Shown here in pieces: positions 1 to 64,000 of a stretch of 64,000 nt of DNA. Position 1 is the stretch's first letter. The number at the start of each line of letters is the position of its first letter. The notes below the pieces were generated by a model, which saw only the letters and a program-made list of their open reading frames with translations, was not told the DNA's origin and searched no databases. The stretch comes from a virus (Duplodnaviria > Caudoviricetes): positions 618 through 64,617 of IMG/VR virus record IMGVR_UViG_3300044971_003552; one strand, 5' to 3'. A program made the position numbers and the translations under genes.

Positions 1-143
1 CGATACTCAGTATGTCCAATCTTCACAATCATCAACTTACCCTTGGGCTTATCCTCAACCCTACGAACCTCACCACGGAAGTTCTCACCCTTATAGGTAA
101 ACTCCACCCAATCATACCGCTGGGGCAACACAATGTTACTCAT
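1..143 (-). CDS. small hypothetical protein, partial (MSNIVLPQRYDWVEFTYKGENFRGEVRRVEDK..., SH3/KOW-like beta pattern)
   Basis: Manual translation; ATG at 143 with purine-rich RBS and upstream promoter at 190-218; runs off the window edge. Confidence 0.6.
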   Translation of the reverse strand, partial: MSNIVLPQRYDWVEFTYKGENFRGEVRRVEDKPKGKLMIVKIGHTEY

Positions 144-189
144 CTTTTCCTCTTGGTTACTGGTCATCTTCCCTATACCTATTATCGAC

Positions 190-218
190 ATTCTACCACA
201 TCATCCGTTAGTCTGCAA
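190..218 (-). promoter_or_regulatory. sigma70-type promoter TTGCAG-N17-TAGAAT
   Basis: Read directly on the minus strand; followed by the GTCGATA motif. Confidence 0.6.
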
Positions 219-220
219 TA

Positions 221-319
221 CCTTACATTATCGTAAGGTTGCAAGTTGTTGCGTCATAAGGAGTTACATCAAATCGGGGCGGTCGCGTTTTCCCTAAGTC
301 CTTATAGGATAACGCTTTA
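221..319. repeat. array element R1: CCTTAC-N6-GTAAGG palindrome (221-238) plus paired inverted-repeat sites (242-266, 295-319)
   Basis: caagttgtt-gcgtcat-aaggagtta ... taagtcctt-ataggat-aacgcttta; offset 53 bp. Confidence 0.85.
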
Positions 320-354
320 GGTCAACTGCTATATGTTTGTGCAGCAGTGTGCAT

Positions 355-729
355 TTATTCATCACTCTTGAAGCTGAACGGGCTGAGTTCCAAGTGAGCG
401 ACCGCACCATACTGTTTGGTCAGTTCCTCGACACGTTCACGCGAACCCGGCTTACCAACCGGAACGATCATGGTGTCATCACCACCCACATAGCGGGGGT
501 CAGCCTTTTCCTTGCGAGTCTTTCCAAGATTCTTCAAGGCAGTACGATTGAACTTGATAACCTTTTCACTCACGATATAACGCTTCTGGTCAGTCACACC
601 GTAGACGTAATCGGTATCTTCTGTGATTCGATCATCTGGGATTTCCACGAACATCGGCACCGCGATACCCTTGAAGATCATACGGGCTTGACGCTTGGCA
701 TTTTCGATGATGGGATACTTGGTTTTCAT
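355..729 (-). CDS. hypothetical protein, 124 aa (MKTKYPIIEN...), copy A
   Basis: ORF track 355..798; start moved to ATG 729 because the promoter lies at 771-798; near-identical paralog at 1235-1609. Confidence 0.85.
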   Translation of the reverse strand: MKTKYPIIENAKRQARMIFKGIAVPMFVEIPDDRITEDTDYVYGVTDQKRYIVSEKVIKFNRTALKNLGKTRKEKADPRYVGGDDTMIVPVGKPGSRERVEELTKQYGAVAHLELSPFSFKSDE

Positions 730-770
730 TGTCTTTTCTCTCTTAGGGTCTATCGTTTTCTTGTTCTTGG

Positions 771-798
771 ATTCTATCAAAAATTTTGTACTTGTCAA
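771..798 (-). promoter_or_regulatory. sigma70-type promoter TTGACA-N16-TAGAAT
   Basis: Direct reading of the minus strand. Confidence 0.65.
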
Positions 799-814
799 TC
801 CCCTCTAATAGGGG

Positions 815-1018
815 TCACATTCTCCATTCCACAAACTTGAGAACGCACACCTTTCCAGGATACTTTGCATCGATATACTTCTGTGCAGTAGTCTTGCTAT
901 TGTCTGTAGCAGAGCAACACTGAACAATCGTACCGTCGATTGAAACGATCCAAATCCTACGCTTCCGAATCTTGGGAAGCGAACCGATGAAACCATTCAC
1001 ACTCATAACCTTTTCCAT
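815..1018 (-). CDS. small hypothetical protein (MEKVMSVNGFIGSLPK...)
   Basis: ORF track 815..1075; start moved to ATG 1018, downstream of a consensus promoter, with GAGAG RBS. Confidence 0.75.
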   Translation of the reverse strand: MEKVMSVNGFIGSLPKIRKRRIWIVSIDGTIVQCCSATDNSKTTAQKYIDAKYPGKVCVLKFVEWRM

Positions 1019-1046
1019 TTTCAACTCTCTCTTTCTTTCTGTCACC

Positions 1047-1075
1047 ATTATACAAGTATTATCGTCATTTGTCAA
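1047..1075 (-). promoter_or_regulatory. perfect sigma70 consensus promoter TTGACA-N17-TATAAT
   Basis: Minus strand reads TTGACAaatgacgataatacttgTATAAT. Confidence 0.85.
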
Positions 1076-1097
1076 TAGCTTAGGCCAGAAAAACTTT

Positions 1098-1199
1098 CCT
1101 TACAATGTCGTAAGGTTGTCGTAAGTCATTACCCCACAAGTACTTACGCTTCGCGGGGCGGGCCGCGTTTGCCCTAAGTCGTTATAGGGTAACGCTTTA
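1098..1199. repeat. array element R2: CCTTAC-N6-GTAAGG (1098-1115) plus paired inverted-repeat sites (1122-1146, 1175-1199)
   Basis: taagtcatt-accccac-aagtactta ... taagtcgtt-atagggt-aacgcttta; offset 53 bp. Confidence 0.9.
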
Positions 1200-1234
1200 G
1201 GTTAACTGCTGTACTTTTGTGCAGTAGTGATCAT

Positions 1235-1609
1235 TCATTCATCGCTCTTGAAGCTGAACGGGCTGATTTCCAGATGAGCAACCGCTCCATACTGCTTGGT
1301 CAGTTCTTCGACACGTTCACGACTTCCCGGCTTGCCAACCGGAACGATCATGGTATCCTCACCCCCCACATATCGGGGGTCAGCCTTTTCCTTGCGAACT
1401 TTGCCAATGTTCTTCAGTGCGGTACGATTGAACTTGAGAACCTTTTCCGAAACGACGTATCGCTTCTGGTCAGTCACGCCGTAAACGTAATCGGTATCTT
1501 CAGTGATTCGATCATCGGGAATCTCGACGAGCATCGGCACAGCGATACCCTTGAAGATCATACGGGCTTGACGCTTGGCATTTTCGATGATGGGATACTT
1601 GGTTTTCAT
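1235..1609 (-). CDS. hypothetical protein, 124 aa (MKTKYPIIEN...), copy B
   Basis: 7 conservative aa differences from copy A; promoter TTGATA-N17-TAGAAT at 1651-1679. Confidence 0.85.
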   Translation of the reverse strand: MKTKYPIIENAKRQARMIFKGIAVPMLVEIPDDRITEDTDYVYGVTDQKRYVVSEKVLKFNRTALKNIGKVRKEKADPRYVGGEDTMIVPVGKPGSRERVEELTKQYGAVAHLEISPFSFKSDE

Positions 1610-1675
1610 TTTCTTTTTCTCTCTAGGGTCTATCGTTCTCTTGTTCGTGGATTCTATCAACAATTCTTTTTCCTA

Positions 1676-1885
1676 TCAACCCCCACTGTGGGTGGGTCGA
1701 TAGGTGCAAGGATTGCCGTACACAAGAATTGCTAGAGTCAATTTATCGTCCGAAAAATATGCGTTCATGCTTTCGGTTACGGTGACTTCCCACACATTAC
1801 CCTCATCGTACTCCCAGCCTACGATTTTTCCAACCTTTTGCTCTTTTCCCCACATGAACGATACCATGTCACCAATTTCAAACAT
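1676..1885 (-). CDS. small hypothetical protein, KOW/SH3-like (MFEIGDMVSF...VGKIVG)
   Basis: ORF track; promoter TTGCAA-N17-TATAAT at 1926-1954. Confidence 0.7.
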   Translation of the reverse strand: MFEIGDMVSFMWGKEQKVGKIVGWEYDEGNVWEVTVTESMNAYFSDDKLTLAILVYGNPCTYRPTHSGG

Positions 1886-2017
1886 TCTTTTCTCTCTTTC
1901 TTTCTTCTCTATCTCTTATATCGACATTATACCACAGCTTTCTTGAGTTTGCAAGAGAAATCCAGAGATTTTATTGTCAAGAGATTTTGACAAAACTTTT
2001 CGTCATTTCTTTTGGGC

Positions 2018-2034
2018 TTGGCACACCATTTGCT
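2018..2034 (+). promoter_or_regulatory. sigma54 (-24/-12)-like site TTGGCACACCATTTGCT
   Basis: Matches TGGCAC-N5-TTGCW spacing; second copy on the minus strand at 4170-4186. Confidence 0.45.
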
Positions 2035-2043
2035 AAGTTGTCG

Positions 2044-2121
2044 TAAAGTCTTATGTGGCAAGCACTTACGTCGATCCCGGCCCGCCCGCCTTGCCCTAAG
2101 TGCTTTAGGGTCAAGGACTTA
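2044..2121. repeat. array element R3: paired inverted-repeat sites (2044-2068, 2097-2121)
   Basis: taaagtctt-atgtggc-aagcactta ... taagtgctt-tagggtc-aaggactta; offset 53 bp. Confidence 0.9.
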
Positions 2122-2125
2122 CGGA

Positions 2126-2443
2126 TCAGTATACCAGATTCATATCAGCTACCGTTACCCCATCCGTATATGGTGTACCATCGTCCAGATACCATTCGCC
2201 CTTGCGTTGATACACACGTACAGGTGAATACTGATTGATTCTATCCTTAGTGGTACTCGTATACCATCCGCCCGTGTTGAGCGTAGCTGAGTTATCAGGA
2301 TGAATCTTTACCACATAGGTACTATGCAGCATAATCCCTACGCTACCATCAGGAAGAATCTCTGCATAGGTATTGTTGCCAACCTTGCGAGTATCCTTAT
2401 TAGTCTTACCACGAACCATCTTTACTGCTTCGAAGTGTGTCAT
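2126..2443 (-). CDS. hypothetical phage protein, 105 aa
   Basis: ORF track; AAGGGA RBS; stop codon 4 bp from element R3. Confidence 0.8.
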   Translation of the reverse strand: MTHFEAVKMVRGKTNKDTRKVGNNTYAEILPDGSVGIMLHSTYVVKIHPDNSATLNTGGWYTSTTKDRINQYSPVRVYQRKGEWYLDDGTPYTDGVTVADMNLVY

Positions 2444-2464
2444 GTCATTTCCCTTAATGTGTAA

Positions 2465-2584
2465 TTAGTCGTTGTCATGCAGGATAGATTGAATAGCGTT
2501 ACCAATCTCATGTGCAGTGTAGGATATGAAGCCAGCACCGCAAATCAAAGCAAACAGCTGAAAATATTCGATAGTCGTAATCAT
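2465..2584 (-). CDS. 39-aa hydrophobic peptide MITTIEYFQLFALICGAGFISYTAHEIGNAIQSILHDND
   Basis: Manual translation (below ORF-track cutoff); promoter TTGACG-N17-TAGAAT at 2613-2641; paralog at 3944-4057. Confidence 0.75.
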   Translation of the reverse strand: MITTIEYFQLFALICGAGFISYTAHEIGNAIQSILHDND

Positions 2585-2661
2585 TGGGATTCCTTTTCTT
2601 TCTTGTGTTCTTATTCTACACCTATTATCGACCAACGTCAAGCTCTAGCAATAGTTTTCTT

Positions 2662-2761
2662 CCTTACAATATCGTAAGGTTCATAAGCCTATATGAGATA
2701 AGGACTTACGTCAGATGCGGGCGCCCGGCCTCGCCCTAAGTGTTTATAGGGTAAGGCTTTA
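2662..2761. repeat. array element R4: CCTTAC-N6-GTAAGG (2662-2679) plus paired inverted-repeat sites (2684-2708, 2737-2761)
   Basis: taagcctat-atgagat-aaggactta ... taagtgttt-atagggt-aaggcttta; offset 53 bp. Confidence 0.9.
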
Positions 2762-2763
2762 GG

Positions 2764-2979
2764 TCATGAGGCGTGAATGAAGACCTTTTCGCTTACTGTA
2801 CGGTTGGTCACCGTCACAATCCAATTCTTTCCACTACCATCCTCACGCATGATACCGTTGATAAGGCCCACATGAGAATTACCCCTTGGGTCGATCACAC
2901 AGTGATACTTGCCAGCTCGCATAGCAGCGAAAATCTTGTCAAGGTTGTTCGTCACAGTTTTATAGTTAGTCTGAAGCAT
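2764..2979 (-). CDS. small hypothetical protein, 71 aa
   Basis: ORF track; GAGG RBS; promoter TTGACA-N18-TAGAAT at 3004-3033; stop abuts R4. Confidence 0.8.
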   Translation of the reverse strand: MLQTNYKTVTNNLDKIFAAMRAGKYHCVIDPRGNSHVGLINGIMREDGSGKNWIVTVTNRTVSEKVFIHAS

Positions 2980-3029
2980 CTTTTTTCCTCTTGGGTTGAT
3001 TCTATTCTACCGTATACGCTATGGTGGTG

Positions 3030-3254
3030 TCAATTCCAATATTCGCCAGAATCCAATTCCTCTTGAGAGACGAATTCATCTCGCTCCATCCAATTACGAC
3101 ATCTTTGCCCTTTATAGTGATTGTGATCTTCGACCAGATATCGTCCGTTGTTGATTTCCACCACCACACCAGACGAATCCGGGGAGTCGAAAACAAAATT
3201 GAAGTAAACCGTATCTCCAACATTCACAGAATTCACAGCATCCATTTTCATCAT
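3030..3254 (-). CDS. small hypothetical protein, KOW/SH3-like (VNVGDTVYF...GVVVEI)
   Basis: ORF track; GAGGAG RBS; promoter TTGACA-N18-TATAAT at 3274-3303. Confidence 0.75.
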   Translation of the reverse strand: MMKMDAVNSVNVGDTVYFNFVFDSPDSSGVVVEINNGRYLVEDHNHYKGQRCRNWMERDEFVSQEELDSGEYWN

Positions 3255-3307
3255 CTCCTCTTGTGTTGGTTCTATTATACAGTATCGGCTATTCCGTTGT
3301 CAATACC

Positions 3308-3547
3308 TTAGTAGTAAAGAAAATCGTTGAGAATGTTTCCGTCCCGGTCAACGGTGATTCCCTCACCTTCGTCGCCCATCGGGAAAAAGTCTCCGATATG
3401 AAACCGTCCCGAATCATACTCGTCGTTCAGAGCCTCAGCGAGCAACTCGCCGCCGATACGAGCAATTCCAACCAAGGTATCGGGGCTGGTCGAATCAGCA
3501 CCATAGAGGAAGTTTTCGAGTTCGTTGCGGTTGTTGATGGTGATCAT
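3308..3547 (-). CDS. small acidic hypothetical protein (MITINNRNELENFLYG...)
   Basis: ORF track 3308..3589; start moved to ATG 3547 with GAGGA RBS, downstream of TATAAT at 3588-3593. Confidence 0.75.
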   Translation of the reverse strand: MITINNRNELENFLYGADSTSPDTLVGIARIGGELLAEALNDEYDSGRFHIGDFFPMGDEGEGITVDRDGNILNDFLYY

Positions 3548-3679
3548 TTTCTTGTCCTCTTGTTGTCTCTTGTTCTCTTGTGCTTTCATTATACAGTATT
3601 TATCGACGCTTTCAAGAGAAATCTTTGGAATTTTTGAAATATAATTTCATGCCAAACAAAATCTTTTTTATATTTGTTG

Positions 3680-3757
3680 TAAGTCTATACGTGGCAAGTA
3701 CTTATGTCGAATTCGGCCCGCCCGGCAAATCGTAAGTGCTTACCTCATAAGGCTTTA
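3680..3757. repeat. array element R5: paired inverted-repeat sites (3680-3704, 3733-3757)
   Basis: taagtctat-acgtggc-aagtactta ... taagtgctt-acctcat-aaggcttta; offset 53 bp. Confidence 0.9.
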
Positions 3758-3761
3758 CGTC

Positions 3762-3911
3762 TTATAGAATCGTACCATCGCCACGAATGCGATACATGAT
3801 ACCCCCGATACTGTACAGGCTTATACCCTCTCCCATGTGCTGTACAAACGTAGCAGAATAACCGTGTCGAGCAACTAGGCGGCGAATCGTGTTTTGAACT
3901 TGAATGGTCAT
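3762..3911 (-). CDS. 49-aa hypothetical protein MTIQVQNTIRRLVARHGYSATFVQHMGEG...
   Basis: Manual translation; AAGGA RBS; stop 4 bp from R5. Confidence 0.7.
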   Translation of the reverse strand: MTIQVQNTIRRLVARHGYSATFVQHMGEGISLYSIGGIMYRIRGDGTIL

Positions 3912-3943
3912 TGGTTTGTCCTTGTTTCAGAGAGATAATTCTC

Positions 3944-4057
3944 TCAGTCGTGAAGAATGGAATAAACAGCATTACCCACTTCGTGTGCAGTGTACGAGAC
4001 AAAACCAGCAAAAGCAATCAGAGCAAACAGTTGAAAGTATTCGATAGTCGTAATCAT
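3944..4057 (-). CDS. 37-aa hydrophobic peptide MITTIEYFQLFALIAFAGFVSYTAHEVGNAVYSILHD
   Basis: Manual translation; GAGGA RBS; promoter TTGCAA-N16-TATAAT at 4106-4133; paralog of 2465-2584. Confidence 0.75.
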   Translation of the reverse strand: MITTIEYFQLFALIAFAGFVSYTAHEVGNAVYSILHD

Positions 4058-4144
4058 TTTCTTGTCCTCTTATTCTCTCTTGTTCTCTCTTATTCTTATA
4101 TCGACATTATACAGAGTATTCTGTAGGTTGCAAGCGGAAAGTTT

Positions 4145-4279
4145 CCTTACGATTTCGTAAGGTTTCTAGAGCAAATATCATGCCAATTCGATAACTCGTC
4201 GTAAACCTTTACCATATAAGAACTTACGTTCAATCTGGCGGAGCATATTTACCCTAAGTTGTTACCATATATAGAGTTA
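4145..4279. repeat. array element R6: CCTTAC-N6-GTAAGG (4145-4162) plus paired inverted-repeat sites (4202-4226, 4255-4279)
   Basis: taaaccttt-accatat-aagaactta ... taagttgtt-accatat-atagagtta; offset 53 bp; the two 7-bp spacers are identical. Confidence 0.85.
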
Positions 4280-4358
4280 GGGGGATTTTCTGTTTTAGAA
4301 CTGCCATTTCGACAGTTTCCTAAAACCGCAGGGAGGTACCAACATACCAAGGACCAAT

Positions 4359-5510
4359 TTAATTAAATGTACTAGCTAAACCATCCCTTTTGGCTTTCTT
4401 CTTTGCTTGTTTCTTTCGAAGCCTACTAATTCTCTTTTTAGATATTTCTGGATATTTGTTTCTTAAATCTAATTTCTTTTCCCAATCATATACGCTATAA
4501 CTAACTTTCTTTCCGTTCCAACTTTGATTAGGGTTCCATCTACCCTCTTGTTTGAAATATTCGCTTATTTTATATAGTTCGCCCCTATACTCCAACCATA
4601 TCTGCTCAAATTCTTCAGGAAAAGACCCTCGCCTATCTAACATATTATCTCTGTGTGTTCCTTTGGCTAAATGATCCGAATTATAGCATCGAGCATTATT
4701 ACATAAATGACGTACTAATTCTGGATACTCTCCATACTTTTCCCAATATGCAACTCTGTGTTTAGTAAAATATTTTCTTTCTCCGTTAACTGTGACATCC
4801 ATTCTTCCATATCCGCTTTTATGATTGGTTAGTGTTTCTTTACAAGCAGATCCGTTATATGATTTATCGTTACTCAACGTAAAATTTTTAATATAAGTAT
4901 CTTTAGTAATGGCTTTTTCCAACCATAGTCTAATATTTTCCTCTTTCACAGGTTTCCAGTAGTTTAACAAAGACAAAAAACTATACTTATTTAGATGCCA
5001 GCACTCCTTCTGCATAATACTATCAATCCCACACTCTTCTATTATGGCATAATGTACAGAGTATTTGCTATTGTTATATAAGTTTTGTAAATTTTTATTA
5101 TAGTGTTTATTATTTTTTAATTCATTCTCATGAGCTGATAACCTATCGCCCATACTAACACTACTACCAATATAAATCTTTATGTCATTTACTAATTTAT
5201 GCTTATCAGGACTGGTTTTATTGTAGTTCCATATAAAATATATAGCGTATACTCCACTAATATTTTTAATTTTACTGAAATCTCTAATTTCTGTCCACGA
5301 AGATATTTGATTATGATTTATTTTAGAAGCTATATTTCTACGCCTTTTAATAGAATTTAACGTACTTTTTGTTATTCCATATTTTTTATACAGATCACGA
5401 GCAGCAACTCCTGCTTCATAATCTTTTATTAAGTCTCTTTCCTGTGTTCCTGTCAGGATAACTTTTCTTTTTCTTTTTTTCTTGTCTATGCTACCTTTTG
5501 GTCTACACAT
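4359..5510 (-). CDS. putative homing endonuclease with GIY-YIG and HNH domains
   Basis: SGVYAIY...IYIGSS...RL..H (GIY-YIG); HRVAY...VRHLCNNARCYNSDHL...N (HNH); N-terminal HTH-like segment. Confidence 0.8.
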   Translation of the reverse strand: MCRPKGSIDKKKRKRKVILTGTQERDLIKDYEAGVAARDLYKKYGITKSTLNSIKRRRNIASKINHNQISSWTEIRDFSKIKNISGVYAIYFIWNYNKTSPDKHKLVNDIKIYIGSSVSMGDRLSAHENELKNNKHYNKNLQNLYNNSKYSVHYAIIEECGIDSIMQKECWHLNKYSFLSLLNYWKPVKEENIRLWLEKAITKDTYIKNFTLSNDKSYNGSACKETLTNHKSGYGRMDVTVNGERKYFTKHRVAYWEKYGEYPELVRHLCNNARCYNSDHLAKGTHRDNMLDRRGSFPEEFEQIWLEYRGELYKISEYFKQEGRWNPNQSWNGKKVSYSVYDWEKKLDLRNKYPEISKKRISRLRKKQAKKKAKRDGLASTFN

Positions 5511-5514
5511 ACTA

Positions 5515-7113
5515 TTACGCTACTAGTAAGCCTTTCCATCCTGTTGAAATTTGTTTTGAGATAGGATCATATATCTGTATACTAATGTTGTTTGACCCTT
5601 TATGGAACCACGATCTATTTAAAATTATATTGAATCCGTGCCTAGCACTACCAAGAACAGGAACCAATGCTGGTCTATACAAATTAGCCCACTGTCCAGT
5701 AACTACTTTTCCATTAATAACTATTCTAACTAGCACCGGAGAAGCTCCTGATCTTTCACTAAATGCCCATCCTGCTATTCTATCTAATCTTAAATATCCT
5801 ACCCTAACTATCGGAGCCGGAATATTAACAGTTGTTGATCCAATAGTTGTCCACGATCCTGTTTGAGAGTCTCTAGCCTCCACTTTTATATCATGACTGC
5901 CTATAGTTAGACCCCCCAGATTAAAACTAAAAGCCCCACCAACCCCAGATGCAGCCACCTGCTTTTCTGCACCATTAATAATTAATCGTACAGAAATACT
6001 AGAGTTTGGAAAGTTAAGATCTTTAACCCATCCACTAATACTTCTTAGATTCTGAGATGTTATGGCTCCTGTTGGTAATATGTTGCCGTCATAAGCAACT
6101 CCCAATACATTAGATATAGCTGCTCCTACGTTCAACTTTCCTCCTGTTGCCACCTTTCCAAATAGTTCTGGTATTTTATCAACGCTAGAGAATATAACAT
6201 TTTTAACTTCTGATACCGTAATACCTGGCTTAACAGCATTTAGCAAAGCAACAGCCCCGGCCACAAAAGGAGATGCCATACTAGTACCACTTTTATATCC
6301 ATAATTATTATATGGAATAGTAGACAATATTGTGCTACCAGGAGCGGCAATATCTACGGTATTAGCTCCATAATTTGAAAAGCTAGCTAAGCCATTAGTA
6401 TAACTACTCAAAGCCCCCACACTAATAATATTATTCACATCAAAACAGCTAGGATAGCTTAAAGTAATATCATTATTGCTTCCTTTATTTCCTGCAGCTA
6501 CGGTTAGCACTACCCCAGCATCATTTAATCTACCAATCGCCTCATACAACATATTGCTAAAACCAGTTCCTCCCCAACTAGCATTAGCGGCCACCACATT
6601 CACCCCATAGATATTCTTCATCATACTAATATAATCCATGGCCCGAATAGCCCCACCAGTATCACCCACCCCCTTATCATCAAAAAATTTCAAACTCATC
6701 AAGCTCACATTCCAATTAATTCCCGCAACCCCCAAACTGTTACCCCCTTCTGCACCAATTATACCTGCCACATGAGTTCCATGACCATATCGATCCTGAA
6801 CATCATTATTATTGTTTGCAAAATTCCACCCATAAATATCATCTATATATCCATTCCCCTCATTATCTATTCCGTCTCCTGCTATCTCTCCAGGATTAAC
6901 CCATAAATTATTTTTTAAATCTTGATTGGTTAAATCAATACCGCTATCAATAATCGCCACAACAACACCCTTCGACCCTGTAGAATAAGACCATGCCTGA
7001 TAAGAAGAAACGCTACCAAGCCCCCACTGGGAACCTGATAGCGTATCATTAGGAACTACAGATAATAAGGTTTTAGATTCTAATTTTTCTATCGTCAGAA
7101 CTTTTTTGTTCAT
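5515..7113 (-). CDS. subtilisin-family (S8) serine protease with C-terminal Ig-like repeats
   Basis: Catalytic motifs IIDSG, HGTHVAG, AAGN, GTSMASP; likely start MNKKVLTIEKLESKTLLS at 7113 (AAGGA RBS). Confidence 0.92.
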   Translation of the reverse strand: MNKKVLTIEKLESKTLLSVVPNDTLSGSQWGLGSVSSYQAWSYSTGSKGVVVAIIDSGIDLTNQDLKNNLWVNPGEIAGDGIDNEGNGYIDDIYGWNFANNNNDVQDRYGHGTHVAGIIGAEGGNSLGVAGINWNVSLMSLKFFDDKGVGDTGGAIRAMDYISMMKNIYGVNVVAANASWGGTGFSNMLYEAIGRLNDAGVVLTVAAGNKGSNNDITLSYPSCFDVNNIISVGALSSYTNGLASFSNYGANTVDIAAPGSTILSTIPYNNYGYKSGTSMASPFVAGAVALLNAVKPGITVSEVKNVIFSSVDKIPELFGKVATGGKLNVGAAISNVLGVAYDGNILPTGAITSQNLRSISGWVKDLNFPNSSISVRLIINGAEKQVAASGVGGAFSFNLGGLTIGSHDIKVEARDSQTGSWTTIGSTTVNIPAPIVRVGYLRLDRIAGWAFSERSGASPVLVRIVINGKVVTGQWANLYRPALVPVLGSARHGFNIILNRSWFHKGSNNISIQIYDPISKQISTGWKGLLVA

Positions 7114-7178
7114 GTCGGCTTCCTTGCGAGTTTTGTGACAAACTTGATTTTCGCAATTTAGCAGAAAAATCTTTTTTG

Positions 7179-7472
7179 TCAATACTTTACTGGAACATAA
7201 ACCGTTTGTGGAACTCTTACTATTTCGTATCGTTTAAATAAACACCAATATTGTTTTTCAACAACGGTATTTTGATATGTTGTTACGGGGGTATAATACT
7301 GATAAGGAACATTAATTATTACAACTTGTGGATTATAATAGTAATATGGTAAATATTGACCATATTGAATTGTTGGGGCAACCGGGGTTATTGCTTGAGC
7401 AGATACCCATTGATCAGCATAACTAACGGACCCGTATATCATCAACATTATAACTAATACTATATTTTTCAT
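7179..7472 (-). CDS. hypothetical secreted Tyr/Pro/Val-rich protein
   Basis: ORF track; signal-peptide-like N-terminus; AAGGAG RBS. Confidence 0.7.
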   Translation of the reverse strand: MKNIVLVIMLMIYGSVSYADQWVSAQAITPVAPTIQYGQYLPYYYYNPQVVIINVPYQYYTPVTTYQNTVVEKQYWCLFKRYEIVRVPQTVYVPVKY

Positions 7473-7492
7473 ATTTAATTTACTCCTTATAT

Positions 7493-7524
7493 AAAAATAG
7501 TTCCTAGAAAAATCCAGGAACTAT
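7493..7524 (-). terminator. rho-independent terminator
   Basis: Minus-strand stem ATAGTTCCT...AGGAACTAT followed by a T-run. Confidence 0.55.
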
Positions 7525-7552
7525 ATTTAAAAAACCATTATTTTTATTAAAT

Positions 7553-7801
7553 TCAGCCAGCAGAAGAAACGTCATTTGAAACGTTGGATACTACCTTGTT
7601 CTTAACTGGACGACCTCTCGGCTTCTTTAGTGCTAGCTTGCGTCTTTGGCGACGAACCATAGCTGTTGTAACGTTTTGTCCGGTAATTTGACTAAGCTTT
7701 GCGGCTAGAGCCTCGTCACAAAGAATAGTATGATTTTCTCTAATAAAATCAGTTTCCGAACTTGACCATTTTTTGTAAGTTATCATTTTCTCACTTTCCA
7801 T
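7553..7801 (-). CDS. small basic DNA-binding-like protein (WS..E..FI helix pattern, KPRGRP AT-hook-like motif)
   Basis: ORF track; motif reading. Confidence 0.65.
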   Translation of the reverse strand: MESEKMITYKKWSSSETDFIRENHTILCDEALAAKLSQITGQNVTTAMVRRQRRKLALKKPRGRPVKNKVVSNVSNDVSSAG

Positions 7802-7872
7802 AAATAAAGTTGACTAAAAGTGTAAGAACTCTATTATACTAGTGTTTGGCAAGTTTTGTGCAAGGAGAAAAA

Positions 7873-8028
7873 ATGAACAATAATCCAATAAATATTCTAG
7901 ATTCAATATTGGAAGTTAAAGCATCGGGAGTCGATGTTACAGCAGACCTCTTATTAAACGAAGGCAAAAGCATAGCTCAACTATTATATGACCAAGAAAA
8001 ATCAGAAAATCCTCCAGAAAACTCCTAA
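7873..8028 (+). CDS. small hypothetical protein
   Basis: ATG 7873 after AAGGAG RBS. Confidence 0.55.
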   Translation: MNNNPINILDSILEVKASGVDVTADLLLNEGKSIAQLLYDQEKSENPPENS

Positions 8029-8644
8029 ATTACCTCATGGGGTAACAGAAGAGCAATTTTTGACCGTATTAGATAATATTAGCAAAAGACTAGGTCATAA
8101 ATTTAAATTTGGCTATCATAGTTTTGACGATATGAAACAGCAAGCTGCTGTTTTTGCTTTAGAAGGTCTAGAAAAATACGATAACAAAAGACCTCTTGAA
8201 AATTTCTTATGGACCCACGTTAGAAATAGACTCTTTAATTACAAAAGAGACAACTACCAAAGACCAGATAAGCCGTGTTTAACTTGTCCATTATATGATG
8301 CTCATTGCAAAGCTTCTACAAATCAATGCTTAGAATATTCTGACAAAAGCGAATGCGAATTATATTCGGCCTGGGAGAAAAGAAACAACAGAAAAAAGAA
8401 TATTATGAAACCCGTAGGCATGGACGATCTTGCGGAAAAATCTACAAAATCAATTGTAGAACATGATATTCCAGAAAGTATTTTTAATCAACAAATCATA
8501 GACCTATTAGACAAGCATATTCCCGCACCATATCGTGAATCTTATCTAAGACTAAAATACGGAGAAAAGATTTACAAAGCAGAAATGAACAAACTACACG
8601 AAATTATACAAGATATTTTAAGAGAACATAATTACGAGTATTAA
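7988..8644 (+). CDS. phage sigma70-family (region 2) sigma-factor-like protein with Cys-rich insertion
   Basis: DDMKQQAAVFALEGLEKYD..RPLENFLWTHVRNRLFNYKR resembles sigma region 2; CLTCPLYDAHC...C...C insert. Confidence 0.7.
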   Translation: MTKKNQKILQKTPKLPHGVTEEQFLTVLDNISKRLGHKFKFGYHSFDDMKQQAAVFALEGLEKYDNKRPLENFLWTHVRNRLFNYKRDNYQRPDKPCLTCPLYDAHCKASTNQCLEYSDKSECELYSAWEKRNNRKKNIMKPVGMDDLAEKSTKSIVEHDIPESIFNQQIIDLLDKHIPAPYRESYLRLKYGEKIYKAEMNKLHEIIQDILREHNYEY

Positions 8645-8646
8645 TC

Positions 8647-9459
8647 TTGAGTAAAAAAAGAGGACAATTAAGCCTAGATGAAGAAAAGTTTATAAGACAA
8701 CATGTTTTAAACATGACCATAGAAAATATAGCTTCATCCTTAAATCGGTCAACCGCCCCTATAGAACGATATATAGAGGAAAATCAACTAGCTCGTGATC
8801 CATTAGAAAAAAATGAAGAAAAAATATTATTACAGAAACTTCATAGTAAATCATTCTGGGGAGAAATAAAAAAACAGTTTGATGCTGATAGTGGAGAATT
8901 AGAATATTTTGAAAATGTATGGATCAATTTAGTTAAACAATTTAGAGAAGATGTATTACCTGCCGAAGAGCTTCAGATCAAACAATTTATTACAATAGAT
9001 ATTCTTATTAATCGCAGCATGAAAGAGCGCAAACGTCACATTGCAGAAACCGAAAAATTACAAAAGCAAGTTGATAAAGAATATGAAAAAGTCGAATCTG
9101 AACGAGATATTCCAAAGCTTGCTAATCTTGAAACTCAATTATCTTTTGCTAGGAATAGTATTGCTAATTATACTAATGAATATACTAAACTATTAAATGA
9201 ACAACAAAAAATTAGCAAAGATTTAAAGGCAACCCGTGAGCAACGAATTAAAAGAGTAGAAGATGGTAAAAGTAGTTGGGTAGGACTAATACGTATGTTA
9301 GAAGATGAAGAAATAAGAGAAAAAGAAGGACGAGAAATGAAAATACTAAGTTTAGCAACAGATAAAATTAAAGAAAAACTCTACGACTATCATCAATATG
9401 CAGACAATACTCTTGATCTTCCCTTTTTAACTCCAGAAAGTGTAAAAAATAAATCATGA
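8647..9459 (+). CDS. coiled-coil protein with N-terminal HTH-like segment, possible terminase small subunit
   Basis: ORF track; position upstream of terminase; function is inference. Confidence 0.45.
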   Translation: MSKKRGQLSLDEEKFIRQHVLNMTIENIASSLNRSTAPIERYIEENQLARDPLEKNEEKILLQKLHSKSFWGEIKKQFDADSGELEYFENVWINLVKQFREDVLPAEELQIKQFITIDILINRSMKERKRHIAETEKLQKQVDKEYEKVESERDIPKLANLETQLSFARNSIANYTNEYTKLLNEQQKISKDLKATREQRIKRVEDGKSSWVGLIRMLEDEEIREKEGREMKILSLATDKIKEKLYDYHQYADNTLDLPFLTPESVKNKS

Positions 9460-10433
9460 AAAAAGCTTTAGTTACAGGAATCACTGGACAGGACGGTAGC
9501 TATTTGGCAGAATTTCTACTAGAAAGAGACTATAAAGTAGTAGGATTACATCGTAGATCCTCGTCAAACAATACCCAGCGAATAGCTCATATTTTAGATC
9601 ATCCTAATTTAGTAATAGAGGAATATGATCTGACAGATCCTAGTGGAACTAACAGGGTAATACAAAAATATGAACCAGATGAATTTTATAATCTAGCTGC
9701 TCAGAGCCATGTTGCTACCAGCTTTGAACAACCAACAACCACGTTTGAGATTAATAGTGTTGGAGTAATTAATATCTTAGAAAGTATTCGTAATTTTAGT
9801 TCTCATACTAAATTTTATCAGGCTAGTACTAGCGAAATGTTCGGGCGAAATTATACTCTAAAAGATAATAAAAAATACCAAGATGAAAATACAACAATGC
9901 TACCTCAGAGTCCTTATGGTGTAGCAAAATTAGCGTCTTATCATATGGTTCAAATTTATCGTTCATCATATAATATTTTTGGATGTTCGGGCATACTATT
10001 CAATCATGAGAGTCCAAGGCGTGGAGAAAATTTTGTAACGCGAAAAATAACTAAATATTTAGCAGAATTAATTAAAGGCAAAACTAAGAACAAGTTACAT
10101 CTGGGAAATTTAGATGCTCATAGAGACTGGGGGCATGCTAAAGATTATATAGAAGCTATGTATTTGATGCTACAACACGACAAGCCTGATGACTATGTGG
10201 TTTCTACGGGCGAAACTCATTCTGTAAGGGAATTTTTAGAAGTAGCATTTGGGAGTTTTGATATGAATTATAACGACTATGTGGTGATTGATCCTAAGTT
10301 TTATCGTCCATGCGAAGTTGAATACTTATTGGGCGATTCCTCTAAGGCTCGCTCGGTTTTGGGATGGGTCAATAAAATTTCTTTTAATGAATTAATACAA
10401 GACATGATATCTAGTGATTTAAACAATGCTTAG
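9456..10433 (+). CDS. gmd: GDP-mannose 4,6-dehydratase
   Basis: ALVTGITGQDGSYLAE, NLAAQSHV, YQASTSEMFG, SPYGVAK, LFNHESPRRGENFVTRK, RDWGHAKDY. Confidence 0.96.
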   Translation: MKKALVTGITGQDGSYLAEFLLERDYKVVGLHRRSSSNNTQRIAHILDHPNLVIEEYDLTDPSGTNRVIQKYEPDEFYNLAAQSHVATSFEQPTTTFEINSVGVINILESIRNFSSHTKFYQASTSEMFGRNYTLKDNKKYQDENTTMLPQSPYGVAKLASYHMVQIYRSSYNIFGCSGILFNHESPRRGENFVTRKITKYLAELIKGKTKNKLHLGNLDAHRDWGHAKDYIEAMYLMLQHDKPDDYVVSTGETHSVREFLEVAFGSFDMNYNDYVVIDPKFYRPCEVEYLLGDSSKARSVLGWVNKISFNELIQDMISSDLNNA

Positions 10434-10695
10434 AAACTTTAATGATCCACAATATAAAAAATGGAGAAAGGCCGTCTATAAAAGAGATGGATACAAGTGT
10501 CGTTGGCCTAATTGTAGCTTGAAACGAAAATTAAATGCACATCATATACGAACATGGGCTAATTTTCCCGGTTTGCGATTTGATATTGAAAACGGAATTT
10601 CTCTTTGTTCGTACCATCATAATCTCATAAAAGGTATGGAAAACATTTATGAATCAACCTTCTTGAGAATCTTAGCAAATGATAAACTACAATAA
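10426..10695 (+). CDS. small HNH endonuclease
   Basis: WRKAVYKRDGYKC...C...AHHI...NGISLC..HH. Confidence 0.85.
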   Translation: MLRNFNDPQYKKWRKAVYKRDGYKCRWPNCSLKRKLNAHHIRTWANFPGLRFDIENGISLCSYHHNLIKGMENIYESTFLRILANDKLQ

Positions 10696-11158
10696 TTTTG
10701 AAATCATAATAGACACCAGAGAGCAGCAGCCTTGGATTTTTGAACATCAGACTAAAGCTTGTGAAAAGCTTGATACGGGTGATTATTCTGTTCGAGGATT
10801 AGAGCATCAACTTTGTATAGAGCGTAAAAAAAGTGTTAGTGAAATTGCAAATAATATTACGGAAAAAAGATTCAAAGATGTTGTGGCGCGTATGACACAA
10901 TATAAATATTCATTTTTATTACTAGAATTTGATTTCGATAACGTACTAGCATATCCTGTAGGTTCTAATGTTCCTAAAAAAATGTGGGACAAGCTTAAAA
11001 TTACTCCAAACTTTTTAATTAAACACCTAGTGGAGTTACAAGTGTTTTTTAACATAAAAGTATTATTTTGCGGTTCAGCTTCTAATGCGGAACGCATGGC
11101 ATTATCTATCATGAAAAAGGTTTACGAAATTGAACAACCAAGAAAACAAGATATTTGA
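10679..11158 (+). CDS. ERCC4-domain (XPF/Mus81-like) nuclease
   Basis: IIDTREQ, GDYS, IERKKS motifs. Confidence 0.85.
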   Translation: MINYNNFEIIIDTREQQPWIFEHQTKACEKLDTGDYSVRGLEHQLCIERKKSVSEIANNITEKRFKDVVARMTQYKYSFLLLEFDFDNVLAYPVGSNVPKKMWDKLKITPNFLIKHLVELQVFFNIKVLFCGSASNAERMALSIMKKVYEIEQPRKQDI

Positions 11159-13160
11159 TGACGCTTGGTTAAACCTAGGCGATCTATCAAAAATAGTTAT
11201 ACCTTCAAATCCTATGATTCATAGGTCTAGAGAAGATATAGAAAATCCAGATCTTCATTTAATGAGACTATTAAAAAATCCTGATAACGTAGGATATACA
11301 TGTAAAATATTATTTAACATAGAATTGCATCCATTACAAATTGCAATCTTACAAGAATTATGGGTTCGTGCTTTTCCTATGTATATAGCAAGTCGAGGTC
11401 TTGGTAAAAGTTTTTTATTGGCTTTATATTGTGTTTTAAGAATGACTTTTTATCCAGCAACAAAAATAGTGGTTGTTGGAGCAGCATTTAGGCAGAGTAA
11501 AATTATATTTGAATATATGGAAACTATTTGGCGTAATAGTCCTATATTGCGTAGTATATTTAATGGTAATGACGATGGTCCAAGACGAGATGTTGATAGA
11601 TGTACTATCAGATTAGGAGATAGTTGGACCATTGCTGTTCCGATGGGCGATGGCAGTAAGATCAGAGGTTTAAGAGCACACATCATCATAGCAGACGAAT
11701 TTGCTGCTATTAGTCCTGATATCTACGAAACAGTAGTTTCTGGCTTCGCTGCTGTTAGCGCTAGTCCAATACAAAATGTAAAAGAACAAGCTAGAAGAGC
11801 AGCCATGGCAGAAGTTGGCTTGTGGAATGAAGAACTAGAAACCCTAAATTATAAAATGGGTAATCAGGCTATTATTAGTGGAACTGCTGATTACGATTTT
11901 AAACATTTTGCAAGCTATTGGAAAAGATATAAAGCCATTATTGAAAGTAAAGGAGATATCCATAAATTATCAGAACTCTTTAAGGGAGAAGTTCCGGACA
12001 ATTTTAATTGGAAAGACTATAGCATTATTCGTATTCCCTATGAATTAATTCCTAAGGGTTTTATGGATGATAAACAGGTCAGCAGAGCTAAGGCTACTAT
12101 TCATACTGGTATATACAATATGGAATATGCTGCTTGTTTTACCATTGATAGTTCGGGATTCTTTAAAAGATCATTAATAGAAGGCTGTGTTGTTAATGAT
12201 ACTAATCCCATAGTTATTAATAATAAACCAATTATTTTTGATGCAAAAGTATCGGGAGATTCTAATTTACAATATATTTATGGTATTGACCCAGCTAGTG
12301 AACAAGATAATTTTAGTATAGTTGTACTAGAGGTTCATGCTGATCACTCTCGTATAGTATATGTATGGACAACTAATAGGGCTAATTTTAAAGAAAGACA
12401 AAAAACTGGTTTAGTTAAAGATCATGATTTTTATGGATTTTGTGCAAGAAAAATTAGAAATTTACTTAAAACATTTCCTTGTTCTAGAATCGGATTAGAT
12501 GCTCAAGGCGGAGGCGTGGCGATTGAGGAAGCATTACACGATCCTTCTAAACTAGAGGACGGAGAGAATCTTATATGGCCAGTAATTAATTATGATAAAT
12601 CCAAGGATACCGACTCTCAACCCGGATTACACCTAATAGAGTTGGTACAATTTGCCAAGGCTGATTGGACAAGTCAGGCTAATCATGGTTTACGCAAAGA
12701 TCTTGAAGATAAAGTTCTATTATTTCCTAGATTTGATAATCTTACTTTAGGACTAGCTTTAGAAAAAGAAGGTAAAGACATATTAGAGTCAGAATTAAGT
12801 CCTGTTTATGATAGCTTAAGCGAATGTATTCTAGAAATAGAAGAATTAAAAAATGAACTTACTACAATAGTTATGACTCAAACCAGCACAGGACCAAATG
12901 CTAGAGATCGATGGGATACTCCAGAAGTCAAGATGCCTAATGGAAAAAAGGGTAGACTAAGAAAAGACCGATATAGTGCACTTGTTATAGCTAATATGTT
13001 AGCTCGTCAAATGAATAGGACTTTAAAAAATATTGAATATGATATCATAGGAGATGACGCTAGAACAGCAGTAAAGCATAACGGTCAAATGTACAGAGGA
13101 CCTGAATGGTTTACTAGCGGAGCTAATGATGACGATCTTTATACTGGAATTTATAGATAA
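11130..13160 (+). CDS. terL: terminase large subunit
   Basis: Walker A ASRGLGKS, IRGLRA, Walker B IIADE, nuclease GIDPA...D...KDRYSA; position before portal. Confidence 0.9.
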   Translation: MNNQENKIFDDAWLNLGDLSKIVIPSNPMIHRSREDIENPDLHLMRLLKNPDNVGYTCKILFNIELHPLQIAILQELWVRAFPMYIASRGLGKSFLLALYCVLRMTFYPATKIVVVGAAFRQSKIIFEYMETIWRNSPILRSIFNGNDDGPRRDVDRCTIRLGDSWTIAVPMGDGSKIRGLRAHIIIADEFAAISPDIYETVVSGFAAVSASPIQNVKEQARRAAMAEVGLWNEELETLNYKMGNQAIISGTADYDFKHFASYWKRYKAIIESKGDIHKLSELFKGEVPDNFNWKDYSIIRIPYELIPKGFMDDKQVSRAKATIHTGIYNMEYAACFTIDSSGFFKRSLIEGCVVNDTNPIVINNKPIIFDAKVSGDSNLQYIYGIDPASEQDNFSIVVLEVHADHSRIVYVWTTNRANFKERQKTGLVKDHDFYGFCARKIRNLLKTFPCSRIGLDAQGGGVAIEEALHDPSKLEDGENLIWPVINYDKSKDTDSQPGLHLIELVQFAKADWTSQANHGLRKDLEDKVLLFPRFDNLTLGLALEKEGKDILESELSPVYDSLSECILEIEELKNELTTIVMTQTSTGPNARDRWDTPEVKMPNGKKGRLRKDRYSALVIANMLARQMNRTLKNIEYDIIGDDARTAVKHNGQMYRGPEWFTSGANDDDLYTGIYR

Positions 13161-13217
13161 AGTGTATTAATAATAAAGTAATCGAATTGTAGTTGTATTA
13201 CCTTTAGAATAATAAAT

Positions 13218-15404
13218 ATGGCTAAAAGATATCCAAAAAGTGACGCTATTCAAGACGCATCAAATGATAACAGTCCCGCATATGTAACGTGGGGTGATGA
13301 TTTAGCCAGTAAACAAACTGCTCTTAATCAATCATCCGAGTCTTTGTCTGAATTTACATTAGTTAATAAAACTAGCGGAATGAGAAGATACGGATTAGAT
13401 TATTCTAATCTTGATAAAAATACTAGTGGTCGTCCTGGCCTTAATCGCTCAGATTATGATTATTTTAGACCCGATGAAGCTGTTCCTCGTGAACTTAAAT
13501 TAATATTAAAAAAAGCTGAAGATATTTATCAGAGAGTGGGCTTGGTAAAAAATGTTATAGATCTTATGGGTGATTTTTCAGTACAAGGTATTCGACTTGT
13601 TCACAGAAATAAAAGAATAGAGCGTTTTTATAGACAGTGGTTCAAAAAAATACAAGGTAAAGATCGCAGTGAAAGATTCTTAAATAATTTATATAAAACT
13701 GGTAATGTTGTTATTAATAGACAAACAGGAAAATTAAGCTTAAAGGCAGCCGATAAATTATATAAGACATTAGGTTCTCCCGATATGCAAATACAGGATA
13801 TTAATGATGTTGCTGTCGAGAAACGAGAAATACCTTGGAAATATACTTTTATGGATCCTTTCTATGTGGAAATAGCTGCTGGTCCACTAGCTTCCTTTTC
13901 TTCTAAAAAATCTTATCAATTAGTTTTACCAGCCCAATTACGAAAAATTATCAACAACCCAAAGACAGAAGCTGATAAAAAAATTATTGCAGGGTTACCA
14001 CCGGCTATTCTTGAAGCAGCTAAAACTAGACTTCCATACGACTTGGATGATGAGAAAACACTAGTATTTCACTATAAGAAAGACGATTGGCAGAGTTGGG
14101 CTTTTCCTATGATATACGCCATCATGGATGATATTACAGTTATAGAAAAACTAAAACTAGCAGATATGGCAGCGTTGGACGGAGCAATATCTAATATTCG
14201 TATTTTTAAACTAGGTAGCTTAGAACATAAGATAGCTCCAACCAAAGCCGCGACAGCAAAGCTAGCTCAGATATTGGGTAATAACGTTGGAGGCGGGACA
14301 ATGGATCTTGTGTGGGGGCCTGATATAGAGCTAATAGAAAGCAATACTAATGTTCATCAATTTTTAGGTGAAGGTAAATACGTACCTCATATGAATAGTA
14401 TTTATGCTGGCTTAGGTATACCTCCGACACTAACAGGAACATTCGGGGCTGCTGGAACAACAAATAATTTTATTAGCTTAAAAACTCTCACACAAAGACT
14501 ACAATATGGTAGAGATATACTTGTTTCTTTCTGGGAAAAAGAAATAGAATTAGTACAAAAAGCAATGGGATTTAAATATCCAGCTAAAATTGAATTTGAT
14601 AGAATGGATCTTAGTAATGAAGATACTGAAAAATCACTACTAATACAATTAGCAGATAGAAACATTATCAGTGACGAACTAATACAAACTCGATTTGGGT
14701 TTGACCCAGATATGGAAAAGAGCAGGCTTAATAGAGAAAATAGAGAAAGAGACTCTTCTAGAATGGTTAATAAAGCCGGTCCATGGTTTGATCCAGATCC
14801 TGATGCAGCCTTAAAGAAGATAGCATTACAAACCGGTGTTGTTGCTCCTAGTCAGGTCGGATTGGAACTCGAAAAGAAAAAAAGTAGTGAAAAATCGGCT
14901 TTGGACATGAAAACTCCATCTTTGTCTGCACCTTCAACGAAGTTGGCAAATGATTCGCCAGAATCATTGCCAGGAGTACCAGGACAAGGTCGCCCCAAAA
15001 ATTCCAAGGATTCACAACAACGTAAAACAAAAGTTTTTAAACCACAGACTGGCGCTAAGCTTCTTTTATGGGCAAGTGATACCCAAGACAAGATTAGTCA
15101 AATAGTAAACCCGGTATTGTTACAGTTCTTTAATAAGAAAAACTTAAGAAGCTTATCTAATGAGGAAGTTAAAGAACTAGACTCTATCAAAACCAAACTA
15201 CTATTTAATCTACAACCATTCACAACTATTAGCACAGATATTATTTTACAGTCTCTTAACGATATAGATAGTTCGCCCGAAATAATTCAAGCTTACAGTA
15301 GCTGGTTAAAAGAACTAAAATTAGATCTTAATAAAGATTTAACAGTAGACGAGCTAAAACAAGCAAAAGCTTCATTCTATTGTATGGTGTACTCCTTGGT
15401 ATAA
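13218..15404 (+). CDS. portal protein
   Basis: 728 aa directly after terL and before protease/capsid; GIPP..LTG segment typical of portals. Confidence 0.75.
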   Translation: MAKRYPKSDAIQDASNDNSPAYVTWGDDLASKQTALNQSSESLSEFTLVNKTSGMRRYGLDYSNLDKNTSGRPGLNRSDYDYFRPDEAVPRELKLILKKAEDIYQRVGLVKNVIDLMGDFSVQGIRLVHRNKRIERFYRQWFKKIQGKDRSERFLNNLYKTGNVVINRQTGKLSLKAADKLYKTLGSPDMQIQDINDVAVEKREIPWKYTFMDPFYVEIAAGPLASFSSKKSYQLVLPAQLRKIINNPKTEADKKIIAGLPPAILEAAKTRLPYDLDDEKTLVFHYKKDDWQSWAFPMIYAIMDDITVIEKLKLADMAALDGAISNIRIFKLGSLEHKIAPTKAATAKLAQILGNNVGGGTMDLVWGPDIELIESNTNVHQFLGEGKYVPHMNSIYAGLGIPPTLTGTFGAAGTTNNFISLKTLTQRLQYGRDILVSFWEKEIELVQKAMGFKYPAKIEFDRMDLSNEDTEKSLLIQLADRNIISDELIQTRFGFDPDMEKSRLNRENRERDSSRMVNKAGPWFDPDPDAALKKIALQTGVVAPSQVGLELEKKKSSEKSALDMKTPSLSAPSTKLANDSPESLPGVPGQGRPKNSKDSQQRKTKVFKPQTGAKLLLWASDTQDKISQIVNPVLLQFFNKKNLRSLSNEEVKELDSIKTKLLFNLQPFTTISTDIILQSLNDIDSSPEIIQAYSSWLKELKLDLNKDLTVDELKQAKASFYCMVYSLV

Positions 15405-15422
15405 CAAAAAGAGGTATAAATT

Positions 15423-16991
15423 ATGCAAATATTTAAACAAGAAATTGAAGACGGTCTAGAACACCAGATATCATCTTCTGCATCATTTTCTTATGCTTCT
15501 ATTGCAGAACCCTGCCTATTAAATAAACCTAATCTTACTAACATCAAAAGCCTTGCTTCTTTTAATGATTCTGACTTATATTATGTTCAGTCTATTTTAG
15601 TAAGTTCGTCATGGAATAAAAATGACGATATTTTTGAAAAGGGTGAAGTCTGGATGGCTAGAAAAACACCAGAAGACAAACCTACTAATCTTGAACATGA
15701 TGAAGGAACAATTATAGGACATATTACTAGTAATTGGCCAATCACAGAAGATGGTAATATTATACCAGAAAATATAGATATTAATAAGTTGCCAGAAAAA
15801 TACCATATTTTAACAGGGTCTGTTATCTATAGAGCATTTACCAATCCTGAACTCAAAGATCGTGCAGAAAAATTAATATCTAGTATAGAGTCCGGTAATA
15901 TGTTTGTTAGTATGGAATGCTTTTTTAAGGGATTTGATTACGGCATAACAGATAAAACTACAGGAAAATATAAAGTTTTAGCCCGTAATGAAAATACAGC
16001 ATACTTAACAAAATATCTTAGATCATATGGTGGTGCTGGAGAACATGACAATTATAAGATAGGTAGAGTATTAAGAAATATAACATTTTCTGGTAAAGGC
16101 TTTGTTGAAAAACCTGCTAATCCAGATAGTGTAATTTTTACAAAAGACATTATTGATAGATTATTAGATAAAAAAAATGATAATTTGTCAAATTCAGGTG
16201 TATTTAACAATCAGTCAACCTCTAATGTGGAGAATAGCAATATGAGTGATAATACAGAAGCATCCGTACAAGCTACCGAAACAGCTCCTGAATTTAATGT
16301 TCAGGGTCTACAAGATCAAATTACAGAATTACAAACACAGGTAGCTGCTCAGGCAGAAACAATTAGAACTCTAGAAACAGAGAAGCAAGAAGCAGCAAAA
16401 AAAATTAAGGATGAAGAAGAGAAAATGAAAGAAGAAGCTGCTAAGAAAACTGCTGAAGACGAAGAAGAAAAGGCTGTAAAAGAAGAAGCAGCTAAAAAAT
16501 TAGCTGAAGAAATGACCAATAAAGAAGAAGAAATGAAAAAGGTCAAATCTGAATTAAACACAGCTCTTGAAACTATTGCTGTATATAAAATGAAAGAAGA
16601 AGAAATGGCGAAGAAAGCAAAGAAGATGTCAAGAAAAGCTTCTTTACTCTCTTACGGTTTTGACGACAATTCTGCTGAAGCTACAGTGGAAAAGTTTGAC
16701 AATCTTTCTGATGAAGCTTTTGATGCTATGACATCATTATTTGCTGGCAAAATGCCACCATGGCTCAACAAAGACAAGAAAGACGAAGAAGAAACCGAAA
16801 CCAAGAAGGAGTCAAAAAAGGCTTCTGTTGAGGATACGGTAGACGCTGCTGTTCTTGATAGTGTCGAAGTTGAACCAACTGTAAATCTTAGCGTTGGTAG
16901 CGATGAGGTTTCCTCAATCGATTCCACTCGCGCAGAATTAGTTGAATTTGTTTGTGCTAGACTAGGTAAAAAACTTAATAAGGGAGAATAA
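15423..16991 (+). CDS. prohead protease fused to Glu/Lys-rich coiled-coil scaffold
   Basis: N-terminal WNKNDD..NLEH..IGH..VSMEC..GFVEKPANP; C-terminal EEAAKK repeats; gene order. Confidence 0.75.
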   Translation: MQIFKQEIEDGLEHQISSSASFSYASIAEPCLLNKPNLTNIKSLASFNDSDLYYVQSILVSSSWNKNDDIFEKGEVWMARKTPEDKPTNLEHDEGTIIGHITSNWPITEDGNIIPENIDINKLPEKYHILTGSVIYRAFTNPELKDRAEKLISSIESGNMFVSMECFFKGFDYGITDKTTGKYKVLARNENTAYLTKYLRSYGGAGEHDNYKIGRVLRNITFSGKGFVEKPANPDSVIFTKDIIDRLLDKKNDNLSNSGVFNNQSTSNVENSNMSDNTEASVQATETAPEFNVQGLQDQITELQTQVAAQAETIRTLETEKQEAAKKIKDEEEKMKEEAAKKTAEDEEEKAVKEEAAKKLAEEMTNKEEEMKKVKSELNTALETIAVYKMKEEEMAKKAKKMSRKASLLSYGFDDNSAEATVEKFDNLSDEAFDAMTSLFAGKMPPWLNKDKKDEEETETKKESKKASVEDTVDAAVLDSVEVEPTVNLSVGSDEVSSIDSTRAELVEFVCARLGKKLNKGE

Positions 16992-16992
16992 C

Positions 16993-17448
16993 ATGGCTCT
17001 TAAAGCAGATCGTATTGAACTACTCACAGATATTTCCTTTTTCATGAACACAACTGCCGAACGAGGCGGCGTGGTATCTGCTGTAACAAGCGGTTCAGGC
17101 GTAGCTATGGACGACGCTAACAGCGTAGTTGCATATGCAGCCACCGTCAGCGGAGCCAAGCCTCTAGGCGTTTTGCTAAATGATGTTGTAAACTATGACC
17201 TAACCAGACAGCACATTAACTGGCACAGAGACGAAGTGCAAGTTGGTGGCAAGGTTGTCCTATTGCGTCAGGGACAAGTAACAACAAACATGCTTGTTGG
17301 TGGAACTACTCCAGCAGCTGGTGTTGATGCTTATGTTGGCGTTAGTGGTCTAGTTGGTACTTCCAGCACCAACAGTGTTAAGATCGGCCAGTTCCTTGGT
17401 AGCAAAGATGCTGATGGTTATGTTAAACTATCTGTAAACATTACTTGA
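16993..17448 (+). CDS. head decoration/capsid cement protein
   Basis: 151-aa Gly/Val-rich protein between scaffold and MCP with strong RBS. Confidence 0.6.
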   Translation: MALKADRIELLTDISFFMNTTAERGGVVSAVTSGSGVAMDDANSVVAYAATVSGAKPLGVLLNDVVNYDLTRQHINWHRDEVQVGGKVVLLRQGQVTTNMLVGGTTPAAGVDAYVGVSGLVGTSSTNSVKIGQFLGSKDADGYVKLSVNIT

Positions 17449-17474
17449 TTAAAGCTTTAATAAGGGAGAAAAAA

Positions 17475-18485
17475 ATGTCAGCTAATACTAAAACTTTTAC
17501 ACCTACACCAGAACTAACTGATCTTTTGGTTCGCTCTGGCTCACCTAATAGGGAAGTAGCCCTAGCTGCTAACTCTGAGTTTGCTAAAGCTCTAGAGTTA
17601 CCACTAAGGCAGGCTCTATTAAGTGGCGACATTCTAGATGGTATTTTTGAGCCAATTCAATTAGCTCAAAGTGCTACTCCAGAGTTTCCACTAGATTTCC
17701 TTGCTCCTGGCACCGAAAAAGACTTCGTTGCTTATACTATCCCTAATCACGGACAGATTCCAGAGCGTCATGTTGAAGGCGATTACGTCATGGTTCCCAC
17801 CTACGACATCGGTGCTTCAATCGACTATCTCCTAAAGTATGCTCGTGATGCTCGTTGGGACGTAGTTGGTCGTGCTATGGAAGTTCTTGAGTCTTCATTC
17901 GTAAAGAAGATGAATGACGACGGTTGGCACACACTAATGGCTGCTGGCGTAGATCGTAACATTGTTGTATACGACGCTGACGCTTCTAGCGGACTGTTTA
18001 CAAAGAGACTAGTAAGTCTTATGAAAACAGTTATGCGTAGAAACGGCGGTGGTAACTCCGCTAGTAATAACCGTGGTTTGCTAACCGATCTTTATGTTTC
18101 TCCAGAAAGCATGGAAGATATTCGTAACTGGGGTATCGATCAGGTTGATGAGACAACACGTAGAGAAATCTACACTGCTGCTGATGGTACACTAAACCGT
18201 GTATTCGGCATCAATCTCCACGACCTTGACGAACTCGGTGAAGGCCAAGAGTATCAGCTATTCTATAGCGATATCCTAAGCGGCTCACTACCAAGTGGCA
18301 AGAACGAGGTTGTTGTTGGGCTCGATCTCCGCAAGAGAGACAGCTTCATAATGCCAGTTCGTGAACAGGTTCAGATCTTCGAGGATGATACACTTCATCG
18401 TCAGAAGAGAGCCGGTTTCTACGGCTGGGCTGAGCAAGGCTTCGCTGTACTAGATAATCGTCGAGTATTGCTCGGCGCCCTATAA
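17475..18485 (+). CDS. major capsid protein (HK97-fold expected)
   Basis: About 336 aa, AAGGGAG RBS, high-expression codon bias, position in head module, followed by terminator. Confidence 0.8.
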   Translation: MSANTKTFTPTPELTDLLVRSGSPNREVALAANSEFAKALELPLRQALLSGDILDGIFEPIQLAQSATPEFPLDFLAPGTEKDFVAYTIPNHGQIPERHVEGDYVMVPTYDIGASIDYLLKYARDARWDVVGRAMEVLESSFVKKMNDDGWHTLMAAGVDRNIVVYDADASSGLFTKRLVSLMKTVMRRNGGGNSASNNRGLLTDLYVSPESMEDIRNWGIDQVDETTRREIYTAADGTLNRVFGINLHDLDELGEGQEYQLFYSDILSGSLPSGKNEVVVGLDLRKRDSFIMPVREQVQIFEDDTLHRQKRAGFYGWAEQGFAVLDNRRVLLGAL

Positions 18486-18512
18486 TCTGCAGCCAAAAGT
18501 ATCTTTTGAAAT

Positions 18513-18540
18513 AAGGGCTGAGAATTTCTCGGCCCTTTTT
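18513..18540 (+). terminator. rho-independent terminator after MCP
   Basis: AAGGGCTGAGAA-T-TTCTCGGCCCTT followed by T-run. Confidence 0.85.
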
Positions 18541-18613
18541 CTTATACTTAACTAGATTTTATGCCTTGACTAAACAAGGTATTGCTATACAATAAGTAAA
18601 CAAAGGAGCTTTT

Positions 18614-20317
18614 ATGATAAATGAAGAAAAAACTTTTGCAAAATACGGATACAAATCTAGTGATCTATCTGTAGGATCATCTAAAAAGATTATTGTTATT
18701 TGTGATTATTGTCAGGAATGTCTTGAAAAGCCATATAAAATGAGGCTAAATCAAAATAAAGAACTAAGCAAAGACTGCTGTCTAAAGTGCAAATTTAAAA
18801 AACGAGAAGAACTTAGTTTGTTAAAATACGGAGTTAAAAACTCATCTCAAAGAAAAGACGTTAAAGATAAATTATGCAACTATAACATAGAAGACCATAA
18901 AGACGAGATACTTACTTTATTAGATACAAATTTTAGTATATCGAATATTAGTGAAAAAATTGGTATACCCATTACCTCATTAAATAGATACCTTAAATCT
19001 ATCGGCGTTGATACCAAAGGAGATTTACAAGAAAAAAAGAACAAAACTCTGGAGGAAAAATATGGAAAAGACCATCAGCAAAAAATACTAGCTAAGCGTA
19101 TAGAAACCAACAATCAAAAGTTTGGATGCTCCAATCCTTTTGCTAATGAAGACATTAAAATTAAAATTACCGAAACTATGAAAGTAAAATATGGAACAGA
19201 GCACCATATGCAAAATCCAGAAAAAATTCAGCAAGTTAAGGAAACTAATTTAGATAAATACGGAGTAACTAATGTTAGTCAGGTTCCAGAGTTTAAAGAT
19301 AAAATAAAAAATACCAACCGTAGCAAATACGGCTACGAACATGCTACACAAAATCCTGACATAAAAAATAAGATAGTTAATACTATGGTTCTTAATGGTA
19401 ATGCTAGATTGTTTGAAGGTAATAATGCGTATTTTTGGGCAGAAAAAACAGGCTATTGTCTAAGTAGATTTAATCAGCTGATTAGAGAATATGGTTTTGA
19501 AAATGCTAAAAATATGTATCGCACAGACAGTTATACTAGCTTAGAGATAAGATTTAAAAGTTTTCTTGATGAACACCAAATAACCTACACTAATCATCAA
19601 AGATTAACTTTAAACCAAAAAGATAAATATTATATTCCAGATTTTACTATTGGTAATTTATTAATAGAAGTAGATGGATTATACTGGCATAGCGATCAGT
19701 GCAGAATAGATAATTATCATATCGATAAAAAAAATTCGTATGAACAAGCAGGATATGATAGTCTTTTTTTTAGAGAAGATGAGATACGCGATAAATTTGA
19801 TATTGTAAAGTCTATTGTTTTGAATAAATTAGGTAAATCTAAAAGAGTATATGCTAGAACTTGTGAGTTAGGTACTATCGAAGATAAGGCATCTGACATC
19901 TTTTTTGAAGCCAATCATTTAATGGGTAAGGGTCGTGGAACAACTTATATTTTAAAAGATAATGACCATATTATTGCAGCGATGAGAATTAAAAGACTAA
20001 AAAATAATGATTATGAAATCAGTAGATTTTGTAATAAAACTGAACATAACGTCGTTGGAGGATTTAGCAGACTATTAAATTATGCTCTTAAGGATAAGAA
20101 ACCTTCCACATTGATAACTTTTATTGACAAGAGATATGGCCGAGGAGAGTATCTTGAAAATCTTGATTTTAAATATGCTCATATTTATCCAAGCTTTAGA
20201 TGGACCGATGGGTTCGTTACTTTTCATCGTCTCAAATTTCCCGGCAATACCGGTTACGACAACAATCTTTTTAAGATATGGGACTGTGGACAGGCTAAAT
20301 GGATATTAACTCCGTAG
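18614..20317 (+). CDS. free-standing putative homing endonuclease (Zn-finger, KYG repeats, Vsr/DUF559-like PD-(D/E)XK domain)
   Basis: CDYC...CCLKC; repeated KYG motifs; YIPDF...IEVDGLYWH; own promoter TTGACT-N16-TACAAT at 18566-18593. Confidence 0.7.
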   Translation: MINEEKTFAKYGYKSSDLSVGSSKKIIVICDYCQECLEKPYKMRLNQNKELSKDCCLKCKFKKREELSLLKYGVKNSSQRKDVKDKLCNYNIEDHKDEILTLLDTNFSISNISEKIGIPITSLNRYLKSIGVDTKGDLQEKKNKTLEEKYGKDHQQKILAKRIETNNQKFGCSNPFANEDIKIKITETMKVKYGTEHHMQNPEKIQQVKETNLDKYGVTNVSQVPEFKDKIKNTNRSKYGYEHATQNPDIKNKIVNTMVLNGNARLFEGNNAYFWAEKTGYCLSRFNQLIREYGFENAKNMYRTDSYTSLEIRFKSFLDEHQITYTNHQRLTLNQKDKYYIPDFTIGNLLIEVDGLYWHSDQCRIDNYHIDKKNSYEQAGYDSLFFREDEIRDKFDIVKSIVLNKLGKSKRVYARTCELGTIEDKASDIFFEANHLMGKGRGTTYILKDNDHIIAAMRIKRLKNNDYEISRFCNKTEHNVVGGFSRLLNYALKDKKPSTLITFIDKRYGRGEYLENLDFKYAHIYPSFRWTDGFVTFHRLKFPGNTGYDNNLFKIWDCGQAKWILTP

Positions 20318-20364
20318 AGGTGTAATAATAAATATTAATATCCATATTTTAAGAGGGCTCATGC

Positions 20365-20763
20365 ATGGCAGCCAGCAAGTACGATTTTTCTATCGAGCAA
20401 GGCACCTCGTTTAAGTTGTCATTAATATATAAAGATTCTGAGAGAAACCCAATTAATCTAACCAATTGGTGTGCCAGACTAGTATGGAAAACCAATACCA
20501 ATACTACTCAAGTATTTAGTTCTGAAAATACAGATCACAGTGTATATAAATTCGATGTTGATGATATTGCTGGCAAATTAACATTAATGTTTCCAGCTCA
20601 CACCACCAATAACTTTAATTTTACCACTGCTAAGTATGACTTAGAACTAAAGTCTCCAGATGATTTATATAATGGAGGAGGTAAATATACTACAAGAATA
20701 CTTTTTGGAACAGTCAATATTGTTAAACGATTTAGTCAGAATAATAGCAATTTGGAGTGCTAA
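20365..20763 (+). CDS. virion structural/adaptor protein (paralog of 32188-32631)
   Basis: YDFSIEQGTSF...INLTNWCAR...YDLEL...LYNGGG shared with 32188 gene. Confidence 0.65.
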   Translation: MAASKYDFSIEQGTSFKLSLIYKDSERNPINLTNWCARLVWKTNTNTTQVFSSENTDHSVYKFDVDDIAGKLTLMFPAHTTNNFNFTTAKYDLELKSPDDLYNGGGKYTTRILFGTVNIVKRFSQNNSNLEC

Positions 20764-21015
20764 ATGAGCGATTTTATTATTGAAATTACTGATCCTACCA
20801 CGAACTTATTGGAAATTGAAACCACATATGTTGATGTTGTTAATAATATAGAAATTGAGAGATCTGATTCTTTTAATATAGAAATAGTGAATACTGAAAA
20901 GGTTCTTGTTGGAGATTTACCAGATAATATTCCTTTAACAAAAATCAAAAAAGCCGGAATAGATGGTTTAGACTATTACTTAGATCATTATGAATTTGAT
21001 TGCGGAACACCATAA
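20764..21015 (+). CDS. small acidic virion-associated protein
   Basis: ORF track; C-terminal DCGTP. Confidence 0.6.
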   Translation: MSDFIIEITDPTTNLLEIETTYVDVVNNIEIERSDSFNIEIVNTEKVLVGDLPDNIPLTKIKKAGIDGLDYYLDHYEFDCGTP

Positions 21016-21031
21016 CTTATAAGAGGGTATC

Positions 21032-22699
21032 ATGCCAGCACAAACAAAAATTCAGTTTCGTAGAGGCTCTAGTTCAGAGTGGGCAGCCGGTCTTGACCCA
21101 TTATCCCAAGGTGAGGTTGGTTATGATTTGACGCTAAAAAAGATAAAGATCGGTGATGGTTCTACCCTATGGGATAGTTTACCTTGGGCTACAATCATAG
21201 GAACTGATCTTGTAGGAACAAGCGGAGTCAATATTTCTTATGCTTCAAGTAGTGGAATAGCAACAGTATCCGTAACAGGACTAAATTCTTCTTATATTAG
21301 CGATTTTGCTGGCGCTGTCAGCGGACTTCTACCTGTTAAAAATATCGTAGCTGGTACAAATATTGCTGTTAGTGGTAATGATGGTACTTTTACTATTTCT
21401 ACTAATGGTTTAGATACTAATACTGTTAAAGATGTTATTGGTTCTAGCATCAGTGGAGTTAGTGGAGTTGCAGTTTCTTACGACAATTCATCTAAGATTA
21501 CTACTATAAGCTTAAGCGATCCTACAATACAAGTATCAGATATTATAGACTTTTCAGAAGGTGTTGACGACAGAGTAGCTAGTTTACTTACTGCTGGTAC
21601 AGGTATTGGCTTAAATTATAATGATAATGCTAATAGTCTTCAGGTTTCAGTAACTGGCATTCCAACTTCTTTAATTACTAATTTTGCTAGTGGCGTTAAT
21701 ACTCTTATAGAAAATGCTGTTAGTGCTAGTATAGTTGGTGGCAGCGGTATTGATATTGTTTACAATAGTGGAACAAATACTCTTAGTATTAGTAGTGCTT
21801 TAACAGCAGGTAGTGGCATATCATTAACTCACAATAGCGGTAATTATACCGTTAGTTTGAGTGATCCTACTGTTCAGCTTGCTGATGTTACAGATTTATC
21901 CGCCGACGCTAGAACTTTCTTACTAACCCCTAGTAGTAGTAATTTAAACTCATTAGTTACTGATGAAACAGGAAGCGGTGCTCTGGTATTTGCTAATAAT
22001 CCTACATTAAGTGGGATTACAGTTAACGGAACTTTAACAGCTGCTGGTGATTTGACTGTTGGTGGCAATCTAACCGTTCAGGGCACTACCACAACGGTTA
22101 ACAGTACTACTGTTGAGATTGGTGACAATATTATTAGAGTTAACACAAGCGGACTAAGTACGGGTGGTCTAGAAGTTGTTGATGGTGCTAGTACTCGTTC
22201 TCTTGTTTGGAACTCAGTTAATAATAGATGGGAATTTACTGGTGGTAATGTTTATACTAGTGGTGATTTTATTGCTAATAATTTGCAAGTATCTTCATCC
22301 GGACTTGTTTCAAATTTAAATTCTGATTTACTTGATGGTGAACATGGTTCTTATTATAGAAATTTCAATAACTTATCTGGTGTTCCTAGTCCAGTTATTA
22401 GCGGATCTCTTACTGGAGACGTTACTGGTTCAGCTAGCGTGACCTTAAATAGTTTAGGCAATGGCTTACTTAGTATAAGTACCGATATAGCTCCTAATAC
22501 CATAGTCGATGCCGATATAAGTTCTAGCGCGGCAATTTCTGTTACCAAATTAGCCAGCAGTGGTATTTCATTAGGATCAACCACAATTAATTTAGGTGGT
22601 TCGTCCAATATTATAGCTGGATTAAGCGCTATTAGTGGAACAGGCGCAAATAGTCCAACAACACTGTATTACTGCGTCATAGACGGAGGTACTCCATAA
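21032..22699 (+). CDS. fibre protein with Mtd-N/hyaluronidase-like N-terminal domain
   Basis: IQFRRGSSSEW..LSQGEVGYD..KIKIGDG; Ser/Gly-rich beta repeats; NSDLLDG motif. Confidence 0.75.
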   Translation: MPAQTKIQFRRGSSSEWAAGLDPLSQGEVGYDLTLKKIKIGDGSTLWDSLPWATIIGTDLVGTSGVNISYASSSGIATVSVTGLNSSYISDFAGAVSGLLPVKNIVAGTNIAVSGNDGTFTISTNGLDTNTVKDVIGSSISGVSGVAVSYDNSSKITTISLSDPTIQVSDIIDFSEGVDDRVASLLTAGTGIGLNYNDNANSLQVSVTGIPTSLITNFASGVNTLIENAVSASIVGGSGIDIVYNSGTNTLSISSALTAGSGISLTHNSGNYTVSLSDPTVQLADVTDLSADARTFLLTPSSSNLNSLVTDETGSGALVFANNPTLSGITVNGTLTAAGDLTVGGNLTVQGTTTTVNSTTVEIGDNIIRVNTSGLSTGGLEVVDGASTRSLVWNSVNNRWEFTGGNVYTSGDFIANNLQVSSSGLVSNLNSDLLDGEHGSYYRNFNNLSGVPSPVISGSLTGDVTGSASVTLNSLGNGLLSISTDIAPNTIVDADISSSAAISVTKLASSGISLGSTTINLGGSSNIIAGLSAISGTGANSPTTLYYCVIDGGTP

Positions 22700-22700
22700 T

Positions 22701-25490
22701 ATGAGAAACGGCAAAATATTTCTAGTCAATGGTGTTCCACGCACTCGACCTCCTGGACCAGCACCTACTCCATTAACTACTTTACCGTCTATGACAGTTG
22801 GAGGATGGGGTGATCCTCATATGTATATTAGTGTTAGTTCAATGGACTCAAAAAATAGAACAACAACTAAAAATATAGCAACTTGGGGAGATAATAAGCA
22901 AGGTTCGACTGGCAATAATGAATTAAGATTATTGGATTTAGAAACATCTACTCATACTATTAAAGTTTTTTATACTAATAAAACATGGGGCAATGGTGCT
23001 AAAGTTATTGATAACGTTCGAGTAGAACTTAATGGTGTTTCAACAACGTACACAAATACCGCTAAAGTTACTGCTGGACCAGTTAGCTTAAATATACTTA
23101 AAAAGGGCTCTGGAGCTAATACATTTTTAGCTTTTGAAATGAGTTGGAACACTATCAATAATGTTGTTAAACTAAGAGGAGCATTAACAGTTATTCTTAA
23201 AAGAGTAGCAGCTAATAATGGAGTGCCGTGGAACGGAGGAGATGGTAGATTTTGGGATGGTTTTGGAAGAGCCTCATCTGTTTACGGCTTAAGTAGAAGT
23301 GATTTTGAAACTGGAATAGGTATTCAAAACATTGAAGATGAATTAGAACTATCATCAAATGAAGCAGGATTTTTATCAACTATTGGAGAAAATTTTATTC
23401 GGAATACCAGTATTTTTGATGATATAAATGATCTAGGAGAAAATGGTGAAGGAGATGGCGCTCCAGTACATGTGTGGGATGATACCACAGCAGAAGTATT
23501 GCAGGTTTTAGGGGATCCTGTTGGATTAGAGGGTGTTGTGGATCAAATAGTTGCATCGGGTACAACAACAACCACCACAACAACCACCACAACAACAACG
23601 ACAACAACAACTAGTACTACAACAACAACCACAACTCCGGCTCCTCCACCTTCGGGCGATCCCTATTTTTACAATGTTGAATTGTTACTACATTTTGATC
23701 ATTATCTTGATGTTCAACAAGGCTCTGGAATGATCATTAATAGCGCCAATAGTGATATTGTGTCGTGGTCTCCGGCTGCTTTCACAACTATTTCTATGGA
23801 TCCCGCTGATCTTAGTCCCATTAGCTCTAGTGGAGGAGTTCTCAAAGGAGGAACAGCCAACGATAATAGTCCAAGTATCTTGGCTTTAGGTTATAATCTT
23901 AATACGTCAGGAGATTACACATTAGAGTGGCATTGGAAGAATCCAGCAAATAGCTGGTTTTTGACGGACGGATACGGATTCAAACAAGATAAATATCATT
24001 TATTTGTCGGCAATTTGGATAGCGGAGGTAAGCACTTATCTTCTTTATATCTTCATCCAGATTTTGGTTATTATAATTTATGGTCAGTTGATATTACCTC
24101 ACACACAGGGGTTTGGTCTCATATGGCCATAAGCGTAAATGATGGAGAGACTAGGGTATTTATCAATGGTCAGCAACAAGTACTAGGTCTTAATTCTCCA
24201 GGAATAGGTGGCTATGGTATTAATTATGCTGACGGTTCTGCTTTTGCTGTAACTGGTAATGTTTACAGTGGAGTTATGCCGCTAGTATTTAGTAATTATC
24301 TTCTAGCTGGAGAGTTTAATACTAGAAAAAGTATGGCTTTCCAACATATTAGTAGTATAGATGAAATCAGGTACACTATTGGCGTTGGTAGATACCTCTC
24401 AAACTTTACGCCGCCAACAGGTAAATATCCAGATAGTGGTCCAATTATTGGCCCAGACGCTCCTAAAAATCTTAATGTTTTAACAGGAAACAATCAACTA
24501 GGTCTTAGTTGGACAGCTCCTCTCAGAAATGGAGGATCAAATATTACAGACTATGTATTACAATACTCCTCTAATAGTGGAACTACCTGGACAACATTTA
24601 ATGATGGGATAAGCACATCAACATCTGGAACAATTACTGGATTAACAAATGGCTCCACTTATATTGCAAGAGTGGCAGCTATTAATAGTCAAGCTACTGG
24701 TAAGTATGTAACATCAAGTGGTTTTATTCCTAATCCTCCAATAGTTATTACTTCTCAACCATTAAATGATTACGCAACTACGAGTTCAGAAAACATAACA
24801 TTTAGCACCACAGCAACCGGAGGAGGAGGTAGTCTAGCATATCAGTGGCAATATTATGGACAAGATTATGCTAATAGTGACTATACCAATGCTTGGAGAG
24901 ATTTGTCTGGAGCAACTTCTGCTTCTTTCGCTACCAGTGTTGATAATTTAGTTAATACATACGGATTATACGATTTTGATTCTAATGGCATCTTACAATT
25001 AAGATGCTCAATATCTGCTCCTGGAGGAACTCCAGCAACTACTAATGTTGTTAGATTTCTAAAAATATATTCACTACATTATCCATCAGCATACTGGTAT
25101 GGTAGTAATGGAAGTTCTTCTAACGGAGGTTCTCCGCAAACCATATCTTTACAAAGTGGTGAAAATTTAGTACTAGACCTTTATAATTTTAATAATTTTG
25201 TTGATACTTCATGGTATAGCGGAAATGATACTACAGTAAAGATTCAGGTAGCTACTACCGGCCCAACAGATAGCGCGGACTGGACAGACCTATCCTCACA
25301 AGATTCTAGGGGCGGTTTTCAGATTAATGCATATAATATAACTCCATCTACTGGTACTAAATATTATAGAGCTATTGCTCTTAATAAATGGCCTTATACA
25401 GCAAACAATGGATCAGGTTTCGCTAGTAAAAATTCTCAATATAGATACTATCACGCTGTTTCAGAAGTTATGCAGGTTACATGGCCATAA
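22701..25490 (+). CDS. virion adhesin-like protein (poly-Thr linker, LamG/concanavalin-like, FN3, Ig-like domains)
   Basis: DPYFYNVELLLH, WSHMAI, IDEIRYT..GRY (LamG); LSWTAP..GGSNITDY..GLTNG (FN3); ITSQP..YQWQ (Ig). Confidence 0.75.
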   Translation: MRNGKIFLVNGVPRTRPPGPAPTPLTTLPSMTVGGWGDPHMYISVSSMDSKNRTTTKNIATWGDNKQGSTGNNELRLLDLETSTHTIKVFYTNKTWGNGAKVIDNVRVELNGVSTTYTNTAKVTAGPVSLNILKKGSGANTFLAFEMSWNTINNVVKLRGALTVILKRVAANNGVPWNGGDGRFWDGFGRASSVYGLSRSDFETGIGIQNIEDELELSSNEAGFLSTIGENFIRNTSIFDDINDLGENGEGDGAPVHVWDDTTAEVLQVLGDPVGLEGVVDQIVASGTTTTTTTTTTTTTTTTTSTTTTTTTPAPPPSGDPYFYNVELLLHFDHYLDVQQGSGMIINSANSDIVSWSPAAFTTISMDPADLSPISSSGGVLKGGTANDNSPSILALGYNLNTSGDYTLEWHWKNPANSWFLTDGYGFKQDKYHLFVGNLDSGGKHLSSLYLHPDFGYYNLWSVDITSHTGVWSHMAISVNDGETRVFINGQQQVLGLNSPGIGGYGINYADGSAFAVTGNVYSGVMPLVFSNYLLAGEFNTRKSMAFQHISSIDEIRYTIGVGRYLSNFTPPTGKYPDSGPIIGPDAPKNLNVLTGNNQLGLSWTAPLRNGGSNITDYVLQYSSNSGTTWTTFNDGISTSTSGTITGLTNGSTYIARVAAINSQATGKYVTSSGFIPNPPIVITSQPLNDYATTSSENITFSTTATGGGGSLAYQWQYYGQDYANSDYTNAWRDLSGATSASFATSVDNLVNTYGLYDFDSNGILQLRCSISAPGGTPATTNVVRFLKIYSLHYPSAYWYGSNGSSSNGGSPQTISLQSGENLVLDLYNFNNFVDTSWYSGNDTTVKIQVATTGPTDSADWTDLSSQDSRGGFQINAYNITPSTGTKYYRAIALNKWPYTANNGSGFASKNSQYRYYHAVSEVMQVTWP
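23562..23636 (+). repeat. (ACN)n trinucleotide tract encoding poly-Thr
   Basis: Run of 25 codons, all Thr except one Ser. Confidence 0.9.
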
Positions 25491-25504
25491 AAAAGGATTA
25501 AATT

Positions 25505-25765
25505 ATGATATTAAATTATTCGGTTACTTTAAATACACACAATGAATCATCCATTGTATCCAGTTTAGAACCTGTAATTATAGATGATATATCGAAAAAA
25601 CTTGTTTTAGTTAGGCTCCTCCCATATTTGTCTCCTCTTGTATTATGGAGAGGTGATGATTATGATAATGCTGGAGATTACACACAAGCTCAGGTTGAAG
25701 AGAAAATTTTAGAGCTAATAGGAAGCAATCCACAAGAGAAGTTACAATCATTAGTTTTATACTAA
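25505..25765 (+). CDS. small hypothetical protein (fibre-associated)
   Basis: ORF track, AAGGA RBS. Confidence 0.65.
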   Translation: MILNYSVTLNTHNESSIVSSLEPVIIDDISKKLVLVRLLPYLSPLVLWRGDDYDNAGDYTQAQVEEKILELIGSNPQEKLQSLVLY

Positions 25766-25773
25766 TCTAGTTC

Positions 25774-26625
25774 ATGAGCGAAAAAATACTGACTATTGGT
25801 ATGAGTACATACGATGATTTTGATGGTGTGTATTTTACTATACAGTCATTAAGAATGTATCATAAGCTTGATAATATTGAAATTATTGTACTAGATAATC
25901 ATCCAGATGGATCCCACTCAGAGTCATTAAAGGGTTTTTTGAATTCATGGTGTTCTGGAGTAGCTAAATATATTCCAATTAAAGATAAGCCATGTTCATT
26001 TAATAAATATAAGATTGTGGATTATGCTAATGGGCAGTATATCTTGATCTTAGATTGTCATGTTTTATTAGTAGAAAATTCTTTAAAAAAATTATTAGAA
26101 TATTACTCAACTCGCCCAGATTGCAAGGATTTAATTCAGGGGCCTTTACTATATGATGATTTAATTAGCTACGCTACAGAGTTCAAGGATGAATGGAGAG
26201 GAGATATGTATGGTACATGGTATACCAACAAAGAATCCTATGATAAAGGAGAGCCTTTTGAAATCAAAATGCAAGGAATGGGATTATGTTCCTTTGAGAA
26301 AAAAAACTGGCCCGGTATTTGTCCATCTTTTAAAGGATTTGGGGGAGAAGAAGGATATATAGCCGAAAAATTTAGAAGAAACGGAGGTAAAAATATTTGT
26401 ATTCCTCAATTAAAGTGGGTTCATCGATTTGGCCGACCCAACGGAGTTAAATATCCACTAATCTTAGAAGATAGAATATGGAATTATTTTGTGGGATGGT
26501 TAGAAATTACTAGGGATCCAGACCATCAAATGATAGTTGATACTTATAATCATTTTAAAGGAAGAATTCCTCAAGATAGTTTGGATAATATCCTAGAAAG
26601 AGCTAAGAATAAGATTCTATCTTAA
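25774..26625 (+). CDS. glycosyltransferase, GT-A fold (GT2-like)
   Basis: LTIGMSTY, EIIVLDN, LILDCH (DxD-like), FGGEE, WVH. Confidence 0.8.
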   Translation: MSEKILTIGMSTYDDFDGVYFTIQSLRMYHKLDNIEIIVLDNHPDGSHSESLKGFLNSWCSGVAKYIPIKDKPCSFNKYKIVDYANGQYILILDCHVLLVENSLKKLLEYYSTRPDCKDLIQGPLLYDDLISYATEFKDEWRGDMYGTWYTNKESYDKGEPFEIKMQGMGLCSFEKKNWPGICPSFKGFGGEEGYIAEKFRRNGGKNICIPQLKWVHRFGRPNGVKYPLILEDRIWNYFVGWLEITRDPDHQMIVDTYNHFKGRIPQDSLDNILERAKNKILS

Positions 26626-26731
26626 CTATAAAATTAGCCATATTATAACTATTCATTTATCTTGCGGCCGGGTGTATTAATTATTATTATAGCTAATAAT
26701 CGATAACATAGTAATAGGATTATATTTTAAG

Positions 26732-28549
26732 ATGGCCGTAAATGATTTGATCACATTTCGCAAAGGGACAGCTTCAGCATGGACTTCGGCCAATCCCGTT
26801 TTAGCTAGCGGTGAACCAGGATATGATTTAACGAATGGTGTTCTTAAGATAGGTGATGGTGTTTCTAATTGGGTGGCTCTTAGTGGAATAGGATCGACTA
26901 GTGTTGGTGGGTCATCGTCCTCCTATGTTGGAGTTAGAGGAATAATAAGCACAACAGGAACATTGACCAGTTTTGCAGTATCGGGAGGCTATCCAGTCGG
27001 ATATCTGGACCTGTTCCAAGATGGAGTTAAGTTAGTATCAACTTTAGATTTTTCTGCAACAGACGGATCTAATGTTACTCTCAATAACAGTGTCCCATCA
27101 GGAACAGTTTTAGAATACTTGACAATGGCTTCTGGAGTTTCTTCTGGCGGCGGAGCTTTATCTGGTAGTGTGACGATACCGCAGCTTGGCGACTATGCAT
27201 TTTCTTCCGTGTCACTACTACTTCATATGAACGGAAGCGGCAATACATTTACAGATTCTAGTGCTACACCCAAGGCAATCATGGCGTTTGGTAACGTCAC
27301 GCAAAGCACGGAGCAGAGTAAATTCGGTGGCAAGGCGGCTTATTTTGATGGTACTGGCGACTACATTCAACTATCGACTCAGAACCAGTCTTCACTCCAG
27401 TTCAGCACACAACAGCACACAGTCGAATTTTGGTTCAAAACAGCTATCATGCAGCAATACACATGTCTCTTTTATCGAGGCCAACAGAGCGAGGCCGCGT
27501 ACGACTACGTTCTGAACATAAACAACGCTTCTGCGAGCGCTGGCGACTTGGCCTTGTATTCGCTTGGCTTCGGCGGCGCGATGACTACAACGTCTGGTGG
27601 CTGGAACGATAATGTTTGGCATCATGTTGCAATTGTTCGCGATGCTGGAAACGTGTTTCGTATGTATGTTGACGGCGTTCAGCAGGCGACTCGCACATAC
27701 GACATGACTCAGTCTTACAGCAATAGCAGTGACTCCATTATCCGCATTGGCAAGGATGGAGCGTTGTCTGGGCGAGACTACTCGGGATATATCGATGAGT
27801 TACGAATCAGCACGGTATGTCGATATCCAAGTGGTACGTCGTTCGTGCCATCCGCCATTGCGTTCTCAGATGCAGCCGAAGCCACGTTCCCCGTCACCAT
27901 CACTGGCTCGGGAGGTGGAAGTTCTAGTTATGACTCTCGCTGGGACTTGTTTCTGCCACCAGCACCGACCGGACTGACGGCAGCCGTTGGCAACGCTCAA
28001 GCCACTCTCTCGTGGACTGCGCCGACCGTGTTGGCTCAGACGCCGATCACGGACTATGTCGTGCAGCATTCATCGAACAGCGGCTCGACATGGACGACGT
28101 TTAGCGACGGCACCTCGACCTCGACTTCAGCGACGGTCACTGGCCTGACCAACGGCACGGCGTATGTTTTCCGTGTGGCGGCAACGAATGACATCGGAAC
28201 AGGAAGCTATTCGGCGGCATCGAGTGCCGTGACGCCGAATTCGGCGAGCGTTCCTGATGCTCCGACTTCACTGCGAAATGCTGACAACTACTGGGGATGT
28301 TCGTCTAACGACACTATGTGGAACGCACCAGTGTCTAACGGCGGCTCGGCAATTACGGGATATGTTTGGCGAATCGGTAGCGGAGCGACGACCAGTGTGG
28401 CTCCGTCCAGCGGAACCCGGCCCGCAGGGTCTTATACGGGCGGTTTTATCGACAATCACGCGCCCACCGGCTCGTTCCAAGTTGCTGCCGTCAATGCCGT
28501 TGGGACGGGGCCGTTTGCGTCAATCACTCTTCAACAGGACTGCAACTAA
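26732..28549 (+). CDS. fibre/adhesin protein: Mtd-N-like + LamG + two FN3 domains
   Basis: FRKGTASAW..LASGEPGYD..LKIGDG; SLLLHMNG..WHHVAIVR..IDELRIS; LSWTAP..GLTNGTAY. Confidence 0.8.
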   Translation: MAVNDLITFRKGTASAWTSANPVLASGEPGYDLTNGVLKIGDGVSNWVALSGIGSTSVGGSSSSYVGVRGIISTTGTLTSFAVSGGYPVGYLDLFQDGVKLVSTLDFSATDGSNVTLNNSVPSGTVLEYLTMASGVSSGGGALSGSVTIPQLGDYAFSSVSLLLHMNGSGNTFTDSSATPKAIMAFGNVTQSTEQSKFGGKAAYFDGTGDYIQLSTQNQSSLQFSTQQHTVEFWFKTAIMQQYTCLFYRGQQSEAAYDYVLNINNASASAGDLALYSLGFGGAMTTTSGGWNDNVWHHVAIVRDAGNVFRMYVDGVQQATRTYDMTQSYSNSSDSIIRIGKDGALSGRDYSGYIDELRISTVCRYPSGTSFVPSAIAFSDAAEATFPVTITGSGGGSSSYDSRWDLFLPPAPTGLTAAVGNAQATLSWTAPTVLAQTPITDYVVQHSSNSGSTWTTFSDGTSTSTSATVTGLTNGTAYVFRVAATNDIGTGSYSAASSAVTPNSASVPDAPTSLRNADNYWGCSSNDTMWNAPVSNGGSAITGYVWRIGSGATTSVAPSSGTRPAGSYTGGFIDNHAPTGSFQVAAVNAVGTGPFASITLQQDCN

Positions 28550-29112
28550 TGAGCGTTATTCTTCTAAGCAATTTTGTTAGCGAGAGCGAACGAGCCTCAC
28601 TGCTGGCGTGGTGCGACACCAATGAGGAGTGCCTTGGAAACGCAAGAACTGCGGACGGCGAGTCGTATTTGTTGCGTAAAATCTCAAACAGCAACGCGGT
28701 GGTGGAGGCTGGCGGATTCCCCGAAGTCGCCTATCAGGTGCATGGCCGTATCAGGGAGCGGTTCCCGATGCTGGGGGGCTCGCTTCAGCGATTCCTAGAC
28801 GGTATGACGGTTGGTGTTCTCCTTCCCGGCGGAGAGTTTCCAGAACACGTTGACCATCATTTCCGGCAGGACGGTCTGGTGTGTGTCGGCGTGAACGCAT
28901 TGCTTTCAGCTCCAGCGTCAGGCGGCGTAGTGAGCGTTGACGGCGTGGAGCGAGAGCAGCAGGAAGGAGACGCGCTGGTCTATCTTCTGTCGGAACAGAT
29001 TCATGGAGTCTCTCAGGTTGTTGGCAATGTAAAGAGAGTTGTTTGGTCGTGGCGATTTATGGTCGATCTTGCTACCTGGAACGCGATGCTAAGTACCTCC
29101 TCGAATTCCTGA
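28549..29112 (+). CDS. 2OG-Fe(II) oxygenase (prolyl-4-hydroxylase-like)
   Basis: HVD (HxD), GG, distal HGV and KRVV motifs. Confidence 0.7.
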   Translation: MSVILLSNFVSESERASLLAWCDTNEECLGNARTADGESYLLRKISNSNAVVEAGGFPEVAYQVHGRIRERFPMLGGSLQRFLDGMTVGVLLPGGEFPEHVDHHFRQDGLVCVGVNALLSAPASGGVVSVDGVEREQQEGDALVYLLSEQIHGVSQVVGNVKRVVWSWRFMVDLATWNAMLSTSSNS

Positions 29113-29144
29113 AGAATTTTATACTTTAACAATCAACACATAAA

Positions 29145-30188
29145 ATGACAAAAGCATACGATAATTCAATACTAGCCCGAAACATAAACGTTAGTGGAGT
29201 TAATACTAATGTTAGTGGAGTTTTACAACTTAATAATATTAATGTCAGTATTAGTGGACATAATCATACATCATCTGATATTACTGATTTTAATAGCTCT
29301 GTTAGTGGACTATTACCCACTATAGCTAATAGTGGAGATAATAGAATTCTTACCAGCACAGGATCAGCAGTTGGCATTAATGCCGAGTCCAATTTAACTT
29401 TTGATGGAACTAATTTAACAGCACCATATTTAGTGGCTAGTAATTCTTCTGGCGATGAAGGAGGAGAGATACAATTAGCTAAACCTCCAAATGGAACATT
29501 ATCTGGTGGAATAACCATTGATGCTTATCAGAATAGATTAAGATTTTTTGAACAAGGAGGTAGTGCTCGTGGATTTTATTTAGATCTTTCATCTGCTGGT
29601 GCTGGTGCTTCTACAAACTTAGCTGTTGACAGGACCATTCATTCTACAAACACCGCTATTGATTGGCTTCCGAGAGGTCACGGTAGTATCGGTAATGCTG
29701 GCGCTACTAGTGGAGGTCTAATGCTAGTATTTTTTACAGCCCCGTACTCGTTCACTGCTACTACTCTGACGTTTGCGGCGGGCAACGCTGCCACATCTGG
29801 CCTGTCGTTGTGTCGCTTTGGGTTGTTTACTGTTTCCGAGACCATCACCGATAACATTACATTCACGACGCCTACAGTGACACTGGTTGCACGAACAGCG
29901 AGCGACATGACAATCGGAAATTCCACAAATACCTTCTACTCTCGAACCTTTAACACTACCGGTGGCTATCCTGCCTCGTATAATATTGTCGCCGGGACAC
30001 GCTACGCGGCTGGACTAATACTTGTCGGCACAACGGCTGGCAATTGGCATGCTGCTACGCTTGGCATGGGCTCGATCATGCGACTACCTCCTATGGTTGC
30101 TGGTTTGGTCACGTCTCTTAGTGATCTTCCAACATCGCCGACAAGCGTGTCTAATGGATCTTTCGTTCTATATGGGAGAATTTCATGA
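29145..30188 (+). CDS. fibre-like virion protein
   Basis: HNHTSSDITDF motif, NRILTS..NAESNLTFDG, Ser/Thr/Gly-rich. Confidence 0.65.
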   Translation: MTKAYDNSILARNINVSGVNTNVSGVLQLNNINVSISGHNHTSSDITDFNSSVSGLLPTIANSGDNRILTSTGSAVGINAESNLTFDGTNLTAPYLVASNSSGDEGGEIQLAKPPNGTLSGGITIDAYQNRLRFFEQGGSARGFYLDLSSAGAGASTNLAVDRTIHSTNTAIDWLPRGHGSIGNAGATSGGLMLVFFTAPYSFTATTLTFAAGNAATSGLSLCRFGLFTVSETITDNITFTTPTVTLVARTASDMTIGNSTNTFYSRTFNTTGGYPASYNIVAGTRYAAGLILVGTTAGNWHAATLGMGSIMRLPPMVAGLVTSLSDLPTSPTSVSNGSFVLYGRIS

Positions 30189-30535
30189 TCACCAATTATC
30201 TCGGCATTATCGATGGAATTCGCACTTGGGAAGTGCGTGACGAGAATGGCAATATCGTAGGCATGAATCAACAGGCCGTGGACGAATCTGTCCCTACGAG
30301 CGTCTCCGCTCGCCAGATACGTCTCTGGCTCGTGCGGCATGGCATAAGCCTCGTGCAAGTTGAGACGGCCATAAACGCAATCCCCGATCAAATGCAGCGA
30401 GATCTTGTCAGAGTTGAGTGGGAATACGCTCCCTATGTTGAGCGCACTCATCCCATGTTAATTCCTTTAGCCACGGTGTTGGGTTTAACTGAAGCCCAAG
30501 TCGATCAAGCATTTCGTGAAGCGGCTTGGATTTAG
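30185..30535 (+). CDS. small fibre-associated/assembly protein
   Basis: VSARQIRLWL...VEWEYA...QVDQAFREA pattern common downstream of phage fibres. Confidence 0.6.
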   Translation: MITNYLGIIDGIRTWEVRDENGNIVGMNQQAVDESVPTSVSARQIRLWLVRHGISLVQVETAINAIPDQMQRDLVRVEWEYAPYVERTHPMLIPLATVLGLTEAQVDQAFREAAWI

Positions 30536-30773
30536 GAGTATTTATGACACTTAAGAGCTTGTTAAAAACTATTACCTATTACATTCCTCTTGGCTTTCTC
30601 CAGAAAGGAGTTTTTGTTCCCGTCTTCCCGGTGATGAATATGTTTTAGATGAGACTACTGGATTATGGATTATACAAAATTAGCCACTTAATTTAAAATT
30701 TATCCCCTTCACTATAAGGTGTATTAAAGACTACTAAGGGCGATATTTATATTAAACCAGTAAAGATTAATCG

Positions 30774-31400
30774 ATGACTTTAATAACCGTACGTAAAGGA
30801 AATTCTGGTCAATGGCTAGAATCTAACCGTATTCTACAAACTGGTGAACCAGGATACGATCTCTCAAATAGTATACTCAAAATAGGAGACGGAACATCGT
30901 CTTGGACTCAATTACCCCATTATGGCAGTGGACTATTTGCATCAGTTAATCATGTTCATAATACATCTGATATAATAAATTTTAATCTATCCATCTCTGG
31001 ATATTTACAACCTGGATCAGGAATATTATTTAATTTTGTTAATGACAGATTAGTTATTAATGCTGTTAGCACAGGACAAGACTCTTCTTTAAGAGAACTA
31101 TTTTTACCACCCGCTCCCACACTATTATATTCTAATATTCAAAGTAATGAAGTTAGCTTAGGTTGGATAGCTCCATCAGCCACATGGATACCACCAGTAA
31201 ATGATTATGCTATACAGTATAGAAGTGGTCAAAGTTTATCATGGGTTAACTATACGGATTATGTCAGTCCTCTAACCAATGTTAGTATTAGTGGTTTAAG
31301 CTATAATATAGAATATCAATTCAGAGTAGCTGCTATAAATGGTGTCGGTCAAGGAACGTGGTCGAGTGGTTTGCCAATTACTCTAACAGAGCCAATTTAA
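30774..31400 (+). CDS. Mtd-N-like + FN3 virion protein
   Basis: RKGNSGQW..LQTGEPGYD..LKIGDG; FLPPAP...YQFRVAAING. Confidence 0.7.
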   Translation: MTLITVRKGNSGQWLESNRILQTGEPGYDLSNSILKIGDGTSSWTQLPHYGSGLFASVNHVHNTSDIINFNLSISGYLQPGSGILFNFVNDRLVINAVSTGQDSSLRELFLPPAPTLLYSNIQSNEVSLGWIAPSATWIPPVNDYAIQYRSGQSLSWVNYTDYVSPLTNVSISGLSYNIEYQFRVAAINGVGQGTWSSGLPITLTEPI

Positions 31401-31435
31401 GTATAGTATTTTTTCTTCTAATATCTAGAGTTTTT

Positions 31436-31603
31436 ATGTCTAAAATTACACAATTACCATTATCTAGTGGACTTAAAAATGATACTATTTTTGTAGTAGT
31501 ACATAATAGTGGAGGAAATCTTGAAACTCAGCAAGTTTCAGCTTCTGGATTGTTACAATTTATATCTCAATATGTACCAGAAATACACGGTGGCGAACCT
31601 TAA
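31436..31603 (+). CDS. small virion-associated protein (MSKITQLP...IHGGEP)
   Basis: Internal ATG of ORF 31358..31603. Confidence 0.55.
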   Translation: MSKITQLPLSSGLKNDTIFVVVHNSGGNLETQQVSASGLLQFISQYVPEIHGGEP

Positions 31604-31655
31604 AATGAGGTGTATATATTAATTAGTATACTATCTCTAACAAAAGGACCGTATA

Positions 31656-32171
31656 ATGTCTTGGCAAACAGAAATTCCTATTATTGTACGTACTCTTGTG
31701 AATGATTGGTCAGATCAGCCGGTTTATAGTGACGACCGATTAATTCAAGTTATAAGTGTTGCAGCAAAATACGTTCAATTTGATGTGGTTTTAGATCATC
31801 AATATTTGGTGGATGTTGTTAGTCCAAATATTACTCCCGATCCTACTGATGATAGGGATGAAATTTTTATTAGTTTAGTTTCATTAAAGGCAGCTTGTTT
31901 AGTAGATCAAAGTACCTATCGAACAAAGGCCGCTACTGAAGGTATACGAGCGGCACTCGGTCCGGCTAGTTTAGCTGTTAACGGACAAAGTGGAGCCTGG
32001 AAAACAATACTAGAACAAGGACCTTGTGCATTATATGAAGAGTTAACTTCTCACTGGGATGTTAAAGATGCCAGTGCTATTGCTGCTGTTCTTAGTCCTT
32101 TCGTTGGCAATAAGTTTAACCCTCGATATTTACAAAATCACGACTATCGATCAAGATATTTTTACTCATAA
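31656..32171 (+). CDS. putative head-tail adaptor protein
   Basis: VRTLVND..YSDDRL helical pattern; size and position. Confidence 0.5.
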   Translation: MSWQTEIPIIVRTLVNDWSDQPVYSDDRLIQVISVAAKYVQFDVVLDHQYLVDVVSPNITPDPTDDRDEIFISLVSLKAACLVDQSTYRTKAATEGIRAALGPASLAVNGQSGAWKTILEQGPCALYEELTSHWDVKDASAIAAVLSPFVGNKFNPRYLQNHDYRSRYFYS

Positions 32172-32187
32172 GTAAAGGATACTCACA

Positions 32188-32631
32188 ATGCCAGCGGCTG
32201 AATATAATTTTAGCATAGAAAAAGGTACAGCTTTCGTCATCGCTTTTGAATATAGGGATGATCTTCAAATTCCTATCGATATTACTAATTGGTGTGCCAG
32301 AATACGCTGGATAGAAGACCAGAATACAAATCCAACTATTAGAACATTCATAACGAATACTCAAACCAATGATTACTCTTTTGTTATAGATCCTAAGCTT
32401 GGTAAAATAATACTAAAAATACCAGCATCAGCTACAGCCGCTTATAATTTTAATAGTGCTCTTTATGACTTTGAACTTCAAGAACCAAATGATCTTTATA
32501 GTGGAGGAGGAAAAAAGATTTTTAGAATCTTACAAGGAACCGTGTCATTGGTAGCCAGGAACGTACCTGGAAGCGATGCTTTTGCTTGCGATACCAATGT
32601 TCAGAATGATTGTGGAACATGTAGCCCATGA
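32188..32631 (+). CDS. virion structural/adaptor protein (paralog of 20365-20763)
   Basis: YNFSIEKGTAF...DITNWCAR...YDFEL...LYSGGG. Confidence 0.65.
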   Translation: MPAAEYNFSIEKGTAFVIAFEYRDDLQIPIDITNWCARIRWIEDQNTNPTIRTFITNTQTNDYSFVIDPKLGKIILKIPASATAAYNFNSALYDFELQEPNDLYSGGGKKIFRILQGTVSLVARNVPGSDAFACDTNVQNDCGTCSP

Positions 32632-35600
32632 GTATTGTACGAGTAGAAGAAGATATACAGCCACTAAAATATTTAGTAGTTACACAACAAAGAGATCCAG
32701 AGAGTGTTATCACTACTAATGTAGTTATATCCGATACTCGTAATAATAGAATTAATCTTGTTTCCATTGAAAAAGGTCTCCAAGGAGATATTGGTCTCGT
32801 CGGCCCCAAAGGAGACCCTGGAAAAGATGGTGTTATTTTTGATGTATTACCAATTAACAGCGGTGGTACAAATAATACTATATTTAGTAGTGGACACGTC
32901 ATTTATTATGATGGGTCTAAATTATCTAGCAGTAATTATACCATACAAGACATATTAAATAATGCTGGTAACAGTAGTAATCTCACAGGTATTATTGCAG
33001 AGTCGGGTTTATATGTAAATTTAGTTAATAATAATGCTAGATTAGGAGTAAAAACTGGAGGAGGATTAACAATAAATGAACAGAATACTATTGTTGTTGA
33101 TGATACAATAGTTAGAAAAGTTGAACTTAATTTAGGAAGCATCGAAGGAGTGGTTCCTATTGAAAAAGGAGGAACAAATAATCAACTATTCAATAGTAAC
33201 AGATTGTTATATTATGATGGATTTAAGATAGCCTCGTTCCCCCTTGCAACAGGACGCATACTATTAAGTGGAACAACTATAGATATAGTAGCGGGATCTG
33301 GACTAGTTGGAGGAGGATTAACATCTTTGCCGTCAGGTTCTGTTGTTTTAAATATTGGTGGATCTTCCGATATTCTGGTAGAGACTAATTCCATATCTTT
33401 GAGCAATACCGGGATTGCAGGAACATATAATAAAATAACTACTGATGAGAAAGGACGTGTCGTATCTGGTTCTAATTTATCTGCTTCTGACATTATTAGT
33501 ATTCTAAATTATACTCCTTGGCATATTGGTAATGATGGCGAAAACTCTGGTCTTGATGCTGATTTATTGGACGGTCAACAAGGATCATATTATTTAGATT
33601 TATCAAATAGTACTGGTATTCTTAGTGCTGATAGTTTACCAGTACAATCAGCTCCGGGTCTATATACTAAAGTACAGGTAAACAATAAAGGAATTGTGAT
33701 AAATGGACAAGATATTAATTATGGAGACATAGTTAATGCTCTAGGGTATAGGCCAGTATCAGCTACAGGAGATATTATATACGGCCCACTAACTATTAAT
33801 GGAAATACTACTCTTGATGGTAATGACCTAGTTGTTAAAGATAATTTACCATTACTGGGCACAAATTCCCCGTTTATACTACCTAATGAGCCTAGAGGCT
33901 TCAGTTTTATGTATGGGGGACTTACTCCTCAAACTGGTATATTGGCTTACTATCCCGGTGAAAGAGAATTAAGATTAATAACTAACATAGGAGCTACTGG
34001 TATAGTAGACGCTGGAAGTGGGGATAATTTTAATAATGAAGTAGATGGAGGAGACGCTAATTCTGTTTATGTGATTGGAAATATTACTGGTGACATGAAT
34101 ATAGTACTACTTCGTTCAGTAGCAGATAGCTTATATGTTAGTCGATTTGCTGATCAAACCATTAGCGGTAATAAAACTTTTGCAGACCCTCTTGCTGTAA
34201 GAGGTCAAATTTCTGTAATTCCTAATATTAATCAATCAACTCCTCCATTTAATGTTGGAGCAAATACAAGAATGGTGGAGAATCTTAATGTCGATCTTCT
34301 CCATGGCAAAAATTTAGATTATTATAATGATGCTTCTAACATGACTGGGCTTTTTAATTATGAAAAAGTTCAGTTTAATAGTCTCGAAGGAACCATTGGT
34401 TTTATACCTCGTTTTGATAATAGAACTAATAATCCCAGTAGAACTATTAGCGATTCTGTGATTCAGCAAACCGGACAAATTGTAAGAGTAAATAATAATT
34501 TTAATTTTTCTGTTGGAACTTCTAACACTGGATCATTTGATGCAAATCGTTCCGCTCTCATTGGACAAAACAACAGAATTATAGGAGATAACTCGCTTGC
34601 TGTCGGTTCAAATAATTTAGTTAATGCTAATAACAGCATAGCCCTAAATTCAAAATCACAAGCTCTCACTGATAATTCTATAGCTGCCGGGAATCATGGT
34701 TACACTTGGTCTGAAAATCAAGTAAGTTTTGGGTCTTTCAGAGAGCTTAATAATATATCTACAGCTCAAGGTCAACACTCTACTATTACTCTGGGTCTTA
34801 GCGGAGTACAAACTGATGGAGCTTGGGTAAATATGAGCCCGTCCATCAATATTCCAAAAAATAAAACACTATCATATACATTAGAAGTATTGATGAACAA
34901 AGCTGCTGGCACGGGAGCTGCTTTATTTACATACGAAAGTGGTATTATTAAAAATTCAACATTCCGTAATCCAAACAACCCGTCTTTTCTAACTAATATT
35001 ACTTCGATATTAAAAGATGCTACAAAAAGAGAAATATATAACGACTCACAAAGAAGAAGATATTATTATCATTTTAATTTAGACAATAATAATTTTATAC
35101 AGAACTTAGATGTTACAGCTCCAGACATTAAAACATTAGATATTAAACCATATAACACAGAATCTTTATACAAATATATTCCACAGTATATTGAATCCTA
35201 TGGAACATACGAAAAAACTAACGATGGAGAACTGGTCTTAAATATTCCTAAGCCAATAACATATGGTTGGTTCTATCAAAATTCAGGAAGTCCAGACATA
35301 ATAGTTAAATCATACTTTCATGGTATGACTACGGGGTCTGTCTCACGCCTCAATTTCACTTCCGCAACAAAACACACCCCGTTTTCAAAGCAGTATCAAG
35401 TATCAAGCATTATCAGTGATACCCTCTTTTCTGTTAAAGAAACATCTTGGTCTGGAAGATTAACTAACGACGAACTAATACTAGATCCACAAGTCGTATC
35501 TGATATAGATTCTAAAAATAGTATAATAACAAATGCTGGATTTTTATATACTAATTCTCCGGATATCTATAATGTTCCAACAAACATTACTAATGTTTTA

Positions 35601-38600
35601 CATACTGGTATGTATGTCAGATATTATCCACACGGATCAGGCTATTCATATGTAGTTCCTCAAACTGGTAAAATTATAGCAAAAACTAGTAGTTCGATTA
35701 CTTTTGATACTCCGTTTACAGGGCTTACAATATTTAATCAGTCTATTAACACTCAAGCAGTATTAGAATTTACACAATATACTAGACATGTTTTTGATTC
35801 GTCTAAAACAGTACATCTTAATATTTCTGGCTATGGACAGCAATCATTAACTAGCTTATCCGGAGCGTATGCGGCATCATACTGTGGACAACCAACATAC
35901 TCTATTAAATTATCTGGAATACCTAATAATATATTTACTGATACTATAGCCACAATAAGGCCAGCCACAACTAATAGTGGAACAGTTTCTTTGGTTTCTC
36001 ATAGAAATATTAGCGGAACATATACTAGAGATGCAACTCAATACAAAAAATATGAAGGTATTTATATAAGACAACCTTCTATTAGTGGAAATAGCAGAAT
36101 TTCTATTTATAACCAAAATTTAGAACCGATAGAGCTACCCTCTGTTCCATTCAACTATAGCTTTGTCTGTGGATACGGAGATGATGATAACGGATCTTTT
36201 GAAATATATAAATCTGGACTATATAGCTATCTAAAATTTAAATCAGTATCAGGCATAGACATTTCTTTATCTTGCGGTCAAGATTTTGATTATGTTTATA
36301 AAGTAGCTAATTTAATGGATGTTTCATATATTAAAAATTATTTATATGGAATAGATTATGATTTACAACAAAGTGGATGCTATTTCTATAGTCAATATCC
36401 AGTAAATAGTGGTGCAGGATATGTGTTTTACCCAGATACTTTAGAAACTTCGGACCTTACAGCTCTGCCACTGGGTTTGCTTCCAGATAAAACATATTTT
36501 CCAGTTAATATAAAATTAGTTAATAGTTCATATATATTTGATTTAAGTAAATCGTCTGGTGGACAACCAATTACTATTATTAATGACAATAATAGAAAGT
36601 CCTCATATAAAATTTTTCCAAGAATACGAGACGCTTATAATAAAGATATATACAATATACGTATTAAAGTTTTTGATATGTCTGGCAGAAATTATGAAAA
36701 ACCATTCTCTATACACATAGATCCTGTTAACGTCAGAACTCACATCAGGAATTCTATACCAGACCAATCGGCAATAATAAATGAACTTTTTACTTATACT
36801 ATACCTAATAATACTTTCCCTAATAAAACAAAAATTTCATCAGTTAGACTTTCTGATGGTAGAGTTTTACCTCAATGGCTTGCCTTTGATCAATCCAAAC
36901 AAGCATTTAGCGGTACTCCTTTAGCTGCAAATTCTGGAACAATAGAATTATTAGTTAAGGCTACGGGGGTTGATCTGATTGTATCTGATGTGTTTAAGTT
37001 GTCTGTCACAGATAGTTATCCATCGATTTCAAACTACATTGTTGATCCAGTATTATCATTTGATATAAAAAACATCTTTCTGTCTAGCATATCTGTTCCT
37101 CAAAATGCTTCTTATGATACACACGTTGGTAAATTATCTGCCGACGGAGGATATAATCCTTATTTAATTTTTAAAACCTCATCTAATAGTTTTAATGGAT
37201 ATTCTCATTTTGGAGGAAATGTTTTGACGGAATGTTCGGCATCTATTAGTCAGTTTTCCACCGTTACATTATCTGGTATTATTCCTTATCTATCTGGGCA
37301 TAACATACTAGTTAGTGGTACGAATAATCAGTCTCAGCAAATAGTAAGTAAGATTGTACCGTCTTCTATTTTTAATATTACTGTGTCTTCTGGTTCTAAC
37401 TTTTTATTATTTAATAATCCAAATAGTAATTATACTGGTATAATTTTTAGTGGTAATAAAATTTTTAGCAATATTCAAAATTGGGACAATAATTACTATG
37501 CTACAAATGTTACAACTACTGGTATTTATCTTAATAGAAATTTTACTAATCTTAATAGCGAATCAACAGGACTAACCTGTTTTACTAGTGGTTATAATAT
37601 ACTGTTAAATTCTAATGTTAATTTTACAGATAATATTATTGGAATTTTTAGTACCCCAATTAATGAATCTGGTTTTTATTATATTGATCAGCTCAAAAAC
37701 TTTACTACAAATTATCAATCAGCTACAAGGTGTCCAGTTACATTATCTAATAATGATAATATTAAGGGTTTTGATACCGAAACAAACGAATATATTATAG
37801 AAAAAGGATATTATTCTACTGGTTTAATTTCATTTTATACAGACGTTGGCTATAGTGATATTTCTATTAGCAGTCCAGAGCATTTAAATTTCGAAAATGA
37901 TGAAAGTAGCGTTTATTTAAGATTCTTATCAAGAAATACTGGGGTTTTACCCACAAGTCAGGGATATTCTAAGATAAGCGGAATAGCTCGGTCATCTTTT
38001 AATGTTAATAATGGATACTTCTTCCCCAACTCCCAACCCTATGCAACAGGATCTGTGCTAGTTAATGTTGACAAAAATCATGGATACAAACTCGCAAACA
38101 ATAATATCATTAATCAGATACCTGTACAATTTTTAGATACTCAGGAAAATAATAGCAATCGTAAACCAAAGAATAATCTTTTTGACATAGATGATGTTGA
38201 AGGAAATACTATATATGTTAAAGATAAAAATAATTATCTATTAAAAGAAATTGGTAAACCAGATTATTTTGAACAAGCGATATCTGGCATCTATACTACT
38301 AACGGTTTTGGCTTTAGTGCTGCTTTTGTACACAATGACTACAAAATTTATGACTTAGATTACGGAGGTTCTCCAATATGGCCTCAAGATAAAATAATAG
38401 ATGTTAATTCCTCTCTTGGGTCATCTAGTTCGAGCTTTGTTTCTAATTCTAGATTACTAGATTTTACTCAGGGATTCTTTTTTAATGGAACAGTAGCTAG
38501 AAGCGGTTCTCACATAGTATACAATGGAACTTTTCCATCTTTAGTATATTCTGGATATGTTATGTCTGTATTTAGTACCGACCCGCTTTGGCCGACAACC

Positions 38601-41600
38601 GGAATAACAGTTGGGTATAACGGATACAATTATTCTCCATTAAGTGTTTCTTTTAATACCGGTATTCCTAAAGTTTTCAATACCCACGGTCTTGGTTCAA
38701 CAGTTAGTCCAATTAATATCCAGTGTACAGGATTGATTAGTCAGTCTACATACGGAGATATGAGAATAGCGTTACTAGGATATGACTATCAAATAGTAAA
38801 TATATCTGGTTCTTATTCTCCTCCGTCTGGTTCAAATTTTGTAATTTCAAAAACGAATCAAGACTCATCTGAAACAACATTATTTTCTAGTTCTAATAAC
38901 TCAAATATTAATATTCAGGTTACTGGTTGGCCCAAAGAAATTATTAGTTTAAAACTTTACAAAAACAATGATCAGCTAAACTTTTCTACCTTAAATATAA
39001 ACATAAATTCTACATTTCATCCAATAAACATTGGTAAGAGACTTGATATACTTAATGCAATAGATAATATTAATACAGACTATGTAGATGCTATGTTTTA
39101 TTTTAAACCTATTATTACTCTTGATCAAAGAGTCTGTTTAAATAATAAATATCGACAACCAGATAATAGAGTATTTTTCAATGGTAATCAAATCACTATT
39201 CACAATCTGTCTACTCCTAGGTCTTATTTGAATACTAATGATCAAATTAAAATTTTAAGCTTGAATAGTGGTATTGATTTTATTGATTCTGCAGTTAGTA
39301 GAAACTGTAGAGTAGTTGGCACAGGAGTAAACAATACAGCTATTTATTGTATTCCTAATAATGGTCCTAAAATAGTGTCTCCTAATTCTATATATAATAG
39401 TGATGATCTATGGAGAAGAAACTCATTAAGATATGCTCATTCTTTCGGAATTAGAGCCAATCAGGAATTACCAAATACAGGAATTATATCATTTGTGGGA
39501 GCTGTTTCTGGATACTTTTCTATTCCGCAAACTAATAATTTGTACCACCATACCTATGGAGGATATACCGCTAATTGGCCAATGGACCCTTACGGAAAGA
39601 GGGTGTCCGCTCCTCTAACAGGCGTCTTTTCTATACAAAGTAACTCTTCTCAATGTGTTTCTGGTACTTTGTGCTTAAGCATTAAGGGGTTCTCTAATAC
39701 AAATTTCAACAGTATCCCGGACTTAACAAATAGATCAGGTATAGGAAAACAACCACATGCTATAGATACGGATGCTGTTAAAGGATATATTAGACCATGG
39801 GGAACAGCAAATAAAAAATACTATTTTGATTTCTCGGACAATGCACCAGAATTGAATGGATTATATTACATTAATGATAAAACAGATCCATACAATATTA
39901 CTATTAATATACCATACAATATTAATTACTTAGGTAGAAGTGGGTTGGTTTATATTATAGACAGCGATTATAATATAAAGTCTAATATAAATCCTAATAT
40001 AGATAACTCTTTTGTCTTATCAGAATCTAATGCTTCGGTTGTTACGGATACGATTCCTCCACAGCCAGTAGCTTTAATTGATTACAAAATCAATTCCTAT
40101 AGTTTAAAATCAAAAAGATGGAAACATCTAGTACATTTTAATAATCCTACCAGCATACCATATAGTGGCTACAATATAACATTTGATTCTTCACAGCAGC
40201 AAGTTTCACAATTACTATATTTGAATCCAGATAAAATAAATATTTTAAATATAGATTATTCTATGGATTATGGCGAATCATATACTCAATTAGATCAAAA
40301 TAAGATAAAAATAAAAACCACAGATGAAAACCCTATTTATCTTCGAATACAGACTAAAGACGGTTCTCAGAAATGGTCACAATCCCTATTGTCTTCTGCT
40401 CCCAAAATTAATATTCATGGACTGAATACATATTCTATAGACACTAATACTATTTCTTATAATAATCAAAATAAAATATGGACAATTACAGCTATTATTG
40501 ATAATATAAAAAATATAACAACTAATAGAGACATTTCTGTTGTCGCGTCGGATGAAACTGGAACAGACAGTACAAACTTGATCATTGATTTGACAAAAAT
40601 TCCAGAAATAGCTGTTCCTAAAGTTACTTATACCTATGTTAATAGTCCTATTCCATGGTCCGTTAATTATGATATAAAATATCTGCCAGATCCATACTTA
40701 ATTGTTATGTCGGGTTATCCTGGTCCTAGTTTTAATATAAATAATGAGACATTCAATAATAGCACAGGTGTAAAAATTCTTTACGGAAATGCCGGATCAG
40801 TTACTGGGGTATTCAATACTACACTATCAGTTAAAGACTATATTACTGGTGAAAATTTATCATCTCAAACTGGAGTTATTAGAGTATTGGCTATGAACCA
40901 GACTAAGCCTGGCTATACCCTGGATCCCATAGGATTGCCTGATGATATATATCTAAATATAGATAACGACAATAGCTCTTCATCATTTTATTTTTATGTG
41001 GATGCTATAAATACATCACAAACTAGTTTGCTAGTAACCTTAACACAAGATGTTGGATATACTAGAAATATTATAACAGAATATAGTAACGTATCAAATA
41101 GATATAAAATCACGGTCAGTTTAGTTGGCTCAGCAGGATATTACTCCAATAAATCTATTACAGTATCATTATTACAACCACAAGTTAACAGTGAGGATGT
41201 AGAGGTCTGGGTTCCATACACCTATACAAAACTAGTTAATATTACTTTGTATAAAACTTTAACTATAGATCGTTATACTCTTCCTCAACCTTTGTCTTTC
41301 GATAAGCAAGATACTTGGTTTTTACAATTCTATTTATTAGGAGGTATTTTTTCTCATAGACCAGATCAAGCCCCGTCAGTTAGATTATCAAACCTACCTA
41401 ATAAAGGAACATATCCTAATGACCCATTAGAGTATAACATTAGATATGAATACGATAATGCAGATAAAAGATGGAAAGTTATTGCTACAGGAAGATCAGA
41501 TAATTTTGCTAGAATGACAGATAGCTTAGGGGTTAAATCTATCAAGATTTTTGCTGAAGACAGTATCAACACTGCTGCCGACACAATTAATCTTACTTTT

Positions 41601-44600
41601 ACTCAAAATAGATATTTAACAAACTTACAACCAGTTACATATTCTATTCCTAATGAATTTTACCAAACGACTTTTGATGTCAGACAAGCTTCCGCCAACA
41701 ACAGTATTATGATTAGTCTTCCTGCTAACCTAAGAGAAGATACCATTGATTTAAGTCTGGTTAACCAACAATACGACCCGGATCTACTGCTACATCAGTT
41801 TTCATACTCTGGTTCTCCGATTTATGATAAGTGGGATACTTCTATAAGTTTTGGTAATATTAATACTTCCTTAAATGATAATCAATTATCATCTATAACT
41901 GTGAGATGCAAGGGTATATCATCTGATAAAATATATGCCATAGGTAAACTTAGTTTGATGGAATTAGACAGTTTAACTTTACCAGGATTACCCATAAAGA
42001 TCACAGGAGTAGCTCGACCCAACTATTCGGCAAAGGAAGGGTCTCCGTGGAGAATTACTTTTAAGACATTGCACGGTCTAGAAAATCCTAATTTTCCTCC
42101 TACAATTCTATTGTCTGGTTTGCCAACAGTATGTTCCGGATATTATCCTTCTTTACCTCTAGAACAACAAAATGGATGCTTAGAATCTAGAAATTGGAGT
42201 CCGTCAGATAAATCATGGAATTTTGCCTTTACCGGTTTTCCATTGTGTGGTATCGATGGAGTGAAACCATTTTCAATAACAGCCATAGACACAGATACTA
42301 TTCAAAATATTTCCTTAAGTTTTGATACTATCAATGCTGCTATTGATTACACATCATTAGATGAGGAAGGATTTGTGCATCCTGTCCCTCAGATAGTGCC
42401 TGTGGGGCAGGTTGCGGATCCTATACAATTGTCTCCCCGTTGCTCAGAACCTCCCATAAATATTTCCTATCGTTTTGGACCTCAGAACAGAGCAACATGT
42501 CCTATACCAACAGGCATTACTGGCTGGATAGTATCAGCTTCCGGAGGAAATAATCTATTACCCTCGGGGCTATCCTATACTATCAGTTTTCCTGGAGGTA
42601 GTCCAAAGAGACCATGGAATAATCTAGGCAGCGGCACTTTAACGATTACTGGAGATCCTTTATTTTTTGCTAGCGGTACAGAGTATGCTGAAAAGCTTAT
42701 CTTGACTGTTTTTGACGCTAGAGGCAAGTCGATACAAAAAATTATTAAGTTTACAGATATATCGTCTCCTAATCCACCTTCTCCTATTGATCTTCCTATT
42801 TATTTTGATAGCGAAAAACCTATTTACACTCGTAGACTACCAGGACAAAATAATATAACAAACCCTAGTGGAACAACACCAATAGATTGGCAAAGTTATC
42901 CAGATTTACCATTGGTGTATTGGCCAGCGGCGAATGCTAATAATTTAAAATGTGACAGTATATTACCACACAACCAGTGTCTCGTAACGTCTTTTGCTTA
43001 TAGTGGGGCTAATTTTCAAACTTTTGACTTCAGAGTATTCATAAAACCAGAAAGACCTATTCTTAGTGCTGGAAGTACAGTGTATGTAGAATTTGATAAT
43101 AATCCCGGACATAACCGGAATAATAGATATCAATTATCCAGTCAGGGTAATTTTCCTAATATACAATATTTTATAACAGCAGATGGTCATGATTTAGGAA
43201 CGGGCATAGGCAGACTGGTTCAGGAAAGAACCCCAAGATTTAATACTCAAAATATCCAAAAGTTTTTAGGCAATACAGACATAACAACAACAAGATCATT
43301 GCTAGGTTGTGGCAGCTTTGCTTCAAAGTCCAGTGTGCAGGAGGCTGGTTTTGGTCTCTTTGGAAGGATGTATCCAAGTATACAGGCTACAATTCCTAGC
43401 GGAGAGGTATTTTCTTCACAGATAGAAGGAAATCCACCTCCTGTTCCTTTAGCAAATCTTTCTTTGTCTACATTAGATAATATGTATACAAGTGGAGTTC
43501 CACAGATATCAACTGTTAAAACTTTTGATTGCTGGCAAACGGGTTACTTAAGAATAAGCGGAATACTTTTACCCTCTCCGTCAGTTGAACTAACAGACCC
43601 TGCTCCTGCCGCTGAGGCACCATTTGCATATAATGGACAACAATATTTTATTGGTAGTCGTTGCGTATATGGTAGTAATCCAGATGATAGAAATTTAATA
43701 GGAAATAAAAGAGATGTTAATATAGACTATAAACTTAAAAATATACTGTCTAATTCTACTTATGCTCAGGGATCAGTAGGACCAAATCAAGCAATATCAT
43801 TTAATCATACCGAAAACACAGGAACAGTATTTTCTTTATTTATTAATAATACTCCATCTATTTTTCCAACATATAGATCAAATGCTATAAGATATGCTGA
43901 AAATGAGTACTTTTGGGTTCACAAGGGTGGAACAAAAAATCAAAGTATCACACAAAATAGTTTTCCTCCGGTTGTCATTGGTGGACTAAAAGATATTCAT
44001 GCTCTAAGTGGGACAAGTATTTCTGGTTACAGTATTACAGCAGTAGGAGGATATATTCCTTTTAATGAGTATTCAACTCCAATTCCTTATTATAGGTTGC
44101 CCGATGGATCAAACTGGTCAACATCTAACTATCCTCCATTTATTACAGGTGTTATACAGAGTAGAGTTGCTGTTGAAAACTCAATAACTTACAGCCACTC
44201 TGGCTCGTCCAATTCTCAGTATCAATTCATACAGTCTAGCTTATTAAGTAATCCATATAATATAGAAGTGGGAGATACTATCTATATTAGCTTCCCAGGC
44301 ACAGACATTCCAGCACAAACTATTGCTCTGGGAGTGAACAACATAAGCAACAATACATTATTAATCCCGTACTCTAGAGTTGATAAACCAGCTATCCTCA
44401 ATGGAGCTGCGAAATTTTCATTTTTATCTAGCGTAACCGGTATAGAATCAAGCAGTATTTTTATTAAACACAAAAATTTACCATTAGTTACGGGAGATAG
44501 TATTGATGTTGTTTGGAGTTCGGGCAGTTCTTTTAATAGTATTGCTCCTTTAACAAATTCTATGACAGTAAGTTCTTTTAATAGTACATCTGCTGTTGTA

Positions 44601-45197
44601 TCTTATAATGGTGTCGGATCTTCTTTTTCCAGTGGATTATCTATTGGGCATTCAGTAGATATATATAAAAATTATCATAATGAAATTAATATTGGATCAT
44701 TAACCTTTTCTAAAGAAGGCTATTGGTTATTTAGCTTATCAGGTATTCCAACTAATGTTTATAAAGACTATAGATACAAGATAGTTACTGTAGAAAATAG
44801 CGGTATGCCAGTATTTTCTGGTACAGATTTGGTTGCCAAGAAGTACGTTTCTTTACATAATACCTATATTAGCAAACCTATTAAAATATTACTCAATAAT
44901 AATTATTCTATTCCAAACAACAACGGGGTATGGACATTGTCTTTTAGTGTAGATGGAGGAAGTAGACCAATTAAAAATAACACCCCAGAAATTATGATTA
45001 ACAATAGTATTTGCAATTTTAATAGAACACTAAATTCTCTTACTATGCAAGACTCTTACGATGTGGAAAATGATAGATGGAATATTACTATCGGAAATAA
45101 TAATAATTATGATTGGAGATATGATGGCTCATTTGAATTGAAAGTTTTTGACGATACCGGATTTGATACTAAAACTATTCTTTTTAGTAATGGATAA
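32628..45197 (+). CDS. giant 4189-aa virion fibre/adhesin protein
   Basis: Single ORF; N-terminal collagen GXY, LPINSGGT repeats, DADLLDG, YadA-like stretch, cadherin/He_PIG-like LPQWLAFD..FSGTP. Confidence 0.75.
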   Translation: MSIVRVEEDIQPLKYLVVTQQRDPESVITTNVVISDTRNNRINLVSIEKGLQGDIGLVGPKGDPGKDGVIFDVLPINSGGTNNTIFSSGHVIYYDGSKLSSSNYTIQDILNNAGNSSNLTGIIAESGLYVNLVNNNARLGVKTGGGLTINEQNTIVVDDTIVRKVELNLGSIEGVVPIEKGGTNNQLFNSNRLLYYDGFKIASFPLATGRILLSGTTIDIVAGSGLVGGGLTSLPSGSVVLNIGGSSDILVETNSISLSNTGIAGTYNKITTDEKGRVVSGSNLSASDIISILNYTPWHIGNDGENSGLDADLLDGQQGSYYLDLSNSTGILSADSLPVQSAPGLYTKVQVNNKGIVINGQDINYGDIVNALGYRPVSATGDIIYGPLTINGNTTLDGNDLVVKDNLPLLGTNSPFILPNEPRGFSFMYGGLTPQTGILAYYPGERELRLITNIGATGIVDAGSGDNFNNEVDGGDANSVYVIGNITGDMNIVLLRSVADSLYVSRFADQTISGNKTFADPLAVRGQISVIPNINQSTPPFNVGANTRMVENLNVDLLHGKNLDYYNDASNMTGLFNYEKVQFNSLEGTIGFIPRFDNRTNNPSRTISDSVIQQTGQIVRVNNNFNFSVGTSNTGSFDANRSALIGQNNRIIGDNSLAVGSNNLVNANNSIALNSKSQALTDNSIAAGNHGYTWSENQVSFGSFRELNNISTAQGQHSTITLGLSGVQTDGAWVNMSPSINIPKNKTLSYTLEVLMNKAAGTGAALFTYESGIIKNSTFRNPNNPSFLTNITSILKDATKREIYNDSQRRRYYYHFNLDNNNFIQNLDVTAPDIKTLDIKPYNTESLYKYIPQYIESYGTYEKTNDGELVLNIPKPITYGWFYQNSGSPDIIVKSYFHGMTTGSVSRLNFTSATKHTPFSKQYQVSSIISDTLFSVKETSWSGRLTNDELILDPQVVSDIDSKNSIITNAGFLYTNSPDIYNVPTNITNVLHTGMYVRYYPHGSGYSYVVPQTGKIIAKTSSSITFDTPFTGLTIFNQSINTQAVLEFTQYTRHVFDSSKTVHLNISGYGQQSLTSLSGAYAASYCGQPTYSIKLSGIPNNIFTDTIATIRPATTNSGTVSLVSHRNISGTYTRDATQYKKYEGIYIRQPSISGNSRISIYNQNLEPIELPSVPFNYSFVCGYGDDDNGSFEIYKSGLYSYLKFKSVSGIDISLSCGQDFDYVYKVANLMDVSYIKNYLYGIDYDLQQSGCYFYSQYPVNSGAGYVFYPDTLETSDLTALPLGLLPDKTYFPVNIKLVNSSYIFDLSKSSGGQPITIINDNNRKSSYKIFPRIRDAYNKDIYNIRIKVFDMSGRNYEKPFSIHIDPVNVRTHIRNSIPDQSAIINELFTYTIPNNTFPNKTKISSVRLSDGRVLPQWLAFDQSKQAFSGTPLAANSGTIELLVKATGVDLIVSDVFKLSVTDSYPSISNYIVDPVLSFDIKNIFLSSISVPQNASYDTHVGKLSADGGYNPYLIFKTSSNSFNGYSHFGGNVLTECSASISQFSTVTLSGIIPYLSGHNILVSGTNNQSQQIVSKIVPSSIFNITVSSGSNFLLFNNPNSNYTGIIFSGNKIFSNIQNWDNNYYATNVTTTGIYLNRNFTNLNSESTGLTCFTSGYNILLNSNVNFTDNIIGIFSTPINESGFYYIDQLKNFTTNYQSATRCPVTLSNNDNIKGFDTETNEYIIEKGYYSTGLISFYTDVGYSDISISSPEHLNFENDESSVYLRFLSRNTGVLPTSQGYSKISGIARSSFNVNNGYFFPNSQPYATGSVLVNVDKNHGYKLANNNIINQIPVQFLDTQENNSNRKPKNNLFDIDDVEGNTIYVKDKNNYLLKEIGKPDYFEQAISGIYTTNGFGFSAAFVHNDYKIYDLDYGGSPIWPQDKIIDVNSSLGSSSSSFVSNSRLLDFTQGFFFNGTVARSGSHIVYNGTFPSLVYSGYVMSVFSTDPLWPTTGITVGYNGYNYSPLSVSFNTGIPKVFNTHGLGSTVSPINIQCTGLISQSTYGDMRIALLGYDYQIVNISGSYSPPSGSNFVISKTNQDSSETTLFSSSNNSNINIQVTGWPKEIISLKLYKNNDQLNFSTLNININSTFHPINIGKRLDILNAIDNINTDYVDAMFYFKPIITLDQRVCLNNKYRQPDNRVFFNGNQITIHNLSTPRSYLNTNDQIKILSLNSGIDFIDSAVSRNCRVVGTGVNNTAIYCIPNNGPKIVSPNSIYNSDDLWRRNSLRYAHSFGIRANQELPNTGIISFVGAVSGYFSIPQTNNLYHHTYGGYTANWPMDPYGKRVSAPLTGVFSIQSNSSQCVSGTLCLSIKGFSNTNFNSIPDLTNRSGIGKQPHAIDTDAVKGYIRPWGTANKKYYFDFSDNAPELNGLYYINDKTDPYNITINIPYNINYLGRSGLVYIIDSDYNIKSNINPNIDNSFVLSESNASVVTDTIPPQPVALIDYKINSYSLKSKRWKHLVHFNNPTSIPYSGYNITFDSSQQQVSQLLYLNPDKINILNIDYSMDYGESYTQLDQNKIKIKTTDENPIYLRIQTKDGSQKWSQSLLSSAPKINIHGLNTYSIDTNTISYNNQNKIWTITAIIDNIKNITTNRDISVVASDETGTDSTNLIIDLTKIPEIAVPKVTYTYVNSPIPWSVNYDIKYLPDPYLIVMSGYPGPSFNINNETFNNSTGVKILYGNAGSVTGVFNTTLSVKDYITGENLSSQTGVIRVLAMNQTKPGYTLDPIGLPDDIYLNIDNDNSSSSFYFYVDAINTSQTSLLVTLTQDVGYTRNIITEYSNVSNRYKITVSLVGSAGYYSNKSITVSLLQPQVNSEDVEVWVPYTYTKLVNITLYKTLTIDRYTLPQPLSFDKQDTWFLQFYLLGGIFSHRPDQAPSVRLSNLPNKGTYPNDPLEYNIRYEYDNADKRWKVIATGRSDNFARMTDSLGVKSIKIFAEDSINTAADTINLTFTQNRYLTNLQPVTYSIPNEFYQTTFDVRQASANNSIMISLPANLREDTIDLSLVNQQYDPDLLLHQFSYSGSPIYDKWDTSISFGNINTSLNDNQLSSITVRCKGISSDKIYAIGKLSLMELDSLTLPGLPIKITGVARPNYSAKEGSPWRITFKTLHGLENPNFPPTILLSGLPTVCSGYYPSLPLEQQNGCLESRNWSPSDKSWNFAFTGFPLCGIDGVKPFSITAIDTDTIQNISLSFDTINAAIDYTSLDEEGFVHPVPQIVPVGQVADPIQLSPRCSEPPINISYRFGPQNRATCPIPTGITGWIVSASGGNNLLPSGLSYTISFPGGSPKRPWNNLGSGTLTITGDPLFFASGTEYAEKLILTVFDARGKSIQKIIKFTDISSPNPPSPIDLPIYFDSEKPIYTRRLPGQNNITNPSGTTPIDWQSYPDLPLVYWPAANANNLKCDSILPHNQCLVTSFAYSGANFQTFDFRVFIKPERPILSAGSTVYVEFDNNPGHNRNNRYQLSSQGNFPNIQYFITADGHDLGTGIGRLVQERTPRFNTQNIQKFLGNTDITTTRSLLGCGSFASKSSVQEAGFGLFGRMYPSIQATIPSGEVFSSQIEGNPPPVPLANLSLSTLDNMYTSGVPQISTVKTFDCWQTGYLRISGILLPSPSVELTDPAPAAEAPFAYNGQQYFIGSRCVYGSNPDDRNLIGNKRDVNIDYKLKNILSNSTYAQGSVGPNQAISFNHTENTGTVFSLFINNTPSIFPTYRSNAIRYAENEYFWVHKGGTKNQSITQNSFPPVVIGGLKDIHALSGTSISGYSITAVGGYIPFNEYSTPIPYYRLPDGSNWSTSNYPPFITGVIQSRVAVENSITYSHSGSSNSQYQFIQSSLLSNPYNIEVGDTIYISFPGTDIPAQTIALGVNNISNNTLLIPYSRVDKPAILNGAAKFSFLSSVTGIESSSIFIKHKNLPLVTGDSIDVVWSSGSSFNSIAPLTNSMTVSSFNSTSAVVSYNGVGSSFSSGLSIGHSVDIYKNYHNEINIGSLTFSKEGYWLFSLSGIPTNVYKDYRYKIVTVENSGMPVFSGTDLVAKKYVSLHNTYISKPIKILLNNNYSIPNNNGVWTLSFSVDGGSRPIKNNTPEIMINNSICNFNRTLNSLTMQDSYDVENDRWNITIGNNNNYDWRYDGSFELKVFDDTGFDTKTILFSNG

Positions 45198-45199
45198 CT

Positions 45200-46351
45200 A
45201 TGGCTACTATTAATATTACAAACCCATCTCCTAAATATTTAGTCATTAATCAGTCTATAGACGGGTCTGATAGTAAGAATGTTATTACTACCAATCTAAC
45301 TATAAATGATGGTTTCGATAATACCGTAGGAGTTGTATATATCGAAAGAGGTTTGCAGGGTTTGCAAGGAATCAGAGGAGAAGTTGGTCCTATCGGTCCA
45401 ACCGGCCCTATTGGTCCCTCTGGTTTACGCGGATTACCCGGTCCGCCGGGTAGTGGCTTAACAAAACTGCAAGTCGGAAATCTAGAGATTAAAGAGAACG
45501 AAACTCTTAATATCGAAGGAGAGGGTGGAACAGAAGTTACATTTTATCCTTTAACTAAGACTATCAAAATATCATCAAATATTGTCGGACAGGACTATGC
45601 GGCAAAAAATCATACACACACATCACAGAACATAACTAATTTTAATGAAAGTGTTGATGATAGAATATCAGAATTATTGGAAGCTGGAAGCCATATATCT
45701 TTATCGTATAACGACCAGGATCTAAATGAATTAATTATAAGTACTACTGGATTAGAAATAGGCTTAGATATACAGGCTCACAGCAATAGATTAGATAGAT
45801 TATCACAATTACCTGTTTATGGAAATAGTTTAATAGTAGGAACAGGAGTTGATCAATACGGAACAACGAACATCTCGAATCTAGGTAAAAATTTAATTAA
45901 TGATGTTACTCCAGAAGCCATGAGATTAACTCTAGAACTAGGTACAGCAGCAGAGTACGATCATGAGGTATTCGCTAAGCTTGAAGGAGGTAATCTTTTT
46001 ACTGGAACTCAGTCACTAGGAGATGGAGAGCTCACAAGATTTTCAGCATCATTATCCAATAAAACAAACAATTCCTATGTTATTTCTCAATCAGATAATG
46101 GAAAAGTTTTAAGTTTTAATAATAATAACTCAGCCATTAATGTTAGTTTTAATGAAAATTTAAATGTGGGGTTCAACTGCTTGGTTGCTCAAGTTGGTTC
46201 TGGACAGGTTAGGTTTTCAGGAACACAAATTTACAATAGGGCTTTTCATAATAAATTAATAGGAAAATATTCTATTGCTACTTTAGTTAAAGTTTCAACT
46301 GATGTTATTATACTGACAGGAGATACCACAGATGCTAACGGAGGACCATAA
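45200..46351 (+). CDS. collagen-repeat fibre protein
   Basis: GLQGLQGIRGEVGPIGPTGPIGPSGLRGLPGPPG; HTHTSQNITNF. Confidence 0.75.
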   Translation: MATINITNPSPKYLVINQSIDGSDSKNVITTNLTINDGFDNTVGVVYIERGLQGLQGIRGEVGPIGPTGPIGPSGLRGLPGPPGSGLTKLQVGNLEIKENETLNIEGEGGTEVTFYPLTKTIKISSNIVGQDYAAKNHTHTSQNITNFNESVDDRISELLEAGSHISLSYNDQDLNELIISTTGLEIGLDIQAHSNRLDRLSQLPVYGNSLIVGTGVDQYGTTNISNLGKNLINDVTPEAMRLTLELGTAAEYDHEVFAKLEGGNLFTGTQSLGDGELTRFSASLSNKTNNSYVISQSDNGKVLSFNNNNSAINVSFNENLNVGFNCLVAQVGSGQVRFSGTQIYNRAFHNKLIGKYSIATLVKVSTDVIILTGDTTDANGGP

Positions 46352-47349
46352 TGATATTACCTCCATTTTTTGGACATAAAACACCATCAAATGATGGAGA
46401 ACCGTATCGTATACATTATTCATACATTGGTGAAGATGCTTTTTCATATGACGAGTACCCAAAGAGCGTAAATAAACACACCTACATAGGTACTGATGTT
46501 CTCACCTATAAGATAAGGTTTTTACCTCCCCTATTAATTCATACCTACTTATCTCAGGACGCTTTATCTTACCAGAAATTAACAAAAACAGCCCTGATTT
46601 CCTACTGCTCCATAGACTGTTTGAGTTTTCAAAAAAGATATCCTCCAGAAGCTCCATTTAATATATTGGCCGTTCCTGGTAACTCTGAAGTATACCTTAG
46701 TTGGAGTGCTCCAGAATCTTATCAGTTACCAATTAAAGATTATATTATTAAATACACATTAGCTAATCCTTATGCTATTATGACTGAAAATGATAGCATC
46801 TTAAGATCTGAAAATGGAGAACCGCTTACTTTAGAAAATGCTCAGTCATTTAGTGAAAATTGGATTTTATTTAAAGACAAGAGAAATCCACTAACTAGTA
46901 TTACAGTTACTGGTTTGGTTAATAATAATACATACTCATTTAAAGTTGCTGCCGTTAATGCTGCTGGAAGAGGAAAGTATGGATATAGTAATAATGTTAC
47001 TCCTCAAGCTACCAGTTCCACTACTACTACCACGACATCAGTTCCTGTTTTAAATGGTTATTCTATAATAGATTCGTATGGTATGGACGGATTATTCTGT
47101 CCAGTAGATACCTATAATGGAAAGCCATTCTACAAACACACAAGTACTAACGACTGGTTTATATGGCACGATAGCCATGATTGGCTGTATGGAGATAGAA
47201 CAGGTGGTTCTTATGACCCAACGAATCCTACCAGCATTGTGGACAATCTTAGGTGGACGGCTTCTAATTTTAGCAATAGTCTAACACCCCCTACCATAAA
47301 TTGGAACGGAGATCTTGCGGGAGCAACTATCACCATGGTTCAGTGCTAA
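46351..47349 (+). CDS. FN3-domain virion protein
   Basis: LSWSAP..IKDY...TGLVNNNTYSFKVAAVN; short Thr tract. Confidence 0.7.
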   Translation: MILPPFFGHKTPSNDGEPYRIHYSYIGEDAFSYDEYPKSVNKHTYIGTDVLTYKIRFLPPLLIHTYLSQDALSYQKLTKTALISYCSIDCLSFQKRYPPEAPFNILAVPGNSEVYLSWSAPESYQLPIKDYIIKYTLANPYAIMTENDSILRSENGEPLTLENAQSFSENWILFKDKRNPLTSITVTGLVNNNTYSFKVAAVNAAGRGKYGYSNNVTPQATSSTTTTTTSVPVLNGYSIIDSYGMDGLFCPVDTYNGKPFYKHTSTNDWFIWHDSHDWLYGDRTGGSYDPTNPTSIVDNLRWTASNFSNSLTPPTINWNGDLAGATITMVQC

Positions 47350-47438
47350 AATTTTTGGCCCTTTAAATCAAATTTCATCAACCTTATCGGTAAGAATAAG
47401 CTATTGGGGTATAATTATGTACAATACAAGGAGATAAA

Positions 47439-50400
47439 ATGGCCACTTTATTTTTCGAAGGCTTCGACAAAGGAATAATATTTAATCAGCTTGACCCTAA
47501 TTATTGGTCAACTCAGTTTAAGCAGTATCCCAAATATGCTTTTGGTGGATATTTACCAGACGATCTCGGTTATACATATAATTCTCCTAATGGAGGATTT
47601 TTACCATCGGGTTCTTATATCACCAATGTCAGTGAGGTGGGAAATAATGCTTATCCTGGTTTTGGTTCTCCTCCTGGGTTTTTAGCATTTAGTAATATTG
47701 AGATCGAAAATACTAGTAGTGTTGAAATACCTACATACTTACAGTGTAGTGGTTTTCCTTTATCATCAGGAAATACTACGTATTTAGCTATGAGATGTTT
47801 GGGCTTAGAGTCAAAACATACTGAATATTCTAATTATCCATATAGACATACCTTTTTTAGTTATAATAGCGGAGATTTACCGCAATTAACAGTCAATATA
47901 GTTAAAATAACAGGCTTAACTAACTTAATATCAATTAATGGTAAAAATGAAACACTAGCACTAGAGGTACAACAGAACGATACCACATTAGGCTATTTTG
48001 ATTTAAATATAGTTAATAACATAACAGGATACAGAATTGCTTCAGTATATAATACTAACAATACTATATTAACGCCAGCTCATACTATTTCTAATAGAGG
48101 ATACTCTTCTATTATGAGTCGCTGGGTACATTTGGAGTTTAGTGTAGATGAATCCCAAGAAGAGCCAACTCTATTTATTAATGCTGAAGATATTAATTTG
48201 CCAGTAGTAAATTTTAATAATGAAATAAATAGAGAAGACTGGGAAATAGGATTACCAATAAGCGGATTTAAATTTAATAATTTACGATTCTATAATAGAA
48301 CTTACTCTAGTAGTATTATTAATACAATGACAGACTTTGGGTTTCAAGGACAAATAGGGCCACAGGTGGGTCAATCATTTTACTATATGTTTGGGAAAAA
48401 TTGGCTCTTAGACGATTTGGTATTGATCGACAGTGCTGTGCCAGAACCATCATATTGGCTTGGATCAACAGCTAGAGTTTCTCAATTAGCTCCTGGTGTA
48501 TCTGGACAAGTATTTATTAATAACGTTATTGGTACTGTACCAGCTCGTTTAATAGATGATGTTCTTAGAGCCGATGGTATAAAAGATTGGACCACAAACT
48601 CTACTACGAGATTAGGTAATTCATCTGTATTTGTTACTAGTCATAGAAAAGCATTGTCTTATCTAGATAGCGATCTTAATAGTATTGAAGCCATTAATAG
48701 CGGAGCTATAGATGCTGTGGCTTTTTCTTCAAGACAGCTTTATATTAATGTTGATGGAGGTAATAGTCCAATTTATAGTTTCCCATATGATAATAACTCT
48801 ATCTGGAGAGAAACTCTTAACGAAGCAGTGGGAGGAGTGAAGATTTATAATAGTGCTCGAAAGAAATTTTTAGATACTAAATTTGTAAACGTTTTTAGGT
48901 CGGGTGTTAGTGATCCTCTGGAAAGTAGCGTTTCATTATTATTGCACGGAGACGCTACTCCCATAGTAGACAGTACAAAAATTCCAAAATCTATTACTAA
49001 TAATAATGTTATAGTAAGAGGTAATAACACTAAATTTAGTAATGGTAGTTTATATTTTAATGACACTAGTTCTTATCTTAGTATAAACCACAGCGATCTA
49101 GCTAATAATCCATTTACTATTGAATGTTGGATTTATTTTAATAATCATAATCAAAGTATATCTTTATTTGAGAGAACTCCCAATGTCTTTGAACAACGAC
49201 CAACGAGTTGTGCAACTAGTTATTATAAATTTTTGGCTAGTACTACTGGAGTCTCATTTGTTAGAGGAAATAATTGTGACAAAACATTACTGTTTCCTAG
49301 TGGCGCTCAGACCGGAGTATGGAATCATTTGGCGGTAGTAAGAACAACAGGAAATGCTTTTAGATGTTTTTTAAATGGGGTAGCTAATACAGGATATATT
49401 ATTAGCGACTGCGACAATAGATTATGTTACAATGAAGATGGTAATATGAATTTTCAAAGAGAAACTCAAGGAATATTCCAAGGAACTTATAATTTAAATT
49501 TTCTCAACAATGCCAATATTATAGCAAGTTCGGAATACTGGAATGGAAACACCACCATTAGTATGCCAAGTCCAAAAATTGGACAACCCAAACCACTACA
49601 AACATCAGATGAATATTTTAATAATGTGTCGCTTTTAGTTCAGTCTAACAAACCATCTATTATTGATTTGTCTTCCAATCCTAAAACTATAAACAATAAT
49701 GGTGTGGTATTTAGCAATAATCGATCAAGATTTGGACACAAGAGTTTATACTTTACTGGTGGGAAAACATTATCTTTCGCCAATAGTAGTGATTTTGATT
49801 TTGGTTCTGATGATTTTACTATAGATTTTTGGTATTATTTAAATAATACAAATTCTAATACGACTTATAATATTTTAACTAGTAATAATATTACTCTCCA
49901 AGCATTAAATGGAGGAGCGACTATACGAATATATGTTACAGACTCGAACAGCATTTCTTACAATTTCAGAACGACCAACGGCAATACTGTACTCGGTACT
50001 GGTAGTTCGTATTCTATATCTTTGGATAAATGGTATTATGTGAATATAACCAAGTATGCTGGTGATATGTTCTTATATTTGGTTCCGAGTCAAGACTCCG
50101 TTACTCCCTTTTTTAGTTGGCCATTATATCTATTTAAAAATGAGTCGGTATCTAGTCCATTTGGAGGGTTTAATACATATAATAATTTTCCGATCAATTT
50201 TAATGGTTTCACTATTGGAGATAGTAATACAAATTTAACTCATAATCTATATATAGACAACTTCAGAGTTACCAAAGGACTAGCTAGAATAGTAACTAGA
50301 CTAAATGCTCCAGTTTCAGCTCCTAAAGAAACATTTGGAATTTCATTACCGGATGAAAATTTTGATAGTTCAGTATATATTGATGAGTTTAGAATAACAT

Positions 50401-50612
50401 ATGGAGCCAATAGATACAATAGTAATTTTACTCCGCCAACTCAACCGTTTAAAACCGAAAGAGACGACTATTATCAGCTAGGGCCGGAGTATAATGTTAG
50501 TAAAACGAGCTATAAAACATTTCAGCATTATGCCTTGAAAAATCCTGCTACCAATCAAGCTTGGACATTGCCAGAAATTAGTGGGATGACACTTGGGGTT
50601 AAAAAATTATGA
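47439..50612 (+). CDS. LamG/concanavalin-like multi-domain virion protein
   Basis: VSLLLHG, FTIECW, WNHLAVVR, FTIDFW, YIDNFRVTKG, YIDEFRIT. Confidence 0.75.
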   Translation: MATLFFEGFDKGIIFNQLDPNYWSTQFKQYPKYAFGGYLPDDLGYTYNSPNGGFLPSGSYITNVSEVGNNAYPGFGSPPGFLAFSNIEIENTSSVEIPTYLQCSGFPLSSGNTTYLAMRCLGLESKHTEYSNYPYRHTFFSYNSGDLPQLTVNIVKITGLTNLISINGKNETLALEVQQNDTTLGYFDLNIVNNITGYRIASVYNTNNTILTPAHTISNRGYSSIMSRWVHLEFSVDESQEEPTLFINAEDINLPVVNFNNEINREDWEIGLPISGFKFNNLRFYNRTYSSSIINTMTDFGFQGQIGPQVGQSFYYMFGKNWLLDDLVLIDSAVPEPSYWLGSTARVSQLAPGVSGQVFINNVIGTVPARLIDDVLRADGIKDWTTNSTTRLGNSSVFVTSHRKALSYLDSDLNSIEAINSGAIDAVAFSSRQLYINVDGGNSPIYSFPYDNNSIWRETLNEAVGGVKIYNSARKKFLDTKFVNVFRSGVSDPLESSVSLLLHGDATPIVDSTKIPKSITNNNVIVRGNNTKFSNGSLYFNDTSSYLSINHSDLANNPFTIECWIYFNNHNQSISLFERTPNVFEQRPTSCATSYYKFLASTTGVSFVRGNNCDKTLLFPSGAQTGVWNHLAVVRTTGNAFRCFLNGVANTGYIISDCDNRLCYNEDGNMNFQRETQGIFQGTYNLNFLNNANIIASSEYWNGNTTISMPSPKIGQPKPLQTSDEYFNNVSLLVQSNKPSIIDLSSNPKTINNNGVVFSNNRSRFGHKSLYFTGGKTLSFANSSDFDFGSDDFTIDFWYYLNNTNSNTTYNILTSNNITLQALNGGATIRIYVTDSNSISYNFRTTNGNTVLGTGSSYSISLDKWYYVNITKYAGDMFLYLVPSQDSVTPFFSWPLYLFKNESVSSPFGGFNTYNNFPINFNGFTIGDSNTNLTHNLYIDNFRVTKGLARIVTRLNAPVSAPKETFGISLPDENFDSSVYIDEFRITYGANRYNSNFTPPTQPFKTERDDYYQLGPEYNVSKTSYKTFQHYALKNPATNQAWTLPEISGMTLGVKKL

Positions 50613-51604
50613 GTGATTATACTCGAATTAAATTAAGAAGATCATCCTCCAACGAGTGGAGCGGATCGAACCCCACTCTTGCTCTCGGAGAAGCCGGATA
50701 TGAAACGGATTCTCGCAGACTCAAAATAGGAGATGGATTAACTGCGTGGTCAGGATTAGATTATGTCAAGGTTCATCCATCATCGATAAGTCATCCACAA
50801 GTTACTTTAAGAATTGGTGATGGTTTTGATCAAAGAATAGGAATTAACCTTTCTAATAATGAACTATTTAATATAGCTGCTTCGGGTGATACCACACTAG
50901 TTTATGACGATTCTTCAAAGACATTAGTATTTAATACTCAAGCCGGATCATCTTTTATAACACGTAATAATATCGTAAATGCTTTAGGATATGTTCCTCA
51001 AATTAGTGGTAGCTATAGCGCAATATCTCATAACCATTCTATAGCTCAAATTTCTGGACTTCAAACTATATTGGATAATAAACAAGCTTCAGGAAGCTAC
51101 TCTTTGTCTAATCATACCCATAACCTGAAACTTAGCGTTGGAGATGGTAGGGTTTTGAATTATGAAGTTAATGATTTTTTAAATGTTATTGGTAGTGGCT
51201 ATACTAATGTTGATATTGATGATTATACAAATACTCTTATTATCAGTTCTTTAGGCAATAGCGGAGTGTTGACTTTTAATAATAGAAGCGGGGTTGTTAA
51301 TCTAAATTATCCTGACATAACAGGAGCATTGAGCTATGTTCCTCAACCAACCGGCAACTATGCTCTTAGTGGCCATACTCATAGCGTAAACCAAATAGTC
51401 GATCTTGATAAATTAGGTTGGACATTCAATAACTCTACTAATCAATGGAGCTTTGCTTATCCTATTATCACTAACATAGATAGAAGAACACCGTTGTCAT
51501 CATCAGATTCTGGTAATCCAGGAGATGTATGTTGGGATATATCTTATTTGTATCTTTGTGTGGGTGTAAATTTATGGCGCAGATTACCTCATAGTTCATG
51601 GTAA
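50609..51604 (+). CDS. fibre protein with Mtd-N-like domain
   Basis: IKLRRSSSNEW..LALGEAGYETD..LKIGDG; HxH repeats. Confidence 0.75.
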   Translation: MSDYTRIKLRRSSSNEWSGSNPTLALGEAGYETDSRRLKIGDGLTAWSGLDYVKVHPSSISHPQVTLRIGDGFDQRIGINLSNNELFNIAASGDTTLVYDDSSKTLVFNTQAGSSFITRNNIVNALGYVPQISGSYSAISHNHSIAQISGLQTILDNKQASGSYSLSNHTHNLKLSVGDGRVLNYEVNDFLNVIGSGYTNVDIDDYTNTLIISSLGNSGVLTFNNRSGVVNLNYPDITGALSYVPQPTGNYALSGHTHSVNQIVDLDKLGWTFNNSTNQWSFAYPIITNIDRRTPLSSSDSGNPGDVCWDISYLYLCVGVNLWRRLPHSSW

Positions 51605-51617
51605 ATATGGAGCTAAT

Positions 51618-52142
51618 ATGAATATATTTAGTAATTTAATTAATCCCGAATTTAAGGGCTTGTATGACCAAGCTATAGATGCCTTATTGGAAAATAATGC
51701 TCTCACAGTACCATGTTCAATCTCTTATAACACCCCCAACGACACCTTGTGTAATAATTGTTTATTTGATCCTATAAACAATAGATCATTGAATATATAT
51801 AATAATACCGGACCTGTTCCATTCCCAGAGAATGGTATTTGTTCAATTTGTAATGGATATGGTAAGGTCGAAAAATCTAAGTCCGAGATAGTTTATCTGG
51901 CTGTAATTTTTGATAGTAAGTACTGGTTTAATTGGGGGCACAAAACAGTAAATGTTCCTGATGGTATGGTGCAGACGGTTTGTAAGATAGAATTGTTGCC
52001 CAAAATTAGAAATGCTCAATACATGAAGATTGATACTAATGTTCAATCATATGGAGATCATTCGTATGCTTTAGCTGGAGATCCTTCTCCGTGTGGATTG
52101 GGTAGTAATAAATATATTATAACAATGTGGTCAAGAGCATGA
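51618..52142 (+). CDS. putative head-closure/head-tail joining protein with CxxC motifs
   Basis: CNNC, CSIC; position before neck/tail genes. Confidence 0.45.
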   Translation: MNIFSNLINPEFKGLYDQAIDALLENNALTVPCSISYNTPNDTLCNNCLFDPINNRSLNIYNNTGPVPFPENGICSICNGYGKVEKSKSEIVYLAVIFDSKYWFNWGHKTVNVPDGMVQTVCKIELLPKIRNAQYMKIDTNVQSYGDHSYALAGDPSPCGLGSNKYIITMWSRA

Positions 52143-52783
52143 ATATTAACTTAAAATTATTAGAATCTGATGCTGAGATAGTTGATCAGATATTATCTGC
52201 AATGAAAGAGGTATTAGATAATAGTTTCTCAAAAGCTCTTAAAAACTTAAGAAACACTATACCACAAGAAGTTAAGAAAGCCATAAGTTCTGAACCAGAA
52301 TATCAGTCTTTAATGGGTGGCAAACTACAATATGAATTTGGAATACCTAATCCTTCTAGTTCAGTAGACAGTATTATAAACGCTTGGTCTAATAATATAG
52401 TAATAAATACTACTCCGGTAACAATATCAGGCAATACCTTAAAGGGTGGATTTAGCTTAAATATGATAAAAGATGATTACGGAGATGTATTAAGTTTAGC
52501 TGGAGCGACCGTTAAGGATTCAAAAAGTGGAGCAATACTACCTTGGTTAGAATGGTTGTTATTATATGGTGGGCAAATTATTATTAAAAATTATAGGGTT
52601 CAAATTGGAGCTAATCCAAACTCACGAACGGGCATGGCTGTTATGGTAAGCTCCAAACAGAATTGGAGAGTTCCACCAGAATTTGCAGGCACCAAAACTA
52701 ACAACTGGGTCACGAGAGCATTAACAAGACTAGACACTATTATACCCAATCTTATACAAAAAGAAATAGAGAATAATATATGA
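52139..52783 (+). CDS. putative neck/tail-completion protein
   Basis: ORF track; position. Confidence 0.45.
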   Translation: MNINLKLLESDAEIVDQILSAMKEVLDNSFSKALKNLRNTIPQEVKKAISSEPEYQSLMGGKLQYEFGIPNPSSSVDSIINAWSNNIVINTTPVTISGNTLKGGFSLNMIKDDYGDVLSLAGATVKDSKSGAILPWLEWLLLYGGQIIIKNYRVQIGANPNSRTGMAVMVSSKQNWRVPPEFAGTKTNNWVTRALTRLDTIIPNLIQKEIENNI

Positions 52784-53742
52784 GTTGCGAAAATTATACA
52801 AGATTTAATAATGTAACATCTCTTAATGATCATCAATTAATTAGTCAATTAGAAGAGAATATAAAGACGTTTTTAGATTGGGGATTTTTGAATATCGGAG
52901 GGTTTGTTAATGTTAAGATTCCTAATAGTGGTCTTTTTGGCGGAAATTTTAGTGATCTAAAGAGTAGCGACCAGCCCGGATACACACCGGGACAAGTGTG
53001 GCAAGCTCCAAAGAAAGAGTGGGTTTGGGAAACAGGAGTATCATATAACGGCACTTCCCCCAATCGAATCTCGGGAGTTTATGTTTCCAATACTTTTTAT
53101 CCGTCCCCAACAGGTTCCGGTACGATTGGTTATAATATCAATTATCCATTAGGACAGATAGTGTTTAATAAGCCTTTAGCAGCTTCCACACCGGTTAAAT
53201 TAGAATATTCATATCGATGGTGCCAAGTTTTAAAAGGTGGATCCAATGAGTTTTTAACACAACTCCAGGGTGAATCATATTCTCCGGTACCAGATATTAA
53301 TCTAAAGAATAAGGGAGACTATCAAGTATCATCAAGTCACAGAATCCAGATGCCCTGCATAATAATAGAACCAATTGCTAGAAGCTATTCTAAACCATGG
53401 CAAATGGGATCTCATGATTTTGCTGTTGATCAAGATATTTTATTACATGTTTTTGCTGAAAATTATCATGATAAGATTAAAATTACAGATATAATTAGAT
53501 TTCAAAAAGAAAAGGTGATTAGACTATATGATAGTTTAAAAGTGGTCAAAAGCGGAGCTAATCCTTTAGATCACAAAGGAAGTCTTAATATTAATGGTAA
53601 AAATTACAGTGATTTAGTGAATAATCCAGAATATTTATGGAATAAATGCTTTTTTAAAGAAATATCCATATTGGATATGGAAACCACAAATAAAAATTTA
53701 TATTGGTGTACTTTAAGATTAACCGCAGAAGTTATTTTATAA
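52780..53742 (+). CDS. putative tail terminator/completion protein
   Basis: Position directly before tail tube; MPCIIIE..DILLHVFAE pattern. Confidence 0.45.
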   Translation: MSCENYTRFNNVTSLNDHQLISQLEENIKTFLDWGFLNIGGFVNVKIPNSGLFGGNFSDLKSSDQPGYTPGQVWQAPKKEWVWETGVSYNGTSPNRISGVYVSNTFYPSPTGSGTIGYNINYPLGQIVFNKPLAASTPVKLEYSYRWCQVLKGGSNEFLTQLQGESYSPVPDINLKNKGDYQVSSSHRIQMPCIIIEPIARSYSKPWQMGSHDFAVDQDILLHVFAENYHDKIKITDIIRFQKEKVIRLYDSLKVVKSGANPLDHKGSLNINGKNYSDLVNNPEYLWNKCFFKEISILDMETTNKNLYWCTLRLTAEVIL

Positions 53743-53766
53743 CCATATTCGACAGGGAGAGCTAAC

Positions 53767-54813
53767 ATGGCCAATCGTCTATTTTATGCCGTTCAATCAG
53801 TACAAATTGCTGGACCATCAGGCACTAAATTAACAAAAAATCCGGACTTCGACACTGTTCAAGGTCTACAAAGCGTTGGTATGAACACCAACTTTAATCT
53901 TGAGCCAGTTTATCAGCTTGGTCAGCTAGAACTATACGACAACTATGAAGAGATCCCTGAAGTAGAAGTTACTCTTAATAAGGTTTTAGACGGACAGCAG
54001 ACCATTTATGCTATGACCATGGGAAGTGGTAAGCTTGTTAATTTAGCAAATAATCGTTGCGGCGTTAAACTCAATCTTTATCCAGACACTAATGAGAGTG
54101 CTACCGGTATTCCATTAGCTAGTGTTCAGTGTAATCCTTCCTATCTATCATCTGTTAGTTATAATTTCCCAACAGAAGGCAATTTTACAGAAGAGGTTAC
54201 TCTAGTTAGCAACGACAAGGTTTGGCTAACAGGATTGTCCGCTGCCAATACGCAACCTACTCTAGCATCAACAACTGGTGTGGGTATTCTTCGTCGTGGC
54301 TTGTGGAGCAAGTCTTCGGTGCTACCAACAGGAGCAGGTGATGGAGTGACTGGCTCCAATAAGGGTGGTATTCCTTCGGGCGCCAAGATTAATAGCGTCA
54401 AAGTTAGTATGCAGCTTGGTCGTGAACAGATTCGTGAACTTGGTAGTAGAACCCCATACTATCGTTATATCAAGTTTCCTGTTGAGGTTTCAACAGAAAT
54501 CGAAGTAACAGCAACAGAGGGTGATATGGTAGGAGCTGATGGGGCAGCAAACACAGCTTGCAGCAACCCCAAAGCTCTTAACAACAAAGAAATCAAGATT
54601 GTTCTTTGTGATGGTACAGTTATTGACCTTGGAGCCAAGAACAAGCTAACAAGTGTTAACTTTACTGGTGGAGATACTGGCGGTGGTAATGCTACAATCA
54701 CTTATAGCTACAGAACCTATAACGATTTTGATTATACTCCTCCAACAGGAGCTGGTCAAACATTTGCAGATGTAGTTGAAGCTGGTCTACCAGTGCCCAG
54801 CACAGATTACTAA
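53767..54813 (+). CDS. major tail (tube) protein
   Basis: GLQSVGM..EPVYQLGQ, REQIRELG; GGGAG RBS; position before chaperones and TMP. Confidence 0.65.
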   Translation: MANRLFYAVQSVQIAGPSGTKLTKNPDFDTVQGLQSVGMNTNFNLEPVYQLGQLELYDNYEEIPEVEVTLNKVLDGQQTIYAMTMGSGKLVNLANNRCGVKLNLYPDTNESATGIPLASVQCNPSYLSSVSYNFPTEGNFTEEVTLVSNDKVWLTGLSAANTQPTLASTTGVGILRRGLWSKSSVLPTGAGDGVTGSNKGGIPSGAKINSVKVSMQLGREQIRELGSRTPYYRYIKFPVEVSTEIEVTATEGDMVGADGAANTACSNPKALNNKEIKIVLCDGTVIDLGAKNKLTSVNFTGGDTGGGNATITYSYRTYNDFDYTPPTGAGQTFADVVEAGLPVPSTDY

Positions 54814-54834
54814 TAAATAGTCGAGAGGAAACTT

Positions 54835-54987
54835 ATGGATGATATATTTGCCGTAATTGGCAAGATGTATCTGGATCTAATACAGAGTCAGAAAATTATA
54901 GAAAGCCTGCAAAAGAAACTAGAAGATCGAGAAAAAGATATTTCTAGCTTGCAGGCTTCTATTATTTCTAAAGATAATGTAATGTGA
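54835..54987 (+). CDS. 50-aa coiled-coil protein (MDDIFAVIGKMYLDL...)
   Basis: Manual translation; GAGG RBS. Confidence 0.6.
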   Translation: MDDIFAVIGKMYLDLIQSQKIIESLQKKLEDREKDISSLQASIISKDNVM

Positions 54988-56018
54988 ATGAATCCAGGAA
55001 CAATGAAAAATTAATACACAGAATATTATCTGGCAAATTAATATTTGTTTTTGATGATATCTTTTATGAGCTTAGGAAACCATCTCTAGAAATTAAGATG
55101 GAAGCAGATTTTTTATATTCTTCAACATATGAAGATAATTTATATAATAATAATTTTTTATCACTAGAAGATGTAGAAAATTTATTAATTGAATTAAATA
55201 TACTATATTATGATAGTAAAAAAATATTACAAAAAATTGAGAAAAGTTTAGAAAATGCTAAAGTTGATCTTTTTCAAAATTATTTTGATACAACCAAACG
55301 AGCTAAGATAAAAAATCGTTTAACTAATCTAAAGAGTGATATTGATAGCATATATTCCAAGCAACACAGCTTAGATTTCTTGACGCTGGAGCACTATTGC
55401 GATAATAGTAGACATGAATTTATTATTAGTCATACATTATATAACAAAAATAATGAGCTAATATTTCAATATAACAATATTGACTATTTAAAATTTAATA
55501 ATATTGTGTCTACAATTTCTAAACATATGATAGATGTATCCACATATAAAAAATTAGCAAGATGTGATTATTGGAGAAATTATTGGAGCAATAATAAAAC
55601 TAATGTTATAAGTGGTACTGTTAGCGAATGGTCAGAAGAACAAAAAAGTTTGGTAAATATATCTTGCATGTATGATAAGATATATGAACATCCAGAGTGT
55701 CCTCAAGACGATATTATTAATGATGACGACGCTTTAGATGGCTGGATGATCTTTCAAAAACAAAAAAATGATCTTCAAAAGAAGGAAAAAGGTGTAGATA
55801 GTATGTTGACAGGAAAGATTAAGAATTCCAGCGAAGTATTCTTGATGGCTGGCAACAAGGATCAAGCACAGGATATTTTGGGATTAAATAATAAGGAATC
55901 TTTGAATATAGTAAAAACTAAAGTTGATACTGTTATGACAAGAGGAAATGTAAGAGACGGCGAATTGCCAGATGTAAAACAAAGACTTATGCAACAACTT
56001 AGGGAAAAAGGAAGATAA
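54984..56018 (+). CDS. hypothetical protein, possible tail assembly chaperone
   Basis: ORF track; position. Confidence 0.5.
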   Translation: MNESRNNEKLIHRILSGKLIFVFDDIFYELRKPSLEIKMEADFLYSSTYEDNLYNNNFLSLEDVENLLIELNILYYDSKKILQKIEKSLENAKVDLFQNYFDTTKRAKIKNRLTNLKSDIDSIYSKQHSLDFLTLEHYCDNSRHEFIISHTLYNKNNELIFQYNNIDYLKFNNIVSTISKHMIDVSTYKKLARCDYWRNYWSNNKTNVISGTVSEWSEEQKSLVNISCMYDKIYEHPECPQDDIINDDDALDGWMIFQKQKNDLQKKEKGVDSMLTGKIKNSSEVFLMAGNKDQAQDILGLNNKESLNIVKTKVDTVMTRGNVRDGELPDVKQRLMQQLREKGR

Positions 56019-56021
56019 TTT

Positions 56022-56321
56022 ATGTATGAACCAGAACGATTAAAATTTTATATGGAGCGTCGAATTGAAACAACAATGATAGGCGCTCTTGCTAGGATAG
56101 AACAAAACTTTGGATTTCTGTGGGGCTACGATAAAGATGGAGAACTAACTCCAGAGGAAGAAAAGTTTGCAGATATTTGGGATTTTACTCGTAACGAGAT
56201 TTTAAATCATGGAAATAAACAAATTAGAAACTTAGATGTTGATTTTAATCGTTATGGTGGAGTTTTTAAGAGTAACTACCACTATAACTTTAAAGTAAAC
56301 AAAAACAATAATCAAAACTGA
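56022..56321 (+). CDS. hypothetical protein
   Basis: ORF track. Confidence 0.65.
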   Translation: MYEPERLKFYMERRIETTMIGALARIEQNFGFLWGYDKDGELTPEEEKFADIWDFTRNEILNHGNKQIRNLDVDFNRYGGVFKSNYHYNFKVNKNNNQN

Positions 56322-56341
56322 AACCCAAAAAGGATATTAAT

Positions 56342-57232
56342 ATGAAAACAGAAAATTTTAGTGTTGTTGTAGATGGCGTTGAAAAGCATTATGCTGTTCG
56401 TTCACCCTCATTAAATGATCAAAGGGAAGCCCAGAAAGCATATAATCAAGCTTTCACTGATGCTATTAAAAGCAAGAGTATAGTGAGAGCTAAGATGGAT
56501 GACCTTCTAGAAGAACAGGGTTTATGGAATAGCGAAAAACAGGCCAAGTTCACCACTCTGCAACAAGAATTGCTAGATGGAGAAAAGCGTCTGGCTAAGG
56601 GTGGTTTCAGCTTAAATGAGGCTAAAAAGCTAGCTCTAGAAATGAAAAATGTTAGAGCAGAAATTAGAGACCTTATTAGTGTTCGCACAAGTCTAGATAA
56701 CCATAGTGCAGAAGGTCAAGCAGATAACGCCAGATTTAACTACCTAGTATCAGCTTGTGTGGTGTATAAAGATAGTAATGATCTATACTTTAAAAATTTG
56801 GAAGACTATCTTAATAAGGCTGACGACCCAGTAGCTCTATTAGGTGCTCAAAAATTGGCTAACATGATTTATGGACTGGATAATAACTTTGAAAAAGGCT
56901 TACCAGAAAATAAGTTTTTACAGAAGTATAAGTTTGTTGATGAAAAACTTCGCTTGATTGATAAGAAGGGTCGTTTGGTGGACGCCGACGGCAGACTTAT
57001 TGACGAGAGAGGACGATACATCGACGAACAAGGTAGTTATGTTGATAAGTATGGCAATAGGGTAGATGCTGATGGAGATTATGTTGTAGAATCAGAACCG
57101 TTCCTTGATGACGAAGGTAAACCAGTTGTTTTGGATGAAGAAAAACCAGTTACGGAAGAAAAGAAAACTGATGAAACTAAAACACCAGAAACTTCACCGC
57201 AACCAACAACAGAGACTCCCAAGACAGAGTAA
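56342..57232 (+). CDS. putative tail assembly chaperone with short DxxGR repeats
   Basis: Directly upstream of TMP; LIDKKGRLVDADGRLIDERGRYIDEQG repeats. Confidence 0.55.
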   Translation: MKTENFSVVVDGVEKHYAVRSPSLNDQREAQKAYNQAFTDAIKSKSIVRAKMDDLLEEQGLWNSEKQAKFTTLQQELLDGEKRLAKGGFSLNEAKKLALEMKNVRAEIRDLISVRTSLDNHSAEGQADNARFNYLVSACVVYKDSNDLYFKNLEDYLNKADDPVALLGAQKLANMIYGLDNNFEKGLPENKFLQKYKFVDEKLRLIDKKGRLVDADGRLIDERGRYIDEQGSYVDKYGNRVDADGDYVVESEPFLDDEGKPVVLDEEKPVTEEKKTDETKTPETSPQPTTETPKTE

Positions 57233-57262
57233 TTTTCTATATAATTTGAGTTTCACAATCTT

Positions 57263-57303
57263 GAGCACCATGCGACATAGCGTTTGCATGGTGTTCTTTT
57301 TTT
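57263..57303 (+). terminator. rho-independent terminator just upstream of the TMP gene
   Basis: GAGCACCATGCGA..TTGCATGGTGTTC stem followed by T7. Confidence 0.75.
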
Positions 57304-57315
57304 AGGATATAAAAT

Positions 57316-60300
57316 ATGAGCAAAGGATTTAATCTAACAGCAGAGCTGAATCTACGTGGTCCCTCTAATATTAGGACAGTAGTAGCAGATATTCGTAGAC
57401 AAGTAGGATCAGTATCCGTAAACATTACTCCAACAGTCAATAGACAATCTATTCGTACTATTGCTAGTACAATTAGGAGTCAATTATCTAATATAACTTC
57501 TGATGTTAAAATAAGAGCTAATACAGCATCATTAAGAAGTATTGGTGCTGATATAAGACGACAATTAGGAGGGGTTACAGCTAATGTTAATGTAAGAGCC
57601 AACCAATCTTCAATACGAGCAGTAGCTTCTGATATCAGACGTCAATTAGGATCAATCAATACCAATGTTAACGTTAGATTTAATACTGCCGCAGTTACAA
57701 CTTATGGTAATAACTTAAGAGCTTTAAATAATAACCTTAATCAGATAACAGCATCAGCAACTAATGCCACAGCAGCAATTAATGCTCTTACAGCAGCTAT
57801 GAGAGGAGCATCAACAGCTGCAGCCAGTATTAATAATGCTTCTGTGAATGTTGGCAATCTTGGAAGAGCCGCTGGTGGGGCTAGGAATAGTATTGCTCTA
57901 GCTAGCAATGAGATGATAGAATTTGGTCGTCAGTCAGGATTGGCTTTTAGAAGATTTTCAGCTATTACAACTGTTACTGGTATTGTTTACGGACTAACTA
58001 ATGCTATTAGGCAAGGGGTTGCATCCTTTATAGACTTTGATTTACAGATGACAAGAATTGCTCAGGTTACTGGAGATGCAAAAAATGAGTTGGGAGCTGT
58101 TGCCAACACTATTACTAATTTATCTACTACATTAGGTGCTAGTTCGGCTGAACTAACCAAAACTACGGTAACATTAGCTCAGGCTGGTTTAACAGCAAAA
58201 GATACTGCAACGGCACTTAGGGCTCTAGCTCTTAGCGCATTGGCTCCGTCTTTTGACGATATGAATCAGACGGTAGAAGGTTCTATTGCTCTTATGAGAC
58301 AGTTTGGTATTGGAGCAAATCAATTAGAGATGGCTCTGGGCAGCGTCAACGCAGTATCTGCTAAATTTGCTGTAGAAGCTAGTGATATTATTACGGCTAT
58401 TCAGCGTACTGGTGGTGTGTTTGCTTCTGCCAGCAAAGGAGTTAGTACTGGTACAGATGCTCTTAACGAGTTTATTGCTGTATTTACTAGTATACGAGCT
58501 ACTACTCGCGAAAGCGCCGAAACTATCGCTACCGGCCTAAGAACTATTTTTACTCGTGTTCAACGAGCAGAGACTATTGAATCTCTCAAAGAATTTGGCG
58601 TTACTCTTACTGATCTTGAGGGTAAATTCGTAGGTCCCTATGTTGCTGTTCAGCGTTTAAGTGAGGGTTTATCAAGACTAGATCCACGAGATCTTAAATT
58701 CTCACAAATTGTTGAGGAGCTTGGAGGATTCAGACAGATTGGTAAAGTACTCCCTCTTATCCAACAGTTCGCTACTGCGCAAGATGCTCTAAGCGTTGCT
58801 CAACAAGGTCAAGGATCGTTAGCGGCAGATGCTGCTAAAGGACAACTAGCTTTAGCCGTTCAAATTCAAAAGGTTCGTGAAGAATTTCTTGCTCTTATTC
58901 GTAGCATTGGTGAAACTAGTAGTTTTCAAAATATGGTTAAGGTAGGTTTAGACTTAGCTAGCGCTCTTATTAAGGTTGCTGATGCTACTAAAGGTATTAT
59001 TCCTTTATTGACTATGTTTGCAGCTTTTAAAGGCATTAGTACTGCTACTCAATATATTAGTGGTTTTGGTCAGGGTATACGAGGTCGTGCAGCAAGAGGA
59101 TCGGCAGAAGGCGGAAGAATTTATGCTTTTGCTAGCGGCGGTTTGGTTCCAGGTAGCGGAGATAGAGATACCGTATCAGCTCGCTTAACTCCAGGTGAGT
59201 TTGTAATGAGAAAGAGCGCTGTAAAGAGTATTGGAGCTGGTAATCTCTATTCTTTAAATAGAAATAGTGGAGGCATTATTCCTAGTTCCTCAGATATACA
59301 AAGATTTAGCCAAAGAAATCCTACCAATGAATCAGGAATAGTAAAAAGCGTAAAATCTAAAAATAAGAAAACACCACCAGATAATGCTCTTGAATCATGG
59401 ACAAATAATCCTACTCCCCAAAACTTAGCTTTGGCTCATTTTGGCTCAGAAATGCCAATGACACCGACGCATTTCAGACAATATATAAATAGACCGACAG
59501 CAGTAAGGGGTATTCCTACAAAATCTAATCAGCTTGCTCCTAGTCTGAAGATAGCACAAGGAAATATCTCTAGTTTGAGCAGCGCTAGTAGCTCGCAGAT
59601 ACAATATATTATCGATACTCTTGGGCTTAATCAAAAGCCACCAATTTTACTAAGTATTCCAAGATTAACAAATAATGCAATGAGGGATAGCGGACAAGGA
59701 GCGTTTAGTGCTGCTTTGGCTAGCTGGATCAAAGCAAATCCAGCACTTCTGGTATCTGATGGTAAAAGAAGAGGTGCTGATAGAATAAAGTCTACAGACC
59801 TAGTAAATAGTCCACAGAATTTTGCTAACACTATCTCTGCAAAAATACCAAAGCAAACTGTAATACACGACTCTGATCTTTCATCTTTGACCACCGATAT
59901 ATGGTCTCTACTCTCAGAAGAGAAGAAACAATTTCTTTCTGATAGAGCTGATATTATATGGAAAAGATTAGTAAAAGATAAGAGAGCAGGCGTTCAACAA
60001 CGACAAGAAGGAGCATATAAAGTAGGTTCAATAGACCTGATAAATAGACGATCTATGGGTGGATCTATTCAGAGATTTCCTGTTGGTGGAGAAGTAAAAC
60101 CAGTTATTCGCACTGTTGGAGTTATTGATTCTGATGACTGGAAAGAAGACCCGGTTGTCGCTGCTCAAATGAAAATGATGGGTATTACTAAGCTCGACGA
60201 ATATAAAGTTCATATGTCTAATTTAGTAGCAGAAAAAAGAAAATCTGGAGGTATTCGAAGACTAAGAACAGTTTTTGGTGCTGCAGCAAGTGGTAAGACT

Positions 60301-63300
60301 ACAGCGGCTTACGGTGGTGCAAGATCTCAAGAAGCAGATAACGCCAGGCTACGTAAAACAACTAGACGAGCCATACGAGTTCCCAGTGACTTAGAAGGAT
60401 TAGATGAAGTCATTGATACAACTTCAGTACTGGGTCCTCGAAATACTACCTCTTTAAGAGCATCTGATAGAATACGAAATCTTTCTAGCAGATCTAAAGC
60501 TAGTCAAGAAGCAGTTGTGTCCAGAAGAAAAGACAGAGACAGACTATCAGAATCTGGAGTACCCGATCCATCTGGACGTAATTATGGATTATTTAATCGT
60601 AGACCCGGAGCTACGGACGGTGCTCCAGTTGATACCGGAATAGACGAAGCATGGCTAGCGGCTTCCGAAGTTTCTGGTGTTGATCCCAAAAAAGTGATAA
60701 CTACTGATGTTGCAACCGGAAGAAGAATTGGTGCTCCAACCGTAAGAACCCCGGAAAAAACAACAGTCTTTTCTGGTAATGTTGGGCCAATGACATCTGG
60801 TCATGTTGAGGCGATTATGAAAGGATCGAAGAAAGCTAAGACTCGTCCAGAAGACACCGTAATATATGTTGCTGGAAATACTCCCATAGATCCATTTACA
60901 CGAGATGATCAGAGAGAAAGAACAGCTATTTTCCCTCAAAAATCATCTAGCGGACCATCAAGAGTAGGAATGGCTCAAGCGGTACTTGGATCGAAAGGAT
61001 TTAATATCTCTGCTGCTCCAAAAGGAATTGCTCCTGGGGCTTTTCCCAAAGCTTTCAAAATTGAAGGACAAGAAGATTCTTATATTGTCCCAAACAGTAC
61101 TGGTAATTTTGCCATAATAGGAAATGATAAGCCAGACTCTACCATAGAGAGAAATCGTTCACAAGGTTACGAACCAATAAAAATAGCCAGAAATGGAATT
61201 AGTGGCACTGATGCTAGAGCGGCCATTATGAGTAATGATCTTGAAGCCATGGAAAGGCTTTTGACTCCAGAAGGAATAGCTTATTTAAAGCCTCATATGG
61301 CTACATTACAGAAAAGACCAAAACTATTAGATAGTATTCTTGCTAGAATTCAAGAAAATGCCCAAAAAGGAAAAGGAAGGGCAGGAAGATATTTCTCAAG
61401 CCTTGCTGAACTATCAACACTTCCAGCTCGGGTTACTGCAAAAACACCAACTGATGTTGCAACAAGAGTGAAAAATCTAAGAGAACAGAGAGATATAGAC
61501 GAAGCGGTCTTAGGACGAAGAGCAGCCAGAATGCTTCCTAGACTTGAAGGACTGGGAAGGTCTTCTGGTGGGACTATTCAAAAATTCTTGGATGGTGGAT
61601 GGGTTCAAAGAATGCAAACAAAACCAGACAGTATCTTACGAGATGAAATGTCGTTATTATCATCTAGTATTATGATGATGGATGTTGGAGAAAGAAAAGG
61701 ATCTGCTAGCACATTTAATACCGGAGCAATCTATGAGGATGTTGGCAAACGAGAAGCTAAAGAAAGACTCGCTGCCATACAAAAATTCTTACAAGAAAGA
61801 ACTACAAAAACAGTTGCTAAACTAAAAGAAAAAAAAGGAGCTGGACTAAAATCCACACCCCAATATGACGCTCAAGAGCAATTAGATGCTATCATCTATT
61901 ATCAGGGCGGTTCTGGGCCACTCATTAAGGCTATGGCTGCTGGTAAAAAAACTTTCTCGGATAGAGAGAGTAAATATCAAACGGCTGATGTTGTTGGTAG
62001 ACTAAATGCTGCTACTCAATTTAAAGCTCCTAAAAAACTTTATAGCGGATTAGGTCCCAGCCAACTAAGAGAAATTATTAAAGACACTGGAGTTTCTATT
62101 GATGAACTATTGGACAGAAGCGGTGTTGCTTTTACAGCGATGTCTGGTAAAAATGTAGATTTCCCAACCTTCGTTTCTACAACAGACAAGAAACAGCAGG
62201 CTTTGCGATTTGTTGGCAATCCAGGAGCTATGTTGAACATAGACTCAGCCAATGCCAAAACTAAGGTTATAGATCTACTAAAAGCTAAAGGTAAAACAGA
62301 TACGTCTTCTTCAAAACCACAAAGTAGTAGAAGACTTAGTGGTCTTAATAAAATAGATCCTAAAAAATTAGACGTATATGATAGTGAGAGAGAGTTTATT
62401 TTACCTCCGGGTGTAAAATTCAAACTTAATAAAGTTAGTGGTTTTGTCGGTGAAGATTTTAAAGAAACCATCAAACCCGGCAAAAAGAAGAAATTTGCAG
62501 ATTCTTATGAAGACTATCTTAATGATCAGTTCTTTGAAAAAACTAAATTAGATATTCAGGCTCAAATGCTCAACTCAGGAGGCCGAGTTCAACGACTTAT
62601 GGCTGGTGGAGTAGCAGAAGAATCCGATGTAACCACGTCCACGAAAGCTTCAGTCGGAGAAATTATTAAATTATTAGGATTACAAAGAGCAGCTGCTGCT
62701 GGAGGCATTAGTTCAACAGATGTATATACAACATTAAATAAACGAACACCAACTCCACAACAAGCAGCAAGTAAAGCTGCTATTCTAGCAGAATTTACCA
62801 AACAAAAAACAGCACTAGCAAGTAAAGCGGCAGCTAGCCAAACAAGAAAACAAAATAAGGCAACGGCTAAAGGACTAGTATTTGGTGCCGCTGGATTATT
62901 TGGAAGTGCCTTTGCAACCCAACCAGTAATTCAAACTATACAAGACAGTAGATTAAAAGACCCAAATAAACAACATACTGTCAGTATTTATAGTGGAGTA
63001 TATAAAAATCAAAAAAGAGCAAGTAGCATAGATGCTAGTTTTGATAAGGCTGTTGACACAATACCAATGCAACAAGCTCAAAAGGAAAAAAGAGCGGAAA
63101 TGGTTGCTCAAAAGAAAAAAGCTGCAACCATATTGGGAGGACTTGAGTCTGGCAGAGAATTGAACTTAGACTTTGACAGAACATTAGCCTTTGGTGCTGA
63201 CAAAATTTTAGCAGATCCAAAACAACCAAGATTTAGTGAATTTTCTGATACTACCAAAGTAACCGAGGCTCTGAGCAAAGCTAAACTAAGCGTACTAGGT

Positions 63301-64000
63301 CGTCGGTTAGCTTCTTTAGTGGCTAAAAAACCAGATTTATTAAAAAACATACGAGTCATAACAGCTAGACCAAAAGTAACGCTTCCTTTAATTCAAACAT
63401 GGTTAAGTAGCAAAGGCTTACCAATACCAGATAGTCAGTTTAAGGGGCTGGGCGGACCAACCATTTCAGGATCAGATATAGCTAAGCTAAAAGCTGCAGA
63501 ATTAACTCCAGGATCTATTTTTGTTGACGATGACAAAAGAAACATAGCTGCCGCTAGAAAAAGAGCTGATGAAGGAATAGATGTTTATAGATATAGAGGA
63601 GTTAAGAAATTAAAAGAAAATACACAATCATTAGAAAATATAGAGTCACTTAAAGGTAATTTATTAGAAGCATTTATAAGAAGATTAGGAGCAGTAGGAT
63701 CGCCAAAGGGTAATGGATTTGATTTTATGAATGGGTTGGGTAAAGTCTCACAAAAATTCGACCCCAAACTACCCCCTAAGATACCAACTGACGTTAAGAG
63801 AACATTAGCTGGTCCATCAACCATAAAAGATAATATTGTTACTTATCTTAAAAATGTTAAAGGCTTTAATAATGGTGGAGCTGTTCAAAGCTTTATGGCC
63901 GGTGGAGCAGCTAAAAAAATAGCTTTCAAGGTTGGCGATAAAGTACGCTCTCTCGAAGAGTGGGGATTAGATCGCGAAGATGATCCCGCTTATACTGTGC
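57316..64000 (+). CDS. tape measure protein with C-terminal multi-enzyme cargo domains (partial, at least 2228 aa, runs off window)
   Basis: ATG 57316 after AGGA RBS; frame open to the window end (absent from ORF track because no stop); TMP core FIDFDLQMTRIAQVTG...LAQAG; FASGGLVPGSGDRDTVSARLTPGEFVM motif. Confidence 0.88.
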   Translation, partial: MSKGFNLTAELNLRGPSNIRTVVADIRRQVGSVSVNITPTVNRQSIRTIASTIRSQLSNITSDVKIRANTASLRSIGADIRRQLGGVTANVNVRANQSSIRAVASDIRRQLGSINTNVNVRFNTAAVTTYGNNLRALNNNLNQITASATNATAAINALTAAMRGASTAAASINNASVNVGNLGRAAGGARNSIALASNEMIEFGRQSGLAFRRFSAITTVTGIVYGLTNAIRQGVASFIDFDLQMTRIAQVTGDAKNELGAVANTITNLSTTLGASSAELTKTTVTLAQAGLTAKDTATALRALALSALAPSFDDMNQTVEGSIALMRQFGIGANQLEMALGSVNAVSAKFAVEASDIITAIQRTGGVFASASKGVSTGTDALNEFIAVFTSIRATTRESAETIATGLRTIFTRVQRAETIESLKEFGVTLTDLEGKFVGPYVAVQRLSEGLSRLDPRDLKFSQIVEELGGFRQIGKVLPLIQQFATAQDALSVAQQGQGSLAADAAKGQLALAVQIQKVREEFLALIRSIGETSSFQNMVKVGLDLASALIKVADATKGIIPLLTMFAAFKGISTATQYISGFGQGIRGRAARGSAEGGRIYAFASGGLVPGSGDRDTVSARLTPGEFVMRKSAVKSIGAGNLYSLNRNSGGIIPSSSDIQRFSQRNPTNESGIVKSVKSKNKKTPPDNALESWTNNPTPQNLALAHFGSEMPMTPTHFRQYINRPTAVRGIPTKSNQLAPSLKIAQGNISSLSSASSSQIQYIIDTLGLNQKPPILLSIPRLTNNAMRDSGQGAFSAALASWIKANPALLVSDGKRRGADRIKSTDLVNSPQNFANTISAKIPKQTVIHDSDLSSLTTDIWSLLSEEKKQFLSDRADIIWKRLVKDKRAGVQQRQEGAYKVGSIDLINRRSMGGSIQRFPVGGEVKPVIRTVGVIDSDDWKEDPVVAAQMKMMGITKLDEYKVHMSNLVAEKRKSGGIRRLRTVFGAAASGKTTAAYGGARSQEADNARLRKTTRRAIRVPSDLEGLDEVIDTTSVLGPRNTTSLRASDRIRNLSSRSKASQEAVVSRRKDRDRLSESGVPDPSGRNYGLFNRRPGATDGAPVDTGIDEAWLAASEVSGVDPKKVITTDVATGRRIGAPTVRTPEKTTVFSGNVGPMTSGHVEAIMKGSKKAKTRPEDTVIYVAGNTPIDPFTRDDQRERTAIFPQKSSSGPSRVGMAQAVLGSKGFNISAAPKGIAPGAFPKAFKIEGQEDSYIVPNSTGNFAIIGNDKPDSTIERNRSQGYEPIKIARNGISGTDARAAIMSNDLEAMERLLTPEGIAYLKPHMATLQKRPKLLDSILARIQENAQKGKGRAGRYFSSLAELSTLPARVTAKTPTDVATRVKNLREQRDIDEAVLGRRAARMLPRLEGLGRSSGGTIQKFLDGGWVQRMQTKPDSILRDEMSLLSSSIMMMDVGERKGSASTFNTGAIYEDVGKREAKERLAAIQKFLQERTTKTVAKLKEKKGAGLKSTPQYDAQEQLDAIIYYQGGSGPLIKAMAAGKKTFSDRESKYQTADVVGRLNAATQFKAPKKLYSGLGPSQLREIIKDTGVSIDELLDRSGVAFTAMSGKNVDFPTFVSTTDKKQQALRFVGNPGAMLNIDSANAKTKVIDLLKAKGKTDTSSSKPQSSRRLSGLNKIDPKKLDVYDSEREFILPPGVKFKLNKVSGFVGEDFKETIKPGKKKKFADSYEDYLNDQFFEKTKLDIQAQMLNSGGRVQRLMAGGVAEESDVTTSTKASVGEIIKLLGLQRAAAAGGISSTDVYTTLNKRTPTPQQAASKAAILAEFTKQKTALASKAAASQTRKQNKATAKGLVFGAAGLFGSAFATQPVIQTIQDSRLKDPNKQHTVSIYSGVYKNQKRASSIDASFDKAVDTIPMQQAQKEKRAEMVAQKKKAATILGGLESGRELNLDFDRTLAFGADKILADPKQPRFSEFSDTTKVTEALSKAKLSVLGRRLASLVAKKPDLLKNIRVITARPKVTLPLIQTWLSSKGLPIPDSQFKGLGGPTISGSDIAKLKAAELTPGSIFVDDDKRNIAAARKRADEGIDVYRYRGVKKLKENTQSLENIESLKGNLLEAFIRRLGAVGSPKGNGFDFMNGLGKVSQKFDPKLPPKIPTDVKRTLAGPSTIKDNIVTYLKNVKGFNNGGAVQSFMAGGAAKKIAFKVGDKVRSLEEWGLDREDDPAYTV

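Follow-up and report, generated by a model that had tools for sequence, protein, structure and literature searches.

Integron attC sites are built from paired R and L boxes whose folded structure is conserved while sequence and length vary; IntI is encoded with the array, and the cassettes are mostly promoterless and read from a common promoter. The pdif/Xer sites are 28 bp long, with two 11-bp arms around a 6-bp spacer, and the modules that they flank are in alternating orientation. The stoperators of mycobacteriophage L5 are said to be many copies of one protein site in short intergenic spaces, in a single orientation relative to transcription; each is reportedly a single asymmetric 13-bp site acting on elongation in a temperate phage. 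In phage phi29, protein p4 binds two regions, each containing two imperfect inverted repeats with half-sites 15 bp apart, and switches early promoters of the host polymerase off (PMC3100819). Promoter-early stem-loops (PeSLs) of T4-type phages are described as repeated composite regulatory motifs of hyperplastic early regions, with tens of copies per genome and with indels and replacements at the motifs, beside ORFans (PMC2839356). PeSL stem-loops serve as terminators or attenuators, and excised mini-circles are a further PeSL feature.

The window analysed here is a stretch of 64,000 nt, namely bases 618-64617 of a 64,617-b IMG/VR contig. Allowing ≤2 mismatches, it contains 13 matches to TAAGTNNTT-N7-AANNACTTA, against a mean of 1.46 and a maximum of 5 in 100 shuffles of the window. 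Twelve of these 25-bp palindromes form six pairs with an offset of exactly 53 bp in every pair (Table 1), as a sequence-only reading of the region had claimed, and the thirteenth, at 15122, is solitary and without a partner. A seventh pair, also 53 bp apart, lies just left of the window (contig 104/157). Two of the 12 paired sites are perfect, one has a single mismatch and nine have 2, and the mismatches fall mostly in the outer arms. We refer to each 78-bp pair with its linker as an element. Element 6, the first in the direction of transcription, is at the boundary between 44 % and 33 % GC. The window also contains a tandem duplication (221-806 and 1098-1687, 85 % identity), and element 2 falls inside it. 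The small genes between the elements are all on the minus strand and, judged by Pfam and PHROGs, almost all of them are ORFans. The three stop codons at 2126, 2764 and 3762 lie 4, 2 and 4 nt from elements 3, 4 and 5, respectively. Each unit has a sigma70-like promoter. The same reading had noted same-strand genes, stop codons 2-4 bp from an element, and promoters belonging to the small genes.

Table 1. Elements, promoters, repeats and early genes of the window array. Gaps are from the element to the -35 hexamer of the next promoter; scores are nhmmer bits.
Feature	Position	Strand	Details
Element 1	242-319	minus	sites 242-266 and 295-319, 28-bp linker; 54.5 bits; gap 23 nt
Element 2	1122-1199	minus	sites 1122-1146 and 1175-1199; 62.5 bits; gap 46 nt
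Element 3	2044-2121	minus	sites 2044-2068 and 2097-2121; 72.3 bits; gap 89 nt
Element 4	2684-2761	minus	sites 2684-2708 and 2737-2761; 66.8 bits; gap 42 nt
Element 5	3680-3757	minus	sites 3680-3704 and 3733-3757; 46.1 bits; gap 64 nt
Element 6	4202-4279	minus	sites starting at 4202 and 4255; 47.9 bits; gap 68 nt
Sigma70-type promoter, sense-downstream of element 1	190-218	minus	TTGCAG, 17-nt spacer, TAGAAT
Consensus sigma70 promoter, downstream of element 2	1047-1075	minus	12/12 matches
Sigma70 promoter, downstream of element 3	1926-1954	minus	carries TG extension
Sigma70 promoter, downstream of element 4	2613-2641	minus	promoter scan
Sigma70 promoter, downstream of element 5	3588-3615	minus	promoter scan
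Sigma70 promoter, downstream of element 6	4106-4133	minus	promoter scan
Strong internal promoters without upstream element	771-798, 1651-1679, 3004-3033, 3274-3303	minus	promoter scan
Small inverted repeat CCTTAC-N6-GTAAGG then T-run, between element and promoter	1098-1115	minus	more copies at 221-238, 2662-2679, 4145-4162
Eleven small early genes	355-729, 815-1018, 1235-1609, 1676-1885, 2126-2443, 2465-2584, 2764-2979, 3030-3254, 3308-3547, 3762-3911, 3944-4057	minus	gene calls

The 78-bp double palindromes are a large family of uncultured jumbo phages from lakes, in which they lie immediately upstream of strong early promoters. The exact 19-base composite pattern occurs in at least 119 viral-contig stretches. 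A search with a profile of the 78-bp unit, one of the checks suggested with the sequence-only reading, was run on about 1.2 Mb of IMG/VR contigs from related phages and recovered 691 copies. These represent 507 unique elements, of which 469 have the exact register and the fixed length of 78 bp. Five complete relatives of 229-244 kb carry 15-26 copies apiece, of which 14/15, 17/17, 25/26, 15/18 and 18/19 share the majority orientation of their genome. In the two with listed site positions (G001 and G003), the copies form one early-gene array per genome.

In the family alignment, each 25-bp palindrome consists of 5-base half-sites 15 bp apart, with strong inner arms (81-100 % conserved per position) and weak outer arms that are degenerate at positions 4-5, mirrored about the linker centre. 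The linkers had been called mostly GC-rich, 28 bp long and divergent. The length and composition are as described, but the sequence is not free, as some ten of its positions reach 79-89 % conservation within the family.

Read along the sense strand, a stop codon is followed by site 2, the linker, site 1, an A/T-rich tract and a near-consensus sigma70 promoter. The promoter scan found 22 promoter-like sites where 9.1 were expected, the nine top-scoring all on the minus strand, and the window array has ten minus-strand promoters for its eleven genes. Across the family, a strong sigma70-type promoter lies ≤150 nt away on the site-1 sense side of 379/469 elements, compared with 53/469 and 60/469 in controls. 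The gaps from element to -35 hexamer peak at 19-21, 29-32, 39-43 and 51-53 nt with sparse troughs between (209 clusters; resultant 0.50 for a period of 10.75). The peaks are about 10.8 bp apart, although part of this quantisation could come from A/T-tract modules of about 10-11 bp packed flush between element and -35. CGAT[AT], a motif of the promoter spacer that 302 of 348 representatives carry, served as an independent anchor and gave five peaks, at 30-31, 39-42, 50-53, 62-66 and 72-75 nt. Spacers of unrelated sequence fall into the same length class. Phasing blurs beyond a gap of about 55-65 nt. Only two of the six gaps in the window (42 and 64 nt) fall in family peaks; 23, 46, 68 and 89 nt fall outside. 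Strong internal promoters without an element demonstrate that a consensus promoter can exist alone. Moreover, in six arrays an element lies ≤130 nt upstream of only 80 of the 174 strong sense promoters, so the element is no universal component of early promoters.

Gap peaks about 10.8 bp apart amount to helical phasing and point to a DNA-level module, a putative protein-bound operator or upstream part of a composite early-promoter cassette. A phased operator array was the alternative offered by the sequence-only reading; it gains support here and is extended by the register with the downstream promoter. Our preferred reading, to which we assign a probability of roughly 0.55, is that a clade of uncultured freshwater jumbo phages uses a standardised early-promoter cassette whose upstream half is the 78-bp unit, a putative protein-bound control site. 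The two palindromes, 53 bp or five helical turns apart, would lie on one face of the double helix, and a sequence-specific protein, dimeric or tetrameric, would bind them in double-stranded form. The p4 regions of phi29 are a precedent (PMC3100819). The bound module, probably bent, would sit directly upstream of the A/T-rich tract and promoter, in helical register with them, and would control initiation by host RNA polymerase at the next early unit. As the promoters already look maximal, its most likely role is to shut off or tune the early genes in a coordinated way. The module may also insulate its unit from read-through, and the cassettes, repeated about 15-26 times, would double as homology joints at which early genes are duplicated, lost or swapped. 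Observed directly are the layout of the elements, their conservation in the absence of covariation, their orientation and phasing, and the enrichment of breakpoints; binding itself, the kind of protein that binds and the choice between activation and repression are what we infer.

Candidate binders were sought among the encoded proteins. Of 35 proteins from the window and the arrays scanned against Pfam and PHROGs, none has a recognised DNA-binding domain, with one exception, a weak PHROG match on the homing-endonuclease ORF. No HU/IHF-type protein was found in the five complete genomes. The p4 model (PF05464) matched none of the five either, but it also matched no control genome and so carries no information on a p4 homologue. 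The elements were also considered as sigma54 enhancers, upstream activating sequences for an activator ATPase. This found no support, as a -24/-12-like box is beside only 21/147 elements in either orientation, and the Sigma54_activat family (PF00158) is found in 0/5 complete genomes.

An alternative that we consider unlikely is that joining by homology is the selected function, with PeSL-like exchange, duplication and deletion of genes by general recombination, and that regulation is secondary. Ends of homologous blocks are densest in the elements (11.6 per kb; other intergenic DNA, 7.9; genes, 4.0; 657 ends, six arrays), although conserved islands between genes will show some enrichment wherever the genes beside them differ. 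The element that follows the family-2 gene has a shared site-2 half, whereas its site-1 half is of two types that track the type of the downstream promoter. The tandem duplication also fits, as do the promoter-proximal genes, which differ between relatives. Contigs from lake runs contain promoter-to-promoter joints (1931->2660 and 1934->3610, two runs) and joints from element flank to linker (1117->2078 and 1117->2718, one run), but they are short-sided and may come from related phages. PeSLs of T4-type phages behave likewise (PMC2839356; PMC4122927). However, similarity would suffice for such joints, and the 53-bp offset, the position-wise conservation of half-sites next to neighbours that vary freely and the promoter phasing would not be needed. 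The backbone gene order is collinear, and in all five complete genomes this includes the distal half of the array, rich though it is in elements. The cassette shuffling proposed in the sequence-only reading is borne out only loosely: gene content differs between relatives and breakpoints are enriched at promoters and elements, but the backbone is collinear and the pattern fits recombination by homology.

An equally improbable alternative is a stoperator-like roadblock or insulator, in which a protein on the element halts RNA polymerase coming from the preceding unit, replaces missing hairpin terminators and protects the next promoter from occlusion. The elements are intergenic, nearly all in one orientation relative to transcription and directly after stop codons. 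The upstream stop codon is 2-3 nt from the element in 111/389 cases, and a role tied to the end of the upstream gene may follow from this. The repeat at 1098-1115 is the sole terminator-like match in bases 1-4400, where 3.3 were expected, and the elements fold weakly. The repressor sites of mycobacteriophage L5 are reportedly a precedent. Nevertheless, a roadblock would not need helical register with the promoter downstream, and many junctions within units have a promoter without an element (94/174 promoters). Polar roadblock sites are asymmetric, whereas the element is nearly symmetrical.

Action at the RNA level, as a terminator, an RNase III-type processing site, a stabilising 3' structure of early mRNAs or a small antisense RNA, is very improbable. 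The elements are at the 3' ends of genes and the palindromes can fold, with z-scores of -1.2 to -3.2 for the sense strand of four window elements and an average of -1.8 for whole elements. However, the hairpins of the two sites are weak (means of -4.2 and -5.1 kcal/mol), the GC-rich linker folds no better than expected (z-score +0.19) and no U-run follows the element stems. Rfam returned nothing at the gathering threshold over the whole window and nothing at E≤1 over bases 1-4400. Among 345 representatives <85 % identical, Watson-Crick or wobble pairing did not exceed column expectation on either strand in any stem model (arm1:arm2, arm3:arm4, arm1:arm4, arm2:arm3, loop:loop and linker hairpins), and wobble-compatible changes favour one strand in site 1 but the other in site 2. 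Sequence conservation without covariation, together with weak folds, is evidence against both RNA hairpins and attC-like folded DNA, and promoter phasing is a property of DNA.

The sequence-only reading had favoured attC-like or pdif-like sites for a tyrosine recombinase, with attC-like folding, and had noted that the window lacks a recombinase. For Phage_integrase (PF00589) that absence was confirmed, and no match above the cut-off was found in the five complete relatives either; a sub-threshold match (24.2 bits) in G004 is far from the array, and a resolvase, the mark of a serine recombinase, was found in 0/5. Switch points in 345 mosaic pairs are spread along the whole element with no single crossover position, in a test that by construction covered the element interior and immediate flanks. 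Breakpoints that are enriched at elements and promoters but spread over the element fit PeSL-like shuffling by homology, not site-specific exchange. As integron attC sites, the elements find no support: no tyrosine recombinase scored above the cut-off in the five complete relatives, the sequence is conserved, pairing at variable positions does not exceed expectation, the length is fixed in 469/507 and most elements precede a strong promoter of their own where promoterless cassettes are expected. Nor do they match pdif/Xer modules, as each site has the 9-7-9 build (25 bp) and a partner at an offset of 53 bp, and the orientation is the same throughout. Although 9-bp arms around a 7-bp spacer resemble recombinase core sites, the sites follow stop codons, gene content varies and the enzyme could be host-encoded (the search covered phage genomes), site-specific movement of cassettes is the least probable explanation, given the absence of recombinase matches and folded covariation, the fixed 78 bp, the promoter in each unit, the collinear backbone and the dispersed switch points.

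Taking the control-site reading as the basis, the elements provide a concrete grammar of regulation, open to testing, for the early host-takeover genes of lake jumbo phages, a widespread but uncultured group. The grammar is a portable cassette of putative double operator, A/T tract and near-consensus promoter. From it we expect a new regulator that binds DNA sequence-specifically and whose recognition site is long, spanning two turns. Engineering could also profit from such parts, in which a very strong promoter is combined with a defined operator in phase with it. We also entertain, as conceivable but well short of probable, a larger scheme in which one regulator (phage-made, virion-delivered or host) reads 30-50 half-site pairs, bridges elements about 1 kb apart and folds the 18-25-kb early array into a looped nucleoprotein body, so that about twenty host-takeover units are switched on or off jointly, while the same joints plug genes in and out by homology. 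If true, the looped array would be a phage counterpart of the integron that needs no integrase.

Compared with known systems, the elements resemble integron attC and pdif sites in being imperfect inverted repeats after the stop codons of small arrayed genes. They differ in fixed length, conserved sequence, lack of covariation, one orientation and own promoters, in phages without an integrase above the cut-off. The likeness to the L5 stoperators is in the many copies and one orientation, but the sites here are paired palindromes, promoter-phased, and belong to apparently lytic jumbo phages. With PeSLs they share, besides copy number and a plastic ORFan region with swaps, the order of stop codon, A/T-rich tract, strong sigma70-like promoter, Shine-Dalgarno and small ORFan; there, however, the partner of the promoter is a stable terminating stem-loop in variable position around it (PMC2839356). 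The lake-phage partner is a fixed, sequence-conserved 78-bp double palindrome upstream of the A/T tract and in register; on folding alone, it is not a stable stem-loop (hairpins of -4 to -5 kcal/mol, no covariation). Seen in this way, the notion of a mobile regulatory cassette would reach beyond T4-type phages, with a protein site, as we infer, in place of the terminator hairpin. The p4 regions of phi29 have the same geometry of two inverted-repeat sites per region with half-sites 15 bp apart, at or upstream of early promoters. To our knowledge, the GC-rich 28-bp linker has no counterpart in that system. The half-site sequence also differs, and whereas phi29 has 4 sites at one locus, the lake phages have 30-50 sites over about 20 promoters.

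Within the window, 13 matches to the pattern of the 25-bp site were found with up to two mismatches (1.46 expected; at most 5 in 100 shuffles). Twelve of them form six pairs at an offset of exactly 53 bp, as the sequence-only reading had reported, and a seventh pair with the same offset lies to the left of the window, at contig positions 104 and 157. Each pair constitutes a 78-bp element, with two palindromic sites (site 1 and site 2) flanking a 28-bp linker, and a profile built from 147 unique matches recognised only these six elements in the window. Every small gene in bases 1-4300 lies on the minus strand, as do the nine top-scoring of 22 sigma70-like promoter matches in this early region (9.1 expected), which bears out the earlier description of same-strand small genes with their own promoters. 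As the genes and best promoters are on the minus strand, the strand that had been read as plus is antisense to the genes. Read in the sense direction, each window element comes after a stop codon and before the next promoter. One whole unit of hairpin, element, 124-aa gene and promoter is present as a tandem-type duplication. Features of the window are listed in the table.

Features of the window and their coordinates
Position	Strand	Feature	Remarks
242-319	-	Element
1122-1199	-	Element
2044-2121	-	Element
2684-2761	-	Element
3680-3757	-	Element
4202-4279	-	Element
221-806 and 1098-1687		Duplicated unit	85 % identity
1047-1075		Sigma70-type promoter	Conserved spacer block
2613-2641		Sigma70-type promoter	Conserved spacer block
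2474-2585 and 3947-4058		Membrane-peptide gene, 37-39 aa, two copies	78 % identity
2019-2034	+	-24/-12 box	Exact match
4170-4185	-	-24/-12 box	Exact match
4359-5510	-	HNH homing-endonuclease-like ORF, 383 aa	AT-rich; directly upstream (sense) of first element, at GC boundary
7553-7801	-	82-aa ORF with PRGRP stretch	Beside the array; kept in relatives; no Pfam match
7988-8644	+	Weak sigma70 region-2-like protein	Structural part of genome
32628-45197	+	Giant ORF, 4189 aa	Structural part
57316-63999	+	Giant ORF, >2228 aa	Structural part

The element is not confined to this phage. A 19-base composite pattern matched at least 119 viral-contig stretches, and a profile search of approximately 1.2 Mb of loci recovered 691 elements, 507 of them unique. 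The window occupies positions 618-64617 of its IMG/VR contig, which is 64,617 b long and rated 43 % complete by CheckV; five relatives, uncultured lake phages of 229-244 kb, are 100 % complete, four with terminal repeats. These genomes contain 26-40 sites each, compared with 3-8 for a reversed control pattern, and in the two with listed site positions nearly all sites fall in a single array (all 26 of G001, at 112.7-130.7 kb, and 39 of 40 in G003). The five carry 15, 17, 26, 18 and 19 elements, of which 14, 17, 25, 15 and 18, respectively, share one orientation. In the window, GC content steps at base 4300 from approximately 44 % in the early array (the element-rich run of small early genes) to approximately 33 % in the remainder of the phage. 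A chimeric assembly was considered and rejected; the array, a subtilase gene and the structural genes have the same layout in several other contigs, and the junction is therefore genuine. Judged by synteny, the step is also kept in relatives.

The stretch was present in 24 lake-water DNA sequencing runs, and the runs listed as containing it included no RNA run. Megablast of window bases 1-4400 against cultured phages and tblastn with the 124-aa early protein returned no matches, and no tRNAs were found. With a terminase only about 25 % identical to its counterparts in Bacillus phages, the phage has no cultured relative. A host search of genome contigs gave six matches, namely five phage fragments in metagenome-assembled genome (MAG) bins and one chance match. 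The five MAG contigs (L134-L136, L138 and L139) are fragments of these phages with several elements each, and are labelled Rhodobacteraceae, Alphaproteobacteria, Methylococcaceae and Hyphomicrobium. As these bin taxa are inconsistent and the sixth match is due to chance, the matches give no clue to the host, and the fragments were probably mis-binned.

The exact register of the element is kept in 469 of the 507 unique copies. In the inner arms, conservation is 81-100 % at every position. In the outer arms, TAA/TTA is kept and positions 4-5 vary (GT, AG, AC or CC), mirrored about the linker centre, and the two unspecified positions in each arm and the 7-base site centres vary freely. The linkers had been described as divergent and GC-rich. 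A core of G and C only is indeed present, but about ten positions surrounding it are 79-89 % conserved across the family, and the linker does not diverge freely.

Elements are closely associated with promoters. A strong sigma70-type promoter, defined by a score of at least 10 of 14, was found within 150 nt beyond site 1 in the sense direction for 379 of 469 elements, compared with 53 on the antisense side and 60 on the upstream sense side. Site 1 and the -35 hexamer are separated by an A/T-rich tract, which we take to be akin to an UP element. Across 209 clustered groups, the gap from element to -35 hexamer is quantised, with peaks at 19-21, 29-32, 39-43 and 51-53 nt, sparse troughs and a best period of approximately 10.75 bp (resultant 0.50). 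When the gap was instead measured to an independent anchor, a CGAT[AT] motif in the promoter spacer found in 302 of 348 representatives, peaks fell at 30-31, 39-42, 50-53, 62-66 and 72-75 nt, and the troughs separating the first four of these peaks were nearly empty. Common descent fails to explain this quantisation, because unrelated spacer sequences fall in the same length classes. Together with the invariant 53-bp offset, the quantised gaps put the promoter in helical register with both sites, a property that belongs to double-stranded DNA and to proteins bound along one of its faces. Part of the quantisation could come from flush-packed A/T-tract modules 10-11 bp long. The six window gaps are 23, 46, 89, 42, 64 and 68 nt, only two of them in family peaks, and the window cassettes have a CCTTAC-N6-GTAAGG hairpin and a sigma54-like box as additional modules in the gap. 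In six arrays, no more than 80 of the 174 strong promoters are preceded by an element. The upstream stop codon lies 2-3 nt before the element in 111 of 389 cases, and in 28 the site's own TAA serves as the stop.

In the sigma70-type promoters, the 17-bp spacer has a conserved CCGATA(A/C)T block whose position is fixed. Such a block is unusual in a spacer and possibly serves as a second operator or discriminator. Exact matches to the sigma54-type -24/-12 box occur, in either orientation, in the stretch that separates site 1 from the sigma70 promoter. They lie beside 21 of 147 elements, and the five complete genomes contain 14 exact matches (0 in the reversed control), about nine of them in early arrays.

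We propose that a protein of the dimer-of-dimers type would occupy both palindromes, contacting 5-base half-sites two turns apart. The conservation pattern suggests that the TT/AA steps between half-sites would face the protein via the minor groove. Once bound, the protein would introduce a DNA bend upstream of this tract of A/T-rich sequence and modulate the host polymerase at the next promoter. As these promoters are already near consensus, we infer shut-off or tuning rather than activation.

Pfam and PHROGs searches with 35 proteins of the window and of one relative's array revealed no recognised DNA-binding domain other than a weak PHROG "DNA binding protein" match at the N-terminus of the HNH ORF. 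For the conserved 124-aa early protein, AlphaFold gave a poor model (pLDDT 61, pTM 0.24). None of the five complete genomes matched Sigma54_activat, and thus none encodes an activator ATPase, and HU/IHF was likewise found in none. The phi29 p4 model matched none of the five, nor did it match the control genomes. The PRGRP stretch of the 82-aa ORF resembles an AT-hook, making this ORF a possible small DNA-binding protein.

The swapping of gene content between relatives, which the sequence-only reading proposed to check, holds in part: in the proximal array half, which includes the window, promoter-proximal genes differ and duplications are present, but the backbone is kept and collinear, and gene-order maps show the distal half to be arranged alike in all five complete genomes. 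Ends of homologous blocks have a density of 11.6 per kb in elements, compared with 7.9 in the remaining intergenic DNA and 4.0 within genes. The element that comes after the family-2 gene has a site-2 half that is shared and a site-1 half that tracks the downstream promoter type. Switch points of 345 mosaic pairs were scattered over the element, in a change-point test confined by construction to within or near it. Contigs from lake runs showed joints at promoters and at elements, which are weak evidence because their flanks are short. This pattern fits the idea of the promoter-early stem-loop (PeSL) cassette of T4-type phages, and not a recombinase acting at one position. The five complete genomes yielded no serine recombinase and no tyrosine recombinase above the cut-off, a single match in G004 scoring 24.2 bits. 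With the switch points also spread out, the suggestion that the sites are tyrosine-recombinase core sites is not upheld.

Two further readings are folding as an attC-like structure and folding as an RNA hairpin. In 345 representatives less than 85 % identical, no variable position showed an excess of Watson-Crick or wobble pairing, the observed level being at or slightly below that expected from column composition. This applied to both site hairpins, arm1:arm4, arm2:arm3, loop:loop and twelve linker-hairpin registers, and an earlier pattern-selected set gave the same result. Wobble-type changes are biased to the minus strand in site 1 but to the plus strand in site 2, as expected of mirrored DNA half-sites and not of one RNA. 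The linker fold has a z-score of +0.19, and the mean energies of the two site hairpins are -4.2 and -5.1 kcal/mol. Rfam gave nothing at the gathering threshold or at E<=1. Given the lack of covariation, the weak folds and the absence of Rfam matches, both readings are without support. A long hairpin with loop 1:loop 2 pairing, hinted at by one window copy only, was dropped, as the family lacks such pairing. A tRNA-like or small-RNA reading was also dropped. The palindromy arises because the half-sites are conserved, a feature shared with the sites of dimeric DNA-binding proteins.

No description of this element was found in the literature searched. It is very regular and very widespread, with clear testable predictions for the mechanism that we infer. 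The cassette lacks the features that define attC and pdif sites, and the integron-like or pdif-like system first envisaged is not supported. The nearest worked example for the proposed regulation is phi29 p4. This protein binds two regions, both containing a pair of imperfect inverted repeats with half-sites spaced by 15 bp, and p4 with p6 keeps the early promoter A2c in a closed complex (PMC3100819). PeSLs are described as repeated regulatory cassettes that are exchange points between otherwise unrelated sequences (PMC2839356; PMC4122927). The cassette is PeSL-like with respect to genome evolution, and resembles a p4-type operator pair with respect to its proposed regulation.

Follow-up and report, generated by a model that had tools for sequence, protein, structure and literature searches.

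The window analysed here is a stretch of 64,000 nucleotides, positions 618 to 64,617 of record IMGVR_UViG_3300044971_003552, from a freshwater (lake-water) phage of the Caudoviricetes. Its end is the exact end of the 64,617-base record, for which CheckV gives a completeness of 43%. On the plus strand, which carries every feature described below, a giant tape-measure gene runs into this end. The window holds its first 2,228 codons (57316–63999), with an ATG start, an open 3' end and no stop codon throughout the translation. The tape measure protein (TMP) core and the modules behind it therefore lie in a single frame, as the preliminary description had proposed. The chimera that it named as a risk between the two was not found, since contigs of at least 99% identity from four independent sequencing runs span the borders of core and module 1, modules 1 and 2, 2 and 3, 3 and 4, and module 4 and linker 5. 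Each of 20 sequencing runs contained at least half of the sampled words.

The first 592 residues (57316–59091) form a TP901-type tape-measure core. It was matched by PF10145 (E 2e-21, residues 265–469, nt 58108–58722), by TIGR01760 (82.9 bits, cut-off 28.8) and by at least six PHROG TMP families, among them phrog_28 (E 3e-28). The best match from an isolate phage is SPbeta YomI, with 23% identity, and the nearest core is that of the relative G001 (86% identity over 590 aa). In five complete relatives of about 161–230 kb (CheckV 100% each, terminal repeats in two), the gene is a single frame of 5,682–7,795 aa, and unbroken fusion frames of 5,682–7,872 codons occur in many lineages. The full-length product of the window's gene is probably about 7,250 aa, of which the window holds roughly the first 30%. 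The genome is estimated at 150–230 kb and the tail is likely non-contractile; no sheath gene was detected.

The protein contains GG-x7-GG at exactly five places, residues 599, 915, 1418, 1755 and 2187 (starting at nt 59110, 60058, 61567, 62578 and 63874), with the residues that had been quoted for a recurring linker. Shuffling the protein 2,000 times gave 0.11 occurrences on average and never more than 3, so that five were reached in 0/2,000. An 11-residue linker of the form GG-x-[IV]-Q-x-F-x-x-GG closes each module. Linker 1 (59110–59142) lies in the first junction unit (59092–59334; first row of alignment A6), where it is followed by the DTVSARLTPGEFV core and an LN..GG tail. The others, located by motif search, are linker 2 (GGSIQRFPVGG, 60058–60090), linker 3 (GGTIQKFLDGG, 61567–61599) and linker 4 (GGRVQRLMAGG, 62578–62610), together with linker 5 (GGAVQSFMAGG, 63874–63906), which is repeated identically after every copy of module 5.

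The linker marks a real boundary, yet it is not the whole element that it was first taken for: it forms the trailing edge of a longer junction unit, about 75 residues in length, with the core DTVPAMLTPGEFVVN. This unit is present in 3–11 copies per giant protein and 6–9 per complete protein, at a density of about one per 760 residues, and the count rises with protein length (r = 0.72). In the complete relatives it also divides the rest of the protein into modules of about 1,000 aa and precedes the C-terminal ~140 aa, the last unit ending at a median of 140 aa before the C-terminus. The core of the unit matches annotated TMP genes in 117 phage records, including ordinary TMPs with one or two units from unrelated phages (those of Gordonia, Mycobacterium, Ralstonia, Brevundimonas and Nodularia); in the TMP of Gordonia phage TinaLin the unit lies at about residues 801–869 of 1,241. 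Judged by sequence, the junction unit is a generic tape-measure element. Between copies the peptide is identical and the synonymous sites are scrambled, which indicates that selection acts on the peptide and that the unit is not a DNA recombination signal. The earlier proposal on the linker is modified in both respects.

The remainder of module 1 (59335–60057) gave no match in Pfam or NCBIfam and no usable match in an Atlas search; module 1 is shared with one relative only, G002 (54% over 313 aa). Module 2 is better defined, with a predicted model of high confidence (pLDDT 88.4). Its domain A (60112–60738) is P-loop kinase-like, with a Walker A motif GAAASGKT (60277–60300) whose Lys is invariant in 18/18 sequences; its match to the zeta-toxin-type kinase 6epg is middling (Z 8.1, rmsd 3.4 Å over 148 aa). 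Domain B (60739–61320) is a HIGH-signature adenylyltransferase-like domain of the NMNAT/NadD/PPAT type, with T-x-GH and ISGT-x-x-R located within 60769–61218. It matches NadD 4rpi (Z 14.2, rmsd 2.8 Å over 155 aa), PPAT 4nah (Z 13.7) and NMNAT 1f9a (Z 13.2), with a Foldseek probability of 1.00. The signatures G-x3-P-x-T-x-GH and IS-x-T-x-x-R are invariant in all 18 module 2 sequences, and the catalytic signatures are kept down to 28% identity. Helices in the model (module residues 393–488) form a C-terminal extension (61321–61566).

Module 4 (62611–63873) consists of an N-terminal helical/beta part and a cap-less HAD phosphatase core (63148–63606), in which DFDRT through VDDD lie within 63169–63534. 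DFD-x-TL, TAR, K and DD are invariant in 15/15 sequences, and the catalytic signature is kept down to 37% identity. The predicted model (pLDDT 85.7) has HAD proteins as its Foldseek matches and resembles the T4 Pnkp 3'-phosphatase 5uj0 (Z 11.8, rmsd 3.0 Å over 126 aa), Pnkp1 (Z 11.1) and class C acid phosphatases (Z about 10). The invariant catalytic signatures in 18/18 and 15/15 sequences argue that modules 2 and 4 are active enzymes under selection.

Module 3 (61600–62577) is ADP-ribosyltransferase (ART)-like. LYSG (62038), STT and E-R-E lie within 62038–62400, Ser taking the place of the canonical Arg in LYSG. PF03496 matches the module below its cut-off (E 0.039) and Alt-like PHROGs match at E 0.002–0.02; profile A5 matches the CdtA and iota Ia chains at E 0.003, aligned at STS and ExE. 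The homologous copy in G001 passes PF03496 with 47.3 bits against a cut-off of 23.4. Inspected by eye, 27 of 28 TMP-borne copies lack the canonical Arg. With the Arg absent and a Pfam score below the cut-off, the activity of the window's copy is uncertain. The motif coordinates given earlier for the Walker A, HIGH-type, ART and HAD signatures were all correct, and of the four folds named, three are upheld: P-loop plus HIGH and HAD are supported by models and invariant motifs, the ART by profiles and a homologue. The missing Arg is the one point to correct.

Module 5 is represented by a stub (63907–63999), the start of a tandem-repeat unit of about 63 aa. The gene is continued by the sequence P0010, whose overlap is identical at 42/42 aa; P0010 begins within the preceding copy, and its residues 34–64 are 100% identical to the stub. 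Loose ends at 63911 in sequencing runs X8, X9 and X12 read into P0010, and read depth rises 2.2- to 5.3-fold across 63786–64000 in four runs. Extension of the contig, as had been suggested, supplied further copies of module 5 and linker 5. Module 5 is thus tandemly duplicated, with identical linkers between copies, and this small tandem repeat broke the assembly.

In the relatives the modules behave as exchangeable cargo, as had been anticipated. The cargo bay begins after the first junction unit, and modules start directly behind linkers: the upstream linker ends at most 4 aa from the module 2 match in 14/18 loci and at most 14 aa from the module 4 match in 12/14, so that the linkers are domain boundaries in homologues as well. 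G001, with the nearest core, is without modules 1 and 2, whereas modules 2 and 4 are 82–88% identical to those of G002 and G004, whose cores are only 63–64% identical. Among the best 150 giants, module 2 was found in 25, module 4 in 50 and module 3 in 13, in six module orders; the matched domain follows exactly one junction unit in 21/25, 48/56 and 13/15 matches, respectively. In total, 117 bay segments fall into 72 families, with 54 singletons.

We give a probability of about 0.6 to the reading that the gene encodes a giant TMP with a cargo bay of enzymes, which is threaded in the tail tube, expelled with the DNA and refolds in the host. The fusion of a TMP core to a chain of enzyme-like modules, on which the vehicle of the preliminary description rested, stands; the rest of that description is partly supported. 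According to the available part of PMC10038345, T5 pb2 is a trimer that is metastable inside the tube; it is cut after R1127 in morphogenesis, and the separated enzymatic fragment stays in the tail, is expelled at infection and is thought to refold. By analogy, the giant TMP would be threaded non-native through the tube as a trimer, with its C-terminus anchored in the tail tip, and expelled before the DNA. The independently folding modules behind the TP901-type core and one junction unit comprise module 1, the P-loop kinase-like and NMNAT/PPAT-type adenylyltransferase module, the ART-like module, the Pnkp-type HAD phosphatase and the tandem-repeat module. As soon as infection begins, the ATP-dependent and NAD-type modules may regain their folds in the host cytoplasm and work there, either tethered or cut free at or near junction units. 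Only in-frame exchanges at the joints would survive selection, which may be why the joints are the observed mosaic boundaries. Virion presence, delivery into the host, cleavage at the joints and an anti-defence role of the modules are inferences; ready-made enzymes may enter the host from the tail together with the DNA.

Storage and stoichiometry limit this model. In JBD30, the tube density ascribed to the TMP trimer is about 20 Å wide, a picture in agreement with T5 pb2 (available text of PMC11445458). Folded modules of 35–55 kDa cannot fit this density, so storage would be non-native. Three chains of 7,250 aa would by arithmetic fill about 2,900 nm3, equal to a 4-nm lumen packed completely over a length of at least about 230 nm. 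With about three copies per virion, we estimate that metabolites could hardly be made in bulk fast enough, for instance to refill the NAD pool, and the adenylyltransferase may therefore have a different target.

A tentative alternative, to which we give somewhat less than even odds, is that the junction units and linkers are assembly nodes, not cleavage sites, and hold a long, partly globular TMP in register. The peptides would have one another, the tail assembly chaperone or the lumen of the tail tube as binding partners, although any such partner is only hypothetical, and module boundaries would coincide with them only because the units are obligatory spacers. This opposes cleavage alone and is compatible with cargo delivery. 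The unit far exceeds a protease site in length, its peptide is under purifying selection in every copy, its number grows with the protein, and searches of the giant proteins with Pfam and PHROGs revealed no protease domain. Single units in ordinary, cargo-less TMPs likewise suggest that its primary role may be in assembly and not in cargo release. However, 11-residue linkers without the unit core still border every module of the bay, and TMP cleavage beside an enzymatic domain is known in T5 and lambda (PMC10038345, available part).

It is unlikely that the modules instead work in the producing cell, as parts of a late precursor. On this reading the enzymes would act, or be cut off, no later than tail assembly, and the virion would receive nothing but the core and the C-terminal parts. 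Clipping of this kind was long assumed for the C-terminal part of lambda gpH. The narrow lumen density and the few injected copies, by estimate insufficient for metabolite synthesis, fit this reading, as does the TMP processing in morphogenesis established for T5 and lambda; the clipped T5 enzymatic fragment, however, remains in the tail (both from the accessible text of PMC10038345). Nor is there an obvious gain in fusing late enzymes to a structural protein of about three copies, whereas the stop-free fusion was kept over thousands of codons in many lineages, with the bay always between core and C-terminal anchor.

That the protein is purely a length ruler for extremely long tails, with enzyme-like modules as filler of vestigial fold, is very improbable. 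TMP length does determine siphophage tail length (PMC5099701), and Gordonia phages with 9-kb TMP genes have 500-nm tails (PMC4919401), but catalytic residues are invariant in 18 and 15 divergent copies, modelling gave compact globular enzymes and not coiled coils, and close relatives differ by hundreds to thousands of module residues (bay length 58–2,393 aa). An artefact, be it a chimera or several genes read through by chance, can practically be dismissed: the gene does contain repeats and the contig terminates inside it, but independent contigs, an equal architecture at 22 loci and in five complete genomes, and an N-terminal core in 129 of the best 150 giants did not support it.

In the literature searched, no description of TMP-borne arrays of cytoplasm-type enzymes was found. 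T5 pb2 and SPbeta YomI are likewise TMPs with an enzymatic domain. TMPs of the pb2 type, however, have a single domain for degrading the cell wall, with its site of action in the periplasm or wall, whereas the window's protein is 5–7 times longer, with several cytoplasm-type enzymes in a variable bay and junction units recurring 3–11 times. Polyvalent proteins are reportedly packaged in the head or delivered by conjugation. In the available text on them (Iyer et al. 2017, PMC5512222), many effector-type domains including ARTs share one polypeptide with extensive mosaicism, as here; DNA-accompanied delivery is predicted, with activities separated on deployment, and a metallopeptidase (MPTase) is typical. 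The word "tape" occurs 0 times in PMC5512222. Here the carrier is a TMP, an MPTase or other peptidase was not detected, and a conserved peptide specific to TMPs forms the joints. Among actinobacterial contractile injection systems, the Sle1-type effectors (PMC13277306; see also PMC11126660; both as partly available) are similar in that a TMP-related, reconfigurable platform with a swappable domain is packaged in the tube and ejected. These are cellular systems that combine a single functional domain with the partner Sle2, whereas the present case is a phage tail gene of 160–230 kb genomes, with multi-module cargo, repeated junction units and no sheath gene detected.

The T4 Pnkp 3'-phosphatase is the nearest counterpart of the window's HAD core; the Pnkp kinase domain is not fused here. 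T4 Alt is carried in the phage head. Like Alt and other virion-packaged ARTs, the window's ART-type module would be delivered as a protein, and it shares the Alt-like PHROG matches; the TMP-borne ARTs differ from Alt in that Ser, Thr or Ala replaces the canonical Arg (27/28 copies).

The long open reading frame (ORF) proposed at 57316-63999 (+) is a single frame that opens with an ATG, extends for 2,228 codons and runs off the end of the window. The viral record carrying the window (64,617 bases) ends at exactly the same point and has a completeness rating of 43%. On the translation, all motif coordinates in the preliminary description proved correct. The proposed tape measure protein (TMP) core was confirmed by several tape-measure families of PHROG and by two curated models, PF10145 (E 2e-21; 77.2 bits, cut-off 33.2) and TIGR01760 (82.9 bits, cut-off 28.8). 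These scores above the curated cut-offs indicate from sequence that the core is a member of the TP901 tape-measure family. The ORFs upstream of the TMP gene match tail-fibre and baseplate-wedge PHROGs, which places the gene in a tail module. In the locus of G001, the giant TMP of a relative, a 1,462-aa ORF lies downstream of the giant gene, with its start overlapping.

A scan of viral contigs yielded 22 related loci. Five genomes of 161-230 kb, all with a completeness rating of 100% and two with terminal repeats, carry the homologous gene as one frame of 7,795, 7,737, 6,900, 5,863 or 5,682 aa. At least half of the sampled words from the stretch were found in 20 lake-water metagenome runs. Contigs from four runs, none of which was flagged as a possible source of the record, bridge core and module 1, modules 1 and 2, 2 and 3, 3 and 4, and module 4 and linker 5 at 99% identity or more. 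Since independent contigs bridge every junction, an assembly chimera is excluded.

The sequence could also be followed past the contig end. After linker 5, the window encodes a further 31 aa, and this stub matches P0010, a 5'-truncated protein of 5,082 aa, at 100% identity; in P0010, a module of ~63 aa is tandemly repeated between identical linkers. Read depth over the last bin (63786-64000, linker 5 and the module 5 repeat) is raised by about 2.2-, 3-, 4.4- and 5.3-fold, depending on the run, and the tandem copy number of module 5 may differ between populations. Three runs show loose ends at 63911, and their translation gives the P0010 sequence that follows its second linker. The contig end is explained by the tandem repeat of module 5. 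P0010 is in turn 79% identical to G001 over ~2,400 aa. The TMP of the window probably totals ~7,250 aa, because of a 42-aa identical overlap with P0010 and the loose ends.

The protein contains the GG-x7-GG pattern at aa 599, 915, 1418, 1755 and 2187 and nowhere else; these are the five linkers quoted in the preliminary description. When the protein was shuffled, the mean number of such strings was 0.11, and five were reached in none of 2,000 cases. The pattern of the linker is shared with the trailing edge of a larger element of ~75 aa, termed the junction unit, which is present 6-9 times in the complete relatives. The unit leads with GG-x-[IV]-Y-A, continues with an almost invariant core (DTVPAMLTPGEFVVN) and then with L-P-L-L-x-x-I-N, and trails off in [FY]-[SN]-x-GG-x-V-x-[YF]-x-x-x-GG. 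Only one full junction unit lies in the window (nt 59092-59334), and the first 'linker' forms its leading edge. No model in Pfam or NCBIfam was found to cover the unit.

A profile built from 33 junction units was searched against 1.84 billion cluster representatives; 26,594 proteins matched at E <= 0.001, of which 1,459 reached E <= 1e-30. Referred to here as giants, the best 150 of these 1,459 are 1,401-7,872 aa long with 3-11 junction units apiece; longer giants contain more of them (r = 0.72; roughly one unit for every 760 residues), and the last unit ends a median of 140 aa before the C-terminus. The junction core also matches annotated TMP genes of 117 isolate-phage records with unrelated hosts, such as that of Gordonia phage TinaLin (1,241 aa), where it lies at ~aa 801-869. 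Within one genome, the 15-aa cores are identical as protein, yet their DNA is only ~80% identical and nearly every synonymous site is variable. This scrambling around an identical peptide indicates that each copy is kept by selection on the peptide. That so strongly selected a peptide is shared with ordinary TMPs raises a question for tail biology.

Two further observations concern the unit. A contig from metagenome run X12 agrees with the window from 59122, a position within the first linker, onwards; upstream, it has 155 unlike letters that encode a lead-in (...EGGPI) of the type seen in G002, another relative's giant TMP. It may represent a co-occurring strain whose recombination breakpoint falls within the first junction unit, or simply a patch conserved in a relative. 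In a third such TMP, G004, two degenerate junction cores (...D.VPAL...GE.YV... and ...SDSIGP...) follow the HAD module and precede the next linker (aa ~1,815-1,916; ~15,440-15,745 of its locus L007), which means that junction cores can also occur within the module-bearing stretch.

In homologues, the linkers do lie at domain boundaries. The linker ends 0-4 aa before homology to module 2 in 14 of 18 cases, and the upstream linker is within 14 aa of the module 4 homology in 12 of 14 loci; at module boundaries missed by the linker pattern, degenerate linkers are found. The suggested comparison of cargo between related TMPs showed that the presence and order of modules vary among G001, G002 and G004. 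The core of the window protein is 86% identical to that of G001, which is without modules 1 and 2. Modules 2 and 4 of the window share 82-88% identity with G002 and G004, though the cores share just 63-64%, and in G002 modules 4 and 3 stand in reversed order. Module 5, duplicated in tandem between identical linkers, provides, as read from sequence, a local example of rearrangement bounded by linkers. The idea that the linker is a recombination joint stands in so far as cargo varies at the joints between relatives, but a DNA-level signal or gene conversion does not fit with the synonymous scrambling.

Among the best 150 giants, the TMP core is present in 129 and is always N-terminal. Module 2 occurs in 25, module 4 in 50 and module 3 in 13, and 85 have none of these. 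Most domain matches come after exactly one junction unit (module 2, 21/25; module 4, 48/56; module 3, 13/15), and modules 2-4 appear in six different orders. The stretch between the first and second units, referred to as the bay, could be analysed in 80 giants, where its length ranges from 58 to 2,393 aa. Its 117 segments were assigned to 72 families, 54 of them singletons, by stricter clustering and pairwise HSP maps; single-linkage of linker-cut segments gave one family, because long segments contain several modules.

Module 2 (aa 926-1417) was aligned in 18 copies, down to 28% identity. The Walker A lysine and the motifs G-x3-P-x-T-x-GH and IS-x-T-x-x-R are invariant in all 18. The proposed Walker A follows G-x4-GK[TS] as GAAASGKT, and the proposed HIGH signature is present as T-S-G-H, with G229, P233, T235 and H238 invariant in every copy; so are I370, S371, T373 and R376 of IS-x-T-x-x-R, a motif that was aligned to 3gmi at E 0.0017. 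In an AlphaFold2 model (pLDDT 88.4, pTM 0.84), the C-terminal domain resembles NadD 4rpi (Z 14.2, rmsd 2.8 A over 155 aa), PPAT 4nah (Z 13.7), NMNAT 1f9a (Z 13.2), NadR (11.1) and TmcAL (10.8), with a Foldseek probability of 1.00. The model indicates that this domain is a member of the HIGH-signature (cytidylyltransferase-like) nucleotidyltransferase superfamily with a Rossmann-like fold. As the Z-scores for NadD and PPAT are tied, the predicted nucleotidyltransferase may act on a substrate of either class; the Thr in T-x-GH is more PPAT-like than NMNAT-like. Among curated families, Pfam gave only PF16581 (16.9 bits, below the cut-off of 26.7) and NCBIfam gave none. In the whole-module model, the N-terminal domain matches the zeta toxin 6epg with Z 8.1 over 148 aa, a commonly seen score range, so its predicted likeness to zeta-toxin-type P-loop kinases is only moderate. 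No stand-alone homologue of module 2 was found at E <= 0.001 among proteins of 269-858 aa in a large protein collection. A role as a refiller of the NAD pool was considered and rejected, since with some three copies per virion, by our own estimate, bulk synthesis is implausible.

The HAD motifs proposed for module 4 (aa 1766-2186) are borne out by 15 aligned copies, in all of which D187, D189 and T191 (DFD-x-TL), T, A252 and R253 of T-A-R, K294, and D306 and D307 are invariant. The model (pLDDT 85.7) shows a cap-less HAD core that is nearest to the T4 Pnkp 3'-phosphatase (Z 11.8, rmsd 3.0 A over 126 aa), followed by Pnkp1 (Z 11.1) and then class C acid phosphatases, and Foldseek returned HAD matches at probability 1.00. 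By its modelled Rossmannoid HAD fold, the core is a member of the HAD phosphatase superfamily. A sequence profile of the module gave only chance-level matches to PDB sequences, so that the fold search was needed. Module 1 is common only to G002 (54%); it has no Pfam or NCBIfam match, and its residues 60-303 gave no usable ESM Atlas match.

Module 3 (aa 1429-1754) is ART-like by motifs and profile matches. The STS (F-V-S-T-T) and ExE (E-R-E) motifs claimed for it are present, but the canonical Arg of [YF]-R-G is not, the position reading LYSG. An STS-type motif is found in all 28 TMP-borne ART domains (15 FLSTS and 13 close variants), and E263 and E265 of ExE are invariant in A5, a four-sequence alignment whose profile aligns to CdtA and iota-Ia-type enzymes at STS and ExE (E 0.003). 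The Arg position is occupied by Ser, Thr or Ala in 27 of the 28 copies; Arg was read, by eye, only in P0124, another TMP-borne ART carrier. The module of the window misses the gathering score of PF03496 (13.7 bits against 23.4, E 0.039). It is homologous to two copies in G001, a protein that passes the same model (47.3 bits against a cut-off of 23.4) and matches an ART PHROG (E 6.7e-9). Because of the sub-threshold score, the homologous match in G001 and the non-Arg residue, the module is classed from sequence as ART-like with uncertain activity. Modules 3 and 4 occur together in 10 of the 13 giants with module 3, against 40 of the 137 without it (Fisher p = 0.001 for the best 150, counting giants as independent despite their kinship).

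A Pfam census of 11 giants gave PF10145 in all 11, SHOCT in one and nothing else. In the whole G001 protein, Pfam found only EF-hands besides the core and ART, and NCBIfam gave no match in the C-terminal 4,794 aa. The EF-hands are located in a C-terminal module at aa ~5,650-5,735 (~26,900-27,200 of its locus L005; PF13405 E 6.7e-6, PF00036 E 7.1e-6). Two C-terminal modules of G002, each of ~1,000 aa, gave nothing below E 0.2 against PDB sequences.

A kinase or adenylyltransferase requires ATP and an ART requires NAD, so the modules can work only in a cytoplasm, and that of the next host seems the more likely site of action. The data establish the architecture and the folds, the mosaic bay, and selection acting on the catalytic residues as well as on the junction peptide. 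Beyond these, we infer by analogy, with a probability of roughly 0.3, an undescribed large class of phage 'tape-measure polyproteins' in which the tail-tube lumen would be a programmable protein-injection channel. The bay right behind the TMP core would hold interchangeable enzymes of a cytoplasmic type (nucleotide-cofactor synthesis, ART-like, RNA-end or nucleotide phosphatase, and many folds without assignment), which would reach the cell ahead of any phage gene expression and forestall abortive-infection defences. The ultra-conserved junction unit, with its core DTVPAMLTPGEFVVN, would be the processing or release signal that turns one precursor of 5,700-7,900 aa into a dozen proteins.

Several points speak against delivery through the tail. 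The folded modules are too large for the tube lumen, a trimer of 7,250 aa needs, by our own arithmetic, at least ~230 nm of fully packed 4-nm lumen, and an enzyme present in only three copies per virion could not synthesise metabolites in bulk. Sheath family PF04984 was unmatched in five of five records, which hints, on sequence, at a non-contractile tail. In T5, pb2 is described as a trimer kept metastably in the tube; it is cut after R1127 during morphogenesis, between the structural part and the enzymatic domain, and the latter is retained in the tail, expelled at infection and may need refolding (PMC10038345). The TMP trimer of JBD30 is seen as a 20-A density with a C-terminal anchor in the baseplate core and is expelled to form a channel (PMC11445458).

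The junction unit could also be an assembly or anchoring element, for which we see somewhat less than an even chance and which is compatible with a role in cleavage. With a score of 0.13 (mark, 0.42), the structure prediction for a complex of three copies speaks neither for nor against it. That the protein is cut at or near the joints, as put forward in the preliminary description, we regard as less likely than not. No protease domain was found in Pfam and PHROG scans of the window protein, the 7,795 aa of G001 and 11 further giants, scans that divergent domains could escape. A double-glycine-leader or LxGG-type protease site was considered and set aside, as the spacing of hydrophobic residues departs from the leader consensus.

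The polyvalent proteins of Iyer et al. 2017 likewise combine several conflict-type effector domains per polypeptide in mosaic architectures. According to that paper (PMC5512222), a processing peptidase (MPTase) is pervasive in them, whereas the giant TMPs scanned gave no peptidase match in Pfam or PHROGs. The word 'tape' is absent from the same paper, and an overview of jumbo phages (PMC7824862) mentions a TMP once, in a general description. As far as titles and abstract openings go, the phage literature on tape measure and ADP-ribosyltransferase suggests no such fusion. The nearest concepts found are Sle1 and related CIS effectors (PMC13277306) and TMP-borne lysins. What isolate phages have in common with the window protein is limited to the core (at most 18% of the query) or the junction core (2%). 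On sequence, the gene may be regarded as an enzyme-bearing TMP or polyvalent protein that is distinct in carrier, joint and scale. Pipelines assign these giants the label 'TP901 family phage tail tape measure protein', and so annotation misses a widespread class and leaves a large reservoir of cargo hidden (72 segment families in 80 proteins). If the modules are delivered, the TMP, besides serving as ruler and channel former, would be a modular carrier of pre-made effectors, and a second time-zero route for enzymes into the cell would exist beside head-packaged proteins. The linker-bounded bay looks like a natural place to plug in cargo when phage tails or injection systems are engineered for protein delivery. 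One NCBI entry for a giant was binned in a Sphingobacteriia MAG, which hints at Sphingobacteriia as host.

Some neighbouring features were also observed in the window. A second giant ORF in the same tail region (32628-45197 (+), 4,189 aa) has a He_PIG Ig-like domain as its sole Pfam match (E 1.2e-8) and, by sequence, probably encodes a giant fibre or adhesin. Just upstream of the TMP gene, a 66-aa ORF (57105-57305 (+)) overlaps, in another frame, the end of a 296-aa ORF (56342-57232 (+)). Neither has a PHROG or a convincing Pfam match. Their layout recalls a frameshifted tail-assembly-chaperone pair, and a +1 or -2 shift would be needed. The G+C content is 0.44-0.50 at 1-4000 and 26001-30000, compared with 0.30-0.40 elsewhere in the window.
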